A stretch of 64,000 nucleotides of DNA. It comes from an uncultured Planctomycetales bacterium. Lineage in GTDB: Bacteria > Omnitrophota > Gorgyraeia > Zapsychrales > Fredricksoniimonadaceae. How positions within the stretch are numbered: position 1 is the stretch's first letter; the number at the start of each line of letters is the position of its first letter. Below, piece by piece: positions 1 through 64,000 of the stretch. Made by a program: the position numbers and the translations under genes. The DNA lies in assembly GCA_964572155.1 (NCBI GenBank), contig CAZNDZ010000001.1, positions 1,082,732 through 1,146,731 of the forward strand. The letters run 5' to 3'. Under the pieces are notes generated by a model, which saw nothing but the letters and a program-made list of their open reading frames with translations, searched no databases and was not told where the DNA came from.

Positions 1-1090
1 TGACTTTTTCGACTTCAGCCGCAGGCATTTTGAATCGGCAGGATTTGCATTGATAGTAATAATATTTTGTCCCGTTATGACTTGTCCCGCAGGTTCCTTC
101 CATGGGTTTTTGGCATGCCTCACACATCAGCAATCCACCGTTTAAAAGATAGTTATGGGTATACGATGTGGTTCCATTATGTTTGGTGGCTTGGTTCTGG
201 GTTAGCAGATGCTGGACTTTGTAAAAGGTATCTTCATCTACCAGCGGTTCCCATACCGCAGGCACGACGTGATAACGCTGGTTCTCGGGAAGTTTTTCTT
301 GGGGGAGGCTTCGCCATCGTTTATTGATTTCCTTTTTGCCGACATAGGCTAGATTAATCAGCACATGGCGAATGGATGATCGTCCGAATTTCTTTGGTAC
401 TTGGATTTTATTGCGACGTGAAGTGTATCCTTTTGTCCGGTGGCCGCTGGCATTCAGCCGTCGGGCGGTTTCGATAAGTGATCCACATTCCAAATACTTC
501 TTAAAAGCAAATTGAACGGTGGATTGTTCTTGTTGATTGACGCCTAAATAACCTTTCTTGGCAGGGTCAAGGTCGTAACCTAATAAATGTCCGCCGTTCC
601 ATAGACCACGCTCAGCGCGGGCAAGAGTGGCATCGCGGTTACGTTCGGACGTTTGTGTGCGCTCAAATTCGGCCAAGGCCATCATGATGGTGATGAACAG
701 TTTGCCTTGAGAGGAGGTGGTGTCGTAATTTTGTTTCAGGCAGACGAATTCCACATTATGCTTGGTGAGGATTTCAAAAAAGTTGAGGAAGTCTTTAACC
801 GAACGGCTGATGCGGTCAAGCGCAGTGCAAATGACCGTGTTGACTTTGCCCGATTCCATGTCCGCGAACAATTGGGCAAATTCAGGGCTTCGAAAAGAAT
901 CTTTCCCGGAAACGCCTTTGAGGATATACCGTCCGGTTTCAACCCATTGCTCATCACAGGCCGTATTTTTATATTCAACGTGCGCCTGCAATCGCTGGAG
1001 CTGGTTTGTCAGCGACCCTTCAGGATTGCGCGCTTGTTTGTCTGTGCTGACCCTGATCACAAATCCACATCGTTTAGTTGTTCTTTCCAT
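1..1090 (-). CDS. Large serine recombinase (resolvase/invertase-type catalytic domain plus long C-terminal extension); C-terminus runs past window start
   Basis: Manual translation of the minus strand from ATG at 1090 gives MERTTKRCGFVIRVSTDKQARNPEGSLTNQ..., with the catalytic-serine motif RVSTDKQ. The frame stays open for >360 codons to position 1. It is absent from the ORF track only because no stop lies inside the window. Confidence 0.85.
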   Translation of the reverse strand, partial: MERTTKRCGFVIRVSTDKQARNPEGSLTNQLQRLQAHVEYKNTACDEQWVETGRYILKGVSGKDSFRSPEFAQLFADMESGKVNTVICTALDRISRSVKDFLNFFEILTKHNVEFVCLKQNYDTTSSQGKLFITIMMALAEFERTQTSERNRDATLARAERGLWNGGHLLGYDLDPAKKGYLGVNQQEQSTVQFAFKKYLECGSLIETARRLNASGHRTKGYTSRRNKIQVPKKFGRSSIRHVLINLAYVGKKEINKRWRSLPQEKLPENQRYHVVPAVWEPLVDEDTFYKVQHLLTQNQATKHNGTTSYTHNYLLNGGLLMCEACQKPMEGTCGTSHNGTKYYYYQCKSCRFKMPAAEVEKV

Positions 1091-1120
1091 AGCCCAACCC
1101 TATAACAACCCTTTCCCCAG

Positions 1121-1324
1121 TCAAGCTGAATCACCCTTATTCATGATTTCCCGTGCTTTATTTATGGCTTCAGTTATTTTTTCCTGACGTTTTGGATCAA
1201 AGCGCAATAAGCCTTCCTTTTTAAGCAAATCATAAACGCCCGAAGCAATGATTGTATTTATTTGCTTGTTATATTCATCCCAATCGGGAGGTTCTATATA
1301 TTCAACGTCAACCTTCAGTGCCAC
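1121..1324 (-). CDS. Small hypothetical protein (67 aa) immediately upstream of, and co-oriented with, the serine recombinase
   Basis: ORF in the track; 30 nt from the recombinase start; no recognisable motif. Possibly a recombination directionality factor or regulator, but this is unsupported. Confidence 0.35.
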   Translation of the reverse strand: MALKVDVEYIEPPDWDEYNKQINTIIASGVYDLLKKEGLLRFDPKRQEKITEAINKAREIMNKGDSA

Positions 1325-1375
1325 ATTTAACCCCTTTTAAAGAAAATTAGTTCCCTCATAGATGTACACGACATT

Positions 1376-1950
1376 TTTTTGAAAGTGTCGAAGCGTTTTA
1401 GGCTTACAGCGTCAATAAATTAAATTTTTGTTCGACGCTTTTAGAAATTCTACGTGTCCATAGGTGAAAGGGGGTTTCGACACTTTCCTAAAAACACTGT
1501 GTTCACCTATGGGGGATAGCCCCTTTACTAGTGCTTTACGGAATTTTTTGAAAAGTGTCGGGATTGTTTTTTAATAATTTATGCCGACACTTTGGCAAAT
1601 TTTCCGGAATACACCTATGAGGGCAAATGCCCCTCTACTAGTGATTACGTAATTTTTTGAAAAGTGTCGAACCGATTTTGGCTGATAGCGTCGAGAAAAT
1701 ATTTTTTTAATGCGACACTTTTGGGAATTTTCCGTAATCACATATGAGAGGGCTTACTCCCTTAGGCATACATACGACAAAAATTGGAAAAGTGCCGAGT
1801 TAAATCAAGCCGACACTTTAGGGGAAAACGTCGTACTCATGCATGAGAGTGATTTCAGAAGATGTGCGTTTTGGGAAGTTTTACGTAATCACCTATGGGG
1901 GCAGATTCGACACTTTTTGGAATTTCCTGTAATCACCTATGAGGGGCATT
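1376..1950. repeat. Iteron-type array: at least 6 imperfect direct repeats of a ~40-bp core (CGACACTTT..GGAATTTTCCGTAATCACCTATGAGGGGC) interleaved with inverted half-sites (GAAAAGTGTCG)
   Basis: Core copies read at ~1477, 1585, 1722, 1810, 1868 and 1906. Inverted half-sites sit at ~1376, 1545, 1651 and 1790. The array lies directly upstream of the primase/helicase gene. Confidence 0.6.
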
Positions 1951-1982
1951 AATTAAGAGGGTTGTTAAAAGGGAGAAGGGCG

Positions 1983-4262
1983 ATGTGGAAAAATTTAGCT
2001 GGGATTATTCCCGAAGAATTAAAGAAACAAAGGGCATGGGTTGGCTATGTGCTTAAACCTAAGGGGAATAAGATCGATAAAATCCCCATGAATGTGATGA
2101 CTGGCCAGCCTGCCAAGAGCAATGATCCGGAAACGTGGACGGATTTTGATTCTGCCGTGGCATTGGCTATTCAGCGCGGATATGCGGGCATAGGTTTTAT
2201 GTTCCAGCCGCCTTTTGTAGGCATAGATATAGACCATTGCGTGCAAGATGGCCGCTTATCTGACATGGCGGTCGATATTTTAAAGATCATGAATTGCTAC
2301 GCTGAATATTCCCCCAGCGGCACAGGTGTCCACTTGATCTTTAAAGGTGAAATCAAACGCGCAAGGCGCATTGCAGGCAAGGGACTAGAGATTTATTCAA
2401 AAGGAAGATTTTTTACTGTTACGGGAAATCGGCTAATGGATTATCCAGCTGTGGTTGAGGACAGGACATCGGATCTTAATCAGATATGGTCAAAATATTT
2501 TGAACCGCAAGAGGACATATTATCCAAGATTGCCAAGAGTAAAGATGCCGATAAATTTAACAAACTTTTTTCCGGTCAATGGCAGGGTGATTATCCATCA
2601 CAAAGCGAAGCTGATCTTGCATTGTGCAATAAATTGGCGTTTTGGACAGGCAAGGACGCAGGCAAAATGGATTCGCTATTTCGGCAATCCGGTTTGTTCA
2701 GGACCAAATGGGATGATAAGCATTTTGGCGATGGCAAGACCTATGGCCAAAGTGTTATTGAAAAGGCAGTTAGCAGTTGTTCGAGTTCTTATGAACATCC
2801 TTCCGAGCATTTCTGGCCGCGTCAGAGAGAAAAAATTCCTCAAGGCGAAATCATCACCCGCGACTGTGAAGAAAACATTAAACAATTCTTTCAAGATCAG
2901 CAGGGCAATTGTTTTATTGTTCTGCCCTTCGATAACCATCAAGAGGTGTGCCTAACCGACAGCAGTCGTTTTCGCAATTGGATGGCCAAGCGTTATCGCG
3001 ATGCGTATGGTGCACCACCCAATAATGAAGCATTAAAACAAGCCCGGGTTCAGGTGGAAGCGATTTGCGAGTCATCGCCCAAGGTGGAATTGTTTAACCG
3101 CGTTGGCTGGCATGACGAGGCCATTTATTACGATTTAACAACACCAGACTGGAAGGGAATTAAACTTACCAAAGATGGATGGGAGATTGTAGCGTTACCA
3201 TCCATATTCCGCAGGTATAACCATCAAAGCCAGCAAGTTATTCCAGTTAAAGGTGGCGACCCAAAAGAGATTTTGAAATTTTGCAATGTTGCAAAAGAAG
3301 ACCACTGTCTTTTTATGGTCACTATTGCTACGTTTTTTATTCCCAATATTCCTCATGTCATACCCACCCAAAGCGGTGAGCAGGGTACCGGCAAATCCAA
3401 CAATAGCCGCAAGATCAAAGGATTAAGTGACCCATCCAAGGTTATGCTTATTTCTGCTCCCAAGGATTTGGAGCAAGCGCAAATGATCGCGGACAAGCAT
3501 TGGATTAATAACTTTGACAATATTTCCCGCATCCCTGAATGGCTTAGCGACTTTTTATGTCGTGCAGTCACAGGCGAAGGCGACATGAAGCGCAGTTTAT
3601 ACACTAATGACGATGAGTACATTCGTTCTTACCGTAGATGTTTTGTGCTTAATGGAATTGGCGTATCGGCATGGCGACCTGATTTATTAGACCGCTCGAT
3701 TGTCTTTGATGTTCCTGTTCTTTCTAACCGCCGTCCAGAGCGATTAATTGAAAAGGAATGGAACGAAGCCTTACCGCGCATATTAGGCGGCTTCTTTACA
3801 GCTATTTCCAAAGCCATGAATAGCGTTGATGCCGTAACCGGCCATGAGAAATTTCGCATGGCCGACTTTGCCCAATGGGGCGCCTGTCTTGCTGATGAAT
3901 TAGGTTTCAGCCGAGAAGAGTTTTTCCGCAAGTATCAGGATTCCGTTAATCGTAAATGGCAGGACACCGCTGAGGACAGCTCATTTGCCGCGAAGATCAG
4001 AAACTTGGTTGATAGCAATGCCGGGTTTTGGCAAGGGTCGGTCAGTGACATATTGGAAAAAATAAAATCCCCTAATGGTTTTGATAAGAACATTCCACAA
4101 ACGCCCAAGGCACTCGCGTCTGAATTGATGCGTTTGGCACCTGTCATGCGCAATGTGGGTATTGACATTATCCGAAGTGATAAGCGCGAGGCAGGAACAG
4201 GCAGGAAGGTTTTTATATTCAGGAAGCGGCCAGATGAACTTTCTGAGCCAAGGCCATTTTGA
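1983..4262 (+). CDS. Replication protein: N-terminal primase-polymerase-like domain fused to a P-loop (D5/SF3-like) helicase domain (phage/plasmid primase P4-family-like)
   Basis: Walker A motif GEQGTGKS in the C-terminal half. The N-terminal region is rich in conserved acidic and His residues (GIDIDHC, SGTGVHL). An RBS (GGGAGAAGGG) precedes the ATG at 1983; the track ORF begins at TTG 1962. Confidence 0.75.
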   Translation: MWKNLAGIIPEELKKQRAWVGYVLKPKGNKIDKIPMNVMTGQPAKSNDPETWTDFDSAVALAIQRGYAGIGFMFQPPFVGIDIDHCVQDGRLSDMAVDILKIMNCYAEYSPSGTGVHLIFKGEIKRARRIAGKGLEIYSKGRFFTVTGNRLMDYPAVVEDRTSDLNQIWSKYFEPQEDILSKIAKSKDADKFNKLFSGQWQGDYPSQSEADLALCNKLAFWTGKDAGKMDSLFRQSGLFRTKWDDKHFGDGKTYGQSVIEKAVSSCSSSYEHPSEHFWPRQREKIPQGEIITRDCEENIKQFFQDQQGNCFIVLPFDNHQEVCLTDSSRFRNWMAKRYRDAYGAPPNNEALKQARVQVEAICESSPKVELFNRVGWHDEAIYYDLTTPDWKGIKLTKDGWEIVALPSIFRRYNHQSQQVIPVKGGDPKEILKFCNVAKEDHCLFMVTIATFFIPNIPHVIPTQSGEQGTGKSNNSRKIKGLSDPSKVMLISAPKDLEQAQMIADKHWINNFDNISRIPEWLSDFLCRAVTGEGDMKRSLYTNDDEYIRSYRRCFVLNGIGVSAWRPDLLDRSIVFDVPVLSNRRPERLIEKEWNEALPRILGGFFTAISKAMNSVDAVTGHEKFRMADFAQWGACLADELGFSREEFFRKYQDSVNRKWQDTAEDSSFAAKIRNLVDSNAGFWQGSVSDILEKIKSPNGFDKNIPQTPKALASELMRLAPVMRNVGIDIIRSDKREAGTGRKVFIFRKRPDELSEPRPF

Positions 4263-4448
4263 TGTTCACACAGTTACTGCCTTGGCAGTAAAGGGGTTGT
4301 GGAGTTTTGTGAATATCGTGAATCACACAATCTAATTAAGAAGATTTAATAAAAGAAAAGGAGGTAATAACACAAACAACAATCGTAGAAATCACAGGAA
4401 AAGAAGTTCACAACGCTCACTAACATCACAAAAACGGAGGGTAGGACA

Positions 4449-5111
4449 ATGAAACTCAATTTCTTAAAAGTTTTAAACAATCAGAACAACACGCCGGAAG
4501 AAATCGCCGAGCAGATCGTAGCGCTGGAGCAAAAGCAGGTCGAATACGAAAAGCAATTTTCCGCCTTACGCCTACAGGCTAAAGAATTTCGTCAAAAGAA
4601 ACTGTGCGGTGATGTTATATCTGACGCGCAGATCAATGAAGCAGATCGCAAGGTTGAGAATGCCAGCCTTGATTTAGAAGCGGTCAATGAAAGCATAACC
4701 AAGCTAATTGACAAATTACGTAAGTCGTATGAATCCATCGTCGCCAATGGCCATATCGTTGGAGGCCAGAAAATGAAAACAATAGAACCTGAGCGTGATC
4801 GTCTCATGGAAGAACTGGCGCACGCTAAAGCCAAGCTATTGGTTATCGCTGAGCAAATATGGGGAAATGGTGTAATCCGCAAGTTAAAAGATAGCAGCGT
4901 ATTTGATGATGACGCTAAAACTGATCCTATTATGAAAGAAGATGTGGAACGATTAAGGATGGCCGTTAAACAGCCGAGCTATTATGACAAGTATCAGCAA
5001 GCTCAAAGTTATTCCAGCTGGACGAATAATTTAAGGGTTGAGGATGAGATTGCCCGGGTTCTTGAACAACAGCGGATTAAATTAAACGTACCAGTTAAGG
5101 AATCGGTTTAA
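4449..5111 (+). CDS. Hypothetical coiled-coil protein (220 aa)
   Basis: GGAGGG RBS 7 nt upstream. Heptad-rich, charged sequence with no catalytic motif. Confidence 0.5.
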   Translation: MKLNFLKVLNNQNNTPEEIAEQIVALEQKQVEYEKQFSALRLQAKEFRQKKLCGDVISDAQINEADRKVENASLDLEAVNESITKLIDKLRKSYESIVANGHIVGGQKMKTIEPERDRLMEELAHAKAKLLVIAEQIWGNGVIRKLKDSSVFDDDAKTDPIMKEDVERLRMAVKQPSYYDKYQQAQSYSSWTNNLRVEDEIARVLEQQRIKLNVPVKESV

Positions 5112-5402
5112 GTAAAAATATGCGGAGGGGCTTAAGAAGGTTTCCATAGGCCTGATTAAGTCTTGCTATGAACATGGTGCATAGCAAAAGGGCGGGCGCT
5201 TCCCCCAAAACAATCCTTCCTCCGCACACCTTTTTTGGGTCCTTCCGGGTGGGGTACCGTATGCGGGTCGGGCGATGCTCGGACTGTCAGTGATACAAAA
5301 ATTAAAAAATGTCGTGTCGTGGTCGTATGGGGTGGTTTTGGGTGGTGCTTATGTGTATTCCTCGTCAACAATTTAATTTTATGATGCGACATAGGGTCGG
5401 AC

Positions 5403-5446
5403 AAACCGGACATTGTCAATGTCCGAATGTCCTATTGTGTCCGGTT
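5403..5446. promoter_or_regulatory. Nested inverted repeat (AAACCGGACA...TGTCCGGTTT enclosing the 17-bp palindrome GGACATTGTCAATGTCC); candidate operator upstream of the HTH gene and hsdR
   Basis: Perfect palindrome read directly at 5408-5424 with 10-bp outer arms. It lies ~80 bp upstream of the 5525 ORF. Confidence 0.35.
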
Positions 5447-5524
5447 TAAGGAATTGGTTGTTTGTGAAATTATATGTGATAGAATACGGTTTAAAATGTA
5501 ACAGGCAAATGAGGAGATTTATTA

Positions 5525-5710
5525 ATGCAAGGGCTTGTTAAAGCATTTACATCAGAAGAGATAGCAGAGTATCTACGATTGCATCCGTACACCATTCGAC
5601 GCTTGGCAAGGGAAGGAAAAATCCCCGCCTTCCGTGCTGGCGGCCAATGGCGGTTTAGGAAGGATGATATTGATAAGTGGTCGAAGGCGTATCCGTTTGT
5701 AAAAAAATAA
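5525..5710 (+). CDS. Excisionase/AlpA-family helix-turn-helix DNA-binding protein (61 aa)
   Basis: The sequence ...EIAEYLRLHPYTIRRLAREGKIPAFRAGGQWRFRKDDIDKW is typical of MerR-like excisionase-family HTH_17 proteins. The gene ends 28 bp before hsdR. Confidence 0.7.
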   Translation: MQGLVKAFTSEEIAEYLRLHPYTIRRLAREGKIPAFRAGGQWRFRKDDIDKWSKAYPFVKK

Positions 5711-5738
5711 ATTATAAAGAGAAAAGGGCATACCCCCA

Positions 5739-8495
5739 ATGCCAGAAAAACTAAACGAAGCAAAAACACGTGTCAAAATCATTGATCCCCTTTTAACAGC
5801 TGCTGGATGGGATTTAAACGATCTCACCAAAGTCCGCAGGGAAGTGCCCGTGGATGGATATGACAAAGAACCGTGGAATGGTGTGACGGATTATTGCCTT
5901 TATGACTCCCGCAATAATGTTTTGGCTGTTGTCGAAGCCAAGAAAATGAGCCGAAGCCCACGGGAAGCAGACGAGCAGTTGCGGTATTACTTAAATTACA
6001 TTAGCAAAAATCAGGAATTTACACCGTTTGGATTTATGTCTAATGGGCTCAATACTTATTTCTGGGAAATAGGTTTAGCGCATCCGCGTTTGATTGCAGG
6101 ATTCTTTAGTCCAGAAGATTTGTCGCGTTTGTTATTCCTTCGCCAAAACCAAAAAGAACTTAGTGATTCATCTATTAATCGATCAATTGCCAGTCGACCT
6201 TATCAACAAGAAGCAGTCCGTCGGGTTTGTGAAGCGTTTTCACAAGGCAAAAGACGTGCGCTGATCGTGATGGCAACAGGAACAGGGAAGACTCGCACCA
6301 CAATGGCGCTTATTGAAATATTTCTAAAAACAAATCAGGCTAGGAATGTTCTGTTCTTGGCTGATCGTGATGCGTTGGTTGAGCAGGCGTTATCGGATGG
6401 ATTTAAATCCCATTTACCAAATGAACCACGGGACAGGATTTATACGCGCAATATCGACACGACAAAACGTTTATTTGTGGCAACAGAACAAACAATGAAT
6501 GTGTGTTATACAAAATTTAGTCTTGGATTTTTTGATTTGATTATTTTTGATGAGGCGCATCGTTCCATATTTCACAGGTTTTCAGAAGTCATGGATTATT
6601 TTGACGCGCGTATGGTTGGTCTTACGGCAACACCTGCTACTTTTATTGATAGAGACACATTCGGTGTTTTTGGTTGTCAAAATAGCACACCGACATTCCT
6701 TTACGACTATAAGACCGCAGTAAAGGAAGAATATCTGGTTGATTTTAGTTTATACCAAGCCCAGACAGGATTTCAGCGCAAAGGGATTAAGGGTGTTGAA
6801 TTAAGTGAAGAGGACAAGAACGCTTTAATTACTCAAGGTATTGATCCTGATGAGATTGATTATTCAGGAACAGATATTGAAGTGGCTGTCAGCAACAAAG
6901 ACACCATACGCAAACAATGCGAAGAAATTTGGGATGCGTGTTTAAAAGATCAATCAGGTCAGCTTCCAGGTAAAACAATCATCTTTGCCATGACCAAGGA
7001 ACACGCAGAGCGTATCCGCGAAGTCTTTGAAGAAATGTATCCGCAACAACTGGATTTAGTGCAGGTTATTACGTCCAGCACAGAGCGTGTGCGCGACGGC
7101 AGTTACGGTGATGGTTTAATTACAAAATTCAAAAAGAATAATTTGCCAAGGATTGCTATCTCTGTTGATATGCTCGACACCGGAATCGACGTGCCGGAGG
7201 TGGTTAATCTGGTTTTTATGAAGCCCGTTCAGTCACAAATCAAAATGTGGCAAATGATCGGACGCGGCACCAGAAGCAATGCCACATGCATGTATTTTGA
7301 TAGATTGCCAGACGGTAAGAAAACAGAATTTAAAATCATTGATTTCTGGCAAAACGATTTTCAAAAAGACCCCAAGGGTGGGGCATCTCCCGTTATTCCT
7401 ATTTTGGTGTCCATTTTTAACACGAGATTAAAGAGTTTTGAAGCTCTCGATAAATCAAGGCAGGCCGAAGATTATGCGCAGGTGGTTGCAGATTTACGCG
7501 CTATGGTTGAACGTATTCCTGTCGATTGTTTCTCAGTTAGAAGAGTGTGGGTAGAAATTGAACATGTTTGGGGTGATGAGTTTTGGACGTTATTGACTAA
7601 GGATAAAATTGAATTTTTACGCCTTAGGATTGGGCCCTTGTTGCGATTTGTGGGAGAGGTTGATGTTGCCGCTGAAACATTTACCAGTAAACTTGAGAGA
7701 TTGCGTTATCAAGTATTCACTGGCAAGGTAATGCCTGATTTATTGCGTTCCATTGCCGAAGATGTCAGCCTGTTGCCCGAATATATTTTGAAAGATGAAA
7801 AGTATGCTAAATCAGCAGAGTTGTGTTTGTCTGATAAATTGGCAAGTGCATCACCTAAAGAATTGCGTCAGGTCATTATAGATTTGGCGGGTGTGATGCG
7901 AAACCGTAGGAATCGGCAGAATACCTTTATTTCAATTGATCTGCCAGATTTCATTGATACGCGCGGCCTTATTTCAATTGGCGAGGGTGGTGAGCAGATT
8001 TACGTTGAAGAGTATAGGAAACGGGTTGAAGCAAAGGTGCTGTCTATCATAGAAAATCATCCGGCCATTGAAGCGATCCGTCAGGGCAGGGATGTTAGTG
8101 AAGAAGATTTAATTTCTCTAGAACGGGCTTTGCATGATGGGCTAACAGGGGGAGATATACAGCTAAGTACGCTGAATATCAAGCGGGCGTATGGTCTAAA
8201 GGTCAGTAGTTTCCTTGGGTTTATTCGTCATATTTTATCGCTGGATACCATTCCCGAATATGCGTCTGTCGTTGGACGTTGCTTTGAGAATTTTATTACA
8301 GCGCATCATTACAATGCGGATCAGATTTTATTTTTGCGCGCTGTCCAGAATGTGTTCTTACAAAAGCGAAAACTTAGTGAAGCGGATCTATACGAACCGC
8401 CATTAACCAATTTTGGCAGGAACGCGGTTGATAAATTATTTTCACCAGATGATGTGCGTGATCTTCTGCAATTTGCCCAAAGGATAGAGGTCTAA
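5739..8495 (+). CDS. hsdR: Type I restriction enzyme R subunit
   Basis: N-terminal HsdR_N-like segment (TRVKIIDPLLTAAGWD). DEAD-box helicase Walker A (MATGTGKTRT), DEAH-like box (FDEAH) and the helicase C-terminal domain are present. Confidence 0.85.
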   Translation: MPEKLNEAKTRVKIIDPLLTAAGWDLNDLTKVRREVPVDGYDKEPWNGVTDYCLYDSRNNVLAVVEAKKMSRSPREADEQLRYYLNYISKNQEFTPFGFMSNGLNTYFWEIGLAHPRLIAGFFSPEDLSRLLFLRQNQKELSDSSINRSIASRPYQQEAVRRVCEAFSQGKRRALIVMATGTGKTRTTMALIEIFLKTNQARNVLFLADRDALVEQALSDGFKSHLPNEPRDRIYTRNIDTTKRLFVATEQTMNVCYTKFSLGFFDLIIFDEAHRSIFHRFSEVMDYFDARMVGLTATPATFIDRDTFGVFGCQNSTPTFLYDYKTAVKEEYLVDFSLYQAQTGFQRKGIKGVELSEEDKNALITQGIDPDEIDYSGTDIEVAVSNKDTIRKQCEEIWDACLKDQSGQLPGKTIIFAMTKEHAERIREVFEEMYPQQLDLVQVITSSTERVRDGSYGDGLITKFKKNNLPRIAISVDMLDTGIDVPEVVNLVFMKPVQSQIKMWQMIGRGTRSNATCMYFDRLPDGKKTEFKIIDFWQNDFQKDPKGGASPVIPILVSIFNTRLKSFEALDKSRQAEDYAQVVADLRAMVERIPVDCFSVRRVWVEIEHVWGDEFWTLLTKDKIEFLRLRIGPLLRFVGEVDVAAETFTSKLERLRYQVFTGKVMPDLLRSIAEDVSLLPEYILKDEKYAKSAELCLSDKLASASPKELRQVIIDLAGVMRNRRNRQNTFISIDLPDFIDTRGLISIGEGGEQIYVEEYRKRVEAKVLSIIENHPAIEAIRQGRDVSEEDLISLERALHDGLTGGDIQLSTLNIKRAYGLKVSSFLGFIRHILSLDTIPEYASVVGRCFENFITAHHYNADQILFLRAVQNVFLQKRKLSEADLYEPPLTNFGRNAVDKLFSPDDVRDLLQFAQRIEV

Positions 8496-8498
8496 AAA

Positions 8499-10205
8499 AT
8501 GCTTACAGATTCAAATTTAAAATCAAAAGTTGATTCACTGTGGAATAAGTTATGGTCAGGAGGATTGGCTAATCCTTTAGATGCGATTGAACAGCTTTCA
8601 TTTTTATTGTTTTTAAAGCGTCTGGAAGAAGCCGAAGAGGATCGCGAGCGAGTCGCTAAGTTGCGTAAATTGAAATATGAACCAATATTTAAAGATAAGG
8701 AATTGCGTTGGTCATATTGGTCAAATTTAGATGCGGCGAGCGCTCTTAAAGCAGTAAAGGAAAAAGTATTTCCTTTTATTAAAGAATTAGGTGGTGTCGG
8801 CGGCTCGTTTGCAGAGCAAATGGAAAATGCTGAATTTAAGATTAATAAACCAAATTTATTAATTGAAGCATGTCGTCTGATCGATGAAATGCAAATTTCA
8901 AGCCAGAATCAGGATGTTCAGGGTGATCTTTATGAATACCTTTTAAGTAAGCTAAATATCGCTGGTACCAACGGCCAGTTTAGAACGCCACGTCATATCA
9001 TTCGCATGATGGTGCAGATGATTGACCCGCGTCCCGGTGAAAAGATGTGTGACCCGGCGGCCGGTACGTGCGGATTTCCGGTTAATTTCTATCAGTACAT
9101 TTTAGAAAAGAATACCGATCCAAAATTGCTCACCTATGATGAAGATGGGTTTCCCCACAAATTGGTTGGCGATAAATTAACCAAGGAACAAAATGAATTC
9201 TTACAAAACGAGGCAGTCACTGCGTATGACAACGACGCAGGAATGACCATGCTTCGCATTGGATCAATGAATTTGATCTTGCATGGTATAGCACAACCCA
9301 ATTTTAAGCATACTGATGCACTTTCCAAAGCATATAACGAAGAACGAAAATACGACATTATCTTAGCCAATCCACCTTTTAAGGGGGCAATTGACGCATC
9401 TGACGTTAATCCTACATTACCGACAAAATGTAAGAAGACGGAACTCTTATTTCTACATCTGTTTTTAAGGCTTTTAGAAAACGGTGGACGCGCGGCTGTC
9501 ATTGTGCCAGATGGTGTTTTATTCGGTTCCAATCAGGCGCATTTAGAGATTAGAAAGAAGCTAATTGAGGAAAATCGACTGGATGGTGTTGTGTCCATGC
9601 CAGCGGGTGTGTTTAGGCCTTATGCAGGAGTATCAACAGCCGTATTGTTTTTCACCAAGGGCGCATCAACCGAGAAAGTCTGGTTTTACGATATGGAACA
9701 TGATGGCTTCTCGCTGGATGATAAACGTCAAAAGGTTGAGGAGACTGATATTCCTGATTTGCTTGAGTGCTGGAGGAATCGGTCTGATAAAAAGTTTTCA
9801 CAAACCAGAGATAAGCGTTTGGCAGAGCTTCAAGAGAAGATTACGCCACTAAAGAAAAAACGGTTGGCGCTTTTGGCGGAGGTTAATTGGTTAACATTTG
9901 AACAGGTAATCGCTGAAGATGGTAATGATAAGGCGCGATTAGCATTAGAAGCAGATAAATCAAAGCTGGACGATTTGCATAAAGAAATTGAACCCCTTCA
10001 GAATGAAATCAATCAGCTTACCCGCCAATTTTGGGTGGCCAAGGACAAGCTGAAGGCCAATAAATATGATTTATCCTCTAGCCGATACCGTTTGATTGAG
10101 CAGGATGAGATTTATTATGAGAAACCTGCAATGACTTTACAAAGATTAGATGAAATTAATAAAGTTTCGGATAGTCTTATTGTTAATCTTAAGAAAGAGA
10201 TTTAG
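8499..10205 (+). CDS. hsdM: Type I restriction-modification N6-adenine DNA methyltransferase subunit
   Basis: Contains the motif ILANPPF (NPPF catalytic motif) and the AdoMet-binding segment DPAAGTCGF. It starts 4 nt after the hsdR stop. Confidence 0.9.
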   Translation: MLTDSNLKSKVDSLWNKLWSGGLANPLDAIEQLSFLLFLKRLEEAEEDRERVAKLRKLKYEPIFKDKELRWSYWSNLDAASALKAVKEKVFPFIKELGGVGGSFAEQMENAEFKINKPNLLIEACRLIDEMQISSQNQDVQGDLYEYLLSKLNIAGTNGQFRTPRHIIRMMVQMIDPRPGEKMCDPAAGTCGFPVNFYQYILEKNTDPKLLTYDEDGFPHKLVGDKLTKEQNEFLQNEAVTAYDNDAGMTMLRIGSMNLILHGIAQPNFKHTDALSKAYNEERKYDIILANPPFKGAIDASDVNPTLPTKCKKTELLFLHLFLRLLENGGRAAVIVPDGVLFGSNQAHLEIRKKLIEENRLDGVVSMPAGVFRPYAGVSTAVLFFTKGASTEKVWFYDMEHDGFSLDDKRQKVEETDIPDLLECWRNRSDKKFSQTRDKRLAELQEKITPLKKKRLALLAEVNWLTFEQVIAEDGNDKARLALEADKSKLDDLHKEIEPLQNEINQLTRQFWVAKDKLKANKYDLSSSRYRLIEQDEIYYEKPAMTLQRLDEINKVSDSLIVNLKKEI

Positions 10206-10209
10206 AAAA

Positions 10210-11319
10210 ATGTCATCTGTGCGTTTTGATGAAGTTGCAGAATTTATTAATGGCAAGGCTTTTAAGCCTTCAGATTGGTCAGAGTCTGGATTGCCAATTA
10301 TTCGTATTCAAAATTTAACAGGTACCAGTGAAAGATTTAATTATTTTAATGGTGATGTAGAAGATAAATTTCGCGTTAGGAATGGGGATATTCTAATATC
10401 TTGGTCTGCATCGTTAGGTGTTTACTATTGGCAGGGAGCAGAAGCTGTATTAAATCAACATATTTTTAAAGTTTGCCCGAAAAAGAACATAGATCCAGAT
10501 TACTTTTATTACGCATCGACAGGTAAACTTCAAGAAATGGTTGCCCAAGTTCATGGGGCAACGATGCAACATATAACCAAAGATCGTTTCGATGCGCTTT
10601 TAATTGCCTTGCCCTCTTTAACTGAACAAAGAAGAATAGCAAAATATTTAAAACAAGCCGACCGCCTTCGCCGTATCCGCCGTTTTGCGCTTGAAATGAG
10701 CGATTCATTTCTTCCAGCTGTTTTTGTTGAGATGTTTGGTGATCCTGTGAGAAATGCCCAGGCATGGCCAACAGAATCCTTAGGCGTGCTTGGAAAAGTG
10801 ACAACAGGTGGGACTCCTCCAAGCGCGAAATCAGGAATGTTTGGCGGGAAGACTCCTTTTATTACGCCTGGTGACCTAGAAGTTGATACGAAATATTCGC
10901 AAAGGTTTTTGACTGATGATGGTGTTAATGAAAGTGTTATCGTTAGATCAGGTTCAACATTGGTATGTTGCATTGGGGCAACAATTGGAAAGACGGATAA
11001 AGCGCGTGTTAAATGCTCTTTCAATCAGCAGATCAATGCCATTGAATGGGGAAAAAATATTAATGATGATTTTGGTTTTTATCTTATGCGATTTTTTTCA
11101 AAGATTGTAGCTGAACGTGGTCAATCGACCACATTGCCTATTTTGAAGAAGTCAGCGTTTGAAGAGTTGATTTTGCCAGTTCCACCGTTACCTATTCAAG
11201 AAAAGTTTGCTGATATTGTCGAACGACATGAACAATTACGTTCTACGCAGGTCGAATCCTTACGCCAAGCCGAGCATTTGTTCCAATCCTTGCTTCATCA
11301 GGCGTTTAGTGGGAAATAA
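10210..11319 (+). CDS. hsdS: Type I restriction-modification specificity subunit (two target-recognition domains)
   Basis: ATG at 10210 directly follows the hsdM stop. Shows bipartite target-recognition-domain (TRD) architecture and the conserved central and C-terminal coiled regions typical of HsdS (LPSLTEQRRIAKYL..., LPVPPLPIQEKFADIVE). Confidence 0.8.
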   Translation: MSSVRFDEVAEFINGKAFKPSDWSESGLPIIRIQNLTGTSERFNYFNGDVEDKFRVRNGDILISWSASLGVYYWQGAEAVLNQHIFKVCPKKNIDPDYFYYASTGKLQEMVAQVHGATMQHITKDRFDALLIALPSLTEQRRIAKYLKQADRLRRIRRFALEMSDSFLPAVFVEMFGDPVRNAQAWPTESLGVLGKVTTGGTPPSAKSGMFGGKTPFITPGDLEVDTKYSQRFLTDDGVNESVIVRSGSTLVCCIGATIGKTDKARVKCSFNQQINAIEWGKNINDDFGFYLMRFFSKIVAERGQSTTLPILKKSAFEELILPVPPLPIQEKFADIVERHEQLRSTQVESLRQAEHLFQSLLHQAFSGK

Positions 11320-11333
11320 GAGAGGTATTCATT

Positions 11334-12458
11334 ATGGATAAATGGTTAGGAATAATAACTGGTACTAATCGAGGTATTGTGTCTTTTGAATGGCAACAGG
11401 ATGCACAGAACAAGATTTCTGGCACCTTCAATGTTTATGACGTGGATAATACCAATATTTCTGGAAAAGTAGAAGGTGTCGTTAATGGTGAAAAGATCGG
11501 TTTAAAATTATTAAATATTCAGCCACAAGGAGAAGGGATTTCAAAGTCAGGAACAGCCGACTTAGTTATGAACGGTAAAGAGCTTAAAGGAGTATGGGCT
11601 ACAGATTTAGGCGCAAAAGGTGAATGTGTTCTTTATCAATTAATTCAATCACAGCAAAGTGCTGTATCAGACTTGCCGGATCCAGATTTAACTCTGGAAA
11701 CCAAAGACATAACGATTGCTTTTTGTACTTTCAATAAGAAAAGCATTGAGGATATTTTTAAGATAATGACAGGTATCGTTAATGCAATAAGGAAAGATAA
11801 AAAGGCGCAGGTATTGCCTCCAATTTATTCGATTACTTATGATGCGGAAGAGAGAATTAGAACGTATTCTTTGTCAGAATTTTTACAAAAATTGAATGAT
11901 GCCAAGAAAATCTGGTATGTGGGTTTTGAATTTAAAGATAAGGCCGATCTAAAAAATATTTTTATCAATATTTTTTATCAAGAAAATATTGGTTCAAATA
12001 TAAGAAGCAACGTTTTAGTTGAAAGTACAGATAAAGAAATTGTAATGGTGATCCCAGAAATGGTGAGAGGACTGGTCAGCAAGGTAAGGAATAGAAATTT
12101 ATTTTTTTACCATTGGTTATTTGAGGCGGTCATTCAATTGGCCGCTGTCATAGGAATGTTTCTTTTGTCGTATTTAGTTAGCAATAAGCTGACAATATCA
12201 TTGCCTAACTATAATTTTGCTTTGGATAAGCCCTATATCTTCGTGATTGTGCTTATTATATTTTCCAATCTCTGGACATATGTCTCGAGAATGATTTTAG
12301 GGTTGATTCATAGAAATTTTCCTGTCGTTGACATAAGAAATCGGGAGCGGGTAGGATACCTTCGAGAGGTGATCGTGACTCTTCTCGGGGCATTTATTTT
12401 GTGGGCATTTACAAATTTCGGATCGTTGATTTATAAATGGCTTCTTATAAAGAATTAA
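11334..12458 (+). CDS. Uncharacterised protein: ~260-aa soluble N-terminal region plus three predicted C-terminal transmembrane helices
   Basis: Hydrophobic stretches LFFYHWLFEAVIQLAAVIGMFLLSYLV, IFVIVLIIFSNLWTYVSRMILGLI and VTLLGAFILWAFTNFGSLIY. No recognisable family. It sits 15 nt after hsdS. Confidence 0.6.
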   Translation: MDKWLGIITGTNRGIVSFEWQQDAQNKISGTFNVYDVDNTNISGKVEGVVNGEKIGLKLLNIQPQGEGISKSGTADLVMNGKELKGVWATDLGAKGECVLYQLIQSQQSAVSDLPDPDLTLETKDITIAFCTFNKKSIEDIFKIMTGIVNAIRKDKKAQVLPPIYSITYDAEERIRTYSLSEFLQKLNDAKKIWYVGFEFKDKADLKNIFINIFYQENIGSNIRSNVLVESTDKEIVMVIPEMVRGLVSKVRNRNLFFYHWLFEAVIQLAAVIGMFLLSYLVSNKLTISLPNYNFALDKPYIFVIVLIIFSNLWTYVSRMILGLIHRNFPVVDIRNRERVGYLREVIVTLLGAFILWAFTNFGSLIYKWLLIKN

Positions 12459-12485
12459 GCATCAAAATCCAATAGGTGAATAGTA

Positions 12486-13781
12486 ATGGCAGTACTTAAT
12501 CAAGAGAGCATCAAGGAAATTTATTCTGAGATACGGCTTATGGGCATCCGTTATGCGGGAATGCTTAATAATGTTCATCAGTTATCTGCCACTTTAAAAG
12601 AAGAGAAGGCCAAGGAATATCTTTCTTATGGGGTTGGTAGGAGGATAACGGTTCTAAACCGTTGCATAGAAAACGTATTTACTCTTTTTCCGCTAAATCA
12701 AGAAGCCCCGTTAGAGGCAGATAAAGTAAAAGACGTCGATATTAATCTACATGCTTTTTGTGTAAATATTTTCGGCCTTTTGGATAATTTAGCTTGGGTT
12801 TGGGTATATGAAAAGAAATTGTCGCCAAAGATAAATGAGCATAATGTTGGATTATTTAAAGAAAAAGTGAAGAGATCCTTACCCAAAGCATTTCAAGAGT
12901 ATTTAGATTCAGACTTAATTCAAAAATGGCACCATAAATACCAAAAAGATTATCGAAACGCTGTATCGCACAAGATTCCATTATATGTGCCACCTAAGAC
13001 GCTAAATTCTGAACAGGCCGGACAATATCAAGAAATAGAGAATAAAATTAACGATTGTTATAAGGCTTTTATACATGGGAATTCTGGGGATCAAATCAGT
13101 AAAATAGAAAAGTTGCGAACAGAACAAGAAGCCGTTGGTAGTGCTTGTCCGCTTTTTGTCCATTCATTTACCGAGGCAGATGGCCAGTTATTCATACATC
13201 CTCAAATGATCGCTGATTTTAAGACCATTGAAGAAATTGTCGGAAAATTTTGTCAAGCAATTCATTCTGGGGAAGTTAAGCAAGAGGAAGCCCAAACAGA
13301 TGAAGAAAAGTTTAAATTCTTAGCTGAGCATTTCTTTTACGAAATCCAGCAACTTCTTGTTGCTGTGTACGTCGTTAAGCATCCATTGCCATTCTGGATC
13401 AATATAAAATTAGAGGTCTTTCTTTTACATGCGCGATCTTTGTATGAATTCTTTTATTCAAAAGAAAAGCGTAATGACGATGATGCCCGTGCGTATGATT
13501 TTGTCGGTGATGTCAATAATTGGCTGAAGGAGAGGCCATTAAAATCCAGTGATATTGAACAATCCATTAAGCGTATGAATAAAGAGCTTTCGCATATAAC
13601 TTATAAAAGGCATTCTGGGGTTGTTCTTGAGAAACAATGGGATTTGACGCCTATTAAGGATCACTTGTTGGCCGTGACAAAAGTTTTCTTAGAGAATGTT
13701 CCCAATGGATCAAAGATTATGGATGATATTAATAAATTTGAGGTGATATTAGTTAACAATGGTCTTCCGCCGAATGCATGA
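12486..13781 (+). CDS. Uncharacterised protein (431 aa) carrying two Rx4-6H (HEPN-like) motifs; putative RNase-type defence effector
   Basis: RNAVSH at residues 157-162 and RMNKELSH at 363-370. Otherwise no recognisable family. The assignment is motif-only. Confidence 0.5.
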   Translation: MAVLNQESIKEIYSEIRLMGIRYAGMLNNVHQLSATLKEEKAKEYLSYGVGRRITVLNRCIENVFTLFPLNQEAPLEADKVKDVDINLHAFCVNIFGLLDNLAWVWVYEKKLSPKINEHNVGLFKEKVKRSLPKAFQEYLDSDLIQKWHHKYQKDYRNAVSHKIPLYVPPKTLNSEQAGQYQEIENKINDCYKAFIHGNSGDQISKIEKLRTEQEAVGSACPLFVHSFTEADGQLFIHPQMIADFKTIEEIVGKFCQAIHSGEVKQEEAQTDEEKFKFLAEHFFYEIQQLLVAVYVVKHPLPFWINIKLEVFLLHARSLYEFFYSKEKRNDDDARAYDFVGDVNNWLKERPLKSSDIEQSIKRMNKELSHITYKRHSGVVLEKQWDLTPIKDHLLAVTKVFLENVPNGSKIMDDINKFEVILVNNGLPPNA

Positions 13782-14362
13782 AGGTATTCATATTCATTGC
13801 TATGCTGACACTTCGTTTAACAAATAAAACTTTGAAAGAGCTGCCTTTCCCCAAGTCTGCCATTTTGACCTTGCCCGAGCATGGGGGCGTGCTGGAAGAC
13901 TGGTATGTGCATGTGTTTGTCCATGAAAAGCGGCGGCATTTGATGTTTACGCACGCGGGGTCGTTGGTGTCGTTTGTGGCATCTGGGGTTTATCAGCGTG
14001 ATATGAAGGATATAGAAAAGATTTTCAGGCGTGAGTTTAGTCGGTTTTTGGCATTAGAGAAATTTGACCAGCAAGATATTCTGATGTTCCAATTAGCCTT
14101 GGGTGATATGCGCTTGGCCAAGACCATTGACCGCAGGGTAACGGGATCAATGGTTGAGCTAATCAAAAGTTATAAATGGTATGTGAGCGACACGTATAAT
14201 CATAAGGGACATGTGCCGGAGGATTATGCGCTCTACGAATTAAATCGAATTCCGCTGGGTGCGTTAAAATATGCGTTCGCCATTGAAATGTTCCATAAAA
14301 CCGTGGACGTGCTCAAAGGTTTTCACCATATCCCCGGGCATGGGGCAGTGGGATTGAATTAG
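13778..14362 (+). CDS. Uncharacterised protein (194 aa), translationally coupled to the upstream gene (ATGA overlap), with distinctly higher GC than its neighbours
   Basis: Start overlaps the preceding stop. His-rich (HVFVHEKRRH, HKGH, FHHIPGHG). GC looks ~45% against ~33% for the two upstream genes. Confidence 0.5.
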   Translation: MKVFIFIAMLTLRLTNKTLKELPFPKSAILTLPEHGGVLEDWYVHVFVHEKRRHLMFTHAGSLVSFVASGVYQRDMKDIEKIFRREFSRFLALEKFDQQDILMFQLALGDMRLAKTIDRRVTGSMVELIKSYKWYVSDTYNHKGHVPEDYALYELNRIPLGALKYAFAIEMFHKTVDVLKGFHHIPGHGAVGLN

Positions 14363-14414
14363 GAAGAACAGGTCAGGACGCATCATAGAATTATCAAAAT
14401 TGGGAGTTGACTAA

Positions 14415-15437
14415 ATGGGGAAAAAATTGCAAACGGTTCATAAAGATAACAAAGTTATTCTTTATACTACGGCGGATGGCAAGGTTACCGTTGATGTGTT
14501 TTTTTCGCGGGACAATTTCTGGTTGACCCAAAAAACCTTGGCAGATTTATTCGGGGTTAATGTTCCAGCAGTATCTCGGCATTTAAAGAATATTTATGCC
14601 AGCAAAGAACTTGTGAGGGAGGCAACTGTTTCCAAAATGGAAACTGTTCAAACTGAGGGTGGCCGTAAGATTTCTAGGTATGTTGAGTATTATAATTTGG
14701 ACGCTGTAATTGCCGTAGGGTATCGGGTCAACTCTGTTAAAGCCACGCATTTTCGGATCTGGGCCACAAATACCCTTAGGGAGTTCATGGTTAAGGGTTT
14801 TGTCCTTAATGATGAAATGCTTAAAAATGGGCGGGCTTTTGGTGAAGATTATTTTGATGAACTTTTGGAAAAAATTCGGGAGATTCGCGCAAGCGAGCGT
14901 AGGGCATATCAGAAGATCGCTGATGTGTTTGAGCAATGTAGCAGTGATTACCAAAGTAATAGCCAGGAAACACAGCTGTTTTATCAGATTGTCCAGAATC
15001 ATCTGCACTTTGCGACAGTTGGGAAGACTGCGGCAGAGATTGTTTATCAACGAGCGGACAGTAAAAAACCATTTATGGGTTTGACGACATGGAAGAATTC
15101 TCCAAAAGGGAAGGTTTTAAAGAGTGATGTTACAGTGGCAAAGAATTATTTAAATCAGGAAGAAGTATCCAAGTTGAATCGTCTGGTGACCATGTTTATA
15201 GATTTTGCTGAACTTCGGGCGTTAAATCGGCGCATTATGACAATGAAGGATTGGCTTAAACAAATTGATAAGTTTCTTCAATTGACCGATCAACAGGTGC
15301 TTAGTAATGCGGGGAAGATTTCACATGAAATGGCGACTGCCAAAGCCCATCAAGAATACGATAAATTTCGGGTTAAGCAAGATAGTGAGTACGTGTCAAA
15401 TTTTGATCAGGAATTCGCTAAGTATCTGAAGGGCTAA
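14415..15437 (+). CDS. rhuM: RhuM-family protein (Fic/DOC-related virulence protein RhuM family)
   Basis: Strong resemblance to RhuM proteins along the whole length (ILYTTADGKVTVDV, AVGYRVNS, RIWATNTLREFMVKGFVLNDE, DYFDELLEKIREIRASERR, MGLTTWKN, VTVAKNYL, NRLVTMF). Confidence 0.85.
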   Translation: MGKKLQTVHKDNKVILYTTADGKVTVDVFFSRDNFWLTQKTLADLFGVNVPAVSRHLKNIYASKELVREATVSKMETVQTEGGRKISRYVEYYNLDAVIAVGYRVNSVKATHFRIWATNTLREFMVKGFVLNDEMLKNGRAFGEDYFDELLEKIREIRASERRAYQKIADVFEQCSSDYQSNSQETQLFYQIVQNHLHFATVGKTAAEIVYQRADSKKPFMGLTTWKNSPKGKVLKSDVTVAKNYLNQEEVSKLNRLVTMFIDFAELRALNRRIMTMKDWLKQIDKFLQLTDQQVLSNAGKISHEMATAKAHQEYDKFRVKQDSEYVSNFDQEFAKYLKG

Positions 15438-15536
15438 CGCCCACAATGTGAATATGGTTCCACCGATTGCGCTCGGTGATAAACTTATTCCGGCACCACA
15501 GCAGTCCCAAATCGGACTTCAGTCCGGGGAGCCATT

Positions 15537-15578
15537 TTTAGTCGTGGACGCAAAACGCAATAGCGTTCATAATAAAGG
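15537..15578. repeat. ~42-bp repeat copy 1 (TAGTCGTGGACGCAAAACGCAATAGCGTTCATAATAAAG)
   Basis: ~38/42 identity with the copy at 16328-16369, in the same orientation. Together they bracket the grx/hxlR pair. Confidence 0.6.
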
Positions 15579-15608
15579 CCTCTCTAGATATGTATCCAGA
15601 GAGGCCTT
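15574..15608. terminator. Bidirectional rho-independent terminator-like hairpin (AAAGGCCTCTCT-loop-AGAGAGGCCTTT) between the convergent rhuM and grx-like genes
   Basis: A perfect 12-bp stem read directly. It has an A-run on the 5' side and a T-rich 3' side. Confidence 0.55.
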
Positions 15609-15665
15609 TCGTTCTTATTAAGACAAGTCTATTCTTCTTGAACTTAAAAGAAATATTTATTTTGC

Positions 15666-15890
15666 TTATAAGATGGTTCGAAGTTTAGATTCATCCCAGC
15701 CTTCTATGATCTGACCGTTAGAAATTACGGCAGGAAGAGTCTTAAGACCTAGACGTTTAACTTCAGCCATTAGCTCCGGGTGACCTTTAACGTTGTAACG
15801 TAAGTAGTCAACCCCAGTTGCGCTTAATAAGCCTGCAACTTTTTGGCAATCTGCGCAACCACCATCATAGAAAATAACTGTTTTTGTCAT
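15666..15890 (-). CDS. Glutaredoxin/NrdH-like small redox protein (CxxC = CADC)
   Basis: 74 aa with the motif VIFYDGGCADCQK and a glutaredoxin-like C-terminal segment. Confidence 0.65.
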   Translation of the reverse strand: MTKTVIFYDGGCADCQKVAGLLSATGVDYLRYNVKGHPELMAEVKRLGLKTLPAVISNGQIIEGWDESKLRTIL

Positions 15891-15983
15891 ATTGTCTCCT
15901 TGTTGTTATAATGTTTACTAATGATAGGAAATATAGCAGCTATCTGTGAAGCGTCAATTAGGCACCTTTAGGAAACTAGTCAT

Positions 15984-16259
15984 ATGAATAATGAACAACA
16001 GTTTGAAAATGTTTTCAAATGTAAATGGAGCACTCTTGTATTATCTGAAATTCACGCAGGCACAAAACAACCAGGGCAGTTACTGCGATGTATTGAAGGA
16101 TTGACTAAGAAAGTTTTATATCAAAGACTGAAGAAATTAGAGCGATTTGGTTATATTAAGCGACAACTTATAACTGAGAAACCGTTAAAAGTTTATTACA
16201 CTATCAAACCTTCTGGACTAAAAGTAATAAAAATTATAAAGATGATTAGGTCATTATAA
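15984..16259 (+). CDS. HxlR-family winged-helix transcriptional regulator
   Basis: 91 aa with CKWSTLVLSEI...GTKQPGQL...ITEKPLKVYYTIKP, typical of HxlR/MarR-like winged-helix (wHTH) regulators. Divergent from the grx-like gene. Confidence 0.65.
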   Translation: MNNEQQFENVFKCKWSTLVLSEIHAGTKQPGQLLRCIEGLTKKVLYQRLKKLERFGYIKRQLITEKPLKVYYTIKPSGLKVIKIIKMIRSL

Positions 16260-16327
16260 TTATAGTATTAATATTTCGTTTTGTTTAGACCAGTTGTAGA
16301 ACTTGTTCGCTGGCGTGAATTAACTAT

Positions 16328-16369
16328 AGTCGTGGACACAAAACGTAATAGCGTCCAGAATAAAGTACG
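16328..16369. repeat. ~42-bp repeat copy 2 (TAGTCGTGGACACAAAACGTAATAGCGTCCAGAATAAAG)
   Basis: See copy 1 at 15537. Confidence 0.6.
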
Positions 16370-16394
16370 CCTGTATGCAAGTAATTAACCATTT

Positions 16395-16437
16395 AGGCTC
16401 ACCCGTGAGGGCGAGAAGTGAGCTCCGTTTATAAATC
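16395..16437. repeat. Short intergenic repeat family B, copy 1 (CCCGTGAGGGCGAGAAGTGAGCTCCGTTTATAAATCCGAC) with internal hairpin potential
   Basis: ~37/41 identity with the copy at 18568-18612. CTCAC/GTGAG arms can form a hairpin. Confidence 0.55.
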
Positions 16438-16627
16438 CGACCTGCCTGCCGAGAGGCGATTAAGAGTTATTTTCTATTTTTCTATTCCCCTCATTCAAAA
16501 AACCACCGTTTTATAGGTAACACTACCTAATTTTATTAGCATCCAACCTAATTTATACAATTCTGATTATTTGTTCTAATAAATTAAGTGAATTTATTAG
16601 GAAATGAATAACAAAAAGGAGGGATGT

Positions 16628-17089
16628 ATGAATCTCATACCGTGGAAATCAAGAGCAACGGGGTTGGATGTTTTTCAGGATTTGGAAGAATTTCAAAAAG
16701 AGATGAACCGTATGTTTGATCTGCGGACGCAATGGCCTCTTAAGATGGGTAATGGCGGGATGTGGGCGCCGGCAGTTGATATCATTGATGAAAAAGATCA
16801 GGTCCGTATCAAGGCAGATTTGCCTGGGCTAAAGAAGGAAGACATTGATGTTAGTGCCGACAATGGGGTTTTAACCATTAAGGGGGAGAAAAAAGAAGAA
16901 AAGGAAGTTAAGGAAAAGGACTATGTCCGCTCTGAGCGGTATTACGGTTCATTTCATCGATCATTTAGTTTGCCGGCGGGTGTTGATGCGCAAAAGGTAA
17001 ACGCTGTTTATAAAGATGGCGTCCTGGAGGTCTCCCTTCCAAAAAGGGAAGATGCGAAACCGAAACAAATTAAAGTTGAGGTTAAGTAA
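16628..17089 (+). CDS. Hsp20/alpha-crystallin family small heat-shock protein
   Basis: Alpha-crystallin domain (VDIIDEKDQVRIKADLPG...GVLTIKGEKK...RSFSLPAGVD...DGVLEVSLPK). AAGGAGGG RBS 6 nt before the ATG at 16628. Confidence 0.85.
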   Translation: MNLIPWKSRATGLDVFQDLEEFQKEMNRMFDLRTQWPLKMGNGGMWAPAVDIIDEKDQVRIKADLPGLKKEDIDVSADNGVLTIKGEKKEEKEVKEKDYVRSERYYGSFHRSFSLPAGVDAQKVNAVYKDGVLEVSLPKREDAKPKQIKVEVK

Positions 17090-17239
17090 TCCCGCTGGCC
17101 ATAGCCTCCTGGCTTATGCGGTCAGGGGGCTTAATTGTTAGGGTTGGTAGCCATAAATAAGAAGGATGAATTTACTAGAATGAAAAAGGATGTGTTATCC
17201 GATTAAAATCAATGATTTATAGAACAAAGGAGTTGACAT

Positions 17240-17662
17240 ATGAAAGTCAAAGATATTATGACTCAAAATCCAATTTGTTGTGCTGCAGATACTACGATAA
17301 AAGAGGTTGCCAAGATGATGTTGGATCATGATTGTGGTGAAATCCCGGTAGTTGATAATAAAAAACGACCTATTGGCGTTATCACTGATCGAGATATTAT
17401 CTGTCGTATTTTGGCTAAAGGGGAAAATCCTTTACAAAAGCAAGTAAGTGAATGTATGAGCCAGCCCTGTATCACGATCACTCCTGAAACATCGATTGAA
17501 GTTTTATGTGATGTCCTGGAGGAAAATCAGATTCGACGTATCCCAGTTGTTAATGATCATGGGAGCTGCTGCGGTATTGTTTCTCAGGCGGACATCGCTA
17601 CGCATGATTTGAAAGAAGAACTTATTGAAGTGATGGAGATGGTTTCTCAGCCTTGTAAATGA
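17240..17662 (+). CDS. Tandem CBS-domain protein
   Basis: Two CBS repeats (VKDIMTQNP...IPVVDN and the second ...IRRIPVVNDHG). Good RBS (AAAGGAG). Confidence 0.8.
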   Translation: MKVKDIMTQNPICCAADTTIKEVAKMMLDHDCGEIPVVDNKKRPIGVITDRDIICRILAKGENPLQKQVSECMSQPCITITPETSIEVLCDVLEENQIRRIPVVNDHGSCCGIVSQADIATHDLKEELIEVMEMVSQPCK

Positions 17663-17722
17663 GAGGCTTAAATGTTGGATGTTGATTATTGCAAGTTGTC
17701 CAAATAAAGAAAGGAGAATGAT

Positions 17723-18199
17723 ATGCCTGCTCAACGTCTAAAAATATTCTTGGATCAAAACAATGTTGATTATAAGGTTATTAGACATTCGCCTGCTTTT
17801 ACAAGTCAGGGGACGGCACACGCTGCATTTGAATCAGGAAAAGAATTCGCCAAAACAGTTATGCTTAAGATCGACGAAGAATTGATTATGGTTGTTATAC
17901 AAACGGATCATAGGATTGATCTTGAATATCTTAGGCAAGAGTTGGGTGTGCGTAATATCAGGTTGGCAGCCGAAGAAGAATTTAAAGATTTATTTCCTGA
18001 TTGTGAACCTGGCGCTATGCCCCCCTTAGGTGAGCTTTATGATGTTGATGTATTTATTGATGAGTGTTTTGCGGAGAATGAAATGATTTCTTTTAATGCT
18101 GGCACGCACCATGAAATTATAAAGATGCGTTACAAGGATTTCATTGATGTTGCAAATGCTAAACCAGTGAGATTTATTCTTATGTTTGCCAGGGAGTAA
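17723..18199 (+). CDS. YbaK/ProX-family aminoacyl-tRNA deacylase domain protein
   Basis: 158 aa; the ...KTVMLKIDEE..., ...GAMPPLG..., ...ISFNAGTHHE... pattern is characteristic of YbaK/EbsC. Confidence 0.7.
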   Translation: MPAQRLKIFLDQNNVDYKVIRHSPAFTSQGTAHAAFESGKEFAKTVMLKIDEELIMVVIQTDHRIDLEYLRQELGVRNIRLAAEEEFKDLFPDCEPGAMPPLGELYDVDVFIDECFAENEMISFNAGTHHEIIKMRYKDFIDVANAKPVRFILMFARE

Positions 18200-18313
18200 A
18201 TGAGTAGGTGGTATTAGAGAAGATCTGCTATTGTGGCGTAAGTTTGATACTAGAAAAGTAGAATGGTGCGAAGAAAATAGTCAGCATTTTGAGAGAAATA
18301 CCAATAATTCTGA

Positions 18314-18592
18314 AAATATGGCTGCAGTTTAATTGCGCTCTGGACAATGAGCACGTTGTATCATTCCTTAAATGTTTTTAATAATGCTAATAAAACGTTG
18401 GAACAGGTTGATCATGCGATGATTTATTTATTGATTGCAGGTACCTATACGCCGTTGTGTTTGGTTGTTTTGTGTGGGGGATGGCTTGTTGTGATTACTT
18501 GGATGCCATTAACAAATGCTTTGTCTCATGGGGGAATTTTTTGGCTTGTCCTGGGTGTTTTTTATACGGTTCCCCGTGAGGGCTCAAAGTGA
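18314..18592 (+). pseudogene. Hemolysin-III (YqfA/PAQR) family gene remnant; interrupted upstream by an in-frame stop and truncated at the 3' end by repeat family B
   Basis: KYGCSLIALWTMSTLYHSL...VDHAMIYLLIAGTYTP matches the central helices of hemolysin III. An in-frame TGA lies at 18311 and no N-terminal ~70 aa are present. The frame terminates inside the repeat at 18568. Confidence 0.6.
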
Positions 18593-18612
18593 GCCCCGTT
18601 TATAAATCCGAC
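18568..18612. repeat. Repeat family B, copy 2 (CCCCGTGAGGGCTCAAAGTGAGCCCCGTTTATAAATCCGAC), followed by a GC-rich ~90-bp extension
   Basis: See copy 1. Contains a perfect GGCTCA-AAG-TGAGCC hairpin. Confidence 0.55.
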
Positions 18613-18781
18613 GAATGGGAGGATTTATGGGGCGAGGGTCTGACCCATAGCGACCTGGCTGCCGGCAGGCAGGAGCGAAGGGCGGCGAGCCCACATGGAT
18701 TTTCGCATGCCCAAAATCTCATTGACCGTAAATAACAACAAGAATAATATACGGTATCTAACTTGTAAAAAACTTAAGGAG

Positions 18782-19069
18782 ATGAAGATGTTAAAAGCGA
18801 TGCTAGTGGTATTCATGCTTTGTGTAACACCAAATGTTTTTGCTCAAGAAGAACAAGTGCAAACACCAGAACAAGCGGTCGAGTTATTTATGTTTAAGAG
18901 TGATCTAGAAAAACAATCTATTGTAATAGATTTAATAAGTGCTAAGAAAAAAGAGCAAGCAGGATATCTTTTAGAACAGTGGGAAAAAACTGCTCCTGAA
19001 GGAAAAGGACCCAGTGAATTTCTAAAATCTTATATTAAGGGTTTAATTAATGCTGCTGAAGTTAATTAA
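18782..19069 (+). CDS. Small secreted hypothetical protein (signal peptide MKMLKAMLVVFMLCVTPNVFA)
   Basis: AAGGAG RBS, a hydrophobic N-terminus ending AQ-EE, and a rho-independent terminator downstream. Confidence 0.45.
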   Translation: MKMLKAMLVVFMLCVTPNVFAQEEQVQTPEQAVELFMFKSDLEKQSIVIDLISAKKKEQAGYLLEQWEKTAPEGKGPSEFLKSYIKGLINAAEVN

Positions 19070-19142
19070 AGAACAACATTGAGATAAATTGAGTTCTAAC
19101 AATTCAAAGTTTTGTAGTTTTTATGTGGAATATAAATTAAAA

Positions 19143-19167
19143 AGGGGTCGCTTTTGCGATCCCTTTT
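19143..19167 (+). terminator. Rho-independent terminator-like hairpin (GGGGTCGC-TTT-GCGATCCC) followed by a T-run
   Basis: Read directly; sits after the 18782 ORF. Confidence 0.45.
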
Positions 19168-19293
19168 ATATTTGTTTAACTAATTATATGAAAATTAAGA
19201 ATTAGCTGTTTTTTAAAACATTGCTGCGTGTTTTGTCTTAGTATATACTTATCCAATCAACGTAATTCTTAAAACTAAATTTTGGAGAAATTC

Positions 19294-19905
19294 ATGAAAA
19301 AATTATTGGCTGTTGCATGTGCGTCGCTATGGTTGATGGGGTGTAGTATGGGTACGCTCAATAAGGTGCAATGTCAGAATGCGGATTGGTATACGTTCGG
19401 TTTAGCGGATGGTTCCAACGGCGGTGGGCTTTCGAATATGCAAGGCTATCAAATGGCATGTTCAAAATATGGCGTTAGGATTGATCCAGATATGTATACA
19501 AAGGGGCATGAAAAAGGAATTAGGAGTTACTGTACGCCATCACGAGGATTTGAATCAGGCAAGTCCGGTGTTCAATATCAAGGCGTTTGTCCTCCTGACC
19601 TAGAAGGGCCTTTCTTGGAAGCTTTTGCCAGAGGAAGTGAATTGCACGCTAAGATTACTGATCTTAATAATATTTCAGCTCAAATTGAAAATCACGAGAG
19701 ACAAATCGATGCTCTTGAAGCAAAAAAACGCAAGTTAATTAGCGACAAGAATCCAGAAATGGATAGGGCGACCTTGGTGCGTGAAAGCGATGCGATCCAT
19801 GATAAGGTTGATGATCTTGAGAATAAGATTCGAAGGCTTAAAAAGATTAGAAGAGAAAAAGAAGAGCAATATGGTATTCACGAAGGGTCTTATGCAGATT
19901 ATTAA
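19294..19905 (+). CDS. Lipoprotein (lipobox LMGCS) with an N-terminal Cys-rich DUF2799-like domain and a C-terminal coiled-coil
   Basis: ATG at 19294 has the better RBS (the track ORF starts at TTG 19282). Signal peptide plus LMGC lipobox. Domain motif NADWYTFGLADGSNG...YCTP. Confidence 0.55.
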   Translation: MKKLLAVACASLWLMGCSMGTLNKVQCQNADWYTFGLADGSNGGGLSNMQGYQMACSKYGVRIDPDMYTKGHEKGIRSYCTPSRGFESGKSGVQYQGVCPPDLEGPFLEAFARGSELHAKITDLNNISAQIENHERQIDALEAKKRKLISDKNPEMDRATLVRESDAIHDKVDDLENKIRRLKKIRREKEEQYGIHEGSYADY

Positions 19906-19935
19906 AAAAAATGACAAAAAGTGACTTAAAGACAG

Positions 19936-20157
19936 TTGCTGCAAATGTCTTTATGCAAACAGATGGCTAATATTGGTAGTGAAGTTGAGCGTGCGTTAAA
20001 TTGGCAGGAAAGAAATAACGTTGAGTATAGTCAGAAAGCATTTGATCGGGCGCTTGATTTAATTGGTATTACAATGTCTGGTTTAACAGGCGAAAGTATT
20101 TTATGCATTTCGCATACGCTGCTCGCAAATCCTATTAATCCTCTTATATTTTATTAG
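19936..20157 (+). CDS. Small hypothetical protein (73 aa)
   Basis: ORF only; no supporting features. Confidence 0.25.
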   Translation: MLQMSLCKQMANIGSEVERALNWQERNNVEYSQKAFDRALDLIGITMSGLTGESILCISHTLLANPINPLIFY

Positions 20158-20177
20158 CTAAGTTTTAAAGGAGAGCT

Positions 20178-20408
20178 ATGCATATTTTTATTGGCAATTT
20201 ATCGTTTGCTGCAAAAGAAGAAGATGTTCAAAACCTTTTCGAACAATTTGGTGAGGTTGAATCCGTGAATATCAAGAAGAAAGCCAAAGGCCATGCATTT
20301 GTGGTTATGCCCAATGCGGACGAAGGACATGAGGCGATTGCGGCGTTAAAGGGTCAAATGTTTATGGGTCGTCCCATTGATATCGGCATCCGTGAATTTA
20401 AAAGATAA
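20178..20408 (+). CDS. RNA-recognition-motif (RRM) RNA-binding protein
   Basis: RNP-2 (IFIGNL) and RNP-1 (KGHAFVVM) boxes at canonical spacing. AAAGGAGAG RBS. Confidence 0.75.
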   Translation: MHIFIGNLSFAAKEEDVQNLFEQFGEVESVNIKKKAKGHAFVVMPNADEGHEAIAALKGQMFMGRPIDIGIREFKR

Positions 20409-20410
20409 AT

Positions 20411-21817
20411 ATGAAAATAACTTTCTTAGGCGCTGCACAAAATGTCACTGGTTCAAAGTTCTATGTAGAACATGGACGTTTTACGCTACTTGTTGATGCA
20501 GGTTTGTATCAAGAGCGGGATCTTGTGCATCGCAATTGGGAAAATTTTCCAATACAGCCTTCGAAGATACAGGTTATCCTGTTAACCCACGCCCATATCG
20601 ACCATTGCGGTTATTTGCCTAAGCTTGTTAAAGAAGGATTCAAAGGTAAGATCTATTGCACAGCTCCAACGAAAGAGATAACAAAAATTGCCTTGCTTGA
20701 TTCTGCGCGGGTGCAAGAAGAGGATGCGGCTTATAAGTTGCGGCGACATAAAAAAGAAGGTCGCAAGGGGCCTTATCCGGAAATTCCCTTATATACACAA
20801 GATGATGCCCGAGCTGTTTTCCCATATTTACGTAAGATAGATTTTCAGAAACCCATTGGTCTTTCTAATGACCTGACAGCAACATATTTTGAGGCAGGGC
20901 ATATTTTAGGTTCTGCCATGATTGAATTAAGAGCTAAAACTGGCGGGCAGGAGTTTGTTTATATTTTCTCTGGAGATGTTGGCCGCTTTGATAAACCCTT
21001 GCTCAATGATCCTCATATTTTTGAAAAAGCTGATTATGTGGTGATGGAGGGCACATACGGCAACAGGGTGCATGATGATGGGAAAGTTTGTTTAGAAAAA
21101 TTAGCAGACATCATCAATGTCACGGCAAAGCGCGGTGGCAAGATTATCATCCCAGCTTTTGCGATCAATAGAACGCAAGAGATCATGTTTTATTTAGACC
21201 AGCTTCTAGATCAAAAGCGTATTCCTAAATTGCCGTTGTATGTAGACAGTCCTATGGCCGCTGATGTCACAGAAGTTTATGAGATGTATCCCAATGATTT
21301 TGATGAAGAATCAAGGAAGATCCTGCAAGAAGAACGATCTCTTTTTCATTATCCGCTGTTAAACATGACTAAAAATCCTGAAGAATCTAAAGCCATTAAT
21401 AAGCTGCAAGGTCCTGCCATCATCGTTGCTGGTTCAGGGATGTGCACAGGTGGCCGTATCAAACATCATTTGTTTCACCAATTGCCTAAGCCAGAAAATA
21501 CCATTTTGTTTATGGGTTATCAAGCTGCAGGAACGTTAGGACGCATCTTAATCGATAAACCTAAAGAGGTACGTATTTTAGGTCAAATAATTCCTGTCCT
21601 AGCACAAATTGAAAAAATCAACGGCTTCTCCGCTCATGCGGATCAACAAGAATTAATCCGATGGGTAGAGCCGATGTCAAAGCAATTAAAGAAAATTTTT
21701 ATCGTTCACGCCGAAAAAAATACCGCTGATGAGTTTGCTCAAGTTCTTGCGAACAAACTTCATAAAGATGTCGATATTCCGCAGTATGGTGATGTTTTTG
21801 ACAGTATCAATAATTGA
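20411..21817 (+). CDS. Metallo-beta-lactamase / beta-CASP family RNA-metabolising hydrolase
   Basis: HAHIDHCGY (HxHxDH) motif. A beta-CASP-like middle region and a C-terminal RMMBL-like region with a conserved His. Confidence 0.8.
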   Translation: MKITFLGAAQNVTGSKFYVEHGRFTLLVDAGLYQERDLVHRNWENFPIQPSKIQVILLTHAHIDHCGYLPKLVKEGFKGKIYCTAPTKEITKIALLDSARVQEEDAAYKLRRHKKEGRKGPYPEIPLYTQDDARAVFPYLRKIDFQKPIGLSNDLTATYFEAGHILGSAMIELRAKTGGQEFVYIFSGDVGRFDKPLLNDPHIFEKADYVVMEGTYGNRVHDDGKVCLEKLADIINVTAKRGGKIIIPAFAINRTQEIMFYLDQLLDQKRIPKLPLYVDSPMAADVTEVYEMYPNDFDEESRKILQEERSLFHYPLLNMTKNPEESKAINKLQGPAIIVAGSGMCTGGRIKHHLFHQLPKPENTILFMGYQAAGTLGRILIDKPKEVRILGQIIPVLAQIEKINGFSAHADQQELIRWVEPMSKQLKKIFIVHAEKNTADEFAQVLANKLHKDVDIPQYGDVFDSINN

Positions 21818-21846
21818 TTTTGTTTTTTAAATTTAGAGGGAATGTC

Positions 21847-23145
21847 ATGAAAGTTGGTGTTTGGACAATCTTTTTGTTTATGTGCGCCTTGTCGCAGGCA
21901 TGGGCTGGGGAAAAGGTAGAGCATTTACATTGGGACACAAAGATTGGTGGGGAAGAGCGGTTTCGCTATGAGTATAGAAAAGATTTTGATTATAATAAAA
22001 GCAAGAAAGATACAGGCAGTCTCATTTTCAATCGTCTTAAGATTAACGCACAATTTACACTAAGTGATCAATACTTAAATGAGAAGCTGCAAATTTTTGT
22101 AGAAGCTTTAGATGGGCAAACGGGGGGGCATCGTATTAAAGCTCAGGCTAATCAAAATGATGATTTTGATTTGCATCAAGCGTATGTGAATCTGATAAAA
22201 GTTGGTGGTTCTGATGTTGATCTTAAAGTTGGTCGACAGGAATTAAAATATGGAAAAGGCCGTTTGATGGTTGCTCCTTCGTGGTCAAACCGCATGCGTG
22301 CCATGGATGCTGGGATTATCCATTATCATCATCAAGGATTATATGCGGATGGCATATTTGCACAGGACATGAAATATGATGATAAGAAATTTAATCAATC
22401 TCGTAATGAGGAGTCGATTTTTGGTTTTTATGGAGGGTATCAAGCCACAAAGGTTGCGCCATTATTGGAAATATATTTCTTAAAGATGGTCGATATCAAA
22501 GGTAATAATGATAATCATCGTTATACACTAGGCGGGCGTTTGCAAACCATCTTATCCCCAGGGCTTATCGCGGAAATTGAAGTGCCTGTTCAGTTTGGTA
22601 AAACAGGAACATTATCAGGTGGTGCTAAGACGATTAAGGCTTGGGCTTTTCATATGGATGTGGTTAAGAGCAATGATGAGGTTAAGTGGAAACCTAAATT
22701 TTCCTTATCGTATGACCAAGCATCTGGGGATAGGGATCCTAATGATAGCATCTCAAATACGTTCACACCTTTATATCAAGGAACGCATGAGTCTTATGGG
22801 ATTATCGATTTATTTCGCTGGCAAAATATTCGTAATCCAGAATTCAGCATGACATTTTCTCCAACAGACAAGTTTCGGTTTACCCCGCAACTTGATTTGT
22901 TCTGGCTAGATAGTAAGTCAGATTCATGGTATAGCTCGTCAGGCAGTGTGACGCGCACTAAAACTAGTGGTGATCGCAACCTTTATTTAGGGAGTGAAGC
23001 TTCGGTGCGTTTTTATTATGATGTTACCAAAAATATAAAATTAGAGACGGGATACGCGCATTTCTTTACTGGTGGATATATCAAAGATACTGGCGCAGAT
23101 GATGATATCAATTGGCTATATTCTCAATTAACATTTAAGTTTTAA
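21847..23145 (+). CDS. Outer-membrane beta-barrel, alginate-export (AlgE-like) family porin, paralogue 1
   Basis: Signal peptide ...ALSQAWA. Motifs RFRYEYR, VGRQELKYGKGRL and a C-terminal aromatic (…TFKF) are typical of the Alginate_exp family. GAGGG RBS before the ATG at 21847. Confidence 0.7.
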   Translation: MKVGVWTIFLFMCALSQAWAGEKVEHLHWDTKIGGEERFRYEYRKDFDYNKSKKDTGSLIFNRLKINAQFTLSDQYLNEKLQIFVEALDGQTGGHRIKAQANQNDDFDLHQAYVNLIKVGGSDVDLKVGRQELKYGKGRLMVAPSWSNRMRAMDAGIIHYHHQGLYADGIFAQDMKYDDKKFNQSRNEESIFGFYGGYQATKVAPLLEIYFLKMVDIKGNNDNHRYTLGGRLQTILSPGLIAEIEVPVQFGKTGTLSGGAKTIKAWAFHMDVVKSNDEVKWKPKFSLSYDQASGDRDPNDSISNTFTPLYQGTHESYGIIDLFRWQNIRNPEFSMTFSPTDKFRFTPQLDLFWLDSKSDSWYSSSGSVTRTKTSGDRNLYLGSEASVRFYYDVTKNIKLETGYAHFFTGGYIKDTGADDDINWLYSQLTFKF

Positions 23146-23146
23146 A

Positions 23147-23905
23147 GTGTCGGCTATGTTCAGAAAATATGTTTATTTTGGAGTTGTGTTATGTTTGATG
23201 CCTTTAACAGTGCAAGCGGAGCAAGTAACGGTTGCCGCTGCAGCTAATGTTCAATTTACTTTAGAGGAATTAAAAGCGGCTTTTATAAAAGAGACAGGAG
23301 TCGATGTTAAGTCGGTGATTGGTTCATCAGGAAAATTAACGACTCAAATCGGAAATGGTGCACCGTATGATGTGTTTATGTCGGCCGACGAAGATTATCC
23401 GAAACGTTTGCATGCCGATGGCTTGACTCTTGAGGCGCCACGCGTTTATGCCTATGGGGCATTGGTTTTGTGGACGCTAAAAGGTGTTGATTTATCCAAA
23501 GGTGTAGCAGGTTTGAATGATCGGTCTGTTTTAAAAGTAGCCATTGCGTCTCCCAAGGCGGCACCGTATGGTCGGCAAGCGGTTAATGCCATGAAATATT
23601 TTCATCATCCGTTGATCACTTCAAAATTGGTTTATGGAGAAAGCATTGCGCAGACAAATCAATTTATCCTAACACAAGCGGCAGATGTTGGTTTTACAGC
23701 GAAATCTATTGTATTAGCAGCGAATATGAAAGATAAGGGAACATGGGTTGAAGTTGATCCAAAAGCATACGAACCAATTGCACAAGCAGTGGTTTTATTA
23801 AAGCATTCAAAACAAGAAAACGCGGCAGCAAAAAAATTTTACGAATTTTTATTTAGTCCAACAGCTAAAGATATCTTCAAGAAATACGGTTACACATTGC
23901 CATGA
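23147..23905 (+). CDS. modA: Molybdate/tungstate ABC transporter periplasmic binding protein
   Basis: Signal peptide; ModA-like motifs (AAANVQF, GSSGKL, DVFMSAD, SPKAAPYGRQA). Confidence 0.8.
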   Translation: MSAMFRKYVYFGVVLCLMPLTVQAEQVTVAAAANVQFTLEELKAAFIKETGVDVKSVIGSSGKLTTQIGNGAPYDVFMSADEDYPKRLHADGLTLEAPRVYAYGALVLWTLKGVDLSKGVAGLNDRSVLKVAIASPKAAPYGRQAVNAMKYFHHPLITSKLVYGESIAQTNQFILTQAADVGFTAKSIVLAANMKDKGTWVEVDPKAYEPIAQAVVLLKHSKQENAAAKKFYEFLFSPTAKDIFKKYGYTLP

Positions 23906-24573
23906 TGTCACATGATTTAACGCCATTGTTATTAACCTTTAAGCTAGCGACAGTCACAACCTTGATCTTAATGGTCATTGGGGTTCCGCTGGCATGGTGG
24001 ATTGTCTTTTCCAAAAGCAGGTGGCGTTATGTGGTTGAAACATTGGTCACTATGCCATTGGTGTTGCCTCCGACGGTCTTAGGGTTTTACTTATTAGTGT
24101 TGTTGGGGCCGGCTTCACCCATGGGCATGTTCTTACAAAATGTTTTTGATGTGCGCATGGTTTTCACCTTCGCGGGGCTTGTGACGGGCTCAGTGATTTT
24201 TAGTCTACCTTTTATGGTCAACCCCATCAAAGCAGGTTTCGAATCCATCCCAACGTCCTTGATTGAAGCCGCCTACACCTTGGGCAAAAGTCGATGGACG
24301 ATATTAAAAAGTGTATTACTGCCCAATATTAAACCAGCATTATTGACCGGCATCGTCATGTCGTTTATCCATACCGTCGGTGAATTTGGTGTGGTCTTAA
24401 TGATAGGCGGGAACATCCCAGGTCAAACACGTTTGGTTTCAATGGCGATCTTTGAAGAAGTAGAAGCGTTAAACTTCGATGCGGCAAATTTCTATGCGAT
24501 CATTATGGTTGTTGTTTCATTTGTAATATTATTCATGTTTTATCTATTTAATCGAAGGGTCAAAATCTTTTAA
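23902..24573 (+). CDS. modB: Molybdate ABC transporter permease
   Basis: ABC transmembrane domain with an EAA-like loop (IEAAYTLGKSRWTILKSVLLP); overlaps the modA stop. Confidence 0.8.
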   Translation: MMSHDLTPLLLTFKLATVTTLILMVIGVPLAWWIVFSKSRWRYVVETLVTMPLVLPPTVLGFYLLVLLGPASPMGMFLQNVFDVRMVFTFAGLVTGSVIFSLPFMVNPIKAGFESIPTSLIEAAYTLGKSRWTILKSVLLPNIKPALLTGIVMSFIHTVGEFGVVLMIGGNIPGQTRLVSMAIFEEVEALNFDAANFYAIIMVVVSFVILFMFYLFNRRVKIF

Positions 24574-24574
24574 T

Positions 24575-25237
24575 ATGATCGATGCTCATTTTAAAAAACA
24601 CATCACAACAGGCAACGGCAATGTTGTATTGGATATTCAATTGTCAGTCAATAAGGGTGAATTCTTAGCCTTGTTTGGTGCTTCGGGGGCGGGCAAGTCG
24701 ACGATCCTGCGTATTATAGCGGGATTAACTCAACCCGATGAAGGGTGCATTAAGGTGGATGATATTTCTTGGTTCGACAGCAAGGCCAAACAGAATATTG
24801 AACCACAGCATCGAAGCGTTGGTTTTGTGTTTCAAGAGTATAATTTATTTCCGCATATGACTCTGCGAGAAAATTTGCAGTTTGCCTTAGATAAACTTGA
24901 CGAGGCATTGATTGATGAATATTTGAATATGGCTGGACTTGTTGCCGTACAACAATTTAAGCCCGCCATGTTATCGGGGGGTCAGAAACAGAGGGCTGCA
25001 TTCATGCGCGCGCTGATCCGAAAGCCAAAAGTTTTATTGTTAGATGAACCATTTTCTGCACTGGATTTACCCATACGCCATGCGCTTCAAGATGAAATGC
25101 TCAAATTTCATGAACGATTCCAAATCCCAACGATCCTAGTAACACATGATGTTGCGGATGTAAAACGCCTTGCTAAAAAGGTTTTGATCTTGCAAGAGGG
25201 AACATTAAAGCACGCAGATAAAATTAATTGTTTTTGA
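24575..25237 (+). CDS. modC: ABC transporter ATP-binding protein of the molybdate system; short form lacking a C-terminal TOBE/Mop domain
   Basis: Walker A (GASGAGKST), signature (LSGGQKQRAAF), Walker B (LLLDEPFSALD). Only 220 aa. Confidence 0.75.
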   Translation: MIDAHFKKHITTGNGNVVLDIQLSVNKGEFLALFGASGAGKSTILRIIAGLTQPDEGCIKVDDISWFDSKAKQNIEPQHRSVGFVFQEYNLFPHMTLRENLQFALDKLDEALIDEYLNMAGLVAVQQFKPAMLSGGQKQRAAFMRALIRKPKVLLLDEPFSALDLPIRHALQDEMLKFHERFQIPTILVTHDVADVKRLAKKVLILQEGTLKHADKINCF

Positions 25238-25320
25238 CTTGTTATTTACATCTAAGTTCTTTATGATTGTATGTATTCATTTATTCCTTTGAACAATCAA
25301 TAAATAAGTAGGCGTTAGAC

Positions 25321-25674
25321 ATGATTGAATATATCGCAGTCATTTTTGCTTTTATTTTTGCTATTGGTTTGTCCGCGTTGTTGTTGTGGATTCCAACAGT
25401 TTTGGCTCCCAAGCATCCTAGTGAGATTAAGTCGAGTATCTTTGAATGTGGGCTTAAGCCGTTTTCATCCCCAGGCGATCAAATGCCGGTGCATTTTTAT
25501 ATTGTGGCCATGTTGTTTATCATCTTCGACGTGGAAATGGTTTTTTTATTTCCATGGGCAGTTAATTTTAGAGATTTAGGTATTTTTGGTTTGGTTGAGA
25601 TGGGATTGTTCTTGGCTTTTGTGGTTTTGGGTTATGCGTACGTGATCAAGAAAAAAGCCTTGGAATGGGAGTAA
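25321..25674 (+). CDS. nuoA: NADH-quinone oxidoreductase subunit A
   Basis: Three TM helices and the conserved motif FDVEMVFLFPWA. Confidence 0.85.
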   Translation: MIEYIAVIFAFIFAIGLSALLLWIPTVLAPKHPSEIKSSIFECGLKPFSSPGDQMPVHFYIVAMLFIIFDVEMVFLFPWAVNFRDLGIFGLVEMGLFLAFVVLGYAYVIKKKALEWE

Positions 25675-25677
25675 TCA

Positions 25678-26238
25678 ATGTCAGAGTTTAAATCTTCAGC
25701 AAATTTCTTTACGTCAAATATGGATGCCGCCTTAGGGTGGGCCCGCAAGTTTTCTATTTTTCAATACCCATTCGTTACCGCTTGTTGCGGGATGGAATAT
25801 ATGTCAACCGCGTCAGGGCATTATGACATTGACCGTTTTGGTGCAGGTTTCCCACGTTTTTCCCCACGTCAATCAGACGTGTTATTTGTCGTCGGTACGA
25901 TTAGCCATAAAATGGCCCCAGTTTTAAAAATGGTTCACGATCAAATGTGCGAACCAAAATGGGTTGTGGCTTTTGGTGTTTGTACCTGCACGGGTGGTTT
26001 TTATGATAATTATTCAACGGTCATGGGCATTGATACGATTATCCCTGTTGATATTTATATCCCAGGTTGCCCACCAAGACCAGAAAACGTCATTGATGGT
26101 TTAATGAAATTACAAGAAAAGATTCAAAAGGGTGAGCAGTCACGTACCCTCTATGATCCTACGACAAAAATTGGCCGTCCAGATCATGTTCAAACCCCAT
26201 ATTCGATTCAACAACATATTAAACATATAGAATCTTAA
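25678..26238 (+). CDS. nuoB: NADH-quinone oxidoreductase subunit B
   Basis: N2-cluster Cys pattern (ACCGMEY...GVCTCTGG...PGCPP). Confidence 0.9.
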   Translation: MSEFKSSANFFTSNMDAALGWARKFSIFQYPFVTACCGMEYMSTASGHYDIDRFGAGFPRFSPRQSDVLFVVGTISHKMAPVLKMVHDQMCEPKWVVAFGVCTCTGGFYDNYSTVMGIDTIIPVDIYIPGCPPRPENVIDGLMKLQEKIQKGEQSRTLYDPTTKIGRPDHVQTPYSIQQHIKHIES

Positions 26239-26239
26239 G

Positions 26240-26734
26240 ATGACACCGCTCGAAAAAGTACAAGAACAATTTGCGAAAGATATCATTGAAGCTCACGCTT
26301 TTCGTGGTGATGAAACCGCATTAGTTCGTTCTGAAAGTTATAAAAAAATTGCAAAATTTTTAAAAGACACGCCTGAGTTAGATTTTAACTTCTTAATCGA
26401 TTTAACAGCTGTGGATTATCTATTTTACGCTGGCGGTAGGGTGCAAAGAGAACATCGATTTGAAGTGGTATGTCATTTCTATTCTTTAAAACACAATCAT
26501 CGTATCCGTCTTAAAGTTCCCGTCTATGAAAATAACCTTGTTGTTGATACCCTAAGCGATGTATGGCCTGGGGCAAATTGGTATGAACGTGAAGTTTGGG
26601 ATATGTATGGCATCAAATTTAATGGGCATCCAAATTTAAAACGTATTTTAATGTATGAAGAGTTTCAAGGGCATGCGTTACGCAAGGATTATCCTTTCAA
26701 TAAACGCCAACCTTTGATTGGACCCAAGAATTAG
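26240..26734 (+). CDS. nuoC: NADH-quinone oxidoreductase subunit C (separate from D)
   Basis: 30-kDa subunit motifs (VWPGANWYEREVWDMYGI). Confidence 0.85.
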   Translation: MTPLEKVQEQFAKDIIEAHAFRGDETALVRSESYKKIAKFLKDTPELDFNFLIDLTAVDYLFYAGGRVQREHRFEVVCHFYSLKHNHRIRLKVPVYENNLVVDTLSDVWPGANWYEREVWDMYGIKFNGHPNLKRILMYEEFQGHALRKDYPFNKRQPLIGPKN

Positions 26735-26741
26735 GTAATCT

Positions 26742-28067
26742 ATGGCAACACAAACAAAAACAATGTTACTCAACGTCGGCCCATCGCATCCAGCGATGCA
26801 TGGGGTTATCCGTTTGATCATGGAATTAGACGGGGAAAAGATCAAGGGCGTAGAAGTTGAAATCGGTTATTTGCATCGCGCGTTTGAAAAGATGTGCGAG
26901 ACCGTCATGTATGCCCAATGTTTCCCATATACCGATCGTTTAAATTATGTTTCGCCGTTGATCAACAATGTTGGTTTTGCCATGACGGTTGAGAAATTAT
27001 TAGGCATTGATATCCCAGAACGCGCCAAATATATCCGCGTGATCATGAGTGAAATATCTCGCGTCACCGACCATCTAACATGCATTGCGGCAACAGCCAT
27101 GGAACTTGGTGCGATGACCGTATTCTTATACATGATCAAGGCCCGCGAATATTTGTATGAATTGGTCGAAGAAATCACCGGTGCCCGATTAACCATTTCT
27201 TATGTGCGTATCGGCGGTGTTAAAGCTGATTTAACACCAGGTTTTGCTGAAAAGTCTTTTGAAAAGATTGCCGAAGTGCGCAAGGTTTTAATTGAAGCAG
27301 ATGAATTGTTAACCAGAAGCCGCATTTTCTTTGACCGCATGAAAAATACTGGTCGCATTTCACAAGAAGATGCCATTGCCTATGGCATCACTGGCCCATT
27401 CTTACGTTCAACAGGTGTGGCCTACGATGTGCGCAAAGCTAATCCATACTTGATTTACGACAAACTAGATTTCGAAGTTCCCGTCGGTACAACAGGGGAC
27501 AATTTAGATCGTTATTTTGTGCGCATGGGTGAAATGGAACAGTCACTGCGCATGATCGAACAATGCTTCCAGTTAATTCCGGATGGTCCAATTGCTGGTG
27601 AGTTGACCGGTGAGGTCATCAAAGCCGCAGACATGGTTGACCGTGCGAAGATGGGTGAGACGCAAGGGTTGATCGGCGAGCAAGTTTCCTTAGATCCGAC
27701 GCTGCAAGGGAGCACAAAGAAATATTATAAAGGCATTAGCGCACCTGTGCGTTCGGTGGTTTTACCACCTAAAGAAGAAACATACGGAAATATTGAAGGC
27801 CTCATGAACCATTTTAAATTGGTCATGTATGGTCATGGCATCAAGCCGCCCATGGGTGAAGCATATTTCCCTGTGGAAGGGGCGAATGGCGAATTAGGAT
27901 TTTATATCGTTAGCGATGGACGCGATCATCCTTGGCGCGTGCGTGTTCATCCACCATGTTTTCCAATCATGGCTGCTTTGCCAAAATGTTTGATTGGTCA
28001 ATTGATGGCGGATTTAGTTCCAACCTTTGGTTCCGTTAATATGATTGCAGGGGAGCTTGACCGGTAA
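26742..28067 (+). CDS. nuoD: NADH-quinone oxidoreductase subunit D
   Basis: 49-kDa subunit motifs (GPSHPAMHGV, RIGG). Confidence 0.9.
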   Translation: MATQTKTMLLNVGPSHPAMHGVIRLIMELDGEKIKGVEVEIGYLHRAFEKMCETVMYAQCFPYTDRLNYVSPLINNVGFAMTVEKLLGIDIPERAKYIRVIMSEISRVTDHLTCIAATAMELGAMTVFLYMIKAREYLYELVEEITGARLTISYVRIGGVKADLTPGFAEKSFEKIAEVRKVLIEADELLTRSRIFFDRMKNTGRISQEDAIAYGITGPFLRSTGVAYDVRKANPYLIYDKLDFEVPVGTTGDNLDRYFVRMGEMEQSLRMIEQCFQLIPDGPIAGELTGEVIKAADMVDRAKMGETQGLIGEQVSLDPTLQGSTKKYYKGISAPVRSVVLPPKEETYGNIEGLMNHFKLVMYGHGIKPPMGEAYFPVEGANGELGFYIVSDGRDHPWRVRVHPPCFPIMAALPKCLIGQLMADLVPTFGSVNMIAGELDR

Positions 28068-28528
28068 TGAAAGCAGACTATTTAGCAGATTTAAATAAAT
28101 TGGTTGGTAAATACGAGCAAAAGAAAGCTGCTCTTTTGCCAGTGCTTCACTATATGCAAGAAAAAGAAGGTTTGATCACGCCTCAGGTTGAAGCCGATGT
28201 GGCTAAATTCTTAGAAATTCCCGTCGTACATGTGCATCAGGTGGTTTGCTTCTATCATCTGTTTCATCAAGAGAAAAAAGGCAAATGCCATTTCTCCGTT
28301 TGTGAAACAACGGCCTGTGCCTTGCTTGGAGCGGATGGCATCATCGATCATTTAAAATCACGTTTAGGTATTGAACCAGGGGAAACAACCAAAGACGGTA
28401 AATTTTCTTTAAGTGTTGTTGAATGCTTAGGTGCGTGTGAAATTGCGCCAATGATGCAATTAAATAAAGAATATAAAGGCTTACTCAATAAAAAGATGGT
28501 CGATGAATTAATCGATCTACATAAATAA
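28067..28528 (+). CDS. nuoE: NADH-quinone oxidoreductase subunit E
   Basis: 2Fe-2S Cys pattern (CETTAC...CLGACEIAP). Confidence 0.85.
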   Translation: MKADYLADLNKLVGKYEQKKAALLPVLHYMQEKEGLITPQVEADVAKFLEIPVVHVHQVVCFYHLFHQEKKGKCHFSVCETTACALLGADGIIDHLKSRLGIEPGETTKDGKFSLSVVECLGACEIAPMMQLNKEYKGLLNKKMVDELIDLHK

Positions 28529-28529
28529 T

Positions 28530-29798
28530 ATGGAAAAAGTTGTCACTAGAAATTTTGGTCGTGAAAAGTCGTATACCTTAGATGCGTATTTAGCTAATAA
28601 GGGTTATGAAGCCGCACGCAAAGCATTTACCCAAATGCAACCAGCCCAAGTCATTGAAGAAGTTAAGAAATCAAACCTAAGAGGTTTAGGTGGCGCTGGT
28701 TTTCCGACGGGTATGAAGTGGAGCTTTATCCCTCAAGCAAATCCAAATCCTAAATTTTTAGTTATCAACGGGGATGAAGGTGAGCCAGGGACATTTAAAG
28801 ACAAATACATTTTTGAATTAGATCCGCATGCGCTTTTAGAAGGCATCATCATTGCCTGCTATGCCATTGGCAGTCATAAAGCTTATGTGTACATCCGTGG
28901 TGAATATGTCAAGTCCATCGCCCGCGTGCAAGCAGCCATCGACGAAGCTTATGCTAGAAATTATTTAGGCAAAGGCATTATGGGTACGGTTTTTGATTGC
29001 GACATCGTTGTTCATCCCGGTGCTGGTGCATATATTTGCGGGGAAGAAACTGCTTTATTAGAATCTTTAGAAGGTAAAAAAGGTTTTCCGAGGCTTAAAC
29101 CACCTTTTCCCGCTGTTGTAGGTTTATTTGGCTGCCCGACGGTCATCAATAATGTTGAGACCATTTCCAATGTTGGTCCGATTATTTTAAACGGTGCTGA
29201 ATGGTTTGCAAAATTAGGCTGTGAGAAAAATGGTGGCAACCGCTTATTTTGTATCAGTGGTCATGTCAATAAACCAGGTGTTTATGAATTGCCTAATGGC
29301 ACAACATTACGTGAACTCATTTATGATCATGCTGGTGGCATAAGAAATGGTAAGAAATTAAAAGCCGTTATCCCAGGTGGTATTTCAGCGCCTTTGCTAC
29401 TACCAGATCAAATTGATGTCAAAATGGATTTTGATTCTCTCAAAGCTGCAGGCACCATGGCAGGTTCCGGTGGTATCATCGTCATGGATGAAGACACCGA
29501 CATGGTATGGACCGCGATGATTGCTGCTCGCTTTTATGCCCATGAATCTTGTGGCCAATGTTCCCCTTGCCGTGAAGGCAGTGGATGGGTTTATCGCAAT
29601 ATCAAACGCATTTATGATGGTCATGGCACAGCGACGGATTTATTGAATCTTCCAGGAATTGTTAATAATATCGGCGGTAACACCATTTGTGCATTTGGTG
29701 ATGCCACAACCATGTGTATCAGCAGCTACGTATCGAAATTCCGTAGCGAGTTTGAAAATAAGATCAAAGAGCCAACATATGCCAAAACTAACAATTGA
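28530..29798 (+). CDS. nuoF: NADH-quinone oxidoreductase subunit F
   Basis: FMN/NADH-binding GxGxxG (RGLGGAGFPTG) and 4Fe-4S motif (ESCGQCSPCREG). Confidence 0.9.
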   Translation: MEKVVTRNFGREKSYTLDAYLANKGYEAARKAFTQMQPAQVIEEVKKSNLRGLGGAGFPTGMKWSFIPQANPNPKFLVINGDEGEPGTFKDKYIFELDPHALLEGIIIACYAIGSHKAYVYIRGEYVKSIARVQAAIDEAYARNYLGKGIMGTVFDCDIVVHPGAGAYICGEETALLESLEGKKGFPRLKPPFPAVVGLFGCPTVINNVETISNVGPIILNGAEWFAKLGCEKNGGNRLFCISGHVNKPGVYELPNGTTLRELIYDHAGGIRNGKKLKAVIPGGISAPLLLPDQIDVKMDFDSLKAAGTMAGSGGIIVMDEDTDMVWTAMIAARFYAHESCGQCSPCREGSGWVYRNIKRIYDGHGTATDLLNLPGIVNNIGGNTICAFGDATTMCISSYVSKFRSEFENKIKEPTYAKTNN

Positions 29799-31365
29799 TG
29801 GAAAAGAAATAGAAGTCCCTGCTGGGACATCGATCATTGATGCTGCCGAGAAACTTGGTATCAATATCCCACGTTATTGCTATCATCCGGCTTTACCTGT
29901 TTCTGGTAATTGCCGTATTTGTATGGTGGAAGTTGAAAAGGCGCCAAAATTACAAATTGCTTGTTATACACCCGTCGCTGAAGGCATGGTTGTTAAAACA
30001 ACATCTCCTAAAGTCTTGGAAGTTCGTAAGACCGTTTTGGAGTTTCTGCTTGTTAACCATCCGCTCGATTGCCCTGTGTGTGATCAAGCAGGGGAATGCA
30101 AGTTGCAAGATTATTACATGGATCATGGTCAGTACAGTAGCCGTTTGGGTGATGTGAAGGTAAAGAAAGAAAAGAAAGCTTTCTCGATTGGTACCAACGT
30201 TATGTTAGATCAAGAACGTTGTATTTTATGCACACGCTGTGTACGTTTCTCGGAAAATATCACCAAGACCCATGAATTAGGCGTCTTTAACCGTGGCGAT
30301 CATTCACAGTTGGATGTTTACCCAGGTATGGAGCTTAATAATAAATATTCTGCCAACGTCGTCGACATTTGTCCTGTTGGCGCATTAACGGATAAAGATT
30401 TTCGCTTCAAGTGTCGTGTTTGGTATTTGGAACACACCAAGTCTGTATGCCCAGGATGCAGTATGGGATGTAATATTAATTTAGATTGGGATAAGGGGCG
30501 TCCACGTGTTCAAAAAGGTGCACGTGTCATGCGCTTAAAGCCACGGCATAATCCTGATGTGAACGATTATTGGATGTGTGATGAAGGTCGTTATAATTAT
30601 CATTTTATCGATGAAAATCGTATTCAAACACCACAACATATCAATGACTTAATCCATTGGGATCGCGCCGTTGAAATTGTTGTTCAAAAAATCCGTTCTT
30701 TAAAAGATGCGGGACAACTTGATCGCGTTGGCGTCTTAGCATCTGCCCAATTGACCAATGAAGATTTATTTGCCGTGCGCAAACTTTTCAAAGATGGTTT
30801 AAACATCAATAACATTGAGTATAAAGTCACTCAATCCGCAGGGCATAGCGATAATTTCTTAATCAAAGCAGATAAAAATCCGAACACGGCAGGTGCTGAG
30901 GCTATTCTTAATTCAACCGCTGATGCCAATGCCATTATTCAAAAGGCCAAAGAAGGCAAGTTGGAAGTCTTATACGTTTTTGGTCATGACTTAGTGAAGA
31001 TGTACGGCAAAGAAACCGTCGCGCAGATTGCCAAACACGTAAAGTTATTCATCTATCAAGGCAGCAATATCAATGAAACATGCAGCTATGCGCATTTGAT
31101 TCTACCAAGCGCTGTTTACGCTGAGAAAGATGGTACATTTACGAATTTCCAAGGCCGTGTGCAACGCATCCTGCCAGCATTTTTTCCAATCGCGGAATCA
31201 AAGGGTGATTGGGAAATTATAGGGTTGATCGCTAAAGGTTTGAACGTAGCAACGCCGTATAAGAGTTCAAAGGAAATCTTTAATGATATAGCAAAACACG
31301 TGCCGGTGTTTGCAGAATTAAATTACGATAAAATTGGCGATCAAGGGATGTTAATCAAGAAATAA
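29779..31365 (+). CDS. nuoG: NADH-quinone oxidoreductase subunit G (short, ~528-aa form)
   Basis: ATG at 29779 gives MPKLTIDGKEI..., a 2Fe-2S ferredoxin N-terminus. Then CPVCDQAGEC and CILCTRCVRF clusters. Overlaps the nuoF end by 20 nt; the track ORF is over-extended upstream. Confidence 0.85.
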   Translation: MPKLTIDGKEIEVPAGTSIIDAAEKLGINIPRYCYHPALPVSGNCRICMVEVEKAPKLQIACYTPVAEGMVVKTTSPKVLEVRKTVLEFLLVNHPLDCPVCDQAGECKLQDYYMDHGQYSSRLGDVKVKKEKKAFSIGTNVMLDQERCILCTRCVRFSENITKTHELGVFNRGDHSQLDVYPGMELNNKYSANVVDICPVGALTDKDFRFKCRVWYLEHTKSVCPGCSMGCNINLDWDKGRPRVQKGARVMRLKPRHNPDVNDYWMCDEGRYNYHFIDENRIQTPQHINDLIHWDRAVEIVVQKIRSLKDAGQLDRVGVLASAQLTNEDLFAVRKLFKDGLNINNIEYKVTQSAGHSDNFLIKADKNPNTAGAEAILNSTADANAIIQKAKEGKLEVLYVFGHDLVKMYGKETVAQIAKHVKLFIYQGSNINETCSYAHLILPSAVYAEKDGTFTNFQGRVQRILPAFFPIAESKGDWEIIGLIAKGLNVATPYKSSKEIFNDIAKHVPVFAELNYDKIGDQGMLIKK

Positions 31366-31370
31366 ATTCT

Positions 31371-32456
31371 ATGGCCATCGATATCCTTATTAAATTTGGT
31401 TTAGCAGGTGCGACAGTACTCGGTGCTTTTGGCATTGCAGGGTTATTAACGTGGGTTGAACGCAAACAAAGCGCGGTCATGCAAGATCGTATTGGCGCCA
31501 ACCGTGCGACGATCTTTGGTTTTAAAGCATTAGGGCTTTTCCACGCCATTGCCGACGTGCTAAAGATGCTTAGTAAAGAAGAGTTTATACCAGTCGGAGC
31601 AAATAAGTTTTTATTTAACTTAGCACCGTACTTGTCTGTCACCTTTGCCTTGGTTGGTTTTGCCGCGATTCCAATTGGGAACCAATTGATCGTTGGTGAA
31701 CGTATCATTGACTTACAAGCGGCTAATTTGAATATTGCCTTGATCTTTATTTTTGCCATGATGTCCATGGGTGTTTACGGTGTTGTACTCGCAGGATTTT
31801 CCTCTAATAATAACTATGCCTTTTTAGGTGGCATGCGCGCCGCAGCGCAAATGATTGCCTACGAAGTCACCATGGGTGCAGCGATCATTGGCGTTATTTT
31901 AGTTTATAACACCTTGGACTTACAAACATTGGTGCGTGCCCAAGGCGAATATTTGATGTGGGGCTGGTTGCCTAAGTGGGGTATTTTTGTTCAACCATTA
32001 GCTTTCATTTTATTTTTAACCGCAGCGACGGCAGAAACAAAGCGTACGCCATTTGACTTACCAGAAGGCGAATCTGAAATCATCGGCTACTTCGTTGAAT
32101 ACAGTGGCATGAAGTTTGGTATGTTTTTCATGGCAGATCTTATTGAAACTGTTTTAGTTTCAGCACTCATGGCCACATTATTCTTAGGTGGCTGGCAAGT
32201 TCTATATTTACATCCTGATGGTTTTCATTTCCCATGGGGCGGGCATATTGCCTTATCCAATTGGGTTGTTACAGGGCTTGGTGTTGCCTCATTTTTTGCT
32301 AAGTTAAGTTTCTTCATATTTATTCTGATGGCTGTGCGTTGGACATTGCCAAGATTCCGTTATGACCAGTTGATGCATTTAGGCTGGAGAATTTTATTAC
32401 CAACATCTCTCGTTAATATTGCGATCACTGCGATCGTTATCACCCTTTTAAGGTAA
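31371..32456 (+). CDS. nuoH: NADH-quinone oxidoreductase subunit H
   Basis: Eight TM helices and the conserved motif AETKRTPFDLPEGESE. Confidence 0.9.
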   Translation: MAIDILIKFGLAGATVLGAFGIAGLLTWVERKQSAVMQDRIGANRATIFGFKALGLFHAIADVLKMLSKEEFIPVGANKFLFNLAPYLSVTFALVGFAAIPIGNQLIVGERIIDLQAANLNIALIFIFAMMSMGVYGVVLAGFSSNNNYAFLGGMRAAAQMIAYEVTMGAAIIGVILVYNTLDLQTLVRAQGEYLMWGWLPKWGIFVQPLAFILFLTAATAETKRTPFDLPEGESEIIGYFVEYSGMKFGMFFMADLIETVLVSALMATLFLGGWQVLYLHPDGFHFPWGGHIALSNWVVTGLGVASFFAKLSFFIFILMAVRWTLPRFRYDQLMHLGWRILLPTSLVNIAITAIVITLLR

Positions 32457-32460
32457 ATCT

Positions 32461-33060
32461 ATGTCAACCGAACCTGTTCGTAAGCCAGAATTAGAAAAGT
32501 ATTTTAATAAGTCCGGTGAGTATGATCATTTGCGTGTTGCTCAAATGAAACGCGCATGGAAACAGAAAAATCGTCGGGAATTGACATGGTGGGAGAGTAC
32601 TTATATTCCATCTGTTGCGAGCGGCATTTGGATGACATCGATGCATTTCTTTAGAAATTTGAGTATTCACATCATGCATGCAGTTGGTTTAATGAAAGAT
32701 GTGCGCGCATCGATCACCTATCAATATCCTGAACAACCTCGTCCATTAGCACCGCGTTTACGCACACGCCATCGTTTAACAAAACGTGAAGATGGTACAC
32801 CACGTTGCGTGGGTTGCATGATGTGTGAAACAGTATGCCCAGCTCGTTGCATTGAGATCACCGCTGCTGAACACCCAGATCCAAACATTGAAAAGTTCCC
32901 TAAAGAATTCAAAATTGATTTAGGTAAATGTGTTTATTGCGGTTTTTGCGTCGAGGTTTGCCCAGAAGACGCAATTCGTATGGACACCGGCATCGTTGGC
33001 ACTTCAGAATATTCCCGCGAAAGCATGATCTACGATAAAAAGCGTTTGATGGAAACCTAA
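32461..33060 (+). CDS. nuoI: NADH-quinone oxidoreductase subunit I
   Basis: Two 4Fe-4S motifs (CVGCMMCETVCP, CVYCGFCVEVCP). Confidence 0.9.
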   Translation: MSTEPVRKPELEKYFNKSGEYDHLRVAQMKRAWKQKNRRELTWWESTYIPSVASGIWMTSMHFFRNLSIHIMHAVGLMKDVRASITYQYPEQPRPLAPRLRTRHRLTKREDGTPRCVGCMMCETVCPARCIEITAAEHPDPNIEKFPKEFKIDLGKCVYCGFCVEVCPEDAIRMDTGIVGTSEYSRESMIYDKKRLMET

Positions 33061-33075
33061 ACCCCTAGAGGTTTG

Positions 33076-34146
33076 ATGGTACTTTTATTTTCCTTCCTTT
33101 TACTTGCTGGCACCGTCGCTGGTCAATCGTTTGATTTCTCCCCATTTCGTCATATTTTAGGTTTTATTACCTCGGTATGTTTGGCATTTATCATGATTGA
33201 AGTAGGCACTGAGTTCTCAAGCGAAGATAGAAAGTTTAAAAGCTACGGAAAAGATTTTCTCATTGCGTCGACAGCGGCCATCTTGCCAGCATTGCTGTGT
33301 TTCTTATATTTTTGCATAATGTTACAAAGCCATTGGAAATCGGCTATGCTTATGGGAATATCCTTTGCGCCAACGTCGGCAGGTATCCTTTTTGCCATGC
33401 TGATGGCGGCCGGCTTAAGTGCGTCATGGGTGTATAAAAAGGCAAGGGTGTTAGCTGTGCTAGATGATTTAGTTACCATCCTTTTATTAACCCCGCTTGA
33501 GATCATCATCCATGGGCTAAAGGTTAATAGCTTTGTTACTTTAGGGTTAGTTTCGGCATGTATTTTTGCATCATTTAGATGGAAGAATATGATTCCGTGG
33601 CCAACCACCAAGCCATGGCTTTTATTTTATTCTGTTCTTTTAGCATTTTTAGTTAGTATCATTGAACATAAGGCCAGCATTCATTTGGAAGTGTTAATCC
33701 CTGCGTTCATGTTAGGGTGTTGTTTAAAAATGCAGCATGAACAACAGGCAGAGGTTAGTCCATTGTTAAGTTTAGATACGATGGTCAAAGGCTTGTTCAT
33801 GCTTTTTGTTGGCCTAACATTCCCTAAAGTCGCCTTGGGTACGTTTTCCCTGAGTGTCACACTCATGCATGTCATCGGTTTGACGGTGCTCGCCAATATG
33901 GGTAAGTTTTTCTTAGTGTTCTGCTATAAAAACGAAGCAACCCTTAAAGAACGTATGGCGCTTGGTATTGCCATGTTTCCTCGAGGAGAAGTGGGGGCTG
34001 CGGTTTTGCTCATTGGTTTAGCGTATGGAATTGGCATACAAGAAAACACTTTAGCGTTCTTAAGCTTAAGTTTGAACTTAGTCATGACAGGATTTTTTAT
34101 TTGGATGGTGATTAAACTTTTAAAGCAAAAACCTTTGCCGCAGTAA
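33076..34146 (+). CDS. Polytopic membrane protein, cation/proton-antiporter-like (CPA-type)
   Basis: ~10 TM segments. The motif MFPRGEVGAAVLLIGLAYG resembles the conserved (M/V)PRGEV segment of Na+/H+ exchangers. The 3' end overlaps the convergent nuoN by 35 nt. Confidence 0.5.
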   Translation: MVLLFSFLLLAGTVAGQSFDFSPFRHILGFITSVCLAFIMIEVGTEFSSEDRKFKSYGKDFLIASTAAILPALLCFLYFCIMLQSHWKSAMLMGISFAPTSAGILFAMLMAAGLSASWVYKKARVLAVLDDLVTILLLTPLEIIIHGLKVNSFVTLGLVSACIFASFRWKNMIPWPTTKPWLLFYSVLLAFLVSIIEHKASIHLEVLIPAFMLGCCLKMQHEQQAEVSPLLSLDTMVKGLFMLFVGLTFPKVALGTFSLSVTLMHVIGLTVLANMGKFFLVFCYKNEATLKERMALGIAMFPRGEVGAAVLLIGLAYGIGIQENTLAFLSLSLNLVMTGFFIWMVIKLLKQKPLPQ

Positions 34147-35557
34147 TCGCCGCATCAAGGAACATCCCAGGGAACATCCCAATGATCACCATCGCAACCA
34201 TGGCAATTGATAATAACCATGCCATATGCATGGGTATTTCAATGGCATTTGTGGCGCGGGGAGCGTCTACATAAATGCGACGGGCGACATTTAAATAGTA
34301 ATACACAGAGATGATGATGTTGCCTGATGCAATCAAGGCAAGCCAGACATAACCGCTGTTAATGGTTGCCATAAGCAAGGTGAATTTACCAAAGAAACCA
34401 GCCAGCGGTGGTAAACCTGCCAATGAAACTAACGCCAACAATAAACCTGCAGCTAAAAATCCAGAACGTTTTGCTAACCCTGCATAGTCGGCGATATTGT
34501 CACTTTTAGCAACGGCAGAAAATAAGATGATGACTAAGAAAGCGGCTAAGTTTGTAAACATATAGCCAACAAGGTACAGGTTAACCGCGGATGCGCCTAA
34601 GATAGAACCTGCTGCAATGCCCATGAGCAAATAACCCGCATGTGCAATGCTGGAATAACCAAGCAAACGTTTGATGTTGGTTTGAAACATGGCAACTAAA
34701 TTACCATAAGTCATGGTAATCGCAGCTAATATAGCCAACATTAAACTCCATTGTTCATGCCAACCAGCAAAAACCATAAAGAAAATGCGTAACATGACAA
34801 TGAAACCTGCGGCCTTAGAACCAACGGATAAAAGGGCAGTAACAGGCGTTGGCGCGCCTTGATAAACATCCGGTACCCACATGTGAAAGGGAACAGCTGC
34901 GATCTTAAAGCAAATAGCAGCGACGATAAAAACTAGCCCAAGCAAAGCCATGGGGCTTAAGGCATGATTCATGGTAAACATTTGGATGGCATCAAAACGT
35001 GTGGAATGGGTGACACCATAGATAAAGCTCATGCCAAACAAGAAGAAGCCCGAAGCTAATGCGCCTAAGATTAAATATTTCATACCAGCTTCGATGGATA
35101 ACTTGTCACTTTTAAGGTACGCGGTCATGACATAGAGCGATATGGTCAAGATTTCAATGGCAATGAATAATAACAAGAAATCCGCCGCTGATGCCACAAA
35201 GCACATACCTAGAAGGGCAATCCAAAGGAGGAAATAAAATTCATTCCGATGTTCATTGTTGGATTTGAAATAATACTGCGCCATGGCAAAGATGAAAATC
35301 ATGGCAATTAAAAAGAAGGCTTTAAAGAACCAAGACAAAGAATCCATGACGAACATGCCGCCAAATGTTACGCCTGCGACACTTTGCTGGGTGAACCAAA
35401 ATCCAGTTAATACTACGATGGCAACAAAACTTAAAGTACCAACTAAGGTTTTCTTGGTGTCTTTGGGTAAAATGATCTCAATAGCAATGAGAGTCACCAA
35501 TGTTGCTGTGATCAAAGTTTCAAGAGTAAATAAGTTCCAATTCGTCGTGGGAAACAT
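34112..35557 (-). CDS. nuoN: NADH-quinone oxidoreductase subunit N
   Basis: Antiporter-like subunit with 14 predicted TM helices. Last gene of the minus-strand nuoJKLMN block. Confidence 0.85.
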   Translation of the reverse strand: MFPTTNWNLFTLETLITATLVTLIAIEIILPKDTKKTLVGTLSFVAIVVLTGFWFTQQSVAGVTFGGMFVMDSLSWFFKAFFLIAMIFIFAMAQYYFKSNNEHRNEFYFLLWIALLGMCFVASAADFLLLFIAIEILTISLYVMTAYLKSDKLSIEAGMKYLILGALASGFFLFGMSFIYGVTHSTRFDAIQMFTMNHALSPMALLGLVFIVAAICFKIAAVPFHMWVPDVYQGAPTPVTALLSVGSKAAGFIVMLRIFFMVFAGWHEQWSLMLAILAAITMTYGNLVAMFQTNIKRLLGYSSIAHAGYLLMGIAAGSILGASAVNLYLVGYMFTNLAAFLVIILFSAVAKSDNIADYAGLAKRSGFLAAGLLLALVSLAGLPPLAGFFGKFTLLMATINSGYVWLALIASGNIIISVYYYLNVARRIYVDAPRATNAIEIPMHMAWLLSIAMVAMVIIGMFPGMFLDAAITAAKVFALKV

Positions 35558-35562
35558 AGCCT

Positions 35563-37038
35563 TTAAAGTGACCTCTCTACAATCGTTTTTGTGCTAGTAC
35601 CAATGTGCTTTAATATAAATGAAGGGAAGCAACCAACTATGATCAACAAGATCATCAAGATTAAATAGGGGATGCGTGAAGCAAAGGTAGTTGCGTCTAA
35701 TAATTTAGGTAAACGAGGATTTAATGGTCCTTGAAAGCCTAAACGTATGGTTTTAAGCATGTAAATCGCAGTAATCACGATACCTAAGACAGCAAAAATA
35801 GTATGCCAGCGGTATTGATCCCAAGCGCCTAATAGGACTAAGATTTCTGCCGCAAAATTTGCAAATCCTGGAACACCTGCGGAAGCAAAAGCCACCATGA
35901 TAAAGCAGGTGCCAATAAATGGAAGGGCTTTGACAATGCCACCAAGTTCGTCGAGATTACGGGTTTTAGTTTGTTCGGTGATGTAACCTTCCAAGGCAAA
36001 GGCTAAAGCAGCCATGATGCCATGAGCAAACATGAGTAAGACAACACCATTAATACCAATGATGTTATAACAAGCTAAACCTAAGAGGATGTAACCCATG
36101 TGGCTACAGCTGGAATAACCTAACACATATTTGATATCACGCTGCGTTAAAGCCACAAGGCCGCAGAAGATGATGTTAATCACAGCCAGTGTCGCAATGA
36201 TCGGCATCCAATGGTGAGCGGCATCAGGCATTAATTGCAAACAGAAACGGATGATCGCATACGCACCCATTTTCTTAAGGACACCCGCATGGAGCATGCT
36301 AATCGACGTCGGAGCTGCGGCATAACCTTGAGGAGCCCATGTATGAAAAGGCCACAAGGTCAATGTCACACCAAAACCAAAAACGATGAATGGGAAAATC
36401 CAATTTTGTACAGCTAGCGGTAATGGATTAACAGCTAAATTTTGTTGAAGCGTTACAAAATCAAAGGTGTGTAAACCTGTTGCAAGGTATAGGGCAATCA
36501 AACCAACCAAGGCTAAAGCAGCGCCGGCAATTAAATATAAGGTTAACTTCATGGCTGCATAATCACGGTTACCTGAACCCCAAATGGCCATCATTAAAAA
36601 TACAGGGATGGCAGCAATTTCATGGAAGAAATAAAAGAAGAACACATCTAATGATAAAAACGCGCCATAGGTGCCAATCACAGTGACCAGCAGCAGAATA
36701 TAATATTCTTTCACACGATCTTTGATGTTGCTACTAACAAACACCGCAGCAAAAGATGCAGCACCAAGCAGTAAGAGCATTAAAGAGTTAATCCCGTCAA
36801 CACCTAAATGATATGAAATACCCAAAGGAGCAACCCATGGGATGTTTTCAACGAATTGATATCCACCAGCGACGGCATCATATGCTGTAAATACCCAAAC
36901 AGCTAATAAGAATGGGACAGTGATGGCTGCAATGGCTAGGCGTCGTAACAAGACGGTTTGATTAGCAGGCACAAAGAACATGCAGGCTAAGATTGTCAAC
37001 GGAGAAATCAAGAACCATGAAAGAAAAGGGGATGTCAT
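35563..37038 (-). CDS. nuoM: NADH-quinone oxidoreductase subunit M
   Basis: The start is trimmed to the ATG at 37038 (MTSPFLSWFL...), which overlaps the nuoL stop as ATGA. The track ORF is over-extended to 37131. Confidence 0.85.
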   Translation of the reverse strand: MTSPFLSWFLISPLTILACMFFVPANQTVLLRRLAIAAITVPFLLAVWVFTAYDAVAGGYQFVENIPWVAPLGISYHLGVDGINSLMLLLLGAASFAAVFVSSNIKDRVKEYYILLLVTVIGTYGAFLSLDVFFFYFFHEIAAIPVFLMMAIWGSGNRDYAAMKLTLYLIAGAALALVGLIALYLATGLHTFDFVTLQQNLAVNPLPLAVQNWIFPFIVFGFGVTLTLWPFHTWAPQGYAAAPTSISMLHAGVLKKMGAYAIIRFCLQLMPDAAHHWMPIIATLAVINIIFCGLVALTQRDIKYVLGYSSCSHMGYILLGLACYNIIGINGVVLLMFAHGIMAALAFALEGYITEQTKTRNLDELGGIVKALPFIGTCFIMVAFASAGVPGFANFAAEILVLLGAWDQYRWHTIFAVLGIVITAIYMLKTIRLGFQGPLNPRLPKLLDATTFASRIPYLILMILLIIVGCFPSFILKHIGTSTKTIVERSL

Positions 37039-38876
37039 AATTTTATAACCATTAAAGAATAGATCACGATAACGCCTATAACAAAAACCAAGGCATAGAG
37101 TTGAACCAAACCGGTTTGGAATGAACGGCACAATTTTCCGGTAATATCGGCAGCATCCGTTAACCCATGCACACCTAAACGTACAATAAAGATCTTTTCA
37201 AAGAGAGATAAGATGTTTGCAAATGTTTGTTGAATGTGTTCGACATACCATGTGTAGACGATGTCGAAATAGTATTTATTCTTTAAGACCTGATACAAGC
37301 CGCCAAGTTTTTTCTCAAGGGGGTCAACTGATGGTTTTTGAGCATAGATGACAAATGAGACAACCAAACCTAATAAACCAAAGAACGAAGAAATTAAAGC
37401 AACCTTCATATTTAAAACAGGATGTTCACCCTCGGGAAACAAGAAATGTGGGATGCCAATAAACCCACCAATAACCGATAGGATGGCCAAGAAGATTAAC
37501 GGGAAGGTCATGATTGCTGGTGATTCATGGGTGTGATCATGGTCAGAAGGTTTACCCCAGAAGGCAACCCAGAACAAACGCCCCATATAAAAGGATGTTA
37601 ACGCTGAGGCTAAGGTGGCTAAGACATACAGGCTAGTATTATGTTCATACGCCAATGCTAAGATTTCATCTTTACTCCAAAATCCACTTAAAGGCCAAAT
37701 ACCGCAAAGGGCTAAGGTGCCGATTAAAAATGTAAAGCCAGTGATCGGCATGGTTTTAAGAAGCCCGCGCATTTTCCAAATATTCTGTTCATGATGCATG
37801 GCGTAAATAACACTACCAGCGCCGAGGAATAACAGTGCTTTAAAGAAGGCATGGGTGGTTAAGTGATACATGCCAGGCATAGGTCCCGCTAAACCCAAAG
37901 CCATGACCATCAAACCTAATTGACTAAGTGTCGAGTAAGCCAAAATGCGTTTAATATCATTCTCAACAACAGCCAAAGTTGCGGCCATGAGTGCTGTTAT
38001 GCCACCGACATAGGCAATGACGGTTAAAGCAGCAGTTAATGGTTCGAAGATAAAAAATGTACGGGCTAAAAGATAAACACCAGCGGCCACCATCGTTGCT
38101 GCGTGAATTAAAGCGCTAACAGGGGTTGGGCCTTCCATCGCATCAGCCAGCCAAACATGTAATGGAACTTGGGCAGATTTACCGACAACACCGCAGAATA
38201 ATAATAAAGCGGCGATGGTTAACATGTGAGGGTCAATGTGAGATACAGCCGCGGCTAAATCCGTTAATTGAAAGCTACGTCCTTGACCAACATTGGACAA
38301 ACTCCATAAAAGTAAAATCCCGCATAAGAAACCAAAATCAGCGAGTCGATTGACCATGAAAGCTTTGACACCAGCGTCTGCAGCAGATGGCTTGTGATAC
38401 CAAAAACCAATGAGCAGATAAGAACTTAAACCAACCAATTCCCAGAAGATAAATAACTGGATTAGATTATTAGAGAGGACAATGCCTATCATAGAGAAGG
38501 CAAATAAACTTAAATATGCAAAGAAGCGCGGCATGCTTGGGTCATCTGCCATATAACCACGAGAATAAATGAAGATAGCACTACCAACCCCTGTGACAAC
38601 CAAAAGCATCATGATGGCCAAAGGATTTACTAAGAATCCAAAATTGATGGTCAGTTGATCAAATTGCATCCATGTGAGCGATTGTTGTAATTCAAGAGCA
38701 GGGTGTGATTGGAAAATACTTTTAGCTGTAAGTAACGTACAGACAAAAGAAATTAAAATACCAAGGATGGCTGTTATCGAGCTTAAGTTTTTTGATTTAA
38801 GGAAGAATAGCGTGATCAGCACACATGCAACCATGGGTGCAAAAAAAGCTATCCAGACTAAATTAGGATCTAGCAT
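37035..38876 (-). CDS. nuoL: NADH-quinone oxidoreductase subunit L
   Basis: 613 aa antiporter-like subunit with a long C-terminal extension. Confidence 0.9.
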   Translation of the reverse strand: MLDPNLVWIAFFAPMVACVLITLFFLKSKNLSSITAILGILISFVCTLLTAKSIFQSHPALELQQSLTWMQFDQLTINFGFLVNPLAIMMLLVVTGVGSAIFIYSRGYMADDPSMPRFFAYLSLFAFSMIGIVLSNNLIQLFIFWELVGLSSYLLIGFWYHKPSAADAGVKAFMVNRLADFGFLCGILLLWSLSNVGQGRSFQLTDLAAAVSHIDPHMLTIAALLLFCGVVGKSAQVPLHVWLADAMEGPTPVSALIHAATMVAAGVYLLARTFFIFEPLTAALTVIAYVGGITALMAATLAVVENDIKRILAYSTLSQLGLMVMALGLAGPMPGMYHLTTHAFFKALLFLGAGSVIYAMHHEQNIWKMRGLLKTMPITGFTFLIGTLALCGIWPLSGFWSKDEILALAYEHNTSLYVLATLASALTSFYMGRLFWVAFWGKPSDHDHTHESPAIMTFPLIFLAILSVIGGFIGIPHFLFPEGEHPVLNMKVALISSFFGLLGLVVSFVIYAQKPSVDPLEKKLGGLYQVLKNKYYFDIVYTWYVEHIQQTFANILSLFEKIFIVRLGVHGLTDAADITGKLCRSFQTGLVQLYALVFVIGVIVIYSLMVIKL

Positions 38877-39172
38877 TTCAATTCCTTTAATTCATCTGCT
38901 TGTATCGTCGATAAACGGCGATACATCAACACAATGATGGCTAAGCCAACAGCCACTTCAGCGGCTGCAACTAATATAATAAAGAACACAATCATTTGCC
39001 CGTCATAATCACCGTTAAATTTAGAGAAGCTGACAAAAGATAGATTTGAGGCAGCTAATAATAATTCAAGGGATAATAAAACTTTAAGCACGTTGCGGCT
39101 GGTGGTTACCCCAATTAATCCAATCGCAAAGATAATGCCGCTTAATATAAGGTAATGTGTCAGTGGGATCAT
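38870..39172 (-). CDS. nuoK: NADH-quinone oxidoreductase subunit K
   Basis: 100 aa, three TM helices, conserved Glu residues (LELLLAA, AAAEVAVGLAI). Confidence 0.9.
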   Translation of the reverse strand: MIPLTHYLILSGIIFAIGLIGVTTSRNVLKVLLSLELLLAASNLSFVSFSKFNGDYDGQMIVFFIILVAAAEVAVGLAIIVLMYRRLSTIQADELKELKC

Positions 39173-39687
39173 GTTGTTGATTCCTTGCCAGAACTCAAAA
39201 CTCCTTGTGCTAAAGAAACAATACCAAAGATGGCAATCAATAGCAGTAAGGATGTGAGTTCAAAGGGAAGTAAATAATCAGTAAATAAAATTTTGCCAAT
39301 TGTTTCAATTGAACCACGGATCGTTGAAGGTTCCATGGTGCCTGCGATTAAATAACTTTTAACAGCAAGGTAAATTGTAGAGGCCATAAGCAAACCAGCG
39401 CTCCAACCTAAAAGTTTAAAGCGGCTTTGTTCCATGCTCGTTAATGCAGGGGCATTGAGATTCAAACACATGACCATGAATAGGAAGAAGATTAAAACAG
39501 CGCCAGCATATACTAAAAGTAAGATAATACCGACGAAGTATGCTTCAAGCAGAATAAATAAGGAAGATAAGGCAAAGATGGAAACAACTAAGGATAAAAC
39601 GTTATACAAGGGGTTGCGGGCCAAGACCACAGCAATGCTTGCAAGGATTAAAATAGCGGCAAAAAAGTAGAAAAAATAGAGTGTCAT
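39169..39687 (-). CDS. nuoJ: NADH-quinone oxidoreductase subunit J
   Basis: 172 aa with the NuoJ-like TM pattern. First gene of the minus-strand block. Confidence 0.85.
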   Translation of the reverse strand: MTLYFFYFFAAILILASIAVVLARNPLYNVLSLVVSIFALSSLFILLEAYFVGIILLLVYAGAVLIFFLFMVMCLNLNAPALTSMEQSRFKLLGWSAGLLMASTIYLAVKSYLIAGTMEPSTIRGSIETIGKILFTDYLLPFELTSLLLLIAIFGIVSLAQGVLSSGKESTT

Positions 39688-39786
39688 AGGTTTTGATTAA
39701 TTGATTGAGTGTTTATTATGAAATAAAAAATTAGATTTGTGAACTAAATAATGAAATATATTTACATCTAATATATACTGTTGTCT

Positions 39787-40821
39787 ATGAATAATTCATT
39801 TGGTTTATCTCATGTCAAAAACATCATCGCGATTTCATCCTGCAAAGGTGGGGTTGGTAAGTCCACCATGGCGGCCAGTATCGCATGGGAATTGTCCAAG
39901 CGTAATTTCAAAGTAGGTTTATTGGATGCTGATATTTATGGCCCATCTTTGCCGGCATTATTTAATTTAAATAACGTAGAATTATTTACCGATGAATTTA
40001 AACTCATCATCCCCATTGAGCATGAAGGCCTTAAACTCATGTCCTTTGGTTTTATGTTGGGGGATGCGCCGGCGGTGATGCGTGGACCTATTGTCACCCG
40101 CTATATTCAACAATTATTACTTCAAGTTAATTGGGGTGATTTGGATTATTTGATCATTGATATGCCTCCAGGTACCGGGGATATTCAATTGACCATCACG
40201 CAAAGTGCGCGATTGACAGGTGCTGTTATTGTCACAACACCACAAACATTGTCCTTGGTTGACGTGTCGCGCGGAATCATCATGTTTGAAAAGGTTAGTG
40301 TGCCGATCCTAGGTATAATAGAGAACATGGCATACTTCATGTGCGATCAATGTGATAAAAAGCATTTTATTTTTGGTTCGGGAAAATTGAATGAACGTTT
40401 TGGTGTGCGCACCTTGGCGCAAATCCCCATACAAAAAGAAATGATCACGCATTTTAGACATTATCAACCCAATGATTATATCAAGACAACTGTCGATGGT
40501 ATTTTGTTGTCACTGCAAGATAAAAAATCGCCGAATCAAACGGTGCCCAAGATTAGTTTTGATGAAAAACAAATTCATCTGACGTGGCACAATGGGCAAG
40601 AATTTTTAATCAATAATCGCAAGTTGCGTCTAAGTTGCCAATGCGCCGTCTGTGTTGATGAGATCAATGGCAAACAATTGTTTGATCCAAATAAAATTCC
40701 TGCGGACATTGCCCCCAAAGAAATCACACCTTTAGGCAATTATGCCTTGGCCATCACATGGAGTGACGGACATTCTTCCGGCATTTATCCATATTCCATG
40801 TTGCAACCAGCGGCACATTAG
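39787..40821 (+). CDS. apbC: Mrp/NBP35-family Fe-S cluster carrier ATPase (ApbC-like) with a C-terminal DUF971-like domain
   Basis: Deviant Walker A (SCKGGVGKST). The CxxC motif (CDQC) and C-terminal CQCAVC segment fit Mrp-family Fe-S cluster carriers. Confidence 0.85.
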   Translation: MNNSFGLSHVKNIIAISSCKGGVGKSTMAASIAWELSKRNFKVGLLDADIYGPSLPALFNLNNVELFTDEFKLIIPIEHEGLKLMSFGFMLGDAPAVMRGPIVTRYIQQLLLQVNWGDLDYLIIDMPPGTGDIQLTITQSARLTGAVIVTTPQTLSLVDVSRGIIMFEKVSVPILGIIENMAYFMCDQCDKKHFIFGSGKLNERFGVRTLAQIPIQKEMITHFRHYQPNDYIKTTVDGILLSLQDKKSPNQTVPKISFDEKQIHLTWHNGQEFLINNRKLRLSCQCAVCVDEINGKQLFDPNKIPADIAPKEITPLGNYALAITWSDGHSSGIYPYSMLQPAAH

Positions 40822-40826
40822 AGCAA

Positions 40827-41819
40827 ATGTTTAGCAAAGTACAAAAAACCTCCCAAGTTAAAAACATATTAATCATCAATATGAGCAATATTGGCGACGT
40901 GCTTTTAAGTGCGCCAGCTATGGATATAATCTTGCGGGATTTTCCTTTGGCCAAGTGTTCTGTTGTAGTTGGTGAGCGCGCAGCGTCAGTGTTTGAAGGA
41001 AATGCGCGATTTGAGCATATTTATATTTTTGATAAGCATGCAAAGTTTTTTGAACAAGTGCAATTTATTTTACAATTACGTAAAGCGCATTTTGATTTGG
41101 TTGTGGATTTTCGTAATACCTTAATAGGGTATTTCTTATTTCCTAAATGGGCAACACCGCTGGCTGGGAAGGTGGACAAGGAGGTTCATTTAAAAGAACG
41201 GCATTTAAATCGCCTGCGCACGGTCTATGATTTTGATTTAGAACCTAATGTAAAAAATACCATTTTACCGTCGAAAAACGATGAAGCGTTGGTCGATGGT
41301 TTACTCGCATCTTTCTTAAAAAGAGATGAACCTTTTGTGGCCATTGCGCCAATCGCTGCGGATAAGACCAAGACATGGACGCCCCAAGGTTTTATGGATG
41401 TTTGTAATGCGATTGGCAAAACCTATGGTTATAAAATTGTTTTGTTAGGTTCACAAAAAGACAATGTCATATTAGAGAATATTAAGTCTAATGTAAATTC
41501 TCCGGTCTTAAACATCGCAGGAAAAACAAATTTATTACAAGCAGCGGCATTGATTCGGCGTGCAGCCATGGTCATTGTTCATGATAGTGGTCCGATGCAT
41601 ATTGCTAGCTACTTAGATAAACCAACTGTTGCATTGTTTGGACCAACAGAACCAAAGAGATCGCGTCCTTGGGGTCAGTATTATGCGGTGGTGCATGAAA
41701 ATCAACAATGTGCGCGCTGTTTAAATCAAAGCGCTGACAGTGCACATACATGTATGTCTGCGATAAAACCTGAACACGTTATGAAAGCTTTTGCTCAAGT
41801 AAAAGATCAAATGAAATGA
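40827..41819 (+). CDS. Glycosyltransferase family 9 (LPS heptosyltransferase-like)
   Basis: N-terminal ILIINMSNIGDVLLSAPA and C-terminal ...VHDSGPMHIASYL...LFGPT motifs typical of GT9. Confidence 0.75.
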   Translation: MFSKVQKTSQVKNILIINMSNIGDVLLSAPAMDIILRDFPLAKCSVVVGERAASVFEGNARFEHIYIFDKHAKFFEQVQFILQLRKAHFDLVVDFRNTLIGYFLFPKWATPLAGKVDKEVHLKERHLNRLRTVYDFDLEPNVKNTILPSKNDEALVDGLLASFLKRDEPFVAIAPIAADKTKTWTPQGFMDVCNAIGKTYGYKIVLLGSQKDNVILENIKSNVNSPVLNIAGKTNLLQAAALIRRAAMVIVHDSGPMHIASYLDKPTVALFGPTEPKRSRPWGQYYAVVHENQQCARCLNQSADSAHTCMSAIKPEHVMKAFAQVKDQMK

Positions 41820-42160
41820 TTGATATCCCTGATTTTGTTTATCCAAAAGATGCCGCGGGTCAGGCCTTGTGCCCAAAGTGTAAGAAACCGATTGCGGCCT
41901 GCGATTGTCCGTCGATGGAGCCACCAAAATTAAAAAAAGCGAAGATTGTCCCTAAGATACGTTTGGATAAAAGCGGACGTAAAGGGAAAGTGGTTACATT
42001 GATTGAAGATTTGCCGGTTAATGAATCTTATTTGAAAGATGTGGCAAAACAATTAAAGACCAAAACAGGTAGCGGTGGGACATTTTATGTTGCTGATGGG
42101 CGCGGTGTGATTGAAATACAAGGGGATCATCAACTAGTGATTCGAAAATTTTTTATTTAA
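41816..42160 (+). CDS. SUI1/YciH-family translation initiation factor
   Basis: Contains RKGKVVTLIEDL...GSGGT...IEIQGDH, the SUI1 domain signature. Confidence 0.8.
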   Translation: MIDIPDFVYPKDAAGQALCPKCKKPIAACDCPSMEPPKLKKAKIVPKIRLDKSGRKGKVVTLIEDLPVNESYLKDVAKQLKTKTGSGGTFYVADGRGVIEIQGDHQLVIRKFFI

Positions 42161-42201
42161 TTTATACATTTTGAGTGACAACGCGTGATAAGATCAATCT
42201 T

Positions 42202-43647
42202 ATGAAAAAATTCCAATTACCAAATCACAAGACAAAAATTGTTTGCACCATTGGCCCAGCATCTAATAATCCGGTTATTATTGAAAATTTAATTCGCAGT
42301 GGGATGAATGTTGCTCGTCTAAATTTCTCCCATGAATCTTACGATGCAGCCAAGCTTACTATTGCCATGATCCGTGAAGCGTCCCATAAGACAGGGCGTA
42401 TTGTCGATATCTTAATTGATTTGCCCGGCGCCAAGATTCGTATTGGTGTCTTAAAAGTGCCACTATTCCTTAAAAAAGGTCAACGTGTAACTTTGTCTGT
42501 TGAATCAGCCAAGAAAACAGATAAGAATGTTATTCCCGTCGAGTATAAGCAATTACCTAAGAGTGTTAAGAAGGGCAATACTATTTTTTTAAGCGATGGC
42601 TTTATCCAATTGCGTGTGCTTAAGGTGGATGCTACTAGGGTTGAATGTGTGGTCATGATGGGGGGCGAGTTAAGTTCTCATAAGGGTCTTAATTTGCCTG
42701 GGGCTAAGATGTATGTAAAGCCCGTGACAGCTAGAGATCTTGAGATTATTCGTTTTGGTTTGAGTCAAGGTGTGACCACTTTTGCTTTATCATTCATTGA
42801 AAAAGCTTCCGATATTCGTAATGTGCGCATCATGGCACGCAGGTTGGGTAAAAAGATTAACTTGGTTGCGAAAATTGAACGCCAAGAAGCCATTGATAAT
42901 TTTGATGAAATCTTAGAAGAAGCTGATGTGATCATGGTTGCACGTGGGGATATGGGTGTTGAAATTCCTGTTGAAGAAGTGCCTTTAGTACAAAAGTTGT
43001 TGATCAAAAAAGCTAACAATGCGGGTGTTCCTGTTATCACCGCCACGCAAATGTTGATGTCCATGACAAAGAACATTCGTCCAACCCGCGCGGAAGTTAA
43101 CGACGTTGCCAATGCTATTTTAGACGGCACCGATGCGGTCATGTTGTCAGAAGAAACAGCCATGGGGCATTTCCCTATAGAAGTTGTTCAAATGGTCAGC
43201 AAGATTGCGGTCATTACAGAAGGTAAGTATCAGAGCATGGGAGGTCCATTAGATCGTAAAGAGCGTCGGTTGATTGATGTGGAACAAGGATTGGAAGTTG
43301 AAGATGTGATCTCGCGCAGTGTGGTGCGTGCCATCTCAAAAATAAAAGCAAAATACATTTTAACCCCGACGCATAGCGGTAATACCGTTCGACATGTGTC
43401 GCGTTTTAAACCTGCATGTTGGATCTTAGCGTTTACGCCAAATCGAGTCACCAGTAAGTTTTTGATGTTCTCTTACGGTGTTTATCCTTTCCTTGTTGCC
43501 AGCGATAAAGAGATTGTGCCAAGAGAAATGGTGAAATATATCAAAGCGCGGGACATGATTAGATCCGGTGAAAAGGTTGTTGTCACACAACGTCAATTCT
43601 CCCATATCCCTGGTGAGACGGATGTTATGGGGATTATCACCGTTTAA
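42202..43647 (+). CDS. pyk: Pyruvate kinase
   Basis: KIVCTIGPAS, MVARGDMGVEIP and the typical domain order. The ATG at 42202 is preferred over the GTG at 42175. Confidence 0.9.
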   Translation: MKKFQLPNHKTKIVCTIGPASNNPVIIENLIRSGMNVARLNFSHESYDAAKLTIAMIREASHKTGRIVDILIDLPGAKIRIGVLKVPLFLKKGQRVTLSVESAKKTDKNVIPVEYKQLPKSVKKGNTIFLSDGFIQLRVLKVDATRVECVVMMGGELSSHKGLNLPGAKMYVKPVTARDLEIIRFGLSQGVTTFALSFIEKASDIRNVRIMARRLGKKINLVAKIERQEAIDNFDEILEEADVIMVARGDMGVEIPVEEVPLVQKLLIKKANNAGVPVITATQMLMSMTKNIRPTRAEVNDVANAILDGTDAVMLSEETAMGHFPIEVVQMVSKIAVITEGKYQSMGGPLDRKERRLIDVEQGLEVEDVISRSVVRAISKIKAKYILTPTHSGNTVRHVSRFKPACWILAFTPNRVTSKFLMFSYGVYPFLVASDKEIVPREMVKYIKARDMIRSGEKVVVTQRQFSHIPGETDVMGIITV

Positions 43648-43724
43648 GAATTCTGCTTGTAGCGCTAGGCCTGCCGTGTTAAACTAAATACGTCAAATAA
43701 CGAAGTATATTAAAAGGGGTTTGT

Positions 43725-44276
43725 ATGGAAATTAAGATGATGATTCAAAGCACGCCCAATCCAAATGCGTTGAAATTTGTCTTAAATGTGCCTGTAAAAA
43801 ATGAAGGCAAAGCAACGTATAAAAGCGCGGCGGATTGTGGGCATAACCCATTGGCTAAGGCGATATTTACCGTGTCTAATGTGGTCGAAGTTTATTTCTT
43901 TGATAACTATATCACGGTCACCCAAGACGGCAATGTCGACTGGGATGTGATTGAAGAACAAATTAAAAAAACCATCATGGATAATGCCGAAGGCCATGAT
44001 CCAAATTTTATTGTTGAAGAAGCCAAAAAGCCGGTGTCAGCACCGGAAACACCTGAAATCAATCAGATCAATGAGATCTTAGATCGCACCATTCGTCCTG
44101 CATTACAAATGGATGGCGGGGATTTGCATGTGGTTGGTTATGATGGTCAAGTGGTGATGGTAAGTTACCAAGGCGCCTGCGGTTCTTGTCCGTCGTCGAC
44201 CATGGGAACGCTTAAAGCCATTGAGAATATTTTGCGTGATGAGTTTCAACCTGAAGTTGTTGTGGAGGCGGTTTAA
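43725..44276 (+). CDS. Nfu/NifU-like Fe-S cluster assembly protein (Nfu_N domain plus NifU C-terminal CxxC domain)
   Basis: C-terminal motif GACGSCPSS. N-terminal Nfu_N-like fold region. Confidence 0.8.
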   Translation: MEIKMMIQSTPNPNALKFVLNVPVKNEGKATYKSAADCGHNPLAKAIFTVSNVVEVYFFDNYITVTQDGNVDWDVIEEQIKKTIMDNAEGHDPNFIVEEAKKPVSAPETPEINQINEILDRTIRPALQMDGGDLHVVGYDGQVVMVSYQGACGSCPSSTMGTLKAIENILRDEFQPEVVVEAV

Positions 44277-44744
44277 GTGTTTAAGATCAATCGAAAATTA
44301 GAGTATGCGTTGATTGCCTTACGCCACATGAGTTCCAAGGCACCAGGTCAATTAACATCAGCCAAAGAAATTTGTGATATCTATCATGCGCCATTTGATC
44401 CAACGTCGAGGGTTTTGCAAATCATGGCATCGCATGAGATTGTACGCGCTGAGCAAGGTGCGCATGGTGGTTATCAGATTTTAAAAGATTTAAATAAATT
44501 AACCTTACAAGATTTAACACAGATCATTGAAGGTCCTATACAGATTGTGAATTGTTTTCATGGTAATTATTCTCATTGCGATATTACATCTAGCTGCAAT
44601 GTGATTTCCCCCATGTTAAACCTCAATGAACGCATTGCGGGATTATTTAAAACGATTACGGTCGGGGAATTGATTCAGTCGCGTAATCAAGGTGAGAAAC
44701 AGATCCGTTCTAAATATTTAGCACATCACGAGCAGAAAAGTTAA
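44277..44744 (+). CDS. Rrf2-family transcriptional regulator with a Cys cluster (IscR/SufR-like), directly upstream of the suf operon
   Basis: N-terminal Rrf2 wHTH (KLEYALIALRHM). Cys triad CFHGNYSHCDITSSC. GTG start abuts the nfu stop. Confidence 0.7.
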   Translation: MFKINRKLEYALIALRHMSSKAPGQLTSAKEICDIYHAPFDPTSRVLQIMASHEIVRAEQGAHGGYQILKDLNKLTLQDLTQIIEGPIQIVNCFHGNYSHCDITSSCNVISPMLNLNERIAGLFKTITVGELIQSRNQGEKQIRSKYLAHHEQKS

Positions 44745-44766
44745 TTCAAGGAGTAAATAAGCGCAT

Positions 44767-46227
44767 ATGAGCGACGACGTAAAACAAAAAGAATTATTAG
44801 ATAATAAGTTATCAAGTGGGGACTACCGCTATGGATTTGTGACGGACATCGCCACGGAAGAATTTCCTAAAGGGGTTAATGAAGACATTGTCCGCATGAT
44901 TTCGGCAAAGAAAAAAGAACCACAATGGATGACGGAATGGCGGTTAAAGGCGTTTGCCAATTGGCAAAAAATGACTGAGCCAAAATGGCCAAATTTTGAA
45001 TATGGGCCCATTGATTATCAAGATCTTTATTACTATTCAGCGCCAAAGCAAAATAAAGAAAATCCAAAGAGTTTAGACGAGGTTGATCAAGAGTTGCTAA
45101 AGACCTTTGATCGCTTAGGGATTCCTTTGACGGAACAAAAAAGATTGTCGGGCGTTGCCGTTGACGCGGTGTTTGATAGTATTTCTGTTGGCACAACCCA
45201 TCAAAGCGAATTAGCTAAAGTTGGTGTTATTTTCTGTTCCATGTCAGAAGCCATTACACATCATCCGGAATTGGTAAAAAAATATTTAGGCTCCGTGGTG
45301 CCAGCATCGGATAACTATTTTGCGGCGCTTAATTCAGCTGTATTTTCGGATGGATCATTTTGTTATATCCCCAAAGGTGTGCGTTGTCCTTTAGAATTGT
45401 CGACTTATTTTCGCATCAATGCTGAGAATACAGGGCAATTTGAACGCACCTTGATTGTGGCGGAAGATGATAGTTATGTCAGTTATTTGGAAGGTTGTAC
45501 AGCGCCCATGCGCGACACCAATCAATTGCATGCGGCGGTCGTTGAGCTTGTTGCATTAAATAATGCGGAGATTAAATATTCCACGGTTCAGAATTGGTAT
45601 TCTGGCGACAAAGAAGGTAAGGGTGGGATTTATAATTTTGTGACTAAACGCGGTAAATGTTTGGGAACAAATTCCATTATTTCTTGGACGCAAGTTGAAG
45701 CAGGTTCTGCCATCACATGGAAATACCCCTCAGTTATTTTACAGGGAGATAATTCCGTCGGTAAATTTTATTCAGTGGCATTGACCAATAATCATATGAC
45801 GGCCGATACAGGTACCAAGATGATACACATTGGCAAAAACACCAAGAGCACCATTGTATCTAAGGGTATTTCATCGGATTATTCGCATAATAGCTATCGT
45901 GGGTTGGTTAAGATCATGCCAACGGCGACCAATGCGCGTAATTTTTCGCAATGTGATTCTATGTTGGTTGGTAATAATTGTTCTGCCAATACGTTTCCTT
46001 ATATTGAAGTAAAAAATAATACAGCGGTGTTAGAGCATGAAGCTTCCACATCGAAGATTAATGCTGAACAAATGTTTTATTTGCGTTCACGTGGGCTTGA
46101 TTTGGAAGAATCAATTTCTTTGATCATCAATGGGTTCTGTAAGGATGTGTTTAAAGAACTACCATTAGAATTCTCGGTTGAGGCAGTTAAATTATTAGAA
46201 ATGAAATTAGAGGGGAGCGTCGGGTAA
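44767..46227 (+). CDS. sufB: Fe-S cluster assembly protein SufB
   Basis: 486 aa with high conservation throughout ([30 protein letters not shown]...). Confidence 0.9.
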
Positions 46228-46979
46228 TGTTATCGATAAAGAATTTACATGCCGGTATTGAAGGCAAAGAAATCTTAAAAGGCATTAATTTAAACGTCAA
46301 CGCTGGCGAAGTGCATGCCATCATGGGGCCTAATGGTTCTGGTAAGAGCACGCTCTCTAAGGTCATTGCCGGCCATCCTCAATATCAGGTGACAAGTGGC
46401 AGCATTGAGTATGATGTTAATTTTAAGAAAATTGATTTGGTTGGCATGGAGCCAGATGAGCGCGCCAAAGAAGGCGTATTCTTAGCGTTCCAATATCCCG
46501 TAGAAATCCCAGGCGTACCAACGTCGGTGTTCTTGCGTGCAGCTTTCAATGCCATTTGCCGTCATCAAGGTGCGGAAGAAATGGATCCTATCGATTTCGA
46601 TAAATATTTACGTACGAAGATGAAAATCTTACACATGAATGAAAGTGCCATCGATCGTCCAGTTAATGTAGACTTTTCTGGTGGTGAGAAAAAGCGCAAT
46701 GAAATTCTTCAAATGGCTGTTTTAAATCCTAGGATTGCTGTATTGGATGAAACCGATTCAGGTTTAGACATTGATTCCATGAAGATCGTTGCTGATGGGG
46801 TTAATAAATTACGTAATAAAAATAATGCTGTTATTTTGATCACCCACTACCAACGTTTGCTCAACTACATACAACCTGATTTTGTACACATTTTATATAA
46901 TGGCAAAATCATCAAGACCGAAGGTAAGGAATTAGCCTTGCAAGTCGAAGATAAGGGTTACGATTGGTTAATCAAGTAA
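46227..46979 (+). CDS. sufC: Fe-S cluster assembly ATPase SufC
   Basis: Walker A (GPNGSGKST), signature (FSGGEKKR), Walker B (AVLDETDSGLD). Confidence 0.9.
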   Translation: MLSIKNLHAGIEGKEILKGINLNVNAGEVHAIMGPNGSGKSTLSKVIAGHPQYQVTSGSIEYDVNFKKIDLVGMEPDERAKEGVFLAFQYPVEIPGVPTSVFLRAAFNAICRHQGAEEMDPIDFDKYLRTKMKILHMNESAIDRPVNVDFSGGEKKRNEILQMAVLNPRIAVLDETDSGLDIDSMKIVADGVNKLRNKNNAVILITHYQRLLNYIQPDFVHILYNGKIIKTEGKELALQVEDKGYDWLIK

Positions 46980-46987
46980 GGACTCGT

Positions 46988-48304
46988 ATGATGACAACAA
47001 CACAATTGCCATTGCGCATTGATGGTTTAGATGAATATCAAAGTAAAGTGATTGATGCCTCACCTGCATGGCTTAAAGCATTCCGTCAACGGGCTGTTGC
47101 ACAATTTGTAGCGTTGGGCCTTCCAACCGTTAAAGACGAAGAATATAAATACACCTCATTGGCAGAAATTTCTTCCAAACGTTTGAATTTACCTTCTTCA
47201 CATAAATTAATCGAAGAAGATGAATTGCAAGAATACCTTGATACAAAAGATATCAATGTGGTTGTGGTCAATGGGTTGGTTTCAAAAGAATTATCAAATA
47301 TTACAAACTTACCCAAGGGCATCACGATCATGCCCTTTAGTCAAGCTGCCCAACATTTTCCTTCAGAAGTCGAACAAACCGTTAGTAAGTTGACAGCCAA
47401 TGACACCAAATCTTTATTGGCATTAAACCAAGCCTTGTTCTTAGACGGTGTTTTTATCAAAGTCGATCAAAATGCAGTTGTAGAGCGTTTGATTCATATT
47501 GTACACGTCACAAGTGTTAGCGAAGAGAATGCGGTTGTTTTTCCACGTGTTTTGATTCACGTTGGAAAAAGCGGCCAAGCAAGTTTTCTAGAAAGCCATC
47601 TTTCATACAGCGGCCTTGCGTATTGGAGCAATGCTTTGCTCGATATGCGTTTAGAAGAAAATGCAGTTGTTTCCTATTGTAAGGCAGAAGCAGAAAGTCC
47701 TTACGCACATGTCACAACAACAACGCGTGTATGGCAAGAGAAAGCCAGTAGCTTAGATGCCTTTACATTTAATCATCGAGCACATTTAGTACGAAACAAT
47801 TTTACCGTGTTGTTAAAGGGCGAGGGCACCAATACCGTCATGAATGGTTTTTATGCCTTGGATGAAAAACAACATGTGGATAATCACACCTTGCTTGATA
47901 TTCAACAGCCCAACTGCACCAGTTATCAGTTATATAAAGGGATTTTAAACGGCGCTTCACGCGCAGTTTTTAATGGTAAGATTTTCGTACATGCGATTGC
48001 TCAGAAAACAAATGGTTATCAGTTAAATAAACATTTGGTTTTAGGTAAAGATGCCCGCGTTGATACAAAACCACAATTGGAAATTTTTGCGGATGATGTT
48101 AAGTGTACTCATGGTGCAACCATCGGGCAAATCAACGACGATGAAATCTTTTACTTACAAAGCCGTTGTATCTCAAAAGAAACTGCCACACAATTGTTAT
48201 CCCGTGGTTTTATTGATGACATTATCAATACAATCAAGTTGCCAAGTGTGCGCAATAAATTAAATCATTGGCTAACGGTTAAATTCCCCCAAGTCAAATT
48301 GTAA
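46988..48304 (+). CDS. sufD: Fe-S cluster assembly protein SufD
   Basis: ATG at 46988 follows the sufC stop; the track ORF starts at TTG 46964. SufB/D fold conservation in the C-terminal half. Confidence 0.85.
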   Translation: MMTTTQLPLRIDGLDEYQSKVIDASPAWLKAFRQRAVAQFVALGLPTVKDEEYKYTSLAEISSKRLNLPSSHKLIEEDELQEYLDTKDINVVVVNGLVSKELSNITNLPKGITIMPFSQAAQHFPSEVEQTVSKLTANDTKSLLALNQALFLDGVFIKVDQNAVVERLIHIVHVTSVSEENAVVFPRVLIHVGKSGQASFLESHLSYSGLAYWSNALLDMRLEENAVVSYCKAEAESPYAHVTTTTRVWQEKASSLDAFTFNHRAHLVRNNFTVLLKGEGTNTVMNGFYALDEKQHVDNHTLLDIQQPNCTSYQLYKGILNGASRAVFNGKIFVHAIAQKTNGYQLNKHLVLGKDARVDTKPQLEIFADDVKCTHGATIGQINDDEIFYLQSRCISKETATQLLSRGFIDDIINTIKLPSVRNKLNHWLTVKFPQVKL

Positions 48305-48312
48305 GGCAGTTT

Positions 48313-49539
48313 ATGCATAAGTTCGATATCCAAAAGGTACGACAAGATTTCCCAAATTTAAATGTCAAAATTTATGGCAAAGATTTAGCGTATCTCGACA
48401 ATGCCGCAACCACCTTAAAGCCCAATGTAGTCATAGATACGATGAAAGAGCATTTGAGCCATGGTGTCTCCAATGTGCATCGTGGGGTTCATTATTTGAG
48501 TGAGCAAGCAACGCTTAATTTTGAAGATGCCCGTCAGAAGGTTAAGAATTTTATCAATGCTCGTCGCATCCAAGAAATCATTTTTACCCGTGGTTCAACA
48601 GAATCCATCAATTTAGTTGCACAGTCTTATGGTCGGCATAACTTGCAACAGGGTGATGAGATCATTATTTCTCAGATGGAGCATCATTCAAACATTGTCC
48701 CGTGGCAAATGCTATGCCAACAGGTTGGGGCCACGCTTAAGGTTGTGCCGATCAACTCGAGTGGCGAGTTTATCTTTGATGAATATTTAAAGTTATTGTC
48801 TCCTAAGACGCGGATTGTGAGCGTCGTTTACGTGTCTAATTCTTTAGGAACAGTTAATCCTATCAAGCGCATCATTGATGCAGCTCATAATAATGGTTCT
48901 TTGGTTTTAGTCGATGCGGCACAGGCAGTGACCCACGCGGCCATTGATGTCAAAGAGCTTAATTGTGATTTTTTAGTTTTTTCAGGCCACAAAATCTTTG
49001 GGCCTACAGGTGTTGGTGTTTTATATGGCAAAGAAGCGCTATTAGAAGAAATGCCGCCATATCAAGGTGGTGGGGATATGATCCGCAGCGTCAGCTTCTC
49101 GGGGACGACCTATAATAGCTTGCCTTATAAATTTGAAGCAGGAACACCTGCGATCGCTGAAGTTATTGGTTTAGGGGCAGCGTTAGATTATGTGAAATCC
49201 ATTGGATTTGAAGCCATGTCACAACATAAAGAAGAGTTGCTCGCCCATGGGAATAAAATTTTAGGCATGATCCAAGGATTACGTTTCATCGGTACTGCTC
49301 AAGCAAAGACGTCGATCATTTCCTTTGTCATCGATGGGATTCATCCACATGATCTGGGAACCATCGTTGATGAAGAAGGCGTGGCTATCCGCACGGGGCA
49401 TCATTGCACCCAACCGGTGATGGAGTTTTTTGGAATACCAGCGACGGCACGCGCTTCGCTTGCGTTTTATAATACCAAAGAAGAGTTAGATGCTTTAGCT
49501 AAGGCAATATTAAAAGCAAAGGCTGTGTTTCATGCGTGA
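48313..49539 (+). CDS. sufS: Cysteine desulfurase SufS (class II aminotransferase)
   Basis: PLP-lysine region (FLVFSGHKIFGPTGVG). Active-site Cys in RTGHHCTQP. Confidence 0.9.
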   Translation: MHKFDIQKVRQDFPNLNVKIYGKDLAYLDNAATTLKPNVVIDTMKEHLSHGVSNVHRGVHYLSEQATLNFEDARQKVKNFINARRIQEIIFTRGSTESINLVAQSYGRHNLQQGDEIIISQMEHHSNIVPWQMLCQQVGATLKVVPINSSGEFIFDEYLKLLSPKTRIVSVVYVSNSLGTVNPIKRIIDAAHNNGSLVLVDAAQAVTHAAIDVKELNCDFLVFSGHKIFGPTGVGVLYGKEALLEEMPPYQGGGDMIRSVSFSGTTYNSLPYKFEAGTPAIAEVIGLGAALDYVKSIGFEAMSQHKEELLAHGNKILGMIQGLRFIGTAQAKTSIISFVIDGIHPHDLGTIVDEEGVAIRTGHHCTQPVMEFFGIPATARASLAFYNTKEELDALAKAILKAKAVFHA

Positions 49540-49978
49540 TGAATTGTATCAACAAACCATTTTAGAACATAACCGTCATCCACGTAATTTTCGTAAAATG
49601 GATGATGCGACTTATTTTGCCGAAGGGTATAATCCTTTGTGTGGGGATCATTTGTGGGTTTATGTGAAATTAAATGACCAATCACAAATCCAAGAGGCAA
49701 GTTTTGAAGGTTCTGGTTGTGCGATTTCTAAAGCATCAGCTTCGATGATGACAACCGCGTTAAAAGGTAAGACGATTGAAGAGGCCAATGTTTTGTTTCA
49801 AGAGTTTCATGATCTTGTTCAAGGTAAGCTTGATCCACAAAAGCAAACCAATCATTTAGATAAGCTAGCTGTATTCTCCGGTATTTGGCAATACCCATCA
49901 CGTGTTAAATGTGCTTCCTTAGGCTGGCATACCATGCATGCGGCGTTAGAAAAGCGCCCAAGTGTTTCTACAGAATGA
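49532..49978 (+). CDS. sufU: SufU-type (IscU-like, Zn-dependent) sulfur-transfer scaffold protein
   Basis: Conserved Cys/Asp ligands (NPLCGDH, GSGCAISKAS, C-terminal KCASL). Confidence 0.8.
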   Translation: MRDELYQQTILEHNRHPRNFRKMDDATYFAEGYNPLCGDHLWVYVKLNDQSQIQEASFEGSGCAISKASASMMTTALKGKTIEEANVLFQEFHDLVQGKLDPQKQTNHLDKLAVFSGIWQYPSRVKCASLGWHTMHAALEKRPSVSTE

Positions 49979-50979
49979 TCCTAGATCAATTTAAAAGACC
50001 TTTAAGAGATTTGCGCATATCCGTAATCGATCGATGCAATTTTCGTTGCCCTTATTGCATGCCTTCAAAGAAGTATGACCATGCCTATCAATTCTTAGAT
50101 AAAAATGAATGGTTGACTTTTGATGAGATCGAGCGCGTAGCACGTATCTTTGTAAGCCTTGGTGTTAAAAAATTGCGCCTTACTGGCGGTGAGCCATTAT
50201 TACGCCCAGATATCGATCAATTGATCGTAAAGTTAAATGCGATACATGGTGTAGAAGATCTGGCATTAACCACCAATGGTTCACATTTGGCAGCGTTAGC
50301 TAAGCGATTAAAAGCATCAGGATTAAAACGCCTCACAGTAAGCCTCGATACATTAGACCCAATAATTTTTAAGCAGTTAAATGGTGATCGTGGCGAGATT
50401 GATCAGGTTCTTTTGGGAATTGATGCCGCAGCAGCGGCAGGGTTTAAGCGCATTAAGATCAATGTAGTCATCATTCGTGGGGTAAATGATCAGGGGGTTT
50501 TAGACTTGGTTAAGCATTTTAGAGGTACGGGCCATGTGCTGCGTTTCATCGAATATATGGATGTAGGGAATCAAAATAACTGGTCTATAAATCAGGTTGT
50601 AATGTCCCAGGAAATTATAAATTTGGTGAACCAGAATTTTCCCTTGATTAAAGTTGGTGGGACTGAGAGGGGAGATACGTCGCAGCGATACAGCTATGTT
50701 GATGGGGCTGGGGATATTGAGTTTATCTCGTCAGTAAGTCATGCTTTTTGTGGCACATGCAATCGTTTAAGGTTATCTGTTGACGGTAAAATATATACAT
50801 GTTTATTTGCATCACATGGGGTTGATTTAAAAGCCGCATTAAAAGAGCATCAATCCGATGATTTTCTTAAGAAAATCATTGCAGATGTTTGGCAGGCGCG
50901 TGTTGATCAATATTCACAAGAAAGATCGCGTCTTCAATCCATTCGTTCTAAGGTCGAAATGTTCCATATTGGTGGATAA
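49975..50979 (+). CDS. moaA: GTP 3',8-cyclase MoaA (radical SAM, molybdopterin biosynthesis)
   Basis: CNFRCPYCMP radical-SAM motif and C-terminal CGTCNRLRL second cluster. The ATG overlaps the sufU stop (ATGA). Confidence 0.85.
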   Translation: MILDQFKRPLRDLRISVIDRCNFRCPYCMPSKKYDHAYQFLDKNEWLTFDEIERVARIFVSLGVKKLRLTGGEPLLRPDIDQLIVKLNAIHGVEDLALTTNGSHLAALAKRLKASGLKRLTVSLDTLDPIIFKQLNGDRGEIDQVLLGIDAAAAAGFKRIKINVVIIRGVNDQGVLDLVKHFRGTGHVLRFIEYMDVGNQNNWSINQVVMSQEIINLVNQNFPLIKVGGTERGDTSQRYSYVDGAGDIEFISSVSHAFCGTCNRLRLSVDGKIYTCLFASHGVDLKAALKEHQSDDFLKKIIADVWQARVDQYSQERSRLQSIRSKVEMFHIGG

Positions 50980-50988
50980 ATATTTTCT

Positions 50989-51012
50989 AATTAAAAATAT
51001 TGAATTTTAATT
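50989..51012. promoter_or_regulatory. AT-rich inverted repeat AATTAAAA-N8-TTTTAATT upstream of the NsrR-like Rrf2 gene; candidate operator
   Basis: Read directly; ~45 bp upstream of the ATG at 51056. Confidence 0.3.
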
Positions 51013-51055
51013 TAATTGTGGATAAAATAATCCATAATTGAGGAATCAAAGAACT

Positions 51056-51466
51056 ATGATAAAAATGTATTCAAAAAATTGTGAACATATGTTGCGCATA
51101 TTTAGTCAAATCTCACAAGACAATTATGCACAGGTATTCTTGGCAAAAGAAATCTGCCGAAAAGCAAAAGTTCCAGAATTCTCTGCTCGCAAAGGCTTGC
51201 AATTGTTGGTCCAACATAAGATTCTAAAAGCTGTGTCTGGTCCTGGGGGTGGTTATCAACTTATTAAACATCCTAAGAAAATACAGTTATTAGATATTAT
51301 AGAAGTCATTGATGGAAAAGAATTAAATTTACATTGTGTCATGGGTTTTCCTCAATGTAATGGGCAACAACCTTGTCCAATGCATGATGTTTGGAAAGAT
51401 ATAAAGGGAAGATTGTTGTGTGAGCTTGAGAAAAAGTCTTTATTTAATGTGATGAAAAGGAACTAA
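51056..51466 (+). CDS. Rrf2-family regulator with three C-terminal Cys (NsrR-like NO/nitrosative-stress regulator candidate)
   Basis: Rrf2 wHTH N-terminus. C-terminal Cys spacing (CVMGFPQCNGQQPC) resembles NsrR/IscR cluster ligation. Context: heads the nitrate/nitrite gene cluster. Confidence 0.65.
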   Translation: MIKMYSKNCEHMLRIFSQISQDNYAQVFLAKEICRKAKVPEFSARKGLQLLVQHKILKAVSGPGGGYQLIKHPKKIQLLDIIEVIDGKELNLHCVMGFPQCNGQQPCPMHDVWKDIKGRLLCELEKKSLFNVMKRN

Positions 51467-51469
51467 CTA

Positions 51470-52801
51470 ATGAAAATCATTCTACTTTTAGTGGTATTTG
51501 TCTTTTCTGATTCTTGCTTTGTACATGCTGGTGAATATATGAATACGCATCTGCCTAAGTGGGTAAATGTTGATCTGCAATTACGACATCGTTATGAATG
51601 GCGTTCAAATTTTGACTTTAATGATAATGTTTACGATAAGGATGGGTTTAATTTGTGGAGAGCGCGTTTAGGAGTAACGCTTAAACCGTCAGATGACTTT
51701 AAGTTCTTTTATCAGTTCCAAGATGCACGTATTTCAGATGACTCCACCACAGGTTCTAAGGCGACTTTTGAGAATTGGTTAGACACGAGACAGCTATGGG
51801 CAGAAGCCAAAACAAATAAACTTGCCATTGATGCCATTGATTTTTCTAAAGTAGGTATTCGTTTTGGACGTCAGGAATTAGCTTATGGAGCCCAACGGTT
51901 GTTAGGGGCTATTGATTGGTCAAATGTGGCTCAAACATTTGATGCGGGAAAAGTGATGTTGGAATTTGAGAAACAGAAATTAAATATTGATATTTTTGGG
52001 GGCGGAAAAACCCCTGTTAAATCACCGCTTGAACAAGATGATATTTTTGATGGATCGTCTAATGATTGGGTGGGTGGTTACTATGCCACCTATAAAGGAA
52101 TTGATAATTATACCATTGAACATTATGTCATTAATCGTAATACGGATGGTCAAATCATTTCTTTTGGGCAAACCGGCGATGGGGAAGTTGATGATTATAC
52201 GATAGGGGGACGTATAGCAGGTAAGATTGCAGATACTGCTTTTGATTTTGAATTAGAAGCGGCTAAGCAGGTGGGTAATTCTGGTGCCTTAGATGCTGAT
52301 GCACAAATGGCCATAGCGATCTTAGGTTATACGTTCGACATAAACTGGAAACCTCGCGTATCACTAGAATTTGATTATGCGTCTGGAGATGGTAATAGGA
52401 CTGATGGTAAGCGTCAGACGTTTAATAATATTCATCCAACAAACCATCTCTATTATGGTTATATGGATTTTGTGAGCCTTCAAAATATGAATGATTACCG
52501 GCTCGGGATCAAAGTGGATCCAACAAAGAAGCTAAACATTCAATCAGATTTGCATATGATTTTTCTTGATTCACCTAAAGATAATCTTTATGGTGCTAAC
52601 AAGGCTATAAAAAGAGCCACAGTGGCTAGTGCTGATGCTTATGTAGGTAATGAAGTGGATCTTTTGGCGAAGTATCAATTTAATAGTTATGTCAGCACTA
52701 TGGTAGGTTATTCACATCTTTTTGCGGGTGATTTCCTTAAAGACACAGGTTCATCTGATGATGCTGATTTTGTCTATGTTCAAACGGTTGTTAATTTCTA
52801 A
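51470..52801 (+). CDS. Outer-membrane alginate-export (AlgE-like) family porin, paralogue 2
   Basis: Signal peptide. RHRYEWR and FGRQELAYGAQRLLG motifs. C-terminal ...VVNF. Same length (443 aa) as paralogue 1. Confidence 0.7.
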   Translation: MKIILLLVVFVFSDSCFVHAGEYMNTHLPKWVNVDLQLRHRYEWRSNFDFNDNVYDKDGFNLWRARLGVTLKPSDDFKFFYQFQDARISDDSTTGSKATFENWLDTRQLWAEAKTNKLAIDAIDFSKVGIRFGRQELAYGAQRLLGAIDWSNVAQTFDAGKVMLEFEKQKLNIDIFGGGKTPVKSPLEQDDIFDGSSNDWVGGYYATYKGIDNYTIEHYVINRNTDGQIISFGQTGDGEVDDYTIGGRIAGKIADTAFDFELEAAKQVGNSGALDADAQMAIAILGYTFDINWKPRVSLEFDYASGDGNRTDGKRQTFNNIHPTNHLYYGYMDFVSLQNMNDYRLGIKVDPTKKLNIQSDLHMIFLDSPKDNLYGANKAIKRATVASADAYVGNEVDLLAKYQFNSYVSTMVGYSHLFAGDFLKDTGSSDDADFVYVQTVVNF

Positions 52802-52818
52802 TATGAGGATATGGTAAG

Positions 52819-53871
52819 GTGATAATCCGTTTGCATAAAGAGGGTTTGAGAAATGGCCTAATAGGATCTGCAGTTTTAGTGGGCTTGGTTCTCTTGGGGT
52901 CGCGGCGTTTATTATATTTTGATGCTGCTTTAACGCCGTATTTGTATGCGACGATATTTGCCATTTTTGGCAGTATTTATCGTTATAGTGTCTGGGTTAG
53001 TCGTCCTCCAACAGAGATTCTACTTAAACGAAGTTTACAGTTTGTTTTTAGCCGTAATTTCTTTAAATATTTCATCCTTGTATTTAAAACTTTCATCGAG
53101 CAGATTGTTTTACAAAAGTTTATTGGTCGACGTAGTCCGTATCGATGGGTAATGCATTTTTGTTTGGCGTGGGGATGTTTGTTGGCCTTCGCCGTAACCT
53201 TCCCGTTGGTCTTTGGATGGTTGCATTTTGAGAACCCCATAGAGCATAAAGATTTGTACCAATTGGTTGTGTTTGGGTTTCCGTTACAAATCTTTAATCC
53301 TGAAGGGATTGTTGGATTTCTTTTCTTTAATGCATTAAATTTTTGTTCGCTACTAATCATTGTTGGGACTGTGATGGCATTTTCTCGTCGATTTCTTCAT
53401 CCTGGTGAAATGGCAATTCAATCTTTTGCGCATGATTTGCTGCCGCTCTTGGTCTTGTTTTCAGTTGCAGTAACGGGTTTGTTTTTAACGTATAGCAACC
53501 ATTTTTTAGGCGGTGCTCATTATAGGGTATTAACGACCATTCATTGTTGGACGGTTGTCATGTTGTTGGTTTATTTACCATTTGGAAAGTTTTTTCATAT
53601 TTTTCAAAGAGCAGCTCAAATGGGTGCCGCTTTATATATTGAAGAGAAGGAATGTGGTAAACCAGCTTTATGTATAAAATGTCAACAGCCCTTTACAAGT
53701 GACATGCAAAAAGAAGATGTGAAGAAAGTTTTATCTGACTTAGGCTTTCAATTCCAAGGAGATGATAAAAATTCATCGATGCAGGATTTATGCCCTTTAT
53801 GTCGACGACATATGATGATGGTGACTCAGCATCAGCATTTAAAGGGTAAGTTTGATATTGATCATCGTTAA
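52819..53871 (+). CDS. Polytopic membrane protein, NarI/DsrM/HdrE-like di-heme cytochrome b candidate with a C-terminal Cys-rich (CxxC...CxxC) cytoplasmic tail
   Basis: GTG start. 5-6 TM helices with intramembrane His residues (VMHFCLAWG, IHCW...FHIFQR). Tail CIKCQQPF...CPLCRRH. Confidence 0.5.
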   Translation: MIIRLHKEGLRNGLIGSAVLVGLVLLGSRRLLYFDAALTPYLYATIFAIFGSIYRYSVWVSRPPTEILLKRSLQFVFSRNFFKYFILVFKTFIEQIVLQKFIGRRSPYRWVMHFCLAWGCLLAFAVTFPLVFGWLHFENPIEHKDLYQLVVFGFPLQIFNPEGIVGFLFFNALNFCSLLIIVGTVMAFSRRFLHPGEMAIQSFAHDLLPLLVLFSVAVTGLFLTYSNHFLGGAHYRVLTTIHCWTVVMLLVYLPFGKFFHIFQRAAQMGAALYIEEKECGKPALCIKCQQPFTSDMQKEDVKKVLSDLGFQFQGDDKNSSMQDLCPLCRRHMMMVTQHQHLKGKFDIDHR

Positions 53872-53886
53872 TTAACGGAGCCTCAT

Positions 53887-56070
53887 ATGGCAGAATTGCC
53901 TTTATCAAAAGAGAAAATTGCTGAACAGTTTGGTCCTCATTTGAAATATGACCCACCAGGTGGCTGGGAGCTTTCTGTCAGCGAGCCTGATGCTAAGGTA
54001 AAGACGCATTGTTGTTTTTGTGGTCAGGGTTGTGGGATCATTTTAAAAGTACAAAATAATCAGGTGGTTGGTTTTGATCCTTGGGAAGCTTTTCCTTTTA
54101 ATCAGGGGAAGCTATGTCCCAAGGGAGTTAAGCGATATATGCAAGGTAGCCATCCAGACCGTTTGATGTATCCGATGGAAAATCGTCAGGGTGTTGGGTA
54201 TGAACGTATAAGTTGGGATGATGCTTACACAAAAGTGATTGATGCCATACAGCGCATTCAAGGTGAGCATGGTAAGGATGCATTTGCGCTGCTTTCCGGT
54301 GTTTCATTGTCGAATGAGAAATCGTATTTGATTGGAAAGTTTGCGCGTGTGGCTTTGCAAACAGCAAACCTTGATTATAACGGTCGTTTGTGCATGGTGT
54401 CGGCTGGTGCTGGCAATAAAAAATCTTTTGGCATTGATCGTGCGGCCAATTCATGGGCGGATATTTTAGAGACGGATCTAATTGTCTGCGCGGGCACAAA
54501 CGTATCCGAATGTTCACCCATCACAACCGATTATATTTGGAAAGCCCGTGATAAAAGGGGTGCTAAACTTATTGTCATTGATCCGCGCATGACGCCCATC
54601 GCGCGAACAGCGGATTTATACTTACCTGTGCGTCCCGGTACTGATGTGTACTTAGCAAATACGATCTTGAATTTAATGATACAAGCGGGGCATATTGATG
54701 AAGCATTCATTCGCGAGCATACGACGGGCTTTGAAGATGTTAAAGCAGGGGTTGCTAAATACACACCTGAAGATTGTGAGAAGGTTACCGGTGTTCCAGC
54801 GGCCAATATAAGAAAGGCTGCGCTATGGTGGGGTGAGGCTAAACGCAGCTTTTTATTACACGCGCGGGGTATAGAACATCACACCAAGGGTGTCGATAAT
54901 GTTTGTTCATATATTAACATGGTTTTAGCGTCAGGCCGCATTGGACGCGTTGGTTGTGGGTATGGAACAATTACCGGACAAGGCAATGGCCAAGGTGGTC
55001 GTGAACAAGGACATAAATGCGATCAACTTCCAGGGAACCGCGACATCACTAATCCTGAACATCGAAAATATGTTGCTGGGGTTTGGGGCATTGATGAAAA
55101 AGATATGCCTGGTAAGGGATTGTCTGCTCAAGAGATCATGAACGATATTCATGCGGGTAAGATTAAAGGTCTACTAAGCATTTGTTTTAATCCTTTAGTA
55201 AGTCTTCCAGATCAACAATTCACAGAAGAGGCATTAAAGAAATTAGATTTTTATGTGGCTATTGATTTCTTCTTAAATGAAACAGCTCGGTATGCGGATG
55301 TGATCTTACCAGGTTCTTTGCATGAAGAAGATGAGGGAACGGCTACCACAGCGGAAGGGCGAGTTATTCGGATTCAAGCAGCTGTAACGCCACCTGGCGA
55401 GGCAAAGATTGATTGGCATATATTTCAAGACTTGGCTAAGCGATTAGATAAACAAAAGTATTTTGATTTTAAGACTTCCGAAGATATTTTTAATGAAATG
55501 CGGGTTGCCTCTCATGGAGGCACAGCGGATTATTATGGGATTACTTATGAGATGATTGAGAAAAATATGGGGGTATTTTGGCCCTGTCCGGAAATTGGGC
55601 ATCCTGGAACGCCACGTTTATTCGAAGGTGGGAAGTTTTATCATCCAGATGGAAAAGCTCATTTTAATGCAGTGGAATATCGCTTATCCGCTGATCTTAT
55701 TAATGAGGAGTATCCAATTTATTTAACAACCGGGCGTGTGATCTTTCAATATTTATCAGGGACCCAGACAAGGCGTATTGGTTTCTTAGTTGATCAATGC
55801 CCTGAACCATATGTTGAAATTCATCCGATCTTAGCAGATAAGCATGGGATTAAAGAGGGTGATCAGGTGAAGGTTACATCTAGGAGAGCGGATATTTTAT
55901 TAAAAGCTAAAGTTGTTAAGACAATTCGTCCTGATACTGTTTTTGTTCCGTATCATTGGCCAGATGCTAAATCTGTCAATCGATTGACGCAGCGTGCCTT
56001 AGACCCTATTTCTAAAATCCCAGAATTCAAATTTAGCGCAGTCAGAATTGAGAAGGTAAATTTTACATAA
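53887..56070 (+). CDS. Molybdopterin (bis-PGD) oxidoreductase catalytic subunit, Nap/Nas-type nitrate-reductase-like, without a signal peptide
   Basis: N-terminal 4Fe-4S motif (HCCFCGQGCG...LCPKG). Putative Mo-ligand Cys (NGRLCMVSAGAG). Contains TGQGNGQGGRE. The C-terminal region has an MGD-binding barrel. No RR/Sec N-terminus. Confidence 0.75.
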   Translation: MAELPLSKEKIAEQFGPHLKYDPPGGWELSVSEPDAKVKTHCCFCGQGCGIILKVQNNQVVGFDPWEAFPFNQGKLCPKGVKRYMQGSHPDRLMYPMENRQGVGYERISWDDAYTKVIDAIQRIQGEHGKDAFALLSGVSLSNEKSYLIGKFARVALQTANLDYNGRLCMVSAGAGNKKSFGIDRAANSWADILETDLIVCAGTNVSECSPITTDYIWKARDKRGAKLIVIDPRMTPIARTADLYLPVRPGTDVYLANTILNLMIQAGHIDEAFIREHTTGFEDVKAGVAKYTPEDCEKVTGVPAANIRKAALWWGEAKRSFLLHARGIEHHTKGVDNVCSYINMVLASGRIGRVGCGYGTITGQGNGQGGREQGHKCDQLPGNRDITNPEHRKYVAGVWGIDEKDMPGKGLSAQEIMNDIHAGKIKGLLSICFNPLVSLPDQQFTEEALKKLDFYVAIDFFLNETARYADVILPGSLHEEDEGTATTAEGRVIRIQAAVTPPGEAKIDWHIFQDLAKRLDKQKYFDFKTSEDIFNEMRVASHGGTADYYGITYEMIEKNMGVFWPCPEIGHPGTPRLFEGGKFYHPDGKAHFNAVEYRLSADLINEEYPIYLTTGRVIFQYLSGTQTRRIGFLVDQCPEPYVEIHPILADKHGIKEGDQVKVTSRRADILLKAKVVKTIRPDTVFVPYHWPDAKSVNRLTQRALDPISKIPEFKFSAVRIEKVNFT

Positions 56071-56079
56071 AGAGATAAC

Positions 56080-56697
56080 ATGACCGAGAATTTTCTAGAA
56101 GAGAATGACTTTTTTATAGATCCTCAACGATGTATCGGTTGCAAGGCCTGTGAAGCGGCATGCTCTGAGTGTGCCACTCATCGGGGAGTTCCGATGATCC
56201 ACTTGGATACACTTGATCGGTATAATACCGTTAAGACCGGTCCTACCGTTTGCATGCATTGTGACGATCCGGCGTGCGCTTCGGTCTGTCCAGCGGATGC
56301 GATCAAGCGTACGGAAGATGGAGTTGTTCAATCTTCTCAAAAACCCAGATGCATTGGATGTTCTAATTGTCAAATTGCCTGTCCTTTTGGTGTGCCTAAG
56401 GTTTATAAACTTCAAGCCCAAATGATGAAATGTGATATGTGTTATGATAGGACCTCCATTGGTTTGAAACCCATGTGCGCCACTGTTTGCCCTTCGCAGG
56501 CGTTGTATTTTGGTCCGAAATCGTTTATTGAATCAACACGCAAGAATATCCCTAATAATCAATTTATTTTTGGAAAACAAAAGATAAAAACAAAAGTGTA
56601 CATGATGATGGACACGGCAGATGTTCCAACTGATATGGATGTTGTTAATTTCATGAGTTCTTGTCATTTAGAAGAAGGCGAAGCGTGGGTTTTATAA
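56080..56697 (+). CDS. Four-cluster [4Fe-4S] ferredoxin-like electron-transfer subunit (DmsB/NrfC/PsrB-like)
   Basis: Four Cys groups: [41 protein letters not shown]...CATVCP. No signal peptide. Confidence 0.8.
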
Positions 56698-56714
56698 TCA
56701 AATATAGGTGAGAT

Positions 56715-57251
56715 ATGAATGAACCAATTAAGAAGCGTCTGATTAAGAAGCATGGTCAATTGCCTAAATGGGCGGAAGATTTCTCCATTGAGTCATCGAC
56801 GGATAACAATGTTTCCCGTAGAGATTTTATTCGTTTTCTAGGCCTTGTTTCTTTTGGGCTTTTTATGGGGACAGCAGGTGTTTTTGTAAGATCTTTATTT
56901 GAACAAGCTCAAGCGCCATCAATGGAAGATAAAATTGCTGGTCTTAATGAAATTGCTGTAGGTGAGTCACGTTCTTTTATGATTCCAGGAAAAAGAGAGC
57001 CAGGGATCATGGTTCGTTTAGGTGATGATCGATACGTGGCGTATGGCCAGAAATGCACACATTTGCAATGCCCTGTATTATGGAGTAAAGAAGAAAATAA
57101 ATTGGTATGTCCGTGTCATAATGGTGCTTTTGCTGTTGAGGATGGGCATGTCCTATATGGCCCTCCAGAGCGACCATTACCACAATTAGAATTAGCTGTT
57201 AAACATGATGGCATATATTTTGTAGGTGTAAAAAGTGGCAATTTAGTTTAG
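56715..57251 (+). CDS. Rieske [2Fe-2S] protein with a twin-arginine signal/anchor
   Basis: Tat motif SRRDFIRFLG followed by a hydrophobic helix. Rieske boxes CTHLQC and CPCHNG. Confidence 0.8.
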   Translation: MNEPIKKRLIKKHGQLPKWAEDFSIESSTDNNVSRRDFIRFLGLVSFGLFMGTAGVFVRSLFEQAQAPSMEDKIAGLNEIAVGESRSFMIPGKREPGIMVRLGDDRYVAYGQKCTHLQCPVLWSKEENKLVCPCHNGAFAVEDGHVLYGPPERPLPQLELAVKHDGIYFVGVKSGNLV

Positions 57252-57264
57252 TTAAGAGGAAATT

Positions 57265-57552
57265 ATGAAATTTCGTGATACCAGAGAAGAAACTAAGAAA
57301 ACTATAGAAATTGTTTGTCTAATACTTTCACTAGGCTGTATTTTTCTTCAAATCTGGATTATGGCCACAACGTTAGAATCTTTTTTTCAAGGTAAAACGC
57401 ATCATTTACTGGCGTCTGTAATGCTAAGTATGATTGCTTTTGGTGTTTGTGCGTTAACTGCTTGGACAACGAGTATGAATCTTTTAAAAGGGTCTGAAGA
57501 AGGGCGAACACAAACGTATCATAAAGACACTCAATATAAGAAAATTCTATAG
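57265..57552 (+). CDS. Small two-TM membrane protein (95 aa), uncharacterised
   Basis: ORF with two hydrophobic helices. Sits between the Rieske gene and narK. Confidence 0.4.
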   Translation: MKFRDTREETKKTIEIVCLILSLGCIFLQIWIMATTLESFFQGKTHHLLASVMLSMIAFGVCALTAWTTSMNLLKGSEEGRTQTYHKDTQYKKIL

Positions 57553-59046
57553 GTGCTTATGCAAGATCAAGCAACATCTCAATCCCACAGAGTATTATTC
57601 TTAAATACACTAGCGTTTACGGTGTGTTTTGCTGCCTGGATGCTTAATGGTGTTCTAGTTACGTTCTTATCGAGCAATCAAATATTTAATTGGGGACCGG
57701 TTGAGATGGGTTGGCTTTTGGGTATTCCTGTTTTGACGGGCTCAATTTTTCGTTTGCCAGCTGGAATGCTCACAGATAAATTTGGAGGTAAACCTGTTTT
57801 TGGAACATTGCTTTTGTTGTGTGCAGTCCCAATGTATCTTTTGTCAACCGTCGATAGTTTTATAGGTTTTGCTTGGTGTAGTTTTGGTTTTGGATTAGTG
57901 GGCGTTGGTTTTTCGATTGGTATAGCTTTTTCATCCGTATGGTATCCGAAACAATTACAGGGCACTGCATTGGGAATTTTTGGAGCAGGCAATGCTGGTG
58001 CTGCGATAACGACACTATTAGCACCAAAGCTGCTTAATATTTTTACGCAGAATGGTGCCAATCTTGAAGGGTGGAGAATTCTACCTAAGTGTTATGCGGT
58101 AATGCTTTTTGTAACAGGAATTATTATCTTTGTTTTTTCGATTAACAAAAAGCCTGAATCACAATCAAAGACGTTTATTCAAATGCTTGAGCCACTTAAA
58201 AATATTCGTGTTTGGCGTTTTGGATTTTATTACTTTCTAGTATTTGGTTGTTTTGTTGGTTTTTCGCAATGGTTAGTGCCTTATTTTGTCAGTGCATATT
58301 ATATGCCTTTAGTGACTGCAGGTATTTTGGTTTCTTGTTTTAGTTTTCCTTCTGGGGTTATTCGTGCTGCTGGTGGATGGATTTCAGATCGATGGGGAGC
58401 GCGTAAGGTTATGTATTGGGTTTTAGGTTCATCAACTTTTATTAGCTTTATGCTGATTGTTCCTCAAATGGATATTTATTCTCCTGGAGAGGGTGTCATG
58501 GCTTTTCAGCCGGGTATTGTAACATCTGTCAGTGCGAAAGAAATTGTCGTTGGTGATAAAACGTATGCATTGGCAGAAAAAATTGAACATAAGAATAATT
58601 ATGAAAAAGATGTTTTGGTTCTTCCTACTAAGGAGATTTGGCAGGAACCTTTGGTTCTGGTTGGTCAGAAAGTTCAGAAAAAAGAGCTTTTGGCTAAGGG
58701 TGTTACGCGTATTTATTTTCAAGCAAATGTATGGGTGTTTACATTCTTGGTATTTATATTGGGTGTTATTTGGGGTATAGGAAAAGCAGCAGTTTATAAA
58801 CATATTCCAGACTATTTTCCTAACGAAGTTGGGGTTGTAGGTGGTATGGTGGGGGTATTAGGTGGTTTAGGTGGTTTTGTTTGTCCTATTATATTTGGTT
58901 ATTTACTGAAAGGGACAGGTTTATGGACGAGCTGTTGGATGCTGATGTTTGTCTTGTCCATTATATGTCTTTTGTGGATGCATGCTGTTATCAGTGCCAT
59001 GATGCAAGCTAAGCATCCTGAATCTAGAAAGTTAATCGAACATTAA
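57553..59046 (+). CDS. narK: MFS nitrate/nitrite transporter (NarK family) with a ~90-aa hydrophilic insertion between TM helices
   Basis: MFS topology. Gly-rich NarK-type motifs (GGKPVFG, GIFGAGNAG). Inserted segment PGEGVMAFQPG...RIYFQANV. Confidence 0.75.
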   Translation: MLMQDQATSQSHRVLFLNTLAFTVCFAAWMLNGVLVTFLSSNQIFNWGPVEMGWLLGIPVLTGSIFRLPAGMLTDKFGGKPVFGTLLLLCAVPMYLLSTVDSFIGFAWCSFGFGLVGVGFSIGIAFSSVWYPKQLQGTALGIFGAGNAGAAITTLLAPKLLNIFTQNGANLEGWRILPKCYAVMLFVTGIIIFVFSINKKPESQSKTFIQMLEPLKNIRVWRFGFYYFLVFGCFVGFSQWLVPYFVSAYYMPLVTAGILVSCFSFPSGVIRAAGGWISDRWGARKVMYWVLGSSTFISFMLIVPQMDIYSPGEGVMAFQPGIVTSVSAKEIVVGDKTYALAEKIEHKNNYEKDVLVLPTKEIWQEPLVLVGQKVQKKELLAKGVTRIYFQANVWVFTFLVFILGVIWGIGKAAVYKHIPDYFPNEVGVVGGMVGVLGGLGGFVCPIIFGYLLKGTGLWTSCWMLMFVLSIICLLWMHAVISAMMQAKHPESRKLIEH

Positions 59047-59047
59047 G

Positions 59048-60670
59048 GTGTCAGTGTTAAATGGAGAACAAGTTATGTTAAAAGTTAATATTGAGCATTG
59101 GAATGTCGAAGATGAAAAATTTTGGCAAGAAGAAGGGATGCCTGTTGCTTCACGAAATCTTTGGATATCCATACCAGCTTTGTTGCAGTCATTTTCTATT
59201 TGGATCATGTGGGGTATGATCATTGTTCAGATGAAGAAGTTAGGCTTTACGCTTGGCATGCCGCATCAGACGCCAGAAGATTTAAAAATTTTTAATGAGT
59301 TGTTGTGGACGTTACCAGCGATCGCTGGTCTTTCCGGAGCTACACTGAGAATACCAAATTCTTTTTTAATTGCGATTGGCGGGGGCAGAAATGTGGTTTT
59401 CTTGTCAACGATCTTTCTTTTGATTCCTTCTGTTTTGGCTGGCTTTGCGCTTCAAAATATTAATACATCTTATGCGGTTTTCGCGATCATTGCTGTATTG
59501 TCGGGTTTTGGTGGTGGAAATTTTGCGTCGTCGATGTCTAATATTTCATTCTTTTTTCCAAAGCGCATGCAAGGGACCGCGTTGGGTTTAAACGCTGGGC
59601 TTGGAAATCTGGGTGTTAGTGTCATGCAATTCTTGATTCCTATTGTCATCACGTCAGGTTTTTTCGGTGGCATAGGAGGATCAGGATTGCCTTTAACAGA
59701 AACGGATGGTAGTAAAGCCATAGGCACCTTAGTGTTCTTATCGAATGCTGGTTGGGTTTGGGTAGTATTTTTAAGTATTTCTGCCTGCGCGGCATTTTTT
59801 GGGATGAACAATTTAAAGGCAGCGACACCAACGCTTGGCAATACGATGCAGGAGTTTTTTAAGATAATTCTTTTGGTGAGTTTTGGTTTGTTGGCAGCTG
59901 GCATTGGTGCGTATCTCTTAACCGCTCTAAAAATTAATATGTGGATTGTTCTTCCCGCAACAATCATTTTAGCTCTTGTCCTGATGAGATTTCTTTCTCC
60001 AAAGGAGATTCAAGGAAGTTTGAATAAGCAGTTTTCGATTTTTGCTAATAAACATAATTGGATCATGACCATCCTTTATGTCATGACCTTTGGTTCTTTT
60101 ATTGGGTACTCAGCATCATTTCCTAAGTTGATCCAAGATGTTTTTGGGTATTTACCAGGGGGGGCTGTTAATCCAAACGCTCCAAATCCTATGGTTTGGG
60201 CATTCTTGGGTCCGTTGGTCGGAGCATTGATTCGGCCATTTGGGGGATGGTTAGGTGATAAGATTAATAGTGGATCGAAAGTGACCACATGGAGCACTGT
60301 CGTACAAGTATTTGCAGCCTTAGGTGTGGCCTATTACATCGTGCAAGCTAAAGCAGCTGCTTCTCCAGAAACGTATTGGTGGCCATTCTTTACATTATTT
60401 ATGGTTTTATTCGTAGCAACAGGTCTTGGCAATGGTTCAACATTTAGGAGTATTCCTTATATCTTTCCAAAAGAATTGGCTGGTCCTGTACTTGGATGGA
60501 CATCTGCTATAGCCGCGTATGGCGCTTTTATTATTCCAATTGTTTTCGGGCAGCAAATTAAAGCCGGCCATGCTGAGTACGCACTTTACGGGTTTACAAT
60601 TTATTACGTTATTTGTCTTTTTTTAAATTGGTATTACTATGACAGGAAGAATTCAGGAATTCAGTGTTAA
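59048..60670 (+). CDS. narK: MFS nitrate/nitrite transporter (NarK family), second paralogue (540 aa)
   Basis: NarK N-terminal signature (EDEKFWQEEGMPVASRNLWIS) and nitrate signature-like Gly motifs (GFGGGNFASSM). Confidence 0.8.
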   Translation: MSVLNGEQVMLKVNIEHWNVEDEKFWQEEGMPVASRNLWISIPALLQSFSIWIMWGMIIVQMKKLGFTLGMPHQTPEDLKIFNELLWTLPAIAGLSGATLRIPNSFLIAIGGGRNVVFLSTIFLLIPSVLAGFALQNINTSYAVFAIIAVLSGFGGGNFASSMSNISFFFPKRMQGTALGLNAGLGNLGVSVMQFLIPIVITSGFFGGIGGSGLPLTETDGSKAIGTLVFLSNAGWVWVVFLSISACAAFFGMNNLKAATPTLGNTMQEFFKIILLVSFGLLAAGIGAYLLTALKINMWIVLPATIILALVLMRFLSPKEIQGSLNKQFSIFANKHNWIMTILYVMTFGSFIGYSASFPKLIQDVFGYLPGGAVNPNAPNPMVWAFLGPLVGALIRPFGGWLGDKINSGSKVTTWSTVVQVFAALGVAYYIVQAKAAASPETYWWPFFTLFMVLFVATGLGNGSTFRSIPYIFPKELAGPVLGWTSAIAAYGAFIIPIVFGQQIKAGHAEYALYGFTIYYVICLFLNWYYYDRKNSGIQC

Positions 60671-60671
60671 C

Positions 60672-61136
60672 ATGATCGAAAATAGAAAATATTTCTTTGC
60701 CGTATTATCAATTTGTTTAGGTCTTTTGCTAGGGTTATCTGTGTATATATTCTTTTACGCAAAAGGTTATTCATATCTTGTTAACGATCCAAAGGCTTGC
60801 GCTAATTGTCATATTATGCAGGATTATTATGATTCTTGGGTTAGGTCAAGCCATCATAAGGCAGCGTCGTGCAATGATTGTCACGTTCCGCATCAGCCTG
60901 TCATGAAATATTTATCAAAAGCGAAGAATGGCTATAACCATTCAAGGGCTTTTACGATGCAAGATTTTAAAGAACCAATTCGAATTACAAAAACAAATCT
61001 GATTGATTTACAACATAATTGCATAGAGTGCCACGCAACGTTAACGAGTGAGATTACCGCGCATAAAGATGTTGAACAGGGACAGGCTAGGTGCACTTCG
61101 TGTCACCGCTCATCTGGCCACATGAGATTAGATTAA
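60672..61136 (+). CDS. nrfH: Tetraheme cytochrome c quinol dehydrogenase NrfH (NapC/NirT family)
   Basis: N-terminal TM helix plus four CxxCH motifs (CANCH, CNDCH, CIECH, CTSCH). The ATG at 60672 directly follows the narK stop. Confidence 0.85.
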   Translation: MIENRKYFFAVLSICLGLLLGLSVYIFFYAKGYSYLVNDPKACANCHIMQDYYDSWVRSSHHKAASCNDCHVPHQPVMKYLSKAKNGYNHSRAFTMQDFKEPIRITKTNLIDLQHNCIECHATLTSEITAHKDVEQGQARCTSCHRSSGHMRLD

Positions 61137-61152
61137 TATTTTGGAGGTTATT

Positions 61153-62547
61153 ATGAAGAAGACATTGCCATATGTAGGAATAATTTTTGTGACTGCAGTT
61201 TTGACAGGTTTATTGGTATCGTTTTTTATGAATATTAAAGAACGGAAAGATGAAACGAAAGTGCAGCATGTCAATGTGGTCCAATTAAATGAAGAAATTA
61301 CAGATCCTGCCGTATGGGGGCAAAATTATCCTAGAGAATATGACGGATATAAGAAAACAGCACTTAAAACACATACGCGCTATGGGGGCAGTGAAGGTAT
61401 TTCAAAATTAGATACAGATCCAAACTTAAAGACAATTTTTGCAGGGTATGCATTTAGCGTTGATTATAAAACTCGTCGTGGTCATTATTATTCTTTAATT
61501 GATCAGCAAGAAACAGAAAGGGTTAAGAAATTTAAACAAGTGGGTAATTGCATGCATTGTCATGCAGAGGGCTTAAAGGCAATTTATGAAAAAGTAGGCA
61601 ATGGGGATATGATGGCTGGTTTTGATAAGGTGGCAAGCATGCCGCTTCAGGAGGCTTGGAAGTTTGCAGAACATCCTGTGGCATGTGTTGATTGCCATGA
61701 TCCAAAGACAATGAATTTACGAGTTACACGTCCAGCGTTCTTAAAAGCAATTGAAAAACTAAAGGAAAAAGAAGGTATTCAAAAGTATAATCCAAATGAG
61801 GTAGCTACCCGTCAAGAAATGCGTACGTTCGTATGTGCTCAATGCCATGTGGAATACTATTGTGGGAGTAAGGAAAAAATATTTTACCCTTGGGATAATG
61901 GGTTAAAAGTTGAAGAGATTGAGGCATTTTATGATAAGTTTAAGTTTAAAGATGGTAAACGTTTCTTTGATTTTAAACATGAAATAACAGGTGCTGAAGT
62001 TATCAAAGCGCAGCATCCAGAATTTGAACTTTACAGTCAAGGGATTCATGCTAAGAGTGGTGTTGCATGTGCAGATTGTCACATGCCTTATGTAAGAGAA
62101 GGTGCAGTGAAGATCACAGATCATTATGTCCGTAGTCCTTTGCTCAATGTTGCAAAAGCATGTTTACAGTGTCATCACTTCACAGAAAAAGAAATGATTG
62201 ATCGTGTGGAAACAATACAAGATCGTACCTTTAAGCTACAAAATCGTGCAGAAGAAGCTGTGGTTGCCTTGATTAAAGCAGTGGCTGAATTAAAGAAAAA
62301 TGGCATGACAGACGAAGAGTTATTGCCTTTGCATGAATTGCAGCGAAAAGCACAATGGCGTGTAGATTTTATAAATGCTGAGAATTCTATGGGTTTTCAT
62401 GCTCCACAAGAGGCTGCGCGCATTCTAGCGGAATCAATTGATTATGCAAGGCAAGGTGAAGTTCAGGCTCAAGCTTTACTTTCAAAACATTCGACAAAAA
62501 CGGATTTAGTAAAAGAAACAACAGAGAAGAGGGAAGAAGCAAAATAA
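61153..62547 (+). CDS. nrfA: Pentaheme cytochrome c nitrite reductase NrfA (all five haem motifs CxxCH, no CxxCK)
   Basis: GGAGG RBS. CMHCH, CVDCH, CAQCH, CADCH, CLQCH, plus the RRGHYY region conserved in NrfA. Confidence 0.9.
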   Translation: MKKTLPYVGIIFVTAVLTGLLVSFFMNIKERKDETKVQHVNVVQLNEEITDPAVWGQNYPREYDGYKKTALKTHTRYGGSEGISKLDTDPNLKTIFAGYAFSVDYKTRRGHYYSLIDQQETERVKKFKQVGNCMHCHAEGLKAIYEKVGNGDMMAGFDKVASMPLQEAWKFAEHPVACVDCHDPKTMNLRVTRPAFLKAIEKLKEKEGIQKYNPNEVATRQEMRTFVCAQCHVEYYCGSKEKIFYPWDNGLKVEEIEAFYDKFKFKDGKRFFDFKHEITGAEVIKAQHPEFELYSQGIHAKSGVACADCHMPYVREGAVKITDHYVRSPLLNVAKACLQCHHFTEKEMIDRVETIQDRTFKLQNRAEEAVVALIKAVAELKKNGMTDEELLPLHELQRKAQWRVDFINAENSMGFHAPQEAARILAESIDYARQGEVQAQALLSKHSTKTDLVKETTEKREEAK

Positions 62548-62557
62548 TCGTGTGAAT

Positions 62558-62998
62558 ATGGCTGAAATTATCTCGATCAATATATCTTCCGGAGGTATTC
62601 CTAAATTAGCTTGCTCCAATATTCGTGTGGATATAGGTGGGTTAGAAGGGGACGGGCATAATCATGAAAAACATCGGACACCTCTGCAAGCGGTATGTTT
62701 ACAGGATGTTGAGAAATTAGAAGAACTTAACCGTGAGGGTTATGATCTTGGTTTTGGGGCAACTGGTGAGAACTTGACGGTGCGTGGTTTAAATGTCAAT
62801 GCACTACCGTTAGGAACAATATTACAATTTTCTAATGGGGTAGAATTAGAGCTCACTAAGGTCCGCAAACCTTGTTATGTATTGGATGCCATTGATCCAC
62901 GTCTTAAAGAAGACATTGCAGGGCGCTGTGGCATGTATGCTAAGGTTTTACGAACAGGCTCTTTTAGGCAAGGTGAAGTTATTCGGGTCAAAAATTAA
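62558..62998 (+). CDS. MOSC-domain protein (YiiM/YcbX-like)
   Basis: MOSC beta-barrel motifs (GLEGDGH, GENLTV, conserved Cys in VRKPCYVLD). Confidence 0.75.
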   Translation: MAEIISINISSGGIPKLACSNIRVDIGGLEGDGHNHEKHRTPLQAVCLQDVEKLEELNREGYDLGFGATGENLTVRGLNVNALPLGTILQFSNGVELELTKVRKPCYVLDAIDPRLKEDIAGRCGMYAKVLRTGSFRQGEVIRVKN

Positions 62999-64000
62999 AT
63001 GCAAAATATTTCAGATAAATATCCTGTTGTTTTCCAAACAGGGTTTCGTATTTTCTTTCTTGCTGCAGCAGTCTATACGGTTTTTTCAATGTTTTTCTGG
63101 TTTGTTTTTTATGTCGCTGGAGGTAATATTTTTGTGTCCATGCCTTTAACAGTGTGGCATGGTTATGAAATGATTTTTGGTTTTACGATGGCAGTTGTTG
63201 CAGGGTTCTTATTGACAGCGGTAACAAATTGGACAGGTTTGCCAACTGCAACTGGGGGTATGTTATCGATTTTATTTTTATTTTGGTTTATTGCGCGTGT
63301 TTTGGCATTTATGCCGACAAGCGTGCCGATATGGCCTAAGATCACGTGCGATCTAGTTTTTATGATCCTGTTGATTAGTATTATTTTAAGGCCCATCATC
63401 ATTGTTAAGCAATGGGGGCAATCTGCGGTTATATCAAAATTAATATTAGTCTTTTTATGTGGCGGGGTTTTATTTATATCGCTTCATTATGCCAATATAG
63501 ATGTAGAACACAAGGTTTTACGTTTTGCGATCTATATGATTATAAGTTTAATATTGACGATAGCTCGACGTGTAATGCCATTTTTTATTGAACGTGGGGT
63601 TGGTTATCCCGTTACATTACGCAATAGCAGGGTGCTTGATTTAACCAGCGTCGTTCTTTTGATAGGTTTTTCGATTGTGGATATATTCTTTTATCACCCT
63701 ATTCTTGTTGCCATATTAGCATCTTTATTATGTATTGTTCATGTCATCAGGCTTACGGGTTGGTACACGCATGGCATTTGGAGTAAACCGTTGTTGTGGA
63801 TTTTATATTTAGGGTATTTATTCATTATCTCGGGTTTTTTGCTGAAAGTTTTTGTTCTTTTTGGTCATCGATTTGATGATGCATCTTTACATGCTTTTAC
63901 AGCGGGTGGTATTGGATTATTCATCATTGGTATGATGTCTCGAGTTGCTTTGGGTCATACAGGTAGAAACATTGGGTCTCCACCACATCAATTGGTTTGG
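62999..64000 (+). CDS. nnrS: NnrS-family haem-copper membrane protein (NO-response), 3' end beyond window
   Basis: The frame is open from the ATG at 62999 to the window end (manually checked). NnrS motifs FRIFFL, WHGYEMIFGF, RVALGHTGR. Confidence 0.8.
   Translation, partial: MQNISDKYPVVFQTGFRIFFLAAAVYTVFSMFFWFVFYVAGGNIFVSMPLTVWHGYEMIFGFTMAVVAGFLLTAVTNWTGLPTATGGMLSILFLFWFIARVLAFMPTSVPIWPKITCDLVFMILLISIILRPIIIVKQWGQSAVISKLILVFLCGGVLFISLHYANIDVEHKVLRFAIYMIISLILTIARRVMPFFIERGVGYPVTLRNSRVLDLTSVVLLIGFSIVDIFFYHPILVAILASLLCIVHVIRLTGWYTHGIWSKPLLWILYLGYLFIISGFLLKVFVLFGHRFDDASLHAFTAGGIGLFIIGMMSRVALGHTGRNIGSPPHQLVW

What the first reader, a model, noticed from the sequence alone, without database searches (positions are those of the whole stretch)
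52819..57552. Atypical nitrate reductase module: signal-less Nap/Nas-like Mo subunit teamed with a 4-cluster ferredoxin, a Tat-Rieske protein, a NarI-like cytochrome b and a small TM protein
The catalytic subunit (727 aa) has features of the NapA/NasA/NarB clade: an N-terminal C-x2-C-x3-C...C cluster, a Cys Mo-ligand motif (GRLCMVSAGAG) and TGQGNGQGGRE. It has no Tat or Sec signal. It is flanked by a DmsB-type four-cluster FeS subunit, a Rieske protein with a clear twin-arginine signal/anchor (SRRDFIRFLG; Rieske boxes CTHLQC and CPCHNG), and a His-rich polytopic membrane protein resembling NarI-type di-haem cytochrome b with a C-terminal CxxC...CxxC tail. This subunit combination is neither NarGHI, NapAB/GH nor NasA/NirBD. 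It most resembles the Rieske plus cytochrome b pNar arrangement of haloarchaea, but with a Nap/Nas-type catalytic subunit. The signal-less Mo subunit next to a Tat-Rieske is also reminiscent of the arsenite oxidase AioAB hitchhiking arrangement. Context supports nitrate respiration feeding dissimilatory reduction to ammonium: two narK genes, nrfHA, and NsrR-like, MOSC and nnrS genes. It could be an undescribed quinol:nitrate oxidoreductase, or a different oxyanion reductase.
Basis: partly seen in the sequence, partly recalled or inferred. Interest (0 to 1): 0.75.

Follow-up and report, generated by a model that had tools for sequence, protein, structure and literature searches.

The report
Membrane-bound NasC-type nitrate reductase with Rieske
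Five tightly packed genes encode an unnamed, widely distributed nitrate reductase whose catalytic subunit is related to assimilatory (NasC) enzymes but which is wired to the membrane through a four-cluster ferredoxin, a NarI-like cytochrome b, a Tat-exported Rieske protein and a tiny membrane protein, so it fits none of the three textbook classes (Nar, Nap, Nas).

Summary
Window 52819-57552 holds five co-directional genes 1-18 nt apart: a NarI-like cytochrome b (350 aa), a signal-less Mo-bisPGD subunit (727 aa), a four-cluster FeS protein, a twin-arginine Rieske protein and a 2-TM DUF6755 protein. narK1, narK2, nrfHA, MOSC and nnrS follow.

The same unit occurs in 78 of 83 related loci; the other five are cut contigs. 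The loci span Omnitrophota, Elusimicrobiota, Armatimonadota, Acidobacteriota, Verrucomicrobiota, Myxococcota, Deinococcus (on a plasmid) and many cultured Bacteroidota, including Flavobacterium johnsoniae.

The Mo subunit has the Nas/Nap active-site signature, not the formate-dehydrogenase one. Its family is a 200/200-supported sister of true NasC. True NasC pairs with NasB and NirBD, which none of 84 loci has nearby.

Best reading: a quinol-oxidising, probably cytoplasm-facing nitrate reductase that works like NarGHI, here feeding NrfA-type ammonification. Orientation and the role of the periplasmic Rieske centre remain unresolved.

Two papers noticed the cluster in passing, calling it assimilatory and respiratory respectively. 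I found no name, no specific annotation and no biochemistry. I rate it a new variant of a known kind, testable in F. johnsoniae.

The parts
52819..53871 (+). NarI-like cytochrome b membrane subunit (350 aa, about 6 TM helices, N-in and C-in). It has a periplasmic beta-hairpin insert and a conserved cytoplasmic C-terminal domain of about 90 aa.
53887..56070 (+). Catalytic Mo-bisPGD subunit (727 aa) of the NasC lineage, Cys-ligated, with an N-terminal [4Fe-4S] motif and no signal peptide.
   Evidence: Pfam. NCBIfam NasC 833 bits (cut-off 1100) against Fdh-alpha 616 and NapA 284. Active-site alignment. NJ tree with 200/200 support.
56080..56697 (+). Four-cluster [4Fe-4S] electron-transfer subunit (205 aa), DmsB/FdnH/NarH-type, soluble, no signal.
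   Evidence: Fer4_11 6e-22; DmsB and FDH-beta models about 1e-28, below their cut-offs. Four conserved Cys groups.
56715..57251 (+). Membrane-anchored Rieske [2Fe-2S] protein (178 aa) with a conserved cytoplasmic N-segment (W..DFP), a twin-arginine motif, one TM helix and a bc-type Rieske domain that keeps the disulfide cysteines.
   Evidence: Pfam Rieske. Best matches are bc1 and b6f Rieske proteins, ahead of AioB. The RR motif and both boxes are kept across phyla, with one box-1 substitution in L023. Charge distribution indicates N-in, C-out.
57265..57552 (+). DUF6755 small membrane subunit (95 aa, 2 TM helices, conserved Q-[ILV]-W in TM1).
   Evidence: Pfam DUF6755. It follows the Rieske gene directly in 78 of 84 loci. 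Alignment.
57553..59046 (+). NarK-family transporter 1 (497 aa, with an insertion of about 85 aa).
   Evidence: TIGR00886 NarK 2.5e-51, match split in two. Homologue present in most loci.
59048..60670 (+). NarK-family transporter 2 (540 aa, NarU/NarK-like).
   Evidence: PRK15034 5e-89; TIGR00886 1e-81.
60639..61136 (+). NrfH, the NapC/NirT-type tetrahaem quinol dehydrogenase.
   Evidence: Pfam Cytochrom_NNT.
61141..62547 (+). NrfA, the pentahaem cytochrome c552 nitrite reductase (periplasmic, ammonia-forming).
   Evidence: Pfam Cytochrom_C552 1e-129.
62552..62998 (+). MOSC-domain protein.
   Evidence: Pfam MOSC. It follows the narK genes in six Omnitrophota loci.
62999..64000 (+). NnrS (haem/copper membrane protein of NO-stress regulons); it runs off the window.
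   Evidence: Pfam NnrS 5e-76.
51038..51466 (+). Rrf2-family regulator (NsrR/IscR-like), the likely first gene of the operon.
   Evidence: Pfam Rrf2. Promoter-like site at 51000-51028.
51470..52801 (+). Outer-membrane porin of the Alginate_exp family.
   Evidence: Pfam 1.7e-68. Also next to the cluster in L004, L006 and L011.
49909..50979 (+). MoaA (molybdenum cofactor biosynthesis).
   Evidence: TIGR02666 7e-115, above its cut-off.

Best explanation
The five genes encode one membrane-bound nitrate reductase complex.

Shown:
- The catalytic subunit is a Cys-ligated Mo-bisPGD enzyme of the NasC lineage with the nitrate-reductase active-site signature.
- It always travels with a four-cluster FeS protein, a NarI-fold cytochrome b, a Tat-type membrane-anchored Rieske protein and a DUF6755 2-TM protein.

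Inferred mechanism:
- Menaquinol is oxidised at the periplasmic face of the cytochrome b, at a site that probably involves the periplasmic Rieske centre.
- Protons are released outside the cell.
- Electrons cross the membrane through the haems: H136/H242 on the outer side, H113/H260 on the inner side.
- They enter the four [4Fe-4S] clusters of the cytoplasmic FeS subunit, which docks on the conserved cytoplasmic C-terminal domain of the cytochrome b.
- They then reach FS0 and the Mo centre, where nitrate imported by NarK is reduced to nitrite with uptake of cytoplasmic protons.
- This is a redox loop that works like NarGHI but is built from a Nas-type catalytic subunit.

In this Omnitrophota genome, nitrite would be exported (nitrate/nitrite antiport by one NarK) and reduced to ammonium in the periplasm by the co-transcribed NrfHA. 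That would make the operon a complete nitrate-ammonification unit under an Rrf2 (NsrR-like) regulator.

In other lineages the same complex sits beside denitrification genes or an assimilatory NirA. It therefore looks like a general quinol-driven nitrate reductase rather than a strictly respiratory or strictly assimilatory one.
For: Catalytic identity.
- The window has NGRLCMVSAGAG and TGQGNGQG-GRE. NasA has NSRLCMSSAVAG and TGQPNAMG-GRE; NapA has NARHCMASA. FdhF differs: CARVUHGPS and RGQNNVQG-ACD.
- NCBIfam scores: NasC 833 bits, Fdh-alpha 616, NapA 284, NarG 68.
- The nearest sequence neighbours include proteins that pass the NasC equivalog cut-off: P0366 at 1170 bits and P0368 at 1114.
- In the NJ tree the window family, its union with the nearest relative P0361, and that clade's union with the NasC group are each recovered in 200 of 200 bootstraps. 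Bona fide Fdh-alpha sequences fall outside.

One complex.
- Gaps between the genes are 1-18 nt.
- 78 of 83 loci have all four larger genes and the other five are cut contigs. 76 keep the same order.
- DUF6755 follows the Rieske gene in 78 of 84 loci.
- The nearest relative outside the family's 50%-identity cluster (P0361, 53% identical) has the same five genes.

Membrane and quinol link.
- NarI/EtfD fold.
- The helix-V histidine pair is spaced 18 residues apart, as in NarI.

Cytoplasmic active site.
- No signal on the Mo or FeS subunits in any lineage.
- NarK genes lie within 6 kb in 64 of 83 loci, and both types in 56.
- By homology with NarI, the C-terminal end of the cytochrome b is cytoplasmic, and it carries a conserved domain of about 90 aa.
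- The sister clade, NasC, is cytoplasmic.

Not a classical Nas.
- No NirB or NirD homologue in 84 loci.
- True NasC (P0366) sits with a NasB-like flavoprotein, NirBD and CobA.

Dissimilatory context.
- nrfHA is in the same gene string.
- L098 is flanked by NosZ, cytochrome c, a multicopper protein, Rrf2 and HPP.
- L001 has Crp/Fnr and NnrS beside the cluster.
- Apibacter, whose only reported 'NAR' cluster contains a Rieske gene and lacks narI, is nitrate-reduction positive. I did not check that the Apibacter cluster is the same family.
Against: - There is no biochemical or genetic evidence for any member.
- Orientation is inferred, not shown. The only targeting signal in the complex is the Rieske Tat motif, so co-export of Mo and FeS by hitchhiking cannot be excluded.
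- A periplasmic Rieske centre has no obvious job in a simple Nar-like redox loop.
- Only three histidines of the cytochrome b are invariant. H136 is Q or R in Armatimonadota, Polyangium and one MAG, so the outer haem site is uncertain in those lineages.
- hhalign support for NarI homology is weak on its own (36% probability).
- 19 of 83 loci show no NarK within 6 kb.
- Some contexts point to assimilation: NirA upstream in L099, and a siroheme-branch methyltransferase (CobA) in 25 Flavobacterium loci.
- Substrate specificity within the Nas/Nap clade cannot be read from sequence.
Confidence: 0.6

Rival explanations
1. Same complex, opposite orientation. The folded Mo and FeS subunits bind the Rieske protein in the cytoplasm and are carried across by its Tat signal (hitchhiking, as AioA is with AioB). 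Nitrate would then be reduced in the periplasm, with the Rieske TM helix and the cytochrome b as anchor and quinol oxidase.
For: - The invariant twin-arginine motif sits on the Rieske subunit, and no signal is present on Mo or FeS.
- The Rieske gene directly follows the Mo and FeS genes.
- The best-scoring NCBIfam models for the FeS subunit (DmsB, FDH-beta, HybA, HmcB) belong, from my own knowledge, to mostly periplasm-facing enzymes.
- NrfA, which consumes the nitrite, is periplasmic.
- 19 of 83 loci have no NarK nearby.
Against: - NarK1 and NarK2 are linked to the cluster in most loci.
- Characterised NarI-fold cytochromes (NarI, DsrM, HdrE, EtfD) serve cytoplasmic partners (established knowledge).
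- Both haem-ligand pairs and a cytoplasmic C-terminal domain are conserved, which a periplasmic enzyme would not need.
- The Rieske domain is closer to bc1/b6f Rieske proteins than to AioB.
- The sister clade, NasC, is cytoplasmic.
- No dedicated Tat proofreading chaperone (NapD- or NarJ-like) occurs in 84 loci.
Confidence: 0.17
2. It is an assimilatory nitrate reductase that draws electrons from the quinol pool instead of NAD(P)H or ferredoxin. The link to nrfHA in this window would be secondary.
For: - The catalytic subunit is sister to NasC.
- Heylen and Keltjens read the Bacillus bataviensis nasC, FeS and Rieske genes as an alternative assimilatory system (PMC3475470).
- A NirA-type siroheme reductase lies upstream in L099.
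- CobA is in the Flavobacterium cluster.
- Many hosts are aerobes.
Against: - No NirBD in 84 loci.
- Paired NarK1 and NarK2 genes are, from my own knowledge, typical of respiratory Nar loci.
- nrfHA, NnrS and an NsrR-like regulator are present here.
- NosZ and a NirK-like protein flank L098.
- Crp/Fnr is in L001.
- This rival concerns physiology, not mechanism. It is compatible with the best explanation for some lineages.
Confidence: 0.15
3. The Mo subunit acts on another oxyanion or substrate (chlorate, selenate, arsenite, iodate or formate), and the narK linkage is coincidental.
For: - The Nas/Nap/Aio/Fdh radiation contains several substrate classes.
- The best PDB matches are formate dehydrogenases (484 bits), because no NasC-type structure turned up in the PDB search.
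- The score is below the NasC equivalog cut-off.
Against: - The Cys-Met motif and the T..GRE arginine are the nitrate-reductase signature. The Sec/Cys-His dyad and the RGQ arginine of Fdh are absent.
- A Cys ligand is present, unlike AioA and IdrA, and the AioA model scores 175 against a cut-off of 359.
- NarK linkage in 64 of 83 loci and recurrent N-oxide contexts.
Confidence: 0.05

Closest known systems
NarGHI, the membrane-bound respiratory nitrate reductase (E. coli type)
   Same: The proposed working principle is the same. A NarI-fold cytochrome b oxidises quinol and passes electrons across the membrane to a four-cluster FeS subunit and a Mo-bisPGD subunit in the cytoplasm. NarK transporters are linked to the genes.
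   Different: - The catalytic subunit is a 727-aa Cys-ligated NasC-type enzyme, not the roughly 1250-aa Asp-ligated NarG (narG model 68 bits against a cut-off of 1084).
- The FeS subunit has 205 aa, not about 510.
- There is no NarJ.
- The cytochrome b has an extra N-terminal TM helix, a periplasmic beta insert and a cytoplasmic C-domain. It keeps only the helix-V histidine pair in register with NarI.
- It has two extra subunits, a periplasmic Rieske protein and DUF6755.
NasC/NasA/NarB assimilatory nitrate reductases (B. subtilis NasBC; Paracoccus NasC-NasG-NasB)
   Same: The catalytic subunit is the nearest relative: sister clade, 42-47% identity, same active-site motifs, no signal. Paracoccus NasC also uses a Rieske-type partner, NasG.
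   Different: - Classical Nas enzymes are soluble. They take electrons from an NAD(P)H flavoprotein (NasB or NirB), ferredoxin or flavodoxin, and their genes sit with nirBD.
- NasG/NirD is a small soluble low-potential Rieske protein, with no Tat motif, TM helix or disulfide cysteines (my own knowledge; not compared here).
- Here the partners are a four-cluster FeS protein, a cytochrome b, a Tat-anchored bc-type Rieske protein and DUF6755.
Archaeal pNar (Haloferax NarGH with NarB Rieske and NarC cytochrome b; Methanoperedens variants)
   Same: A nitrate reductase whose gene cluster contains a Rieske protein and a b-type cytochrome in place of the canonical narI arrangement.
   Different: - pNar has a Tat-exported NarG-type catalytic subunit facing outward.
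- Its cytochrome b is bc1-type.
- Here the catalytic subunit is NasC-type and signal-less, and the cytochrome b is NarI-type.
Arsenite oxidase AioAB and iodate reductase IdrAB
   Same: A Mo subunit of the same broad radiation without a signal, next to a Tat-signal Rieske subunit.
   Different: - AioA and IdrA have no amino-acid Mo ligand and carry a [3Fe-4S] cluster.
- They have no four-cluster subunit and no cytochrome b.
- They are soluble periplasmic enzymes that donate to, or accept from, cytochrome c or azurin.
- The window Rieske is closer to bc1/b6f Rieske proteins than to AioB.
Rieske/cytochrome b complexes (bc1, b6f)
   Same: A Tat-inserted, N-terminally anchored Rieske protein with the CTHLxC and CPCH boxes and the disulfide cysteines, paired with a membrane b-type cytochrome that presumably oxidises quinol at the outer face.
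   Different: - The cytochrome b is not homologous to bc1/b6f cytochrome b.
- No cytochrome c1 or f is encoded.
- The low-potential branch would end in a cytoplasmic nitrate reductase rather than a Qi site.

Membership tests
NarGHI respiratory nitrate reductase | NarG-type catalytic subunit (type II DMSO reductase family, Asp ligand, about 1200 aa) | tested here: not met
   The narG model TIGR01580 scores 68 bits against a cut-off of 1084. The Cys-Met ligand motif aligns with NasA and NapA.
NarGHI respiratory nitrate reductase | NarH beta subunit | tested here: not met
   Four Cys groups are present, but the narH model scores 42 bits against a cut-off of 524, and the protein has 205 aa.
NarGHI respiratory nitrate reductase | NarI gamma subunit: 5 TM helices, two haems b ligated by two His in helix II and two in helix V | tested here: inconclusive
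NarGHI respiratory nitrate reductase | NarJ assembly chaperone encoded in the operon | tested here: not met
   No NarJ homologue in 84 loci.
Nap periplasmic nitrate reductase | NapA with a Tat signal peptide | tested here: not met
   No RR motif in the window protein or in 16 relatives. NapA models score 273-284 bits against cut-offs of 904-930.
Nap periplasmic nitrate reductase | NapB, NapC or NapGH partners and the NapD chaperone | tested here: not met
   No NapD, NapG or NapH homologues in 84 loci. No c-type cytochrome gene lies among the five genes.
Nas assimilatory nitrate reductase (NasC equivalog) | Catalytic subunit scores above the NasC equivalog cut-off | tested here: not met
   833 bits against a cut-off of 1100. 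It is sister to proteins that do pass, with 200/200 support.
Nas assimilatory nitrate reductase (NasC equivalog) | Soluble enzyme with an NAD(P)H-flavoprotein, ferredoxin or flavodoxin donor; genes clustered with nirBD or nirA | tested here: not met
   No NirB or NirD in 84 loci. The partners are membrane and FeS subunits instead. True NasC (P0366) has NasB and NirBD beside it. One locus, L099, has a NirA-like gene upstream.
Nas/Nap-type nitrate reductase active site | Cys Mo ligand followed by Met; Thr at the FdhH Arg333 position; Arg in the G/A-R-E motif | tested here: met
   Alignment with Ralstonia and Sinorhizobium NasA, E. coli and Sinorhizobium NapA, and E. coli FdhF. The motif is invariant in the family.
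Formate dehydrogenase (Fdh-alpha / FdhF) | Sec/Cys-His dyad and the RGQ arginine; score above the Fdh-alpha cut-off | tested here: not met
   616 bits against a cut-off of 666. The motifs are absent. Bona fide Fdh-alpha sequences fall outside the clade with 200/200 support.
Arsenite oxidase AioAB | AioA without an amino-acid Mo ligand and with a [3Fe-4S] cluster; AioB Rieske with a Tat signal; no other subunits | tested here: not met
   arsenite_ox_L scores 175 against a cut-off of 359, and arsenite_ox_S 41 against 96. A Cys ligand is present. Three extra subunits are present. Only the Tat-Rieske feature is shared.
Archaeal pNar (NarGH, NarB, NarC) | Tat-exported NarG, a Rieske protein (NarB) and a bc1-type cytochrome b (NarC) | tested here: not met
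   The catalytic subunit is not NarG and carries no signal. The cytochrome b has the NarI/EtfD fold. Only the Rieske feature is shared.
Rieske/cytochrome b (bc1/b6f) complexes | bc-type Rieske: Tat motif, N-terminal anchor, CTHxxC and CPCH boxes with the disulfide Cys | tested here: met
   The QcrA model gives the best NCBIfam hit at 70 bits, below its cut-off of 275.
Rieske/cytochrome b (bc1/b6f) complexes | Cytochrome b of the bc1/b6 family and a cytochrome c1 or f | tested here: not met
   No Pfam cytochrome b hit. The fold is NarI/EtfD. No cytochrome c gene lies among the five genes.

The most novel reading that the evidence does not exclude
This is a fourth architectural class of prokaryotic nitrate reductase. 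In it, a periplasmic bc-type Rieske centre and a cytoplasmic NasC-type catalytic module share one NarI-fold cytochrome b. Quinol would be oxidised at a Rieske-dependent, Qo-like site.

Two routes for the electrons are then possible:
- Both electrons are funnelled across the membrane to nitrate.
- The pair is split, with one electron going to a periplasmic acceptor through the Rieske centre and the other going to cytoplasmic nitrate.

The second route would be a bifurcating Rieske/cytochrome b type of nitrate reductase, with energetics unlike Nar or Nap.

Because pipelines label the gene nasA/nasC ('assimilatory'), dissimilatory nitrate reduction in Bacteroidota, Omnitrophota, Armatimonadota and others would be systematically mis-scored.
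Probability: 0.2. Interest if true: 0.85.

Novelty: new variant of a known kind. Interest (0 to 1): 0.68.

Why it matters
- Textbooks divide prokaryotic nitrate reductases into Nar, Nap and Nas. This five-subunit complex combines a Nas-lineage catalytic subunit with Nar-like membrane wiring and a bc-like Rieske protein. It is common in soil, freshwater and host-associated bacteria, including cultured, genetically tractable ones.
- A published phylogenetic survey states that no member of the Fdh/Nas/Aio/Nap clade associates with a four-cluster subunit or a membrane anchor (PMC7331816). This family is a counter-example.
- Sources that name the catalytic gene call it an assimilatory nitrate reductase catalytic subunit (JGI labels). 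PGAP calls the cytochrome b an 'MFS transporter'. Metagenomic nitrogen-cycle budgets may therefore file a potentially respiratory nitrate reductase under assimilation.
- The role of an outward-facing Rieske centre in a reductase whose active site probably faces inward is an open mechanistic question. It can be tested directly in Flavobacterium johnsoniae.

Tried and rejected
- Literature. Nine full-text searches found no description or name. They covered DUF6755, Rieske plus nitrate reductase with several taxa, and phrases such as 'novel/atypical nitrate reductase'. They returned only two passing mentions. The F. johnsoniae genome paper was not held.
- Natural fusions. The Rieske homologue search found no fused proteins that would fix topology, and it reached only close relatives.
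- PDB sequence search with the cytochrome b found nothing. The fold search was needed.
- PDB search with the Mo subunit ranks formate dehydrogenases first. I judged this misleading, because no NasC-type structure appeared among the hits and the active-site motifs and HMM ranking point the other way.
- The C-terminal CxxC...CxxC tail as a conserved redox cluster is rejected. It is lost in Bacteroidota, Armatimonadota and part of Omnitrophota.
- DUF6755 as a provider of the missing haem ligand is rejected. It has no conserved His.
- Promoter and terminator scans gave fewer hits than shuffled sequence (30 promoter-like sites against a mean of 45; 11 terminator-like against 11.7) and are uninformative.
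- A multimer structure prediction could not be run, because the tool takes single chains only.
- Whole-genome co-occurrence with narG or napA could not be tested.

Full report
OBSERVATION

The five ORFs lie on the + strand at 52819-53871, 53887-56070, 56080-56697, 56715-57251 and 57265-57552. They are separated by 10-18 nt and run without a gap into narK1.

- The 727-aa protein has the three domains of a Mo-bisPGD enzyme.
- The 205-aa protein is a four-cluster ferredoxin of the DmsB/FdnH/NarH type.
- The 178-aa protein is a Rieske protein with SRRDFIRFLG, one TM helix and the boxes CTHLQC and CPCHNG.
- The 95-aa protein is a DUF6755 member with two TM helices.
- The 350-aa protein has no Pfam hit and only weak NCBIfam hits to the membrane domains of QmoC, TmcC and TcuB.

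Downstream are two NarK-family transporters, NrfH, NrfA, a MOSC protein and NnrS. Upstream are an Rrf2 regulator, an outer-membrane porin and MoaA.

THE MEMBRANE PROTEIN

A profile comparison with E. coli NarI aligns window residues 174-268 with NarI 95-212. It places H242 and H260 on the helix-V haem ligands H187 and H205, with the same 18-residue spacing and the PFxK/RxxH motif. The probability is only 36%.

Across the family H113, H242 and H260 are invariant. H136 is present in at least 90% of close relatives but is Q or R in Armatimonadota, Polyangium and one MAG.

By homology with NarI and by charge distribution, the protein has about six TM helices with both ends in the cytoplasm. It also has a conserved periplasmic beta-hairpin insert (residues 135-159) and a conserved cytoplasmic C-terminal domain of about 90 aa.

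Only C285 is invariant.

CONSERVATION

The window comes from an Omnitrophota genome; the closest locus is 97% identical. Relatives of the Mo subunit at 62-97% identity were found in 80 GTDB species genomes. They include:
- Omnitrophota, Elusimicrobiota, Acidobacteriota (Mesoterricola), Verrucomicrobiota (Limisphaerales) and Myxococcota (Polyangium);
- many cultured Bacteroidota, among them Flavobacterium johnsoniae, Algoriphagus, Mucilaginibacter, Pedobacter, Chitinophaga and Cyclobacterium;
- Armatimonadota and a Deinococcus plasmid.

Of 83 loci, 78 carry all four larger genes and the other five are truncated contigs. 76 keep the order cytochrome b, Mo, FeS, Rieske. A DUF6755 ORF follows the Rieske gene in 78 of 84 loci.

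More distant cytochrome b homologues (44-47% identity) still sit beside the same Mo, FeS and Rieske genes. So does the nearest relative of the Mo subunit outside its 50%-identity cluster (P0361, 53%). The five genes are therefore one unit, not a chance neighbourhood. The Rieske and cytochrome b genes are not borrowed from a bc complex.

WHAT THE CATALYTIC SUBUNIT IS

PDB sequence matches are led by formate dehydrogenases (484 bits), ahead of D. desulfuricans NapA (318 bits). No NasC-type structure appeared among the hits.

NCBIfam ranks NasC first, at 833 bits (below the 1100 cut-off). Fdh-alpha follows at 616 (cut-off 666), haloarchaeal NasA at 370, NapA at 284 and NarG at 68.

In an alignment with reference enzymes taken from annotated records, the window protein shares RLCM.SA and TGQ....G-GRE with NasA and NapA. 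E. coli FdhF instead has RVUHGPS and RGQ....G-ACD. The Cys-Met motif is invariant in the family.

A search of 1.84 billion cluster representatives shows that the closest sequences outside the family are NasC-like. Two of them pass the NasC equivalog cut-off (P0366 at 1170 bits, P0368 at 1114).

A neighbour-joining tree of 54 sequences over 679 columns, with 200 bootstraps, gave these supports:
- the family is monophyletic, 200/200;
- it joins P0361, 200/200;
- that clade joins the NasC group, 200/200;
- all nitrate-reductase-like sequences separate from proteins that pass the Fdh-alpha cut-off, 200/200.

The tree uses a simple distance method, so deep branching should be confirmed by likelihood methods.

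PARTNERS DIFFER FROM THE SISTER CLADE

A bona fide NasC (P0366) lies next to a NasB-like flavoprotein, NirB, NirD and CobA. Proteobacterial NasA lies next to NirBD. None of 84 loci of the window family has a NirB or NirD homologue within about 6 kb, and none has NarJ, NapD, NapG or NapH.

ORIENTATION AND MECHANISM

All of this section is inference.

The Mo subunit (conserved N-terminus MAKLP..FGPH) and the FeS subunit have no signal in any lineage.

The Rieske protein has an invariant V[ST]RR.F motif, followed by a TM helix and no conserved AxA cleavage site. A conserved W..DFP segment precedes the motif. The six cysteines and histidines of bc-type Rieske proteins are present, including the disulfide pair. 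Its domain should therefore sit in the periplasm on an uncleaved anchor, as in bc1 and b6f complexes. Its best sequence matches are bc1 and b6f Rieske proteins rather than AioB.

Four observations favour a cytoplasmic catalytic module:
- NarK genes are linked in 64 of 83 loci, and both types in 56.
- Characterised NarI-fold cytochromes serve cytoplasmic partners.
- Both haem-ligand pairs and the cytoplasmic domain of the cytochrome b are conserved.
- The sister clade is cytoplasmic.

The proposed path runs from quinol at the outer face, through the haems, to the four [4Fe-4S] clusters, FS0 and Mo, and finally to nitrate in the cytoplasm. This is a Nar-like redox loop.

The job of the periplasmic Rieske centre is not explained by that scheme. 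It may be part of the quinol-oxidising site, or an exit or entry point for periplasmic redox partners.

Export of Mo and FeS by hitchhiking on the Rieske Tat signal remains possible. I put it at about 0.17.

PHYSIOLOGY

In the window the genes are followed by narK1, narK2, nrfH, nrfA, MOSC and nnrS and preceded by an Rrf2 regulator. All are on one strand with minimal gaps. This points to nitrate ammonification, with nitrite exported to periplasmic NrfA.

Elsewhere the cluster has varied neighbours:
- NosZ, a cytochrome c, a multicopper protein, Rrf2 and an HPP protein in L098;
- Crp/Fnr and NnrS in L001;
- a NirA-like siroheme reductase in L099;
- Moco genes plus CobA in Flavobacterium.

The complex therefore appears in both dissimilatory and assimilatory settings.

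PRIOR KNOWLEDGE

DUF6755 occurs in no held paper.

Two surveys of the DMSO-reductase family treat NasC/NasA as purely assimilatory. One of them states that no member of the Fdh/Nas/Aio/Nap clade associates with a four-cluster subunit or a membrane anchor (PMC7331816, PMC10100899).

Heylen and Keltjens (2012) noted that Bacillus bataviensis nasC (729 aa) is linked to an iron-sulfur protein gene and a Rieske gene. They suggested an alternative assimilatory system (PMC3475470). I could not check that this is the same family.

A 2020 preprint on Apibacter described a 'NAR' cluster without narI that contains a Rieske gene, three narK genes and Moco genes. It is shared with Flavobacteriaceae and was read as respiratory. 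The Apibacter type strain is nitrate-reduction positive.

PGAP gives only generic names, and calls the cytochrome b an 'MFS transporter'. I found no characterisation or name.

VERDICT

It is a new variant of a known kind: a membrane-bound nitrate reductase of the NasC lineage with a subunit set not found in Nar, Nap or Nas. It is widespread and testable in cultured bacteria.

Confidence by claim:
- nitrate reductase, about 0.85;
- membrane-bound and quinol-linked, about 0.75;
- cytoplasm-facing, about 0.7;
- the whole mechanism as stated, about 0.6.

Noticed in passing
window 57553-59046 (insertion at about aa 303-391, nt 58460-58725); L043:1739-3211: NarK1 carries an insertion of about 85 aa between the two halves of the MFS fold, and the NarK HMM match splits there. 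The NarK1 encoded next to the same reductase cluster in Flavobacterium johnsoniae has a similar insert. It could be a docking or regulatory domain specific to this system.
   Followed up: partly
window 51470-52801: An outer-membrane porin gene of the Alginate_exp family lies between the Rrf2 regulator and the reductase genes. Homologues flank the cluster in other Omnitrophota loci (L004, L006, L011) and, weakly, in Algoriphagus (L021, L027). It may be a nitrate/nitrite porin.
   Followed up: partly
L084:7889-9001 (Deinococcus sp. D7000 plasmid p_2); proteins P0252, P0318, P0347: NCBI annotation names the NarI-like cytochrome b subunit 'MFS transporter'. This looks like a systematic misannotation that hides the complex. 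JGI labels some members 'nitrate reductase gamma subunit'.
   Followed up: yes
window 53650-53871 (aa 278-350 of the cytochrome b): The C-terminal CxxC...CxxC (zinc-ribbon-like) motif is present in the window, L005, L018, L082, L023 and L094. It is lost in Bacteroidota, Armatimonadota (L001) and some Omnitrophota (L010, L015), although the surrounding domain stays conserved.
   Followed up: yes
L084 (CP058536.1, 275646-282083): The whole cluster with two narK genes lies on a 338-kb Deinococcus plasmid. The Mo subunits are 62-66% identical between Omnitrophota and the distant phyla sampled. Both facts suggest horizontal spread of the unit.
   Followed up: no
L098:1-6978 and 11615-12229; L099:212-1573: The same cluster sits beside nosZ, a cytochrome c, a three-domain multicopper protein, Rrf2 and an HPP-family protein in one genome. 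In another it sits beside a NirA-type siroheme reductase. It therefore occurs in both denitrifying and assimilatory settings.
   Followed up: partly
window 62552-62998: A small MOSC-domain protein follows the narK genes here and in six other Omnitrophota loci (L002, L006, L012, L014, L015, L017). It might detoxify N-hydroxylated compounds or hydroxylamine.
   Followed up: no
window 49532-50979: The listed moaA ORF (49909-50979) overlaps the preceding 148-aa ORF (49532-49978, downstream of the sufS-like gene; not scanned) by 70 nt. The MoaA model aligns from residue 25 of the listed ORF, so the true moaA start is probably at an internal codon.
   Followed up: no
window 43725-49978: A SUF-type Fe-S assembly cluster lies directly upstream of the Moco and nitrate genes: an Nfu-like protein, a second Rrf2 regulator, then ORFs that look like sufB, sufC, sufD, sufS and sufU/E. 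Only the Nfu-like protein and the Rrf2 regulator were checked with Pfam. The whole 20-kb stretch runs on one strand.
   Followed up: no
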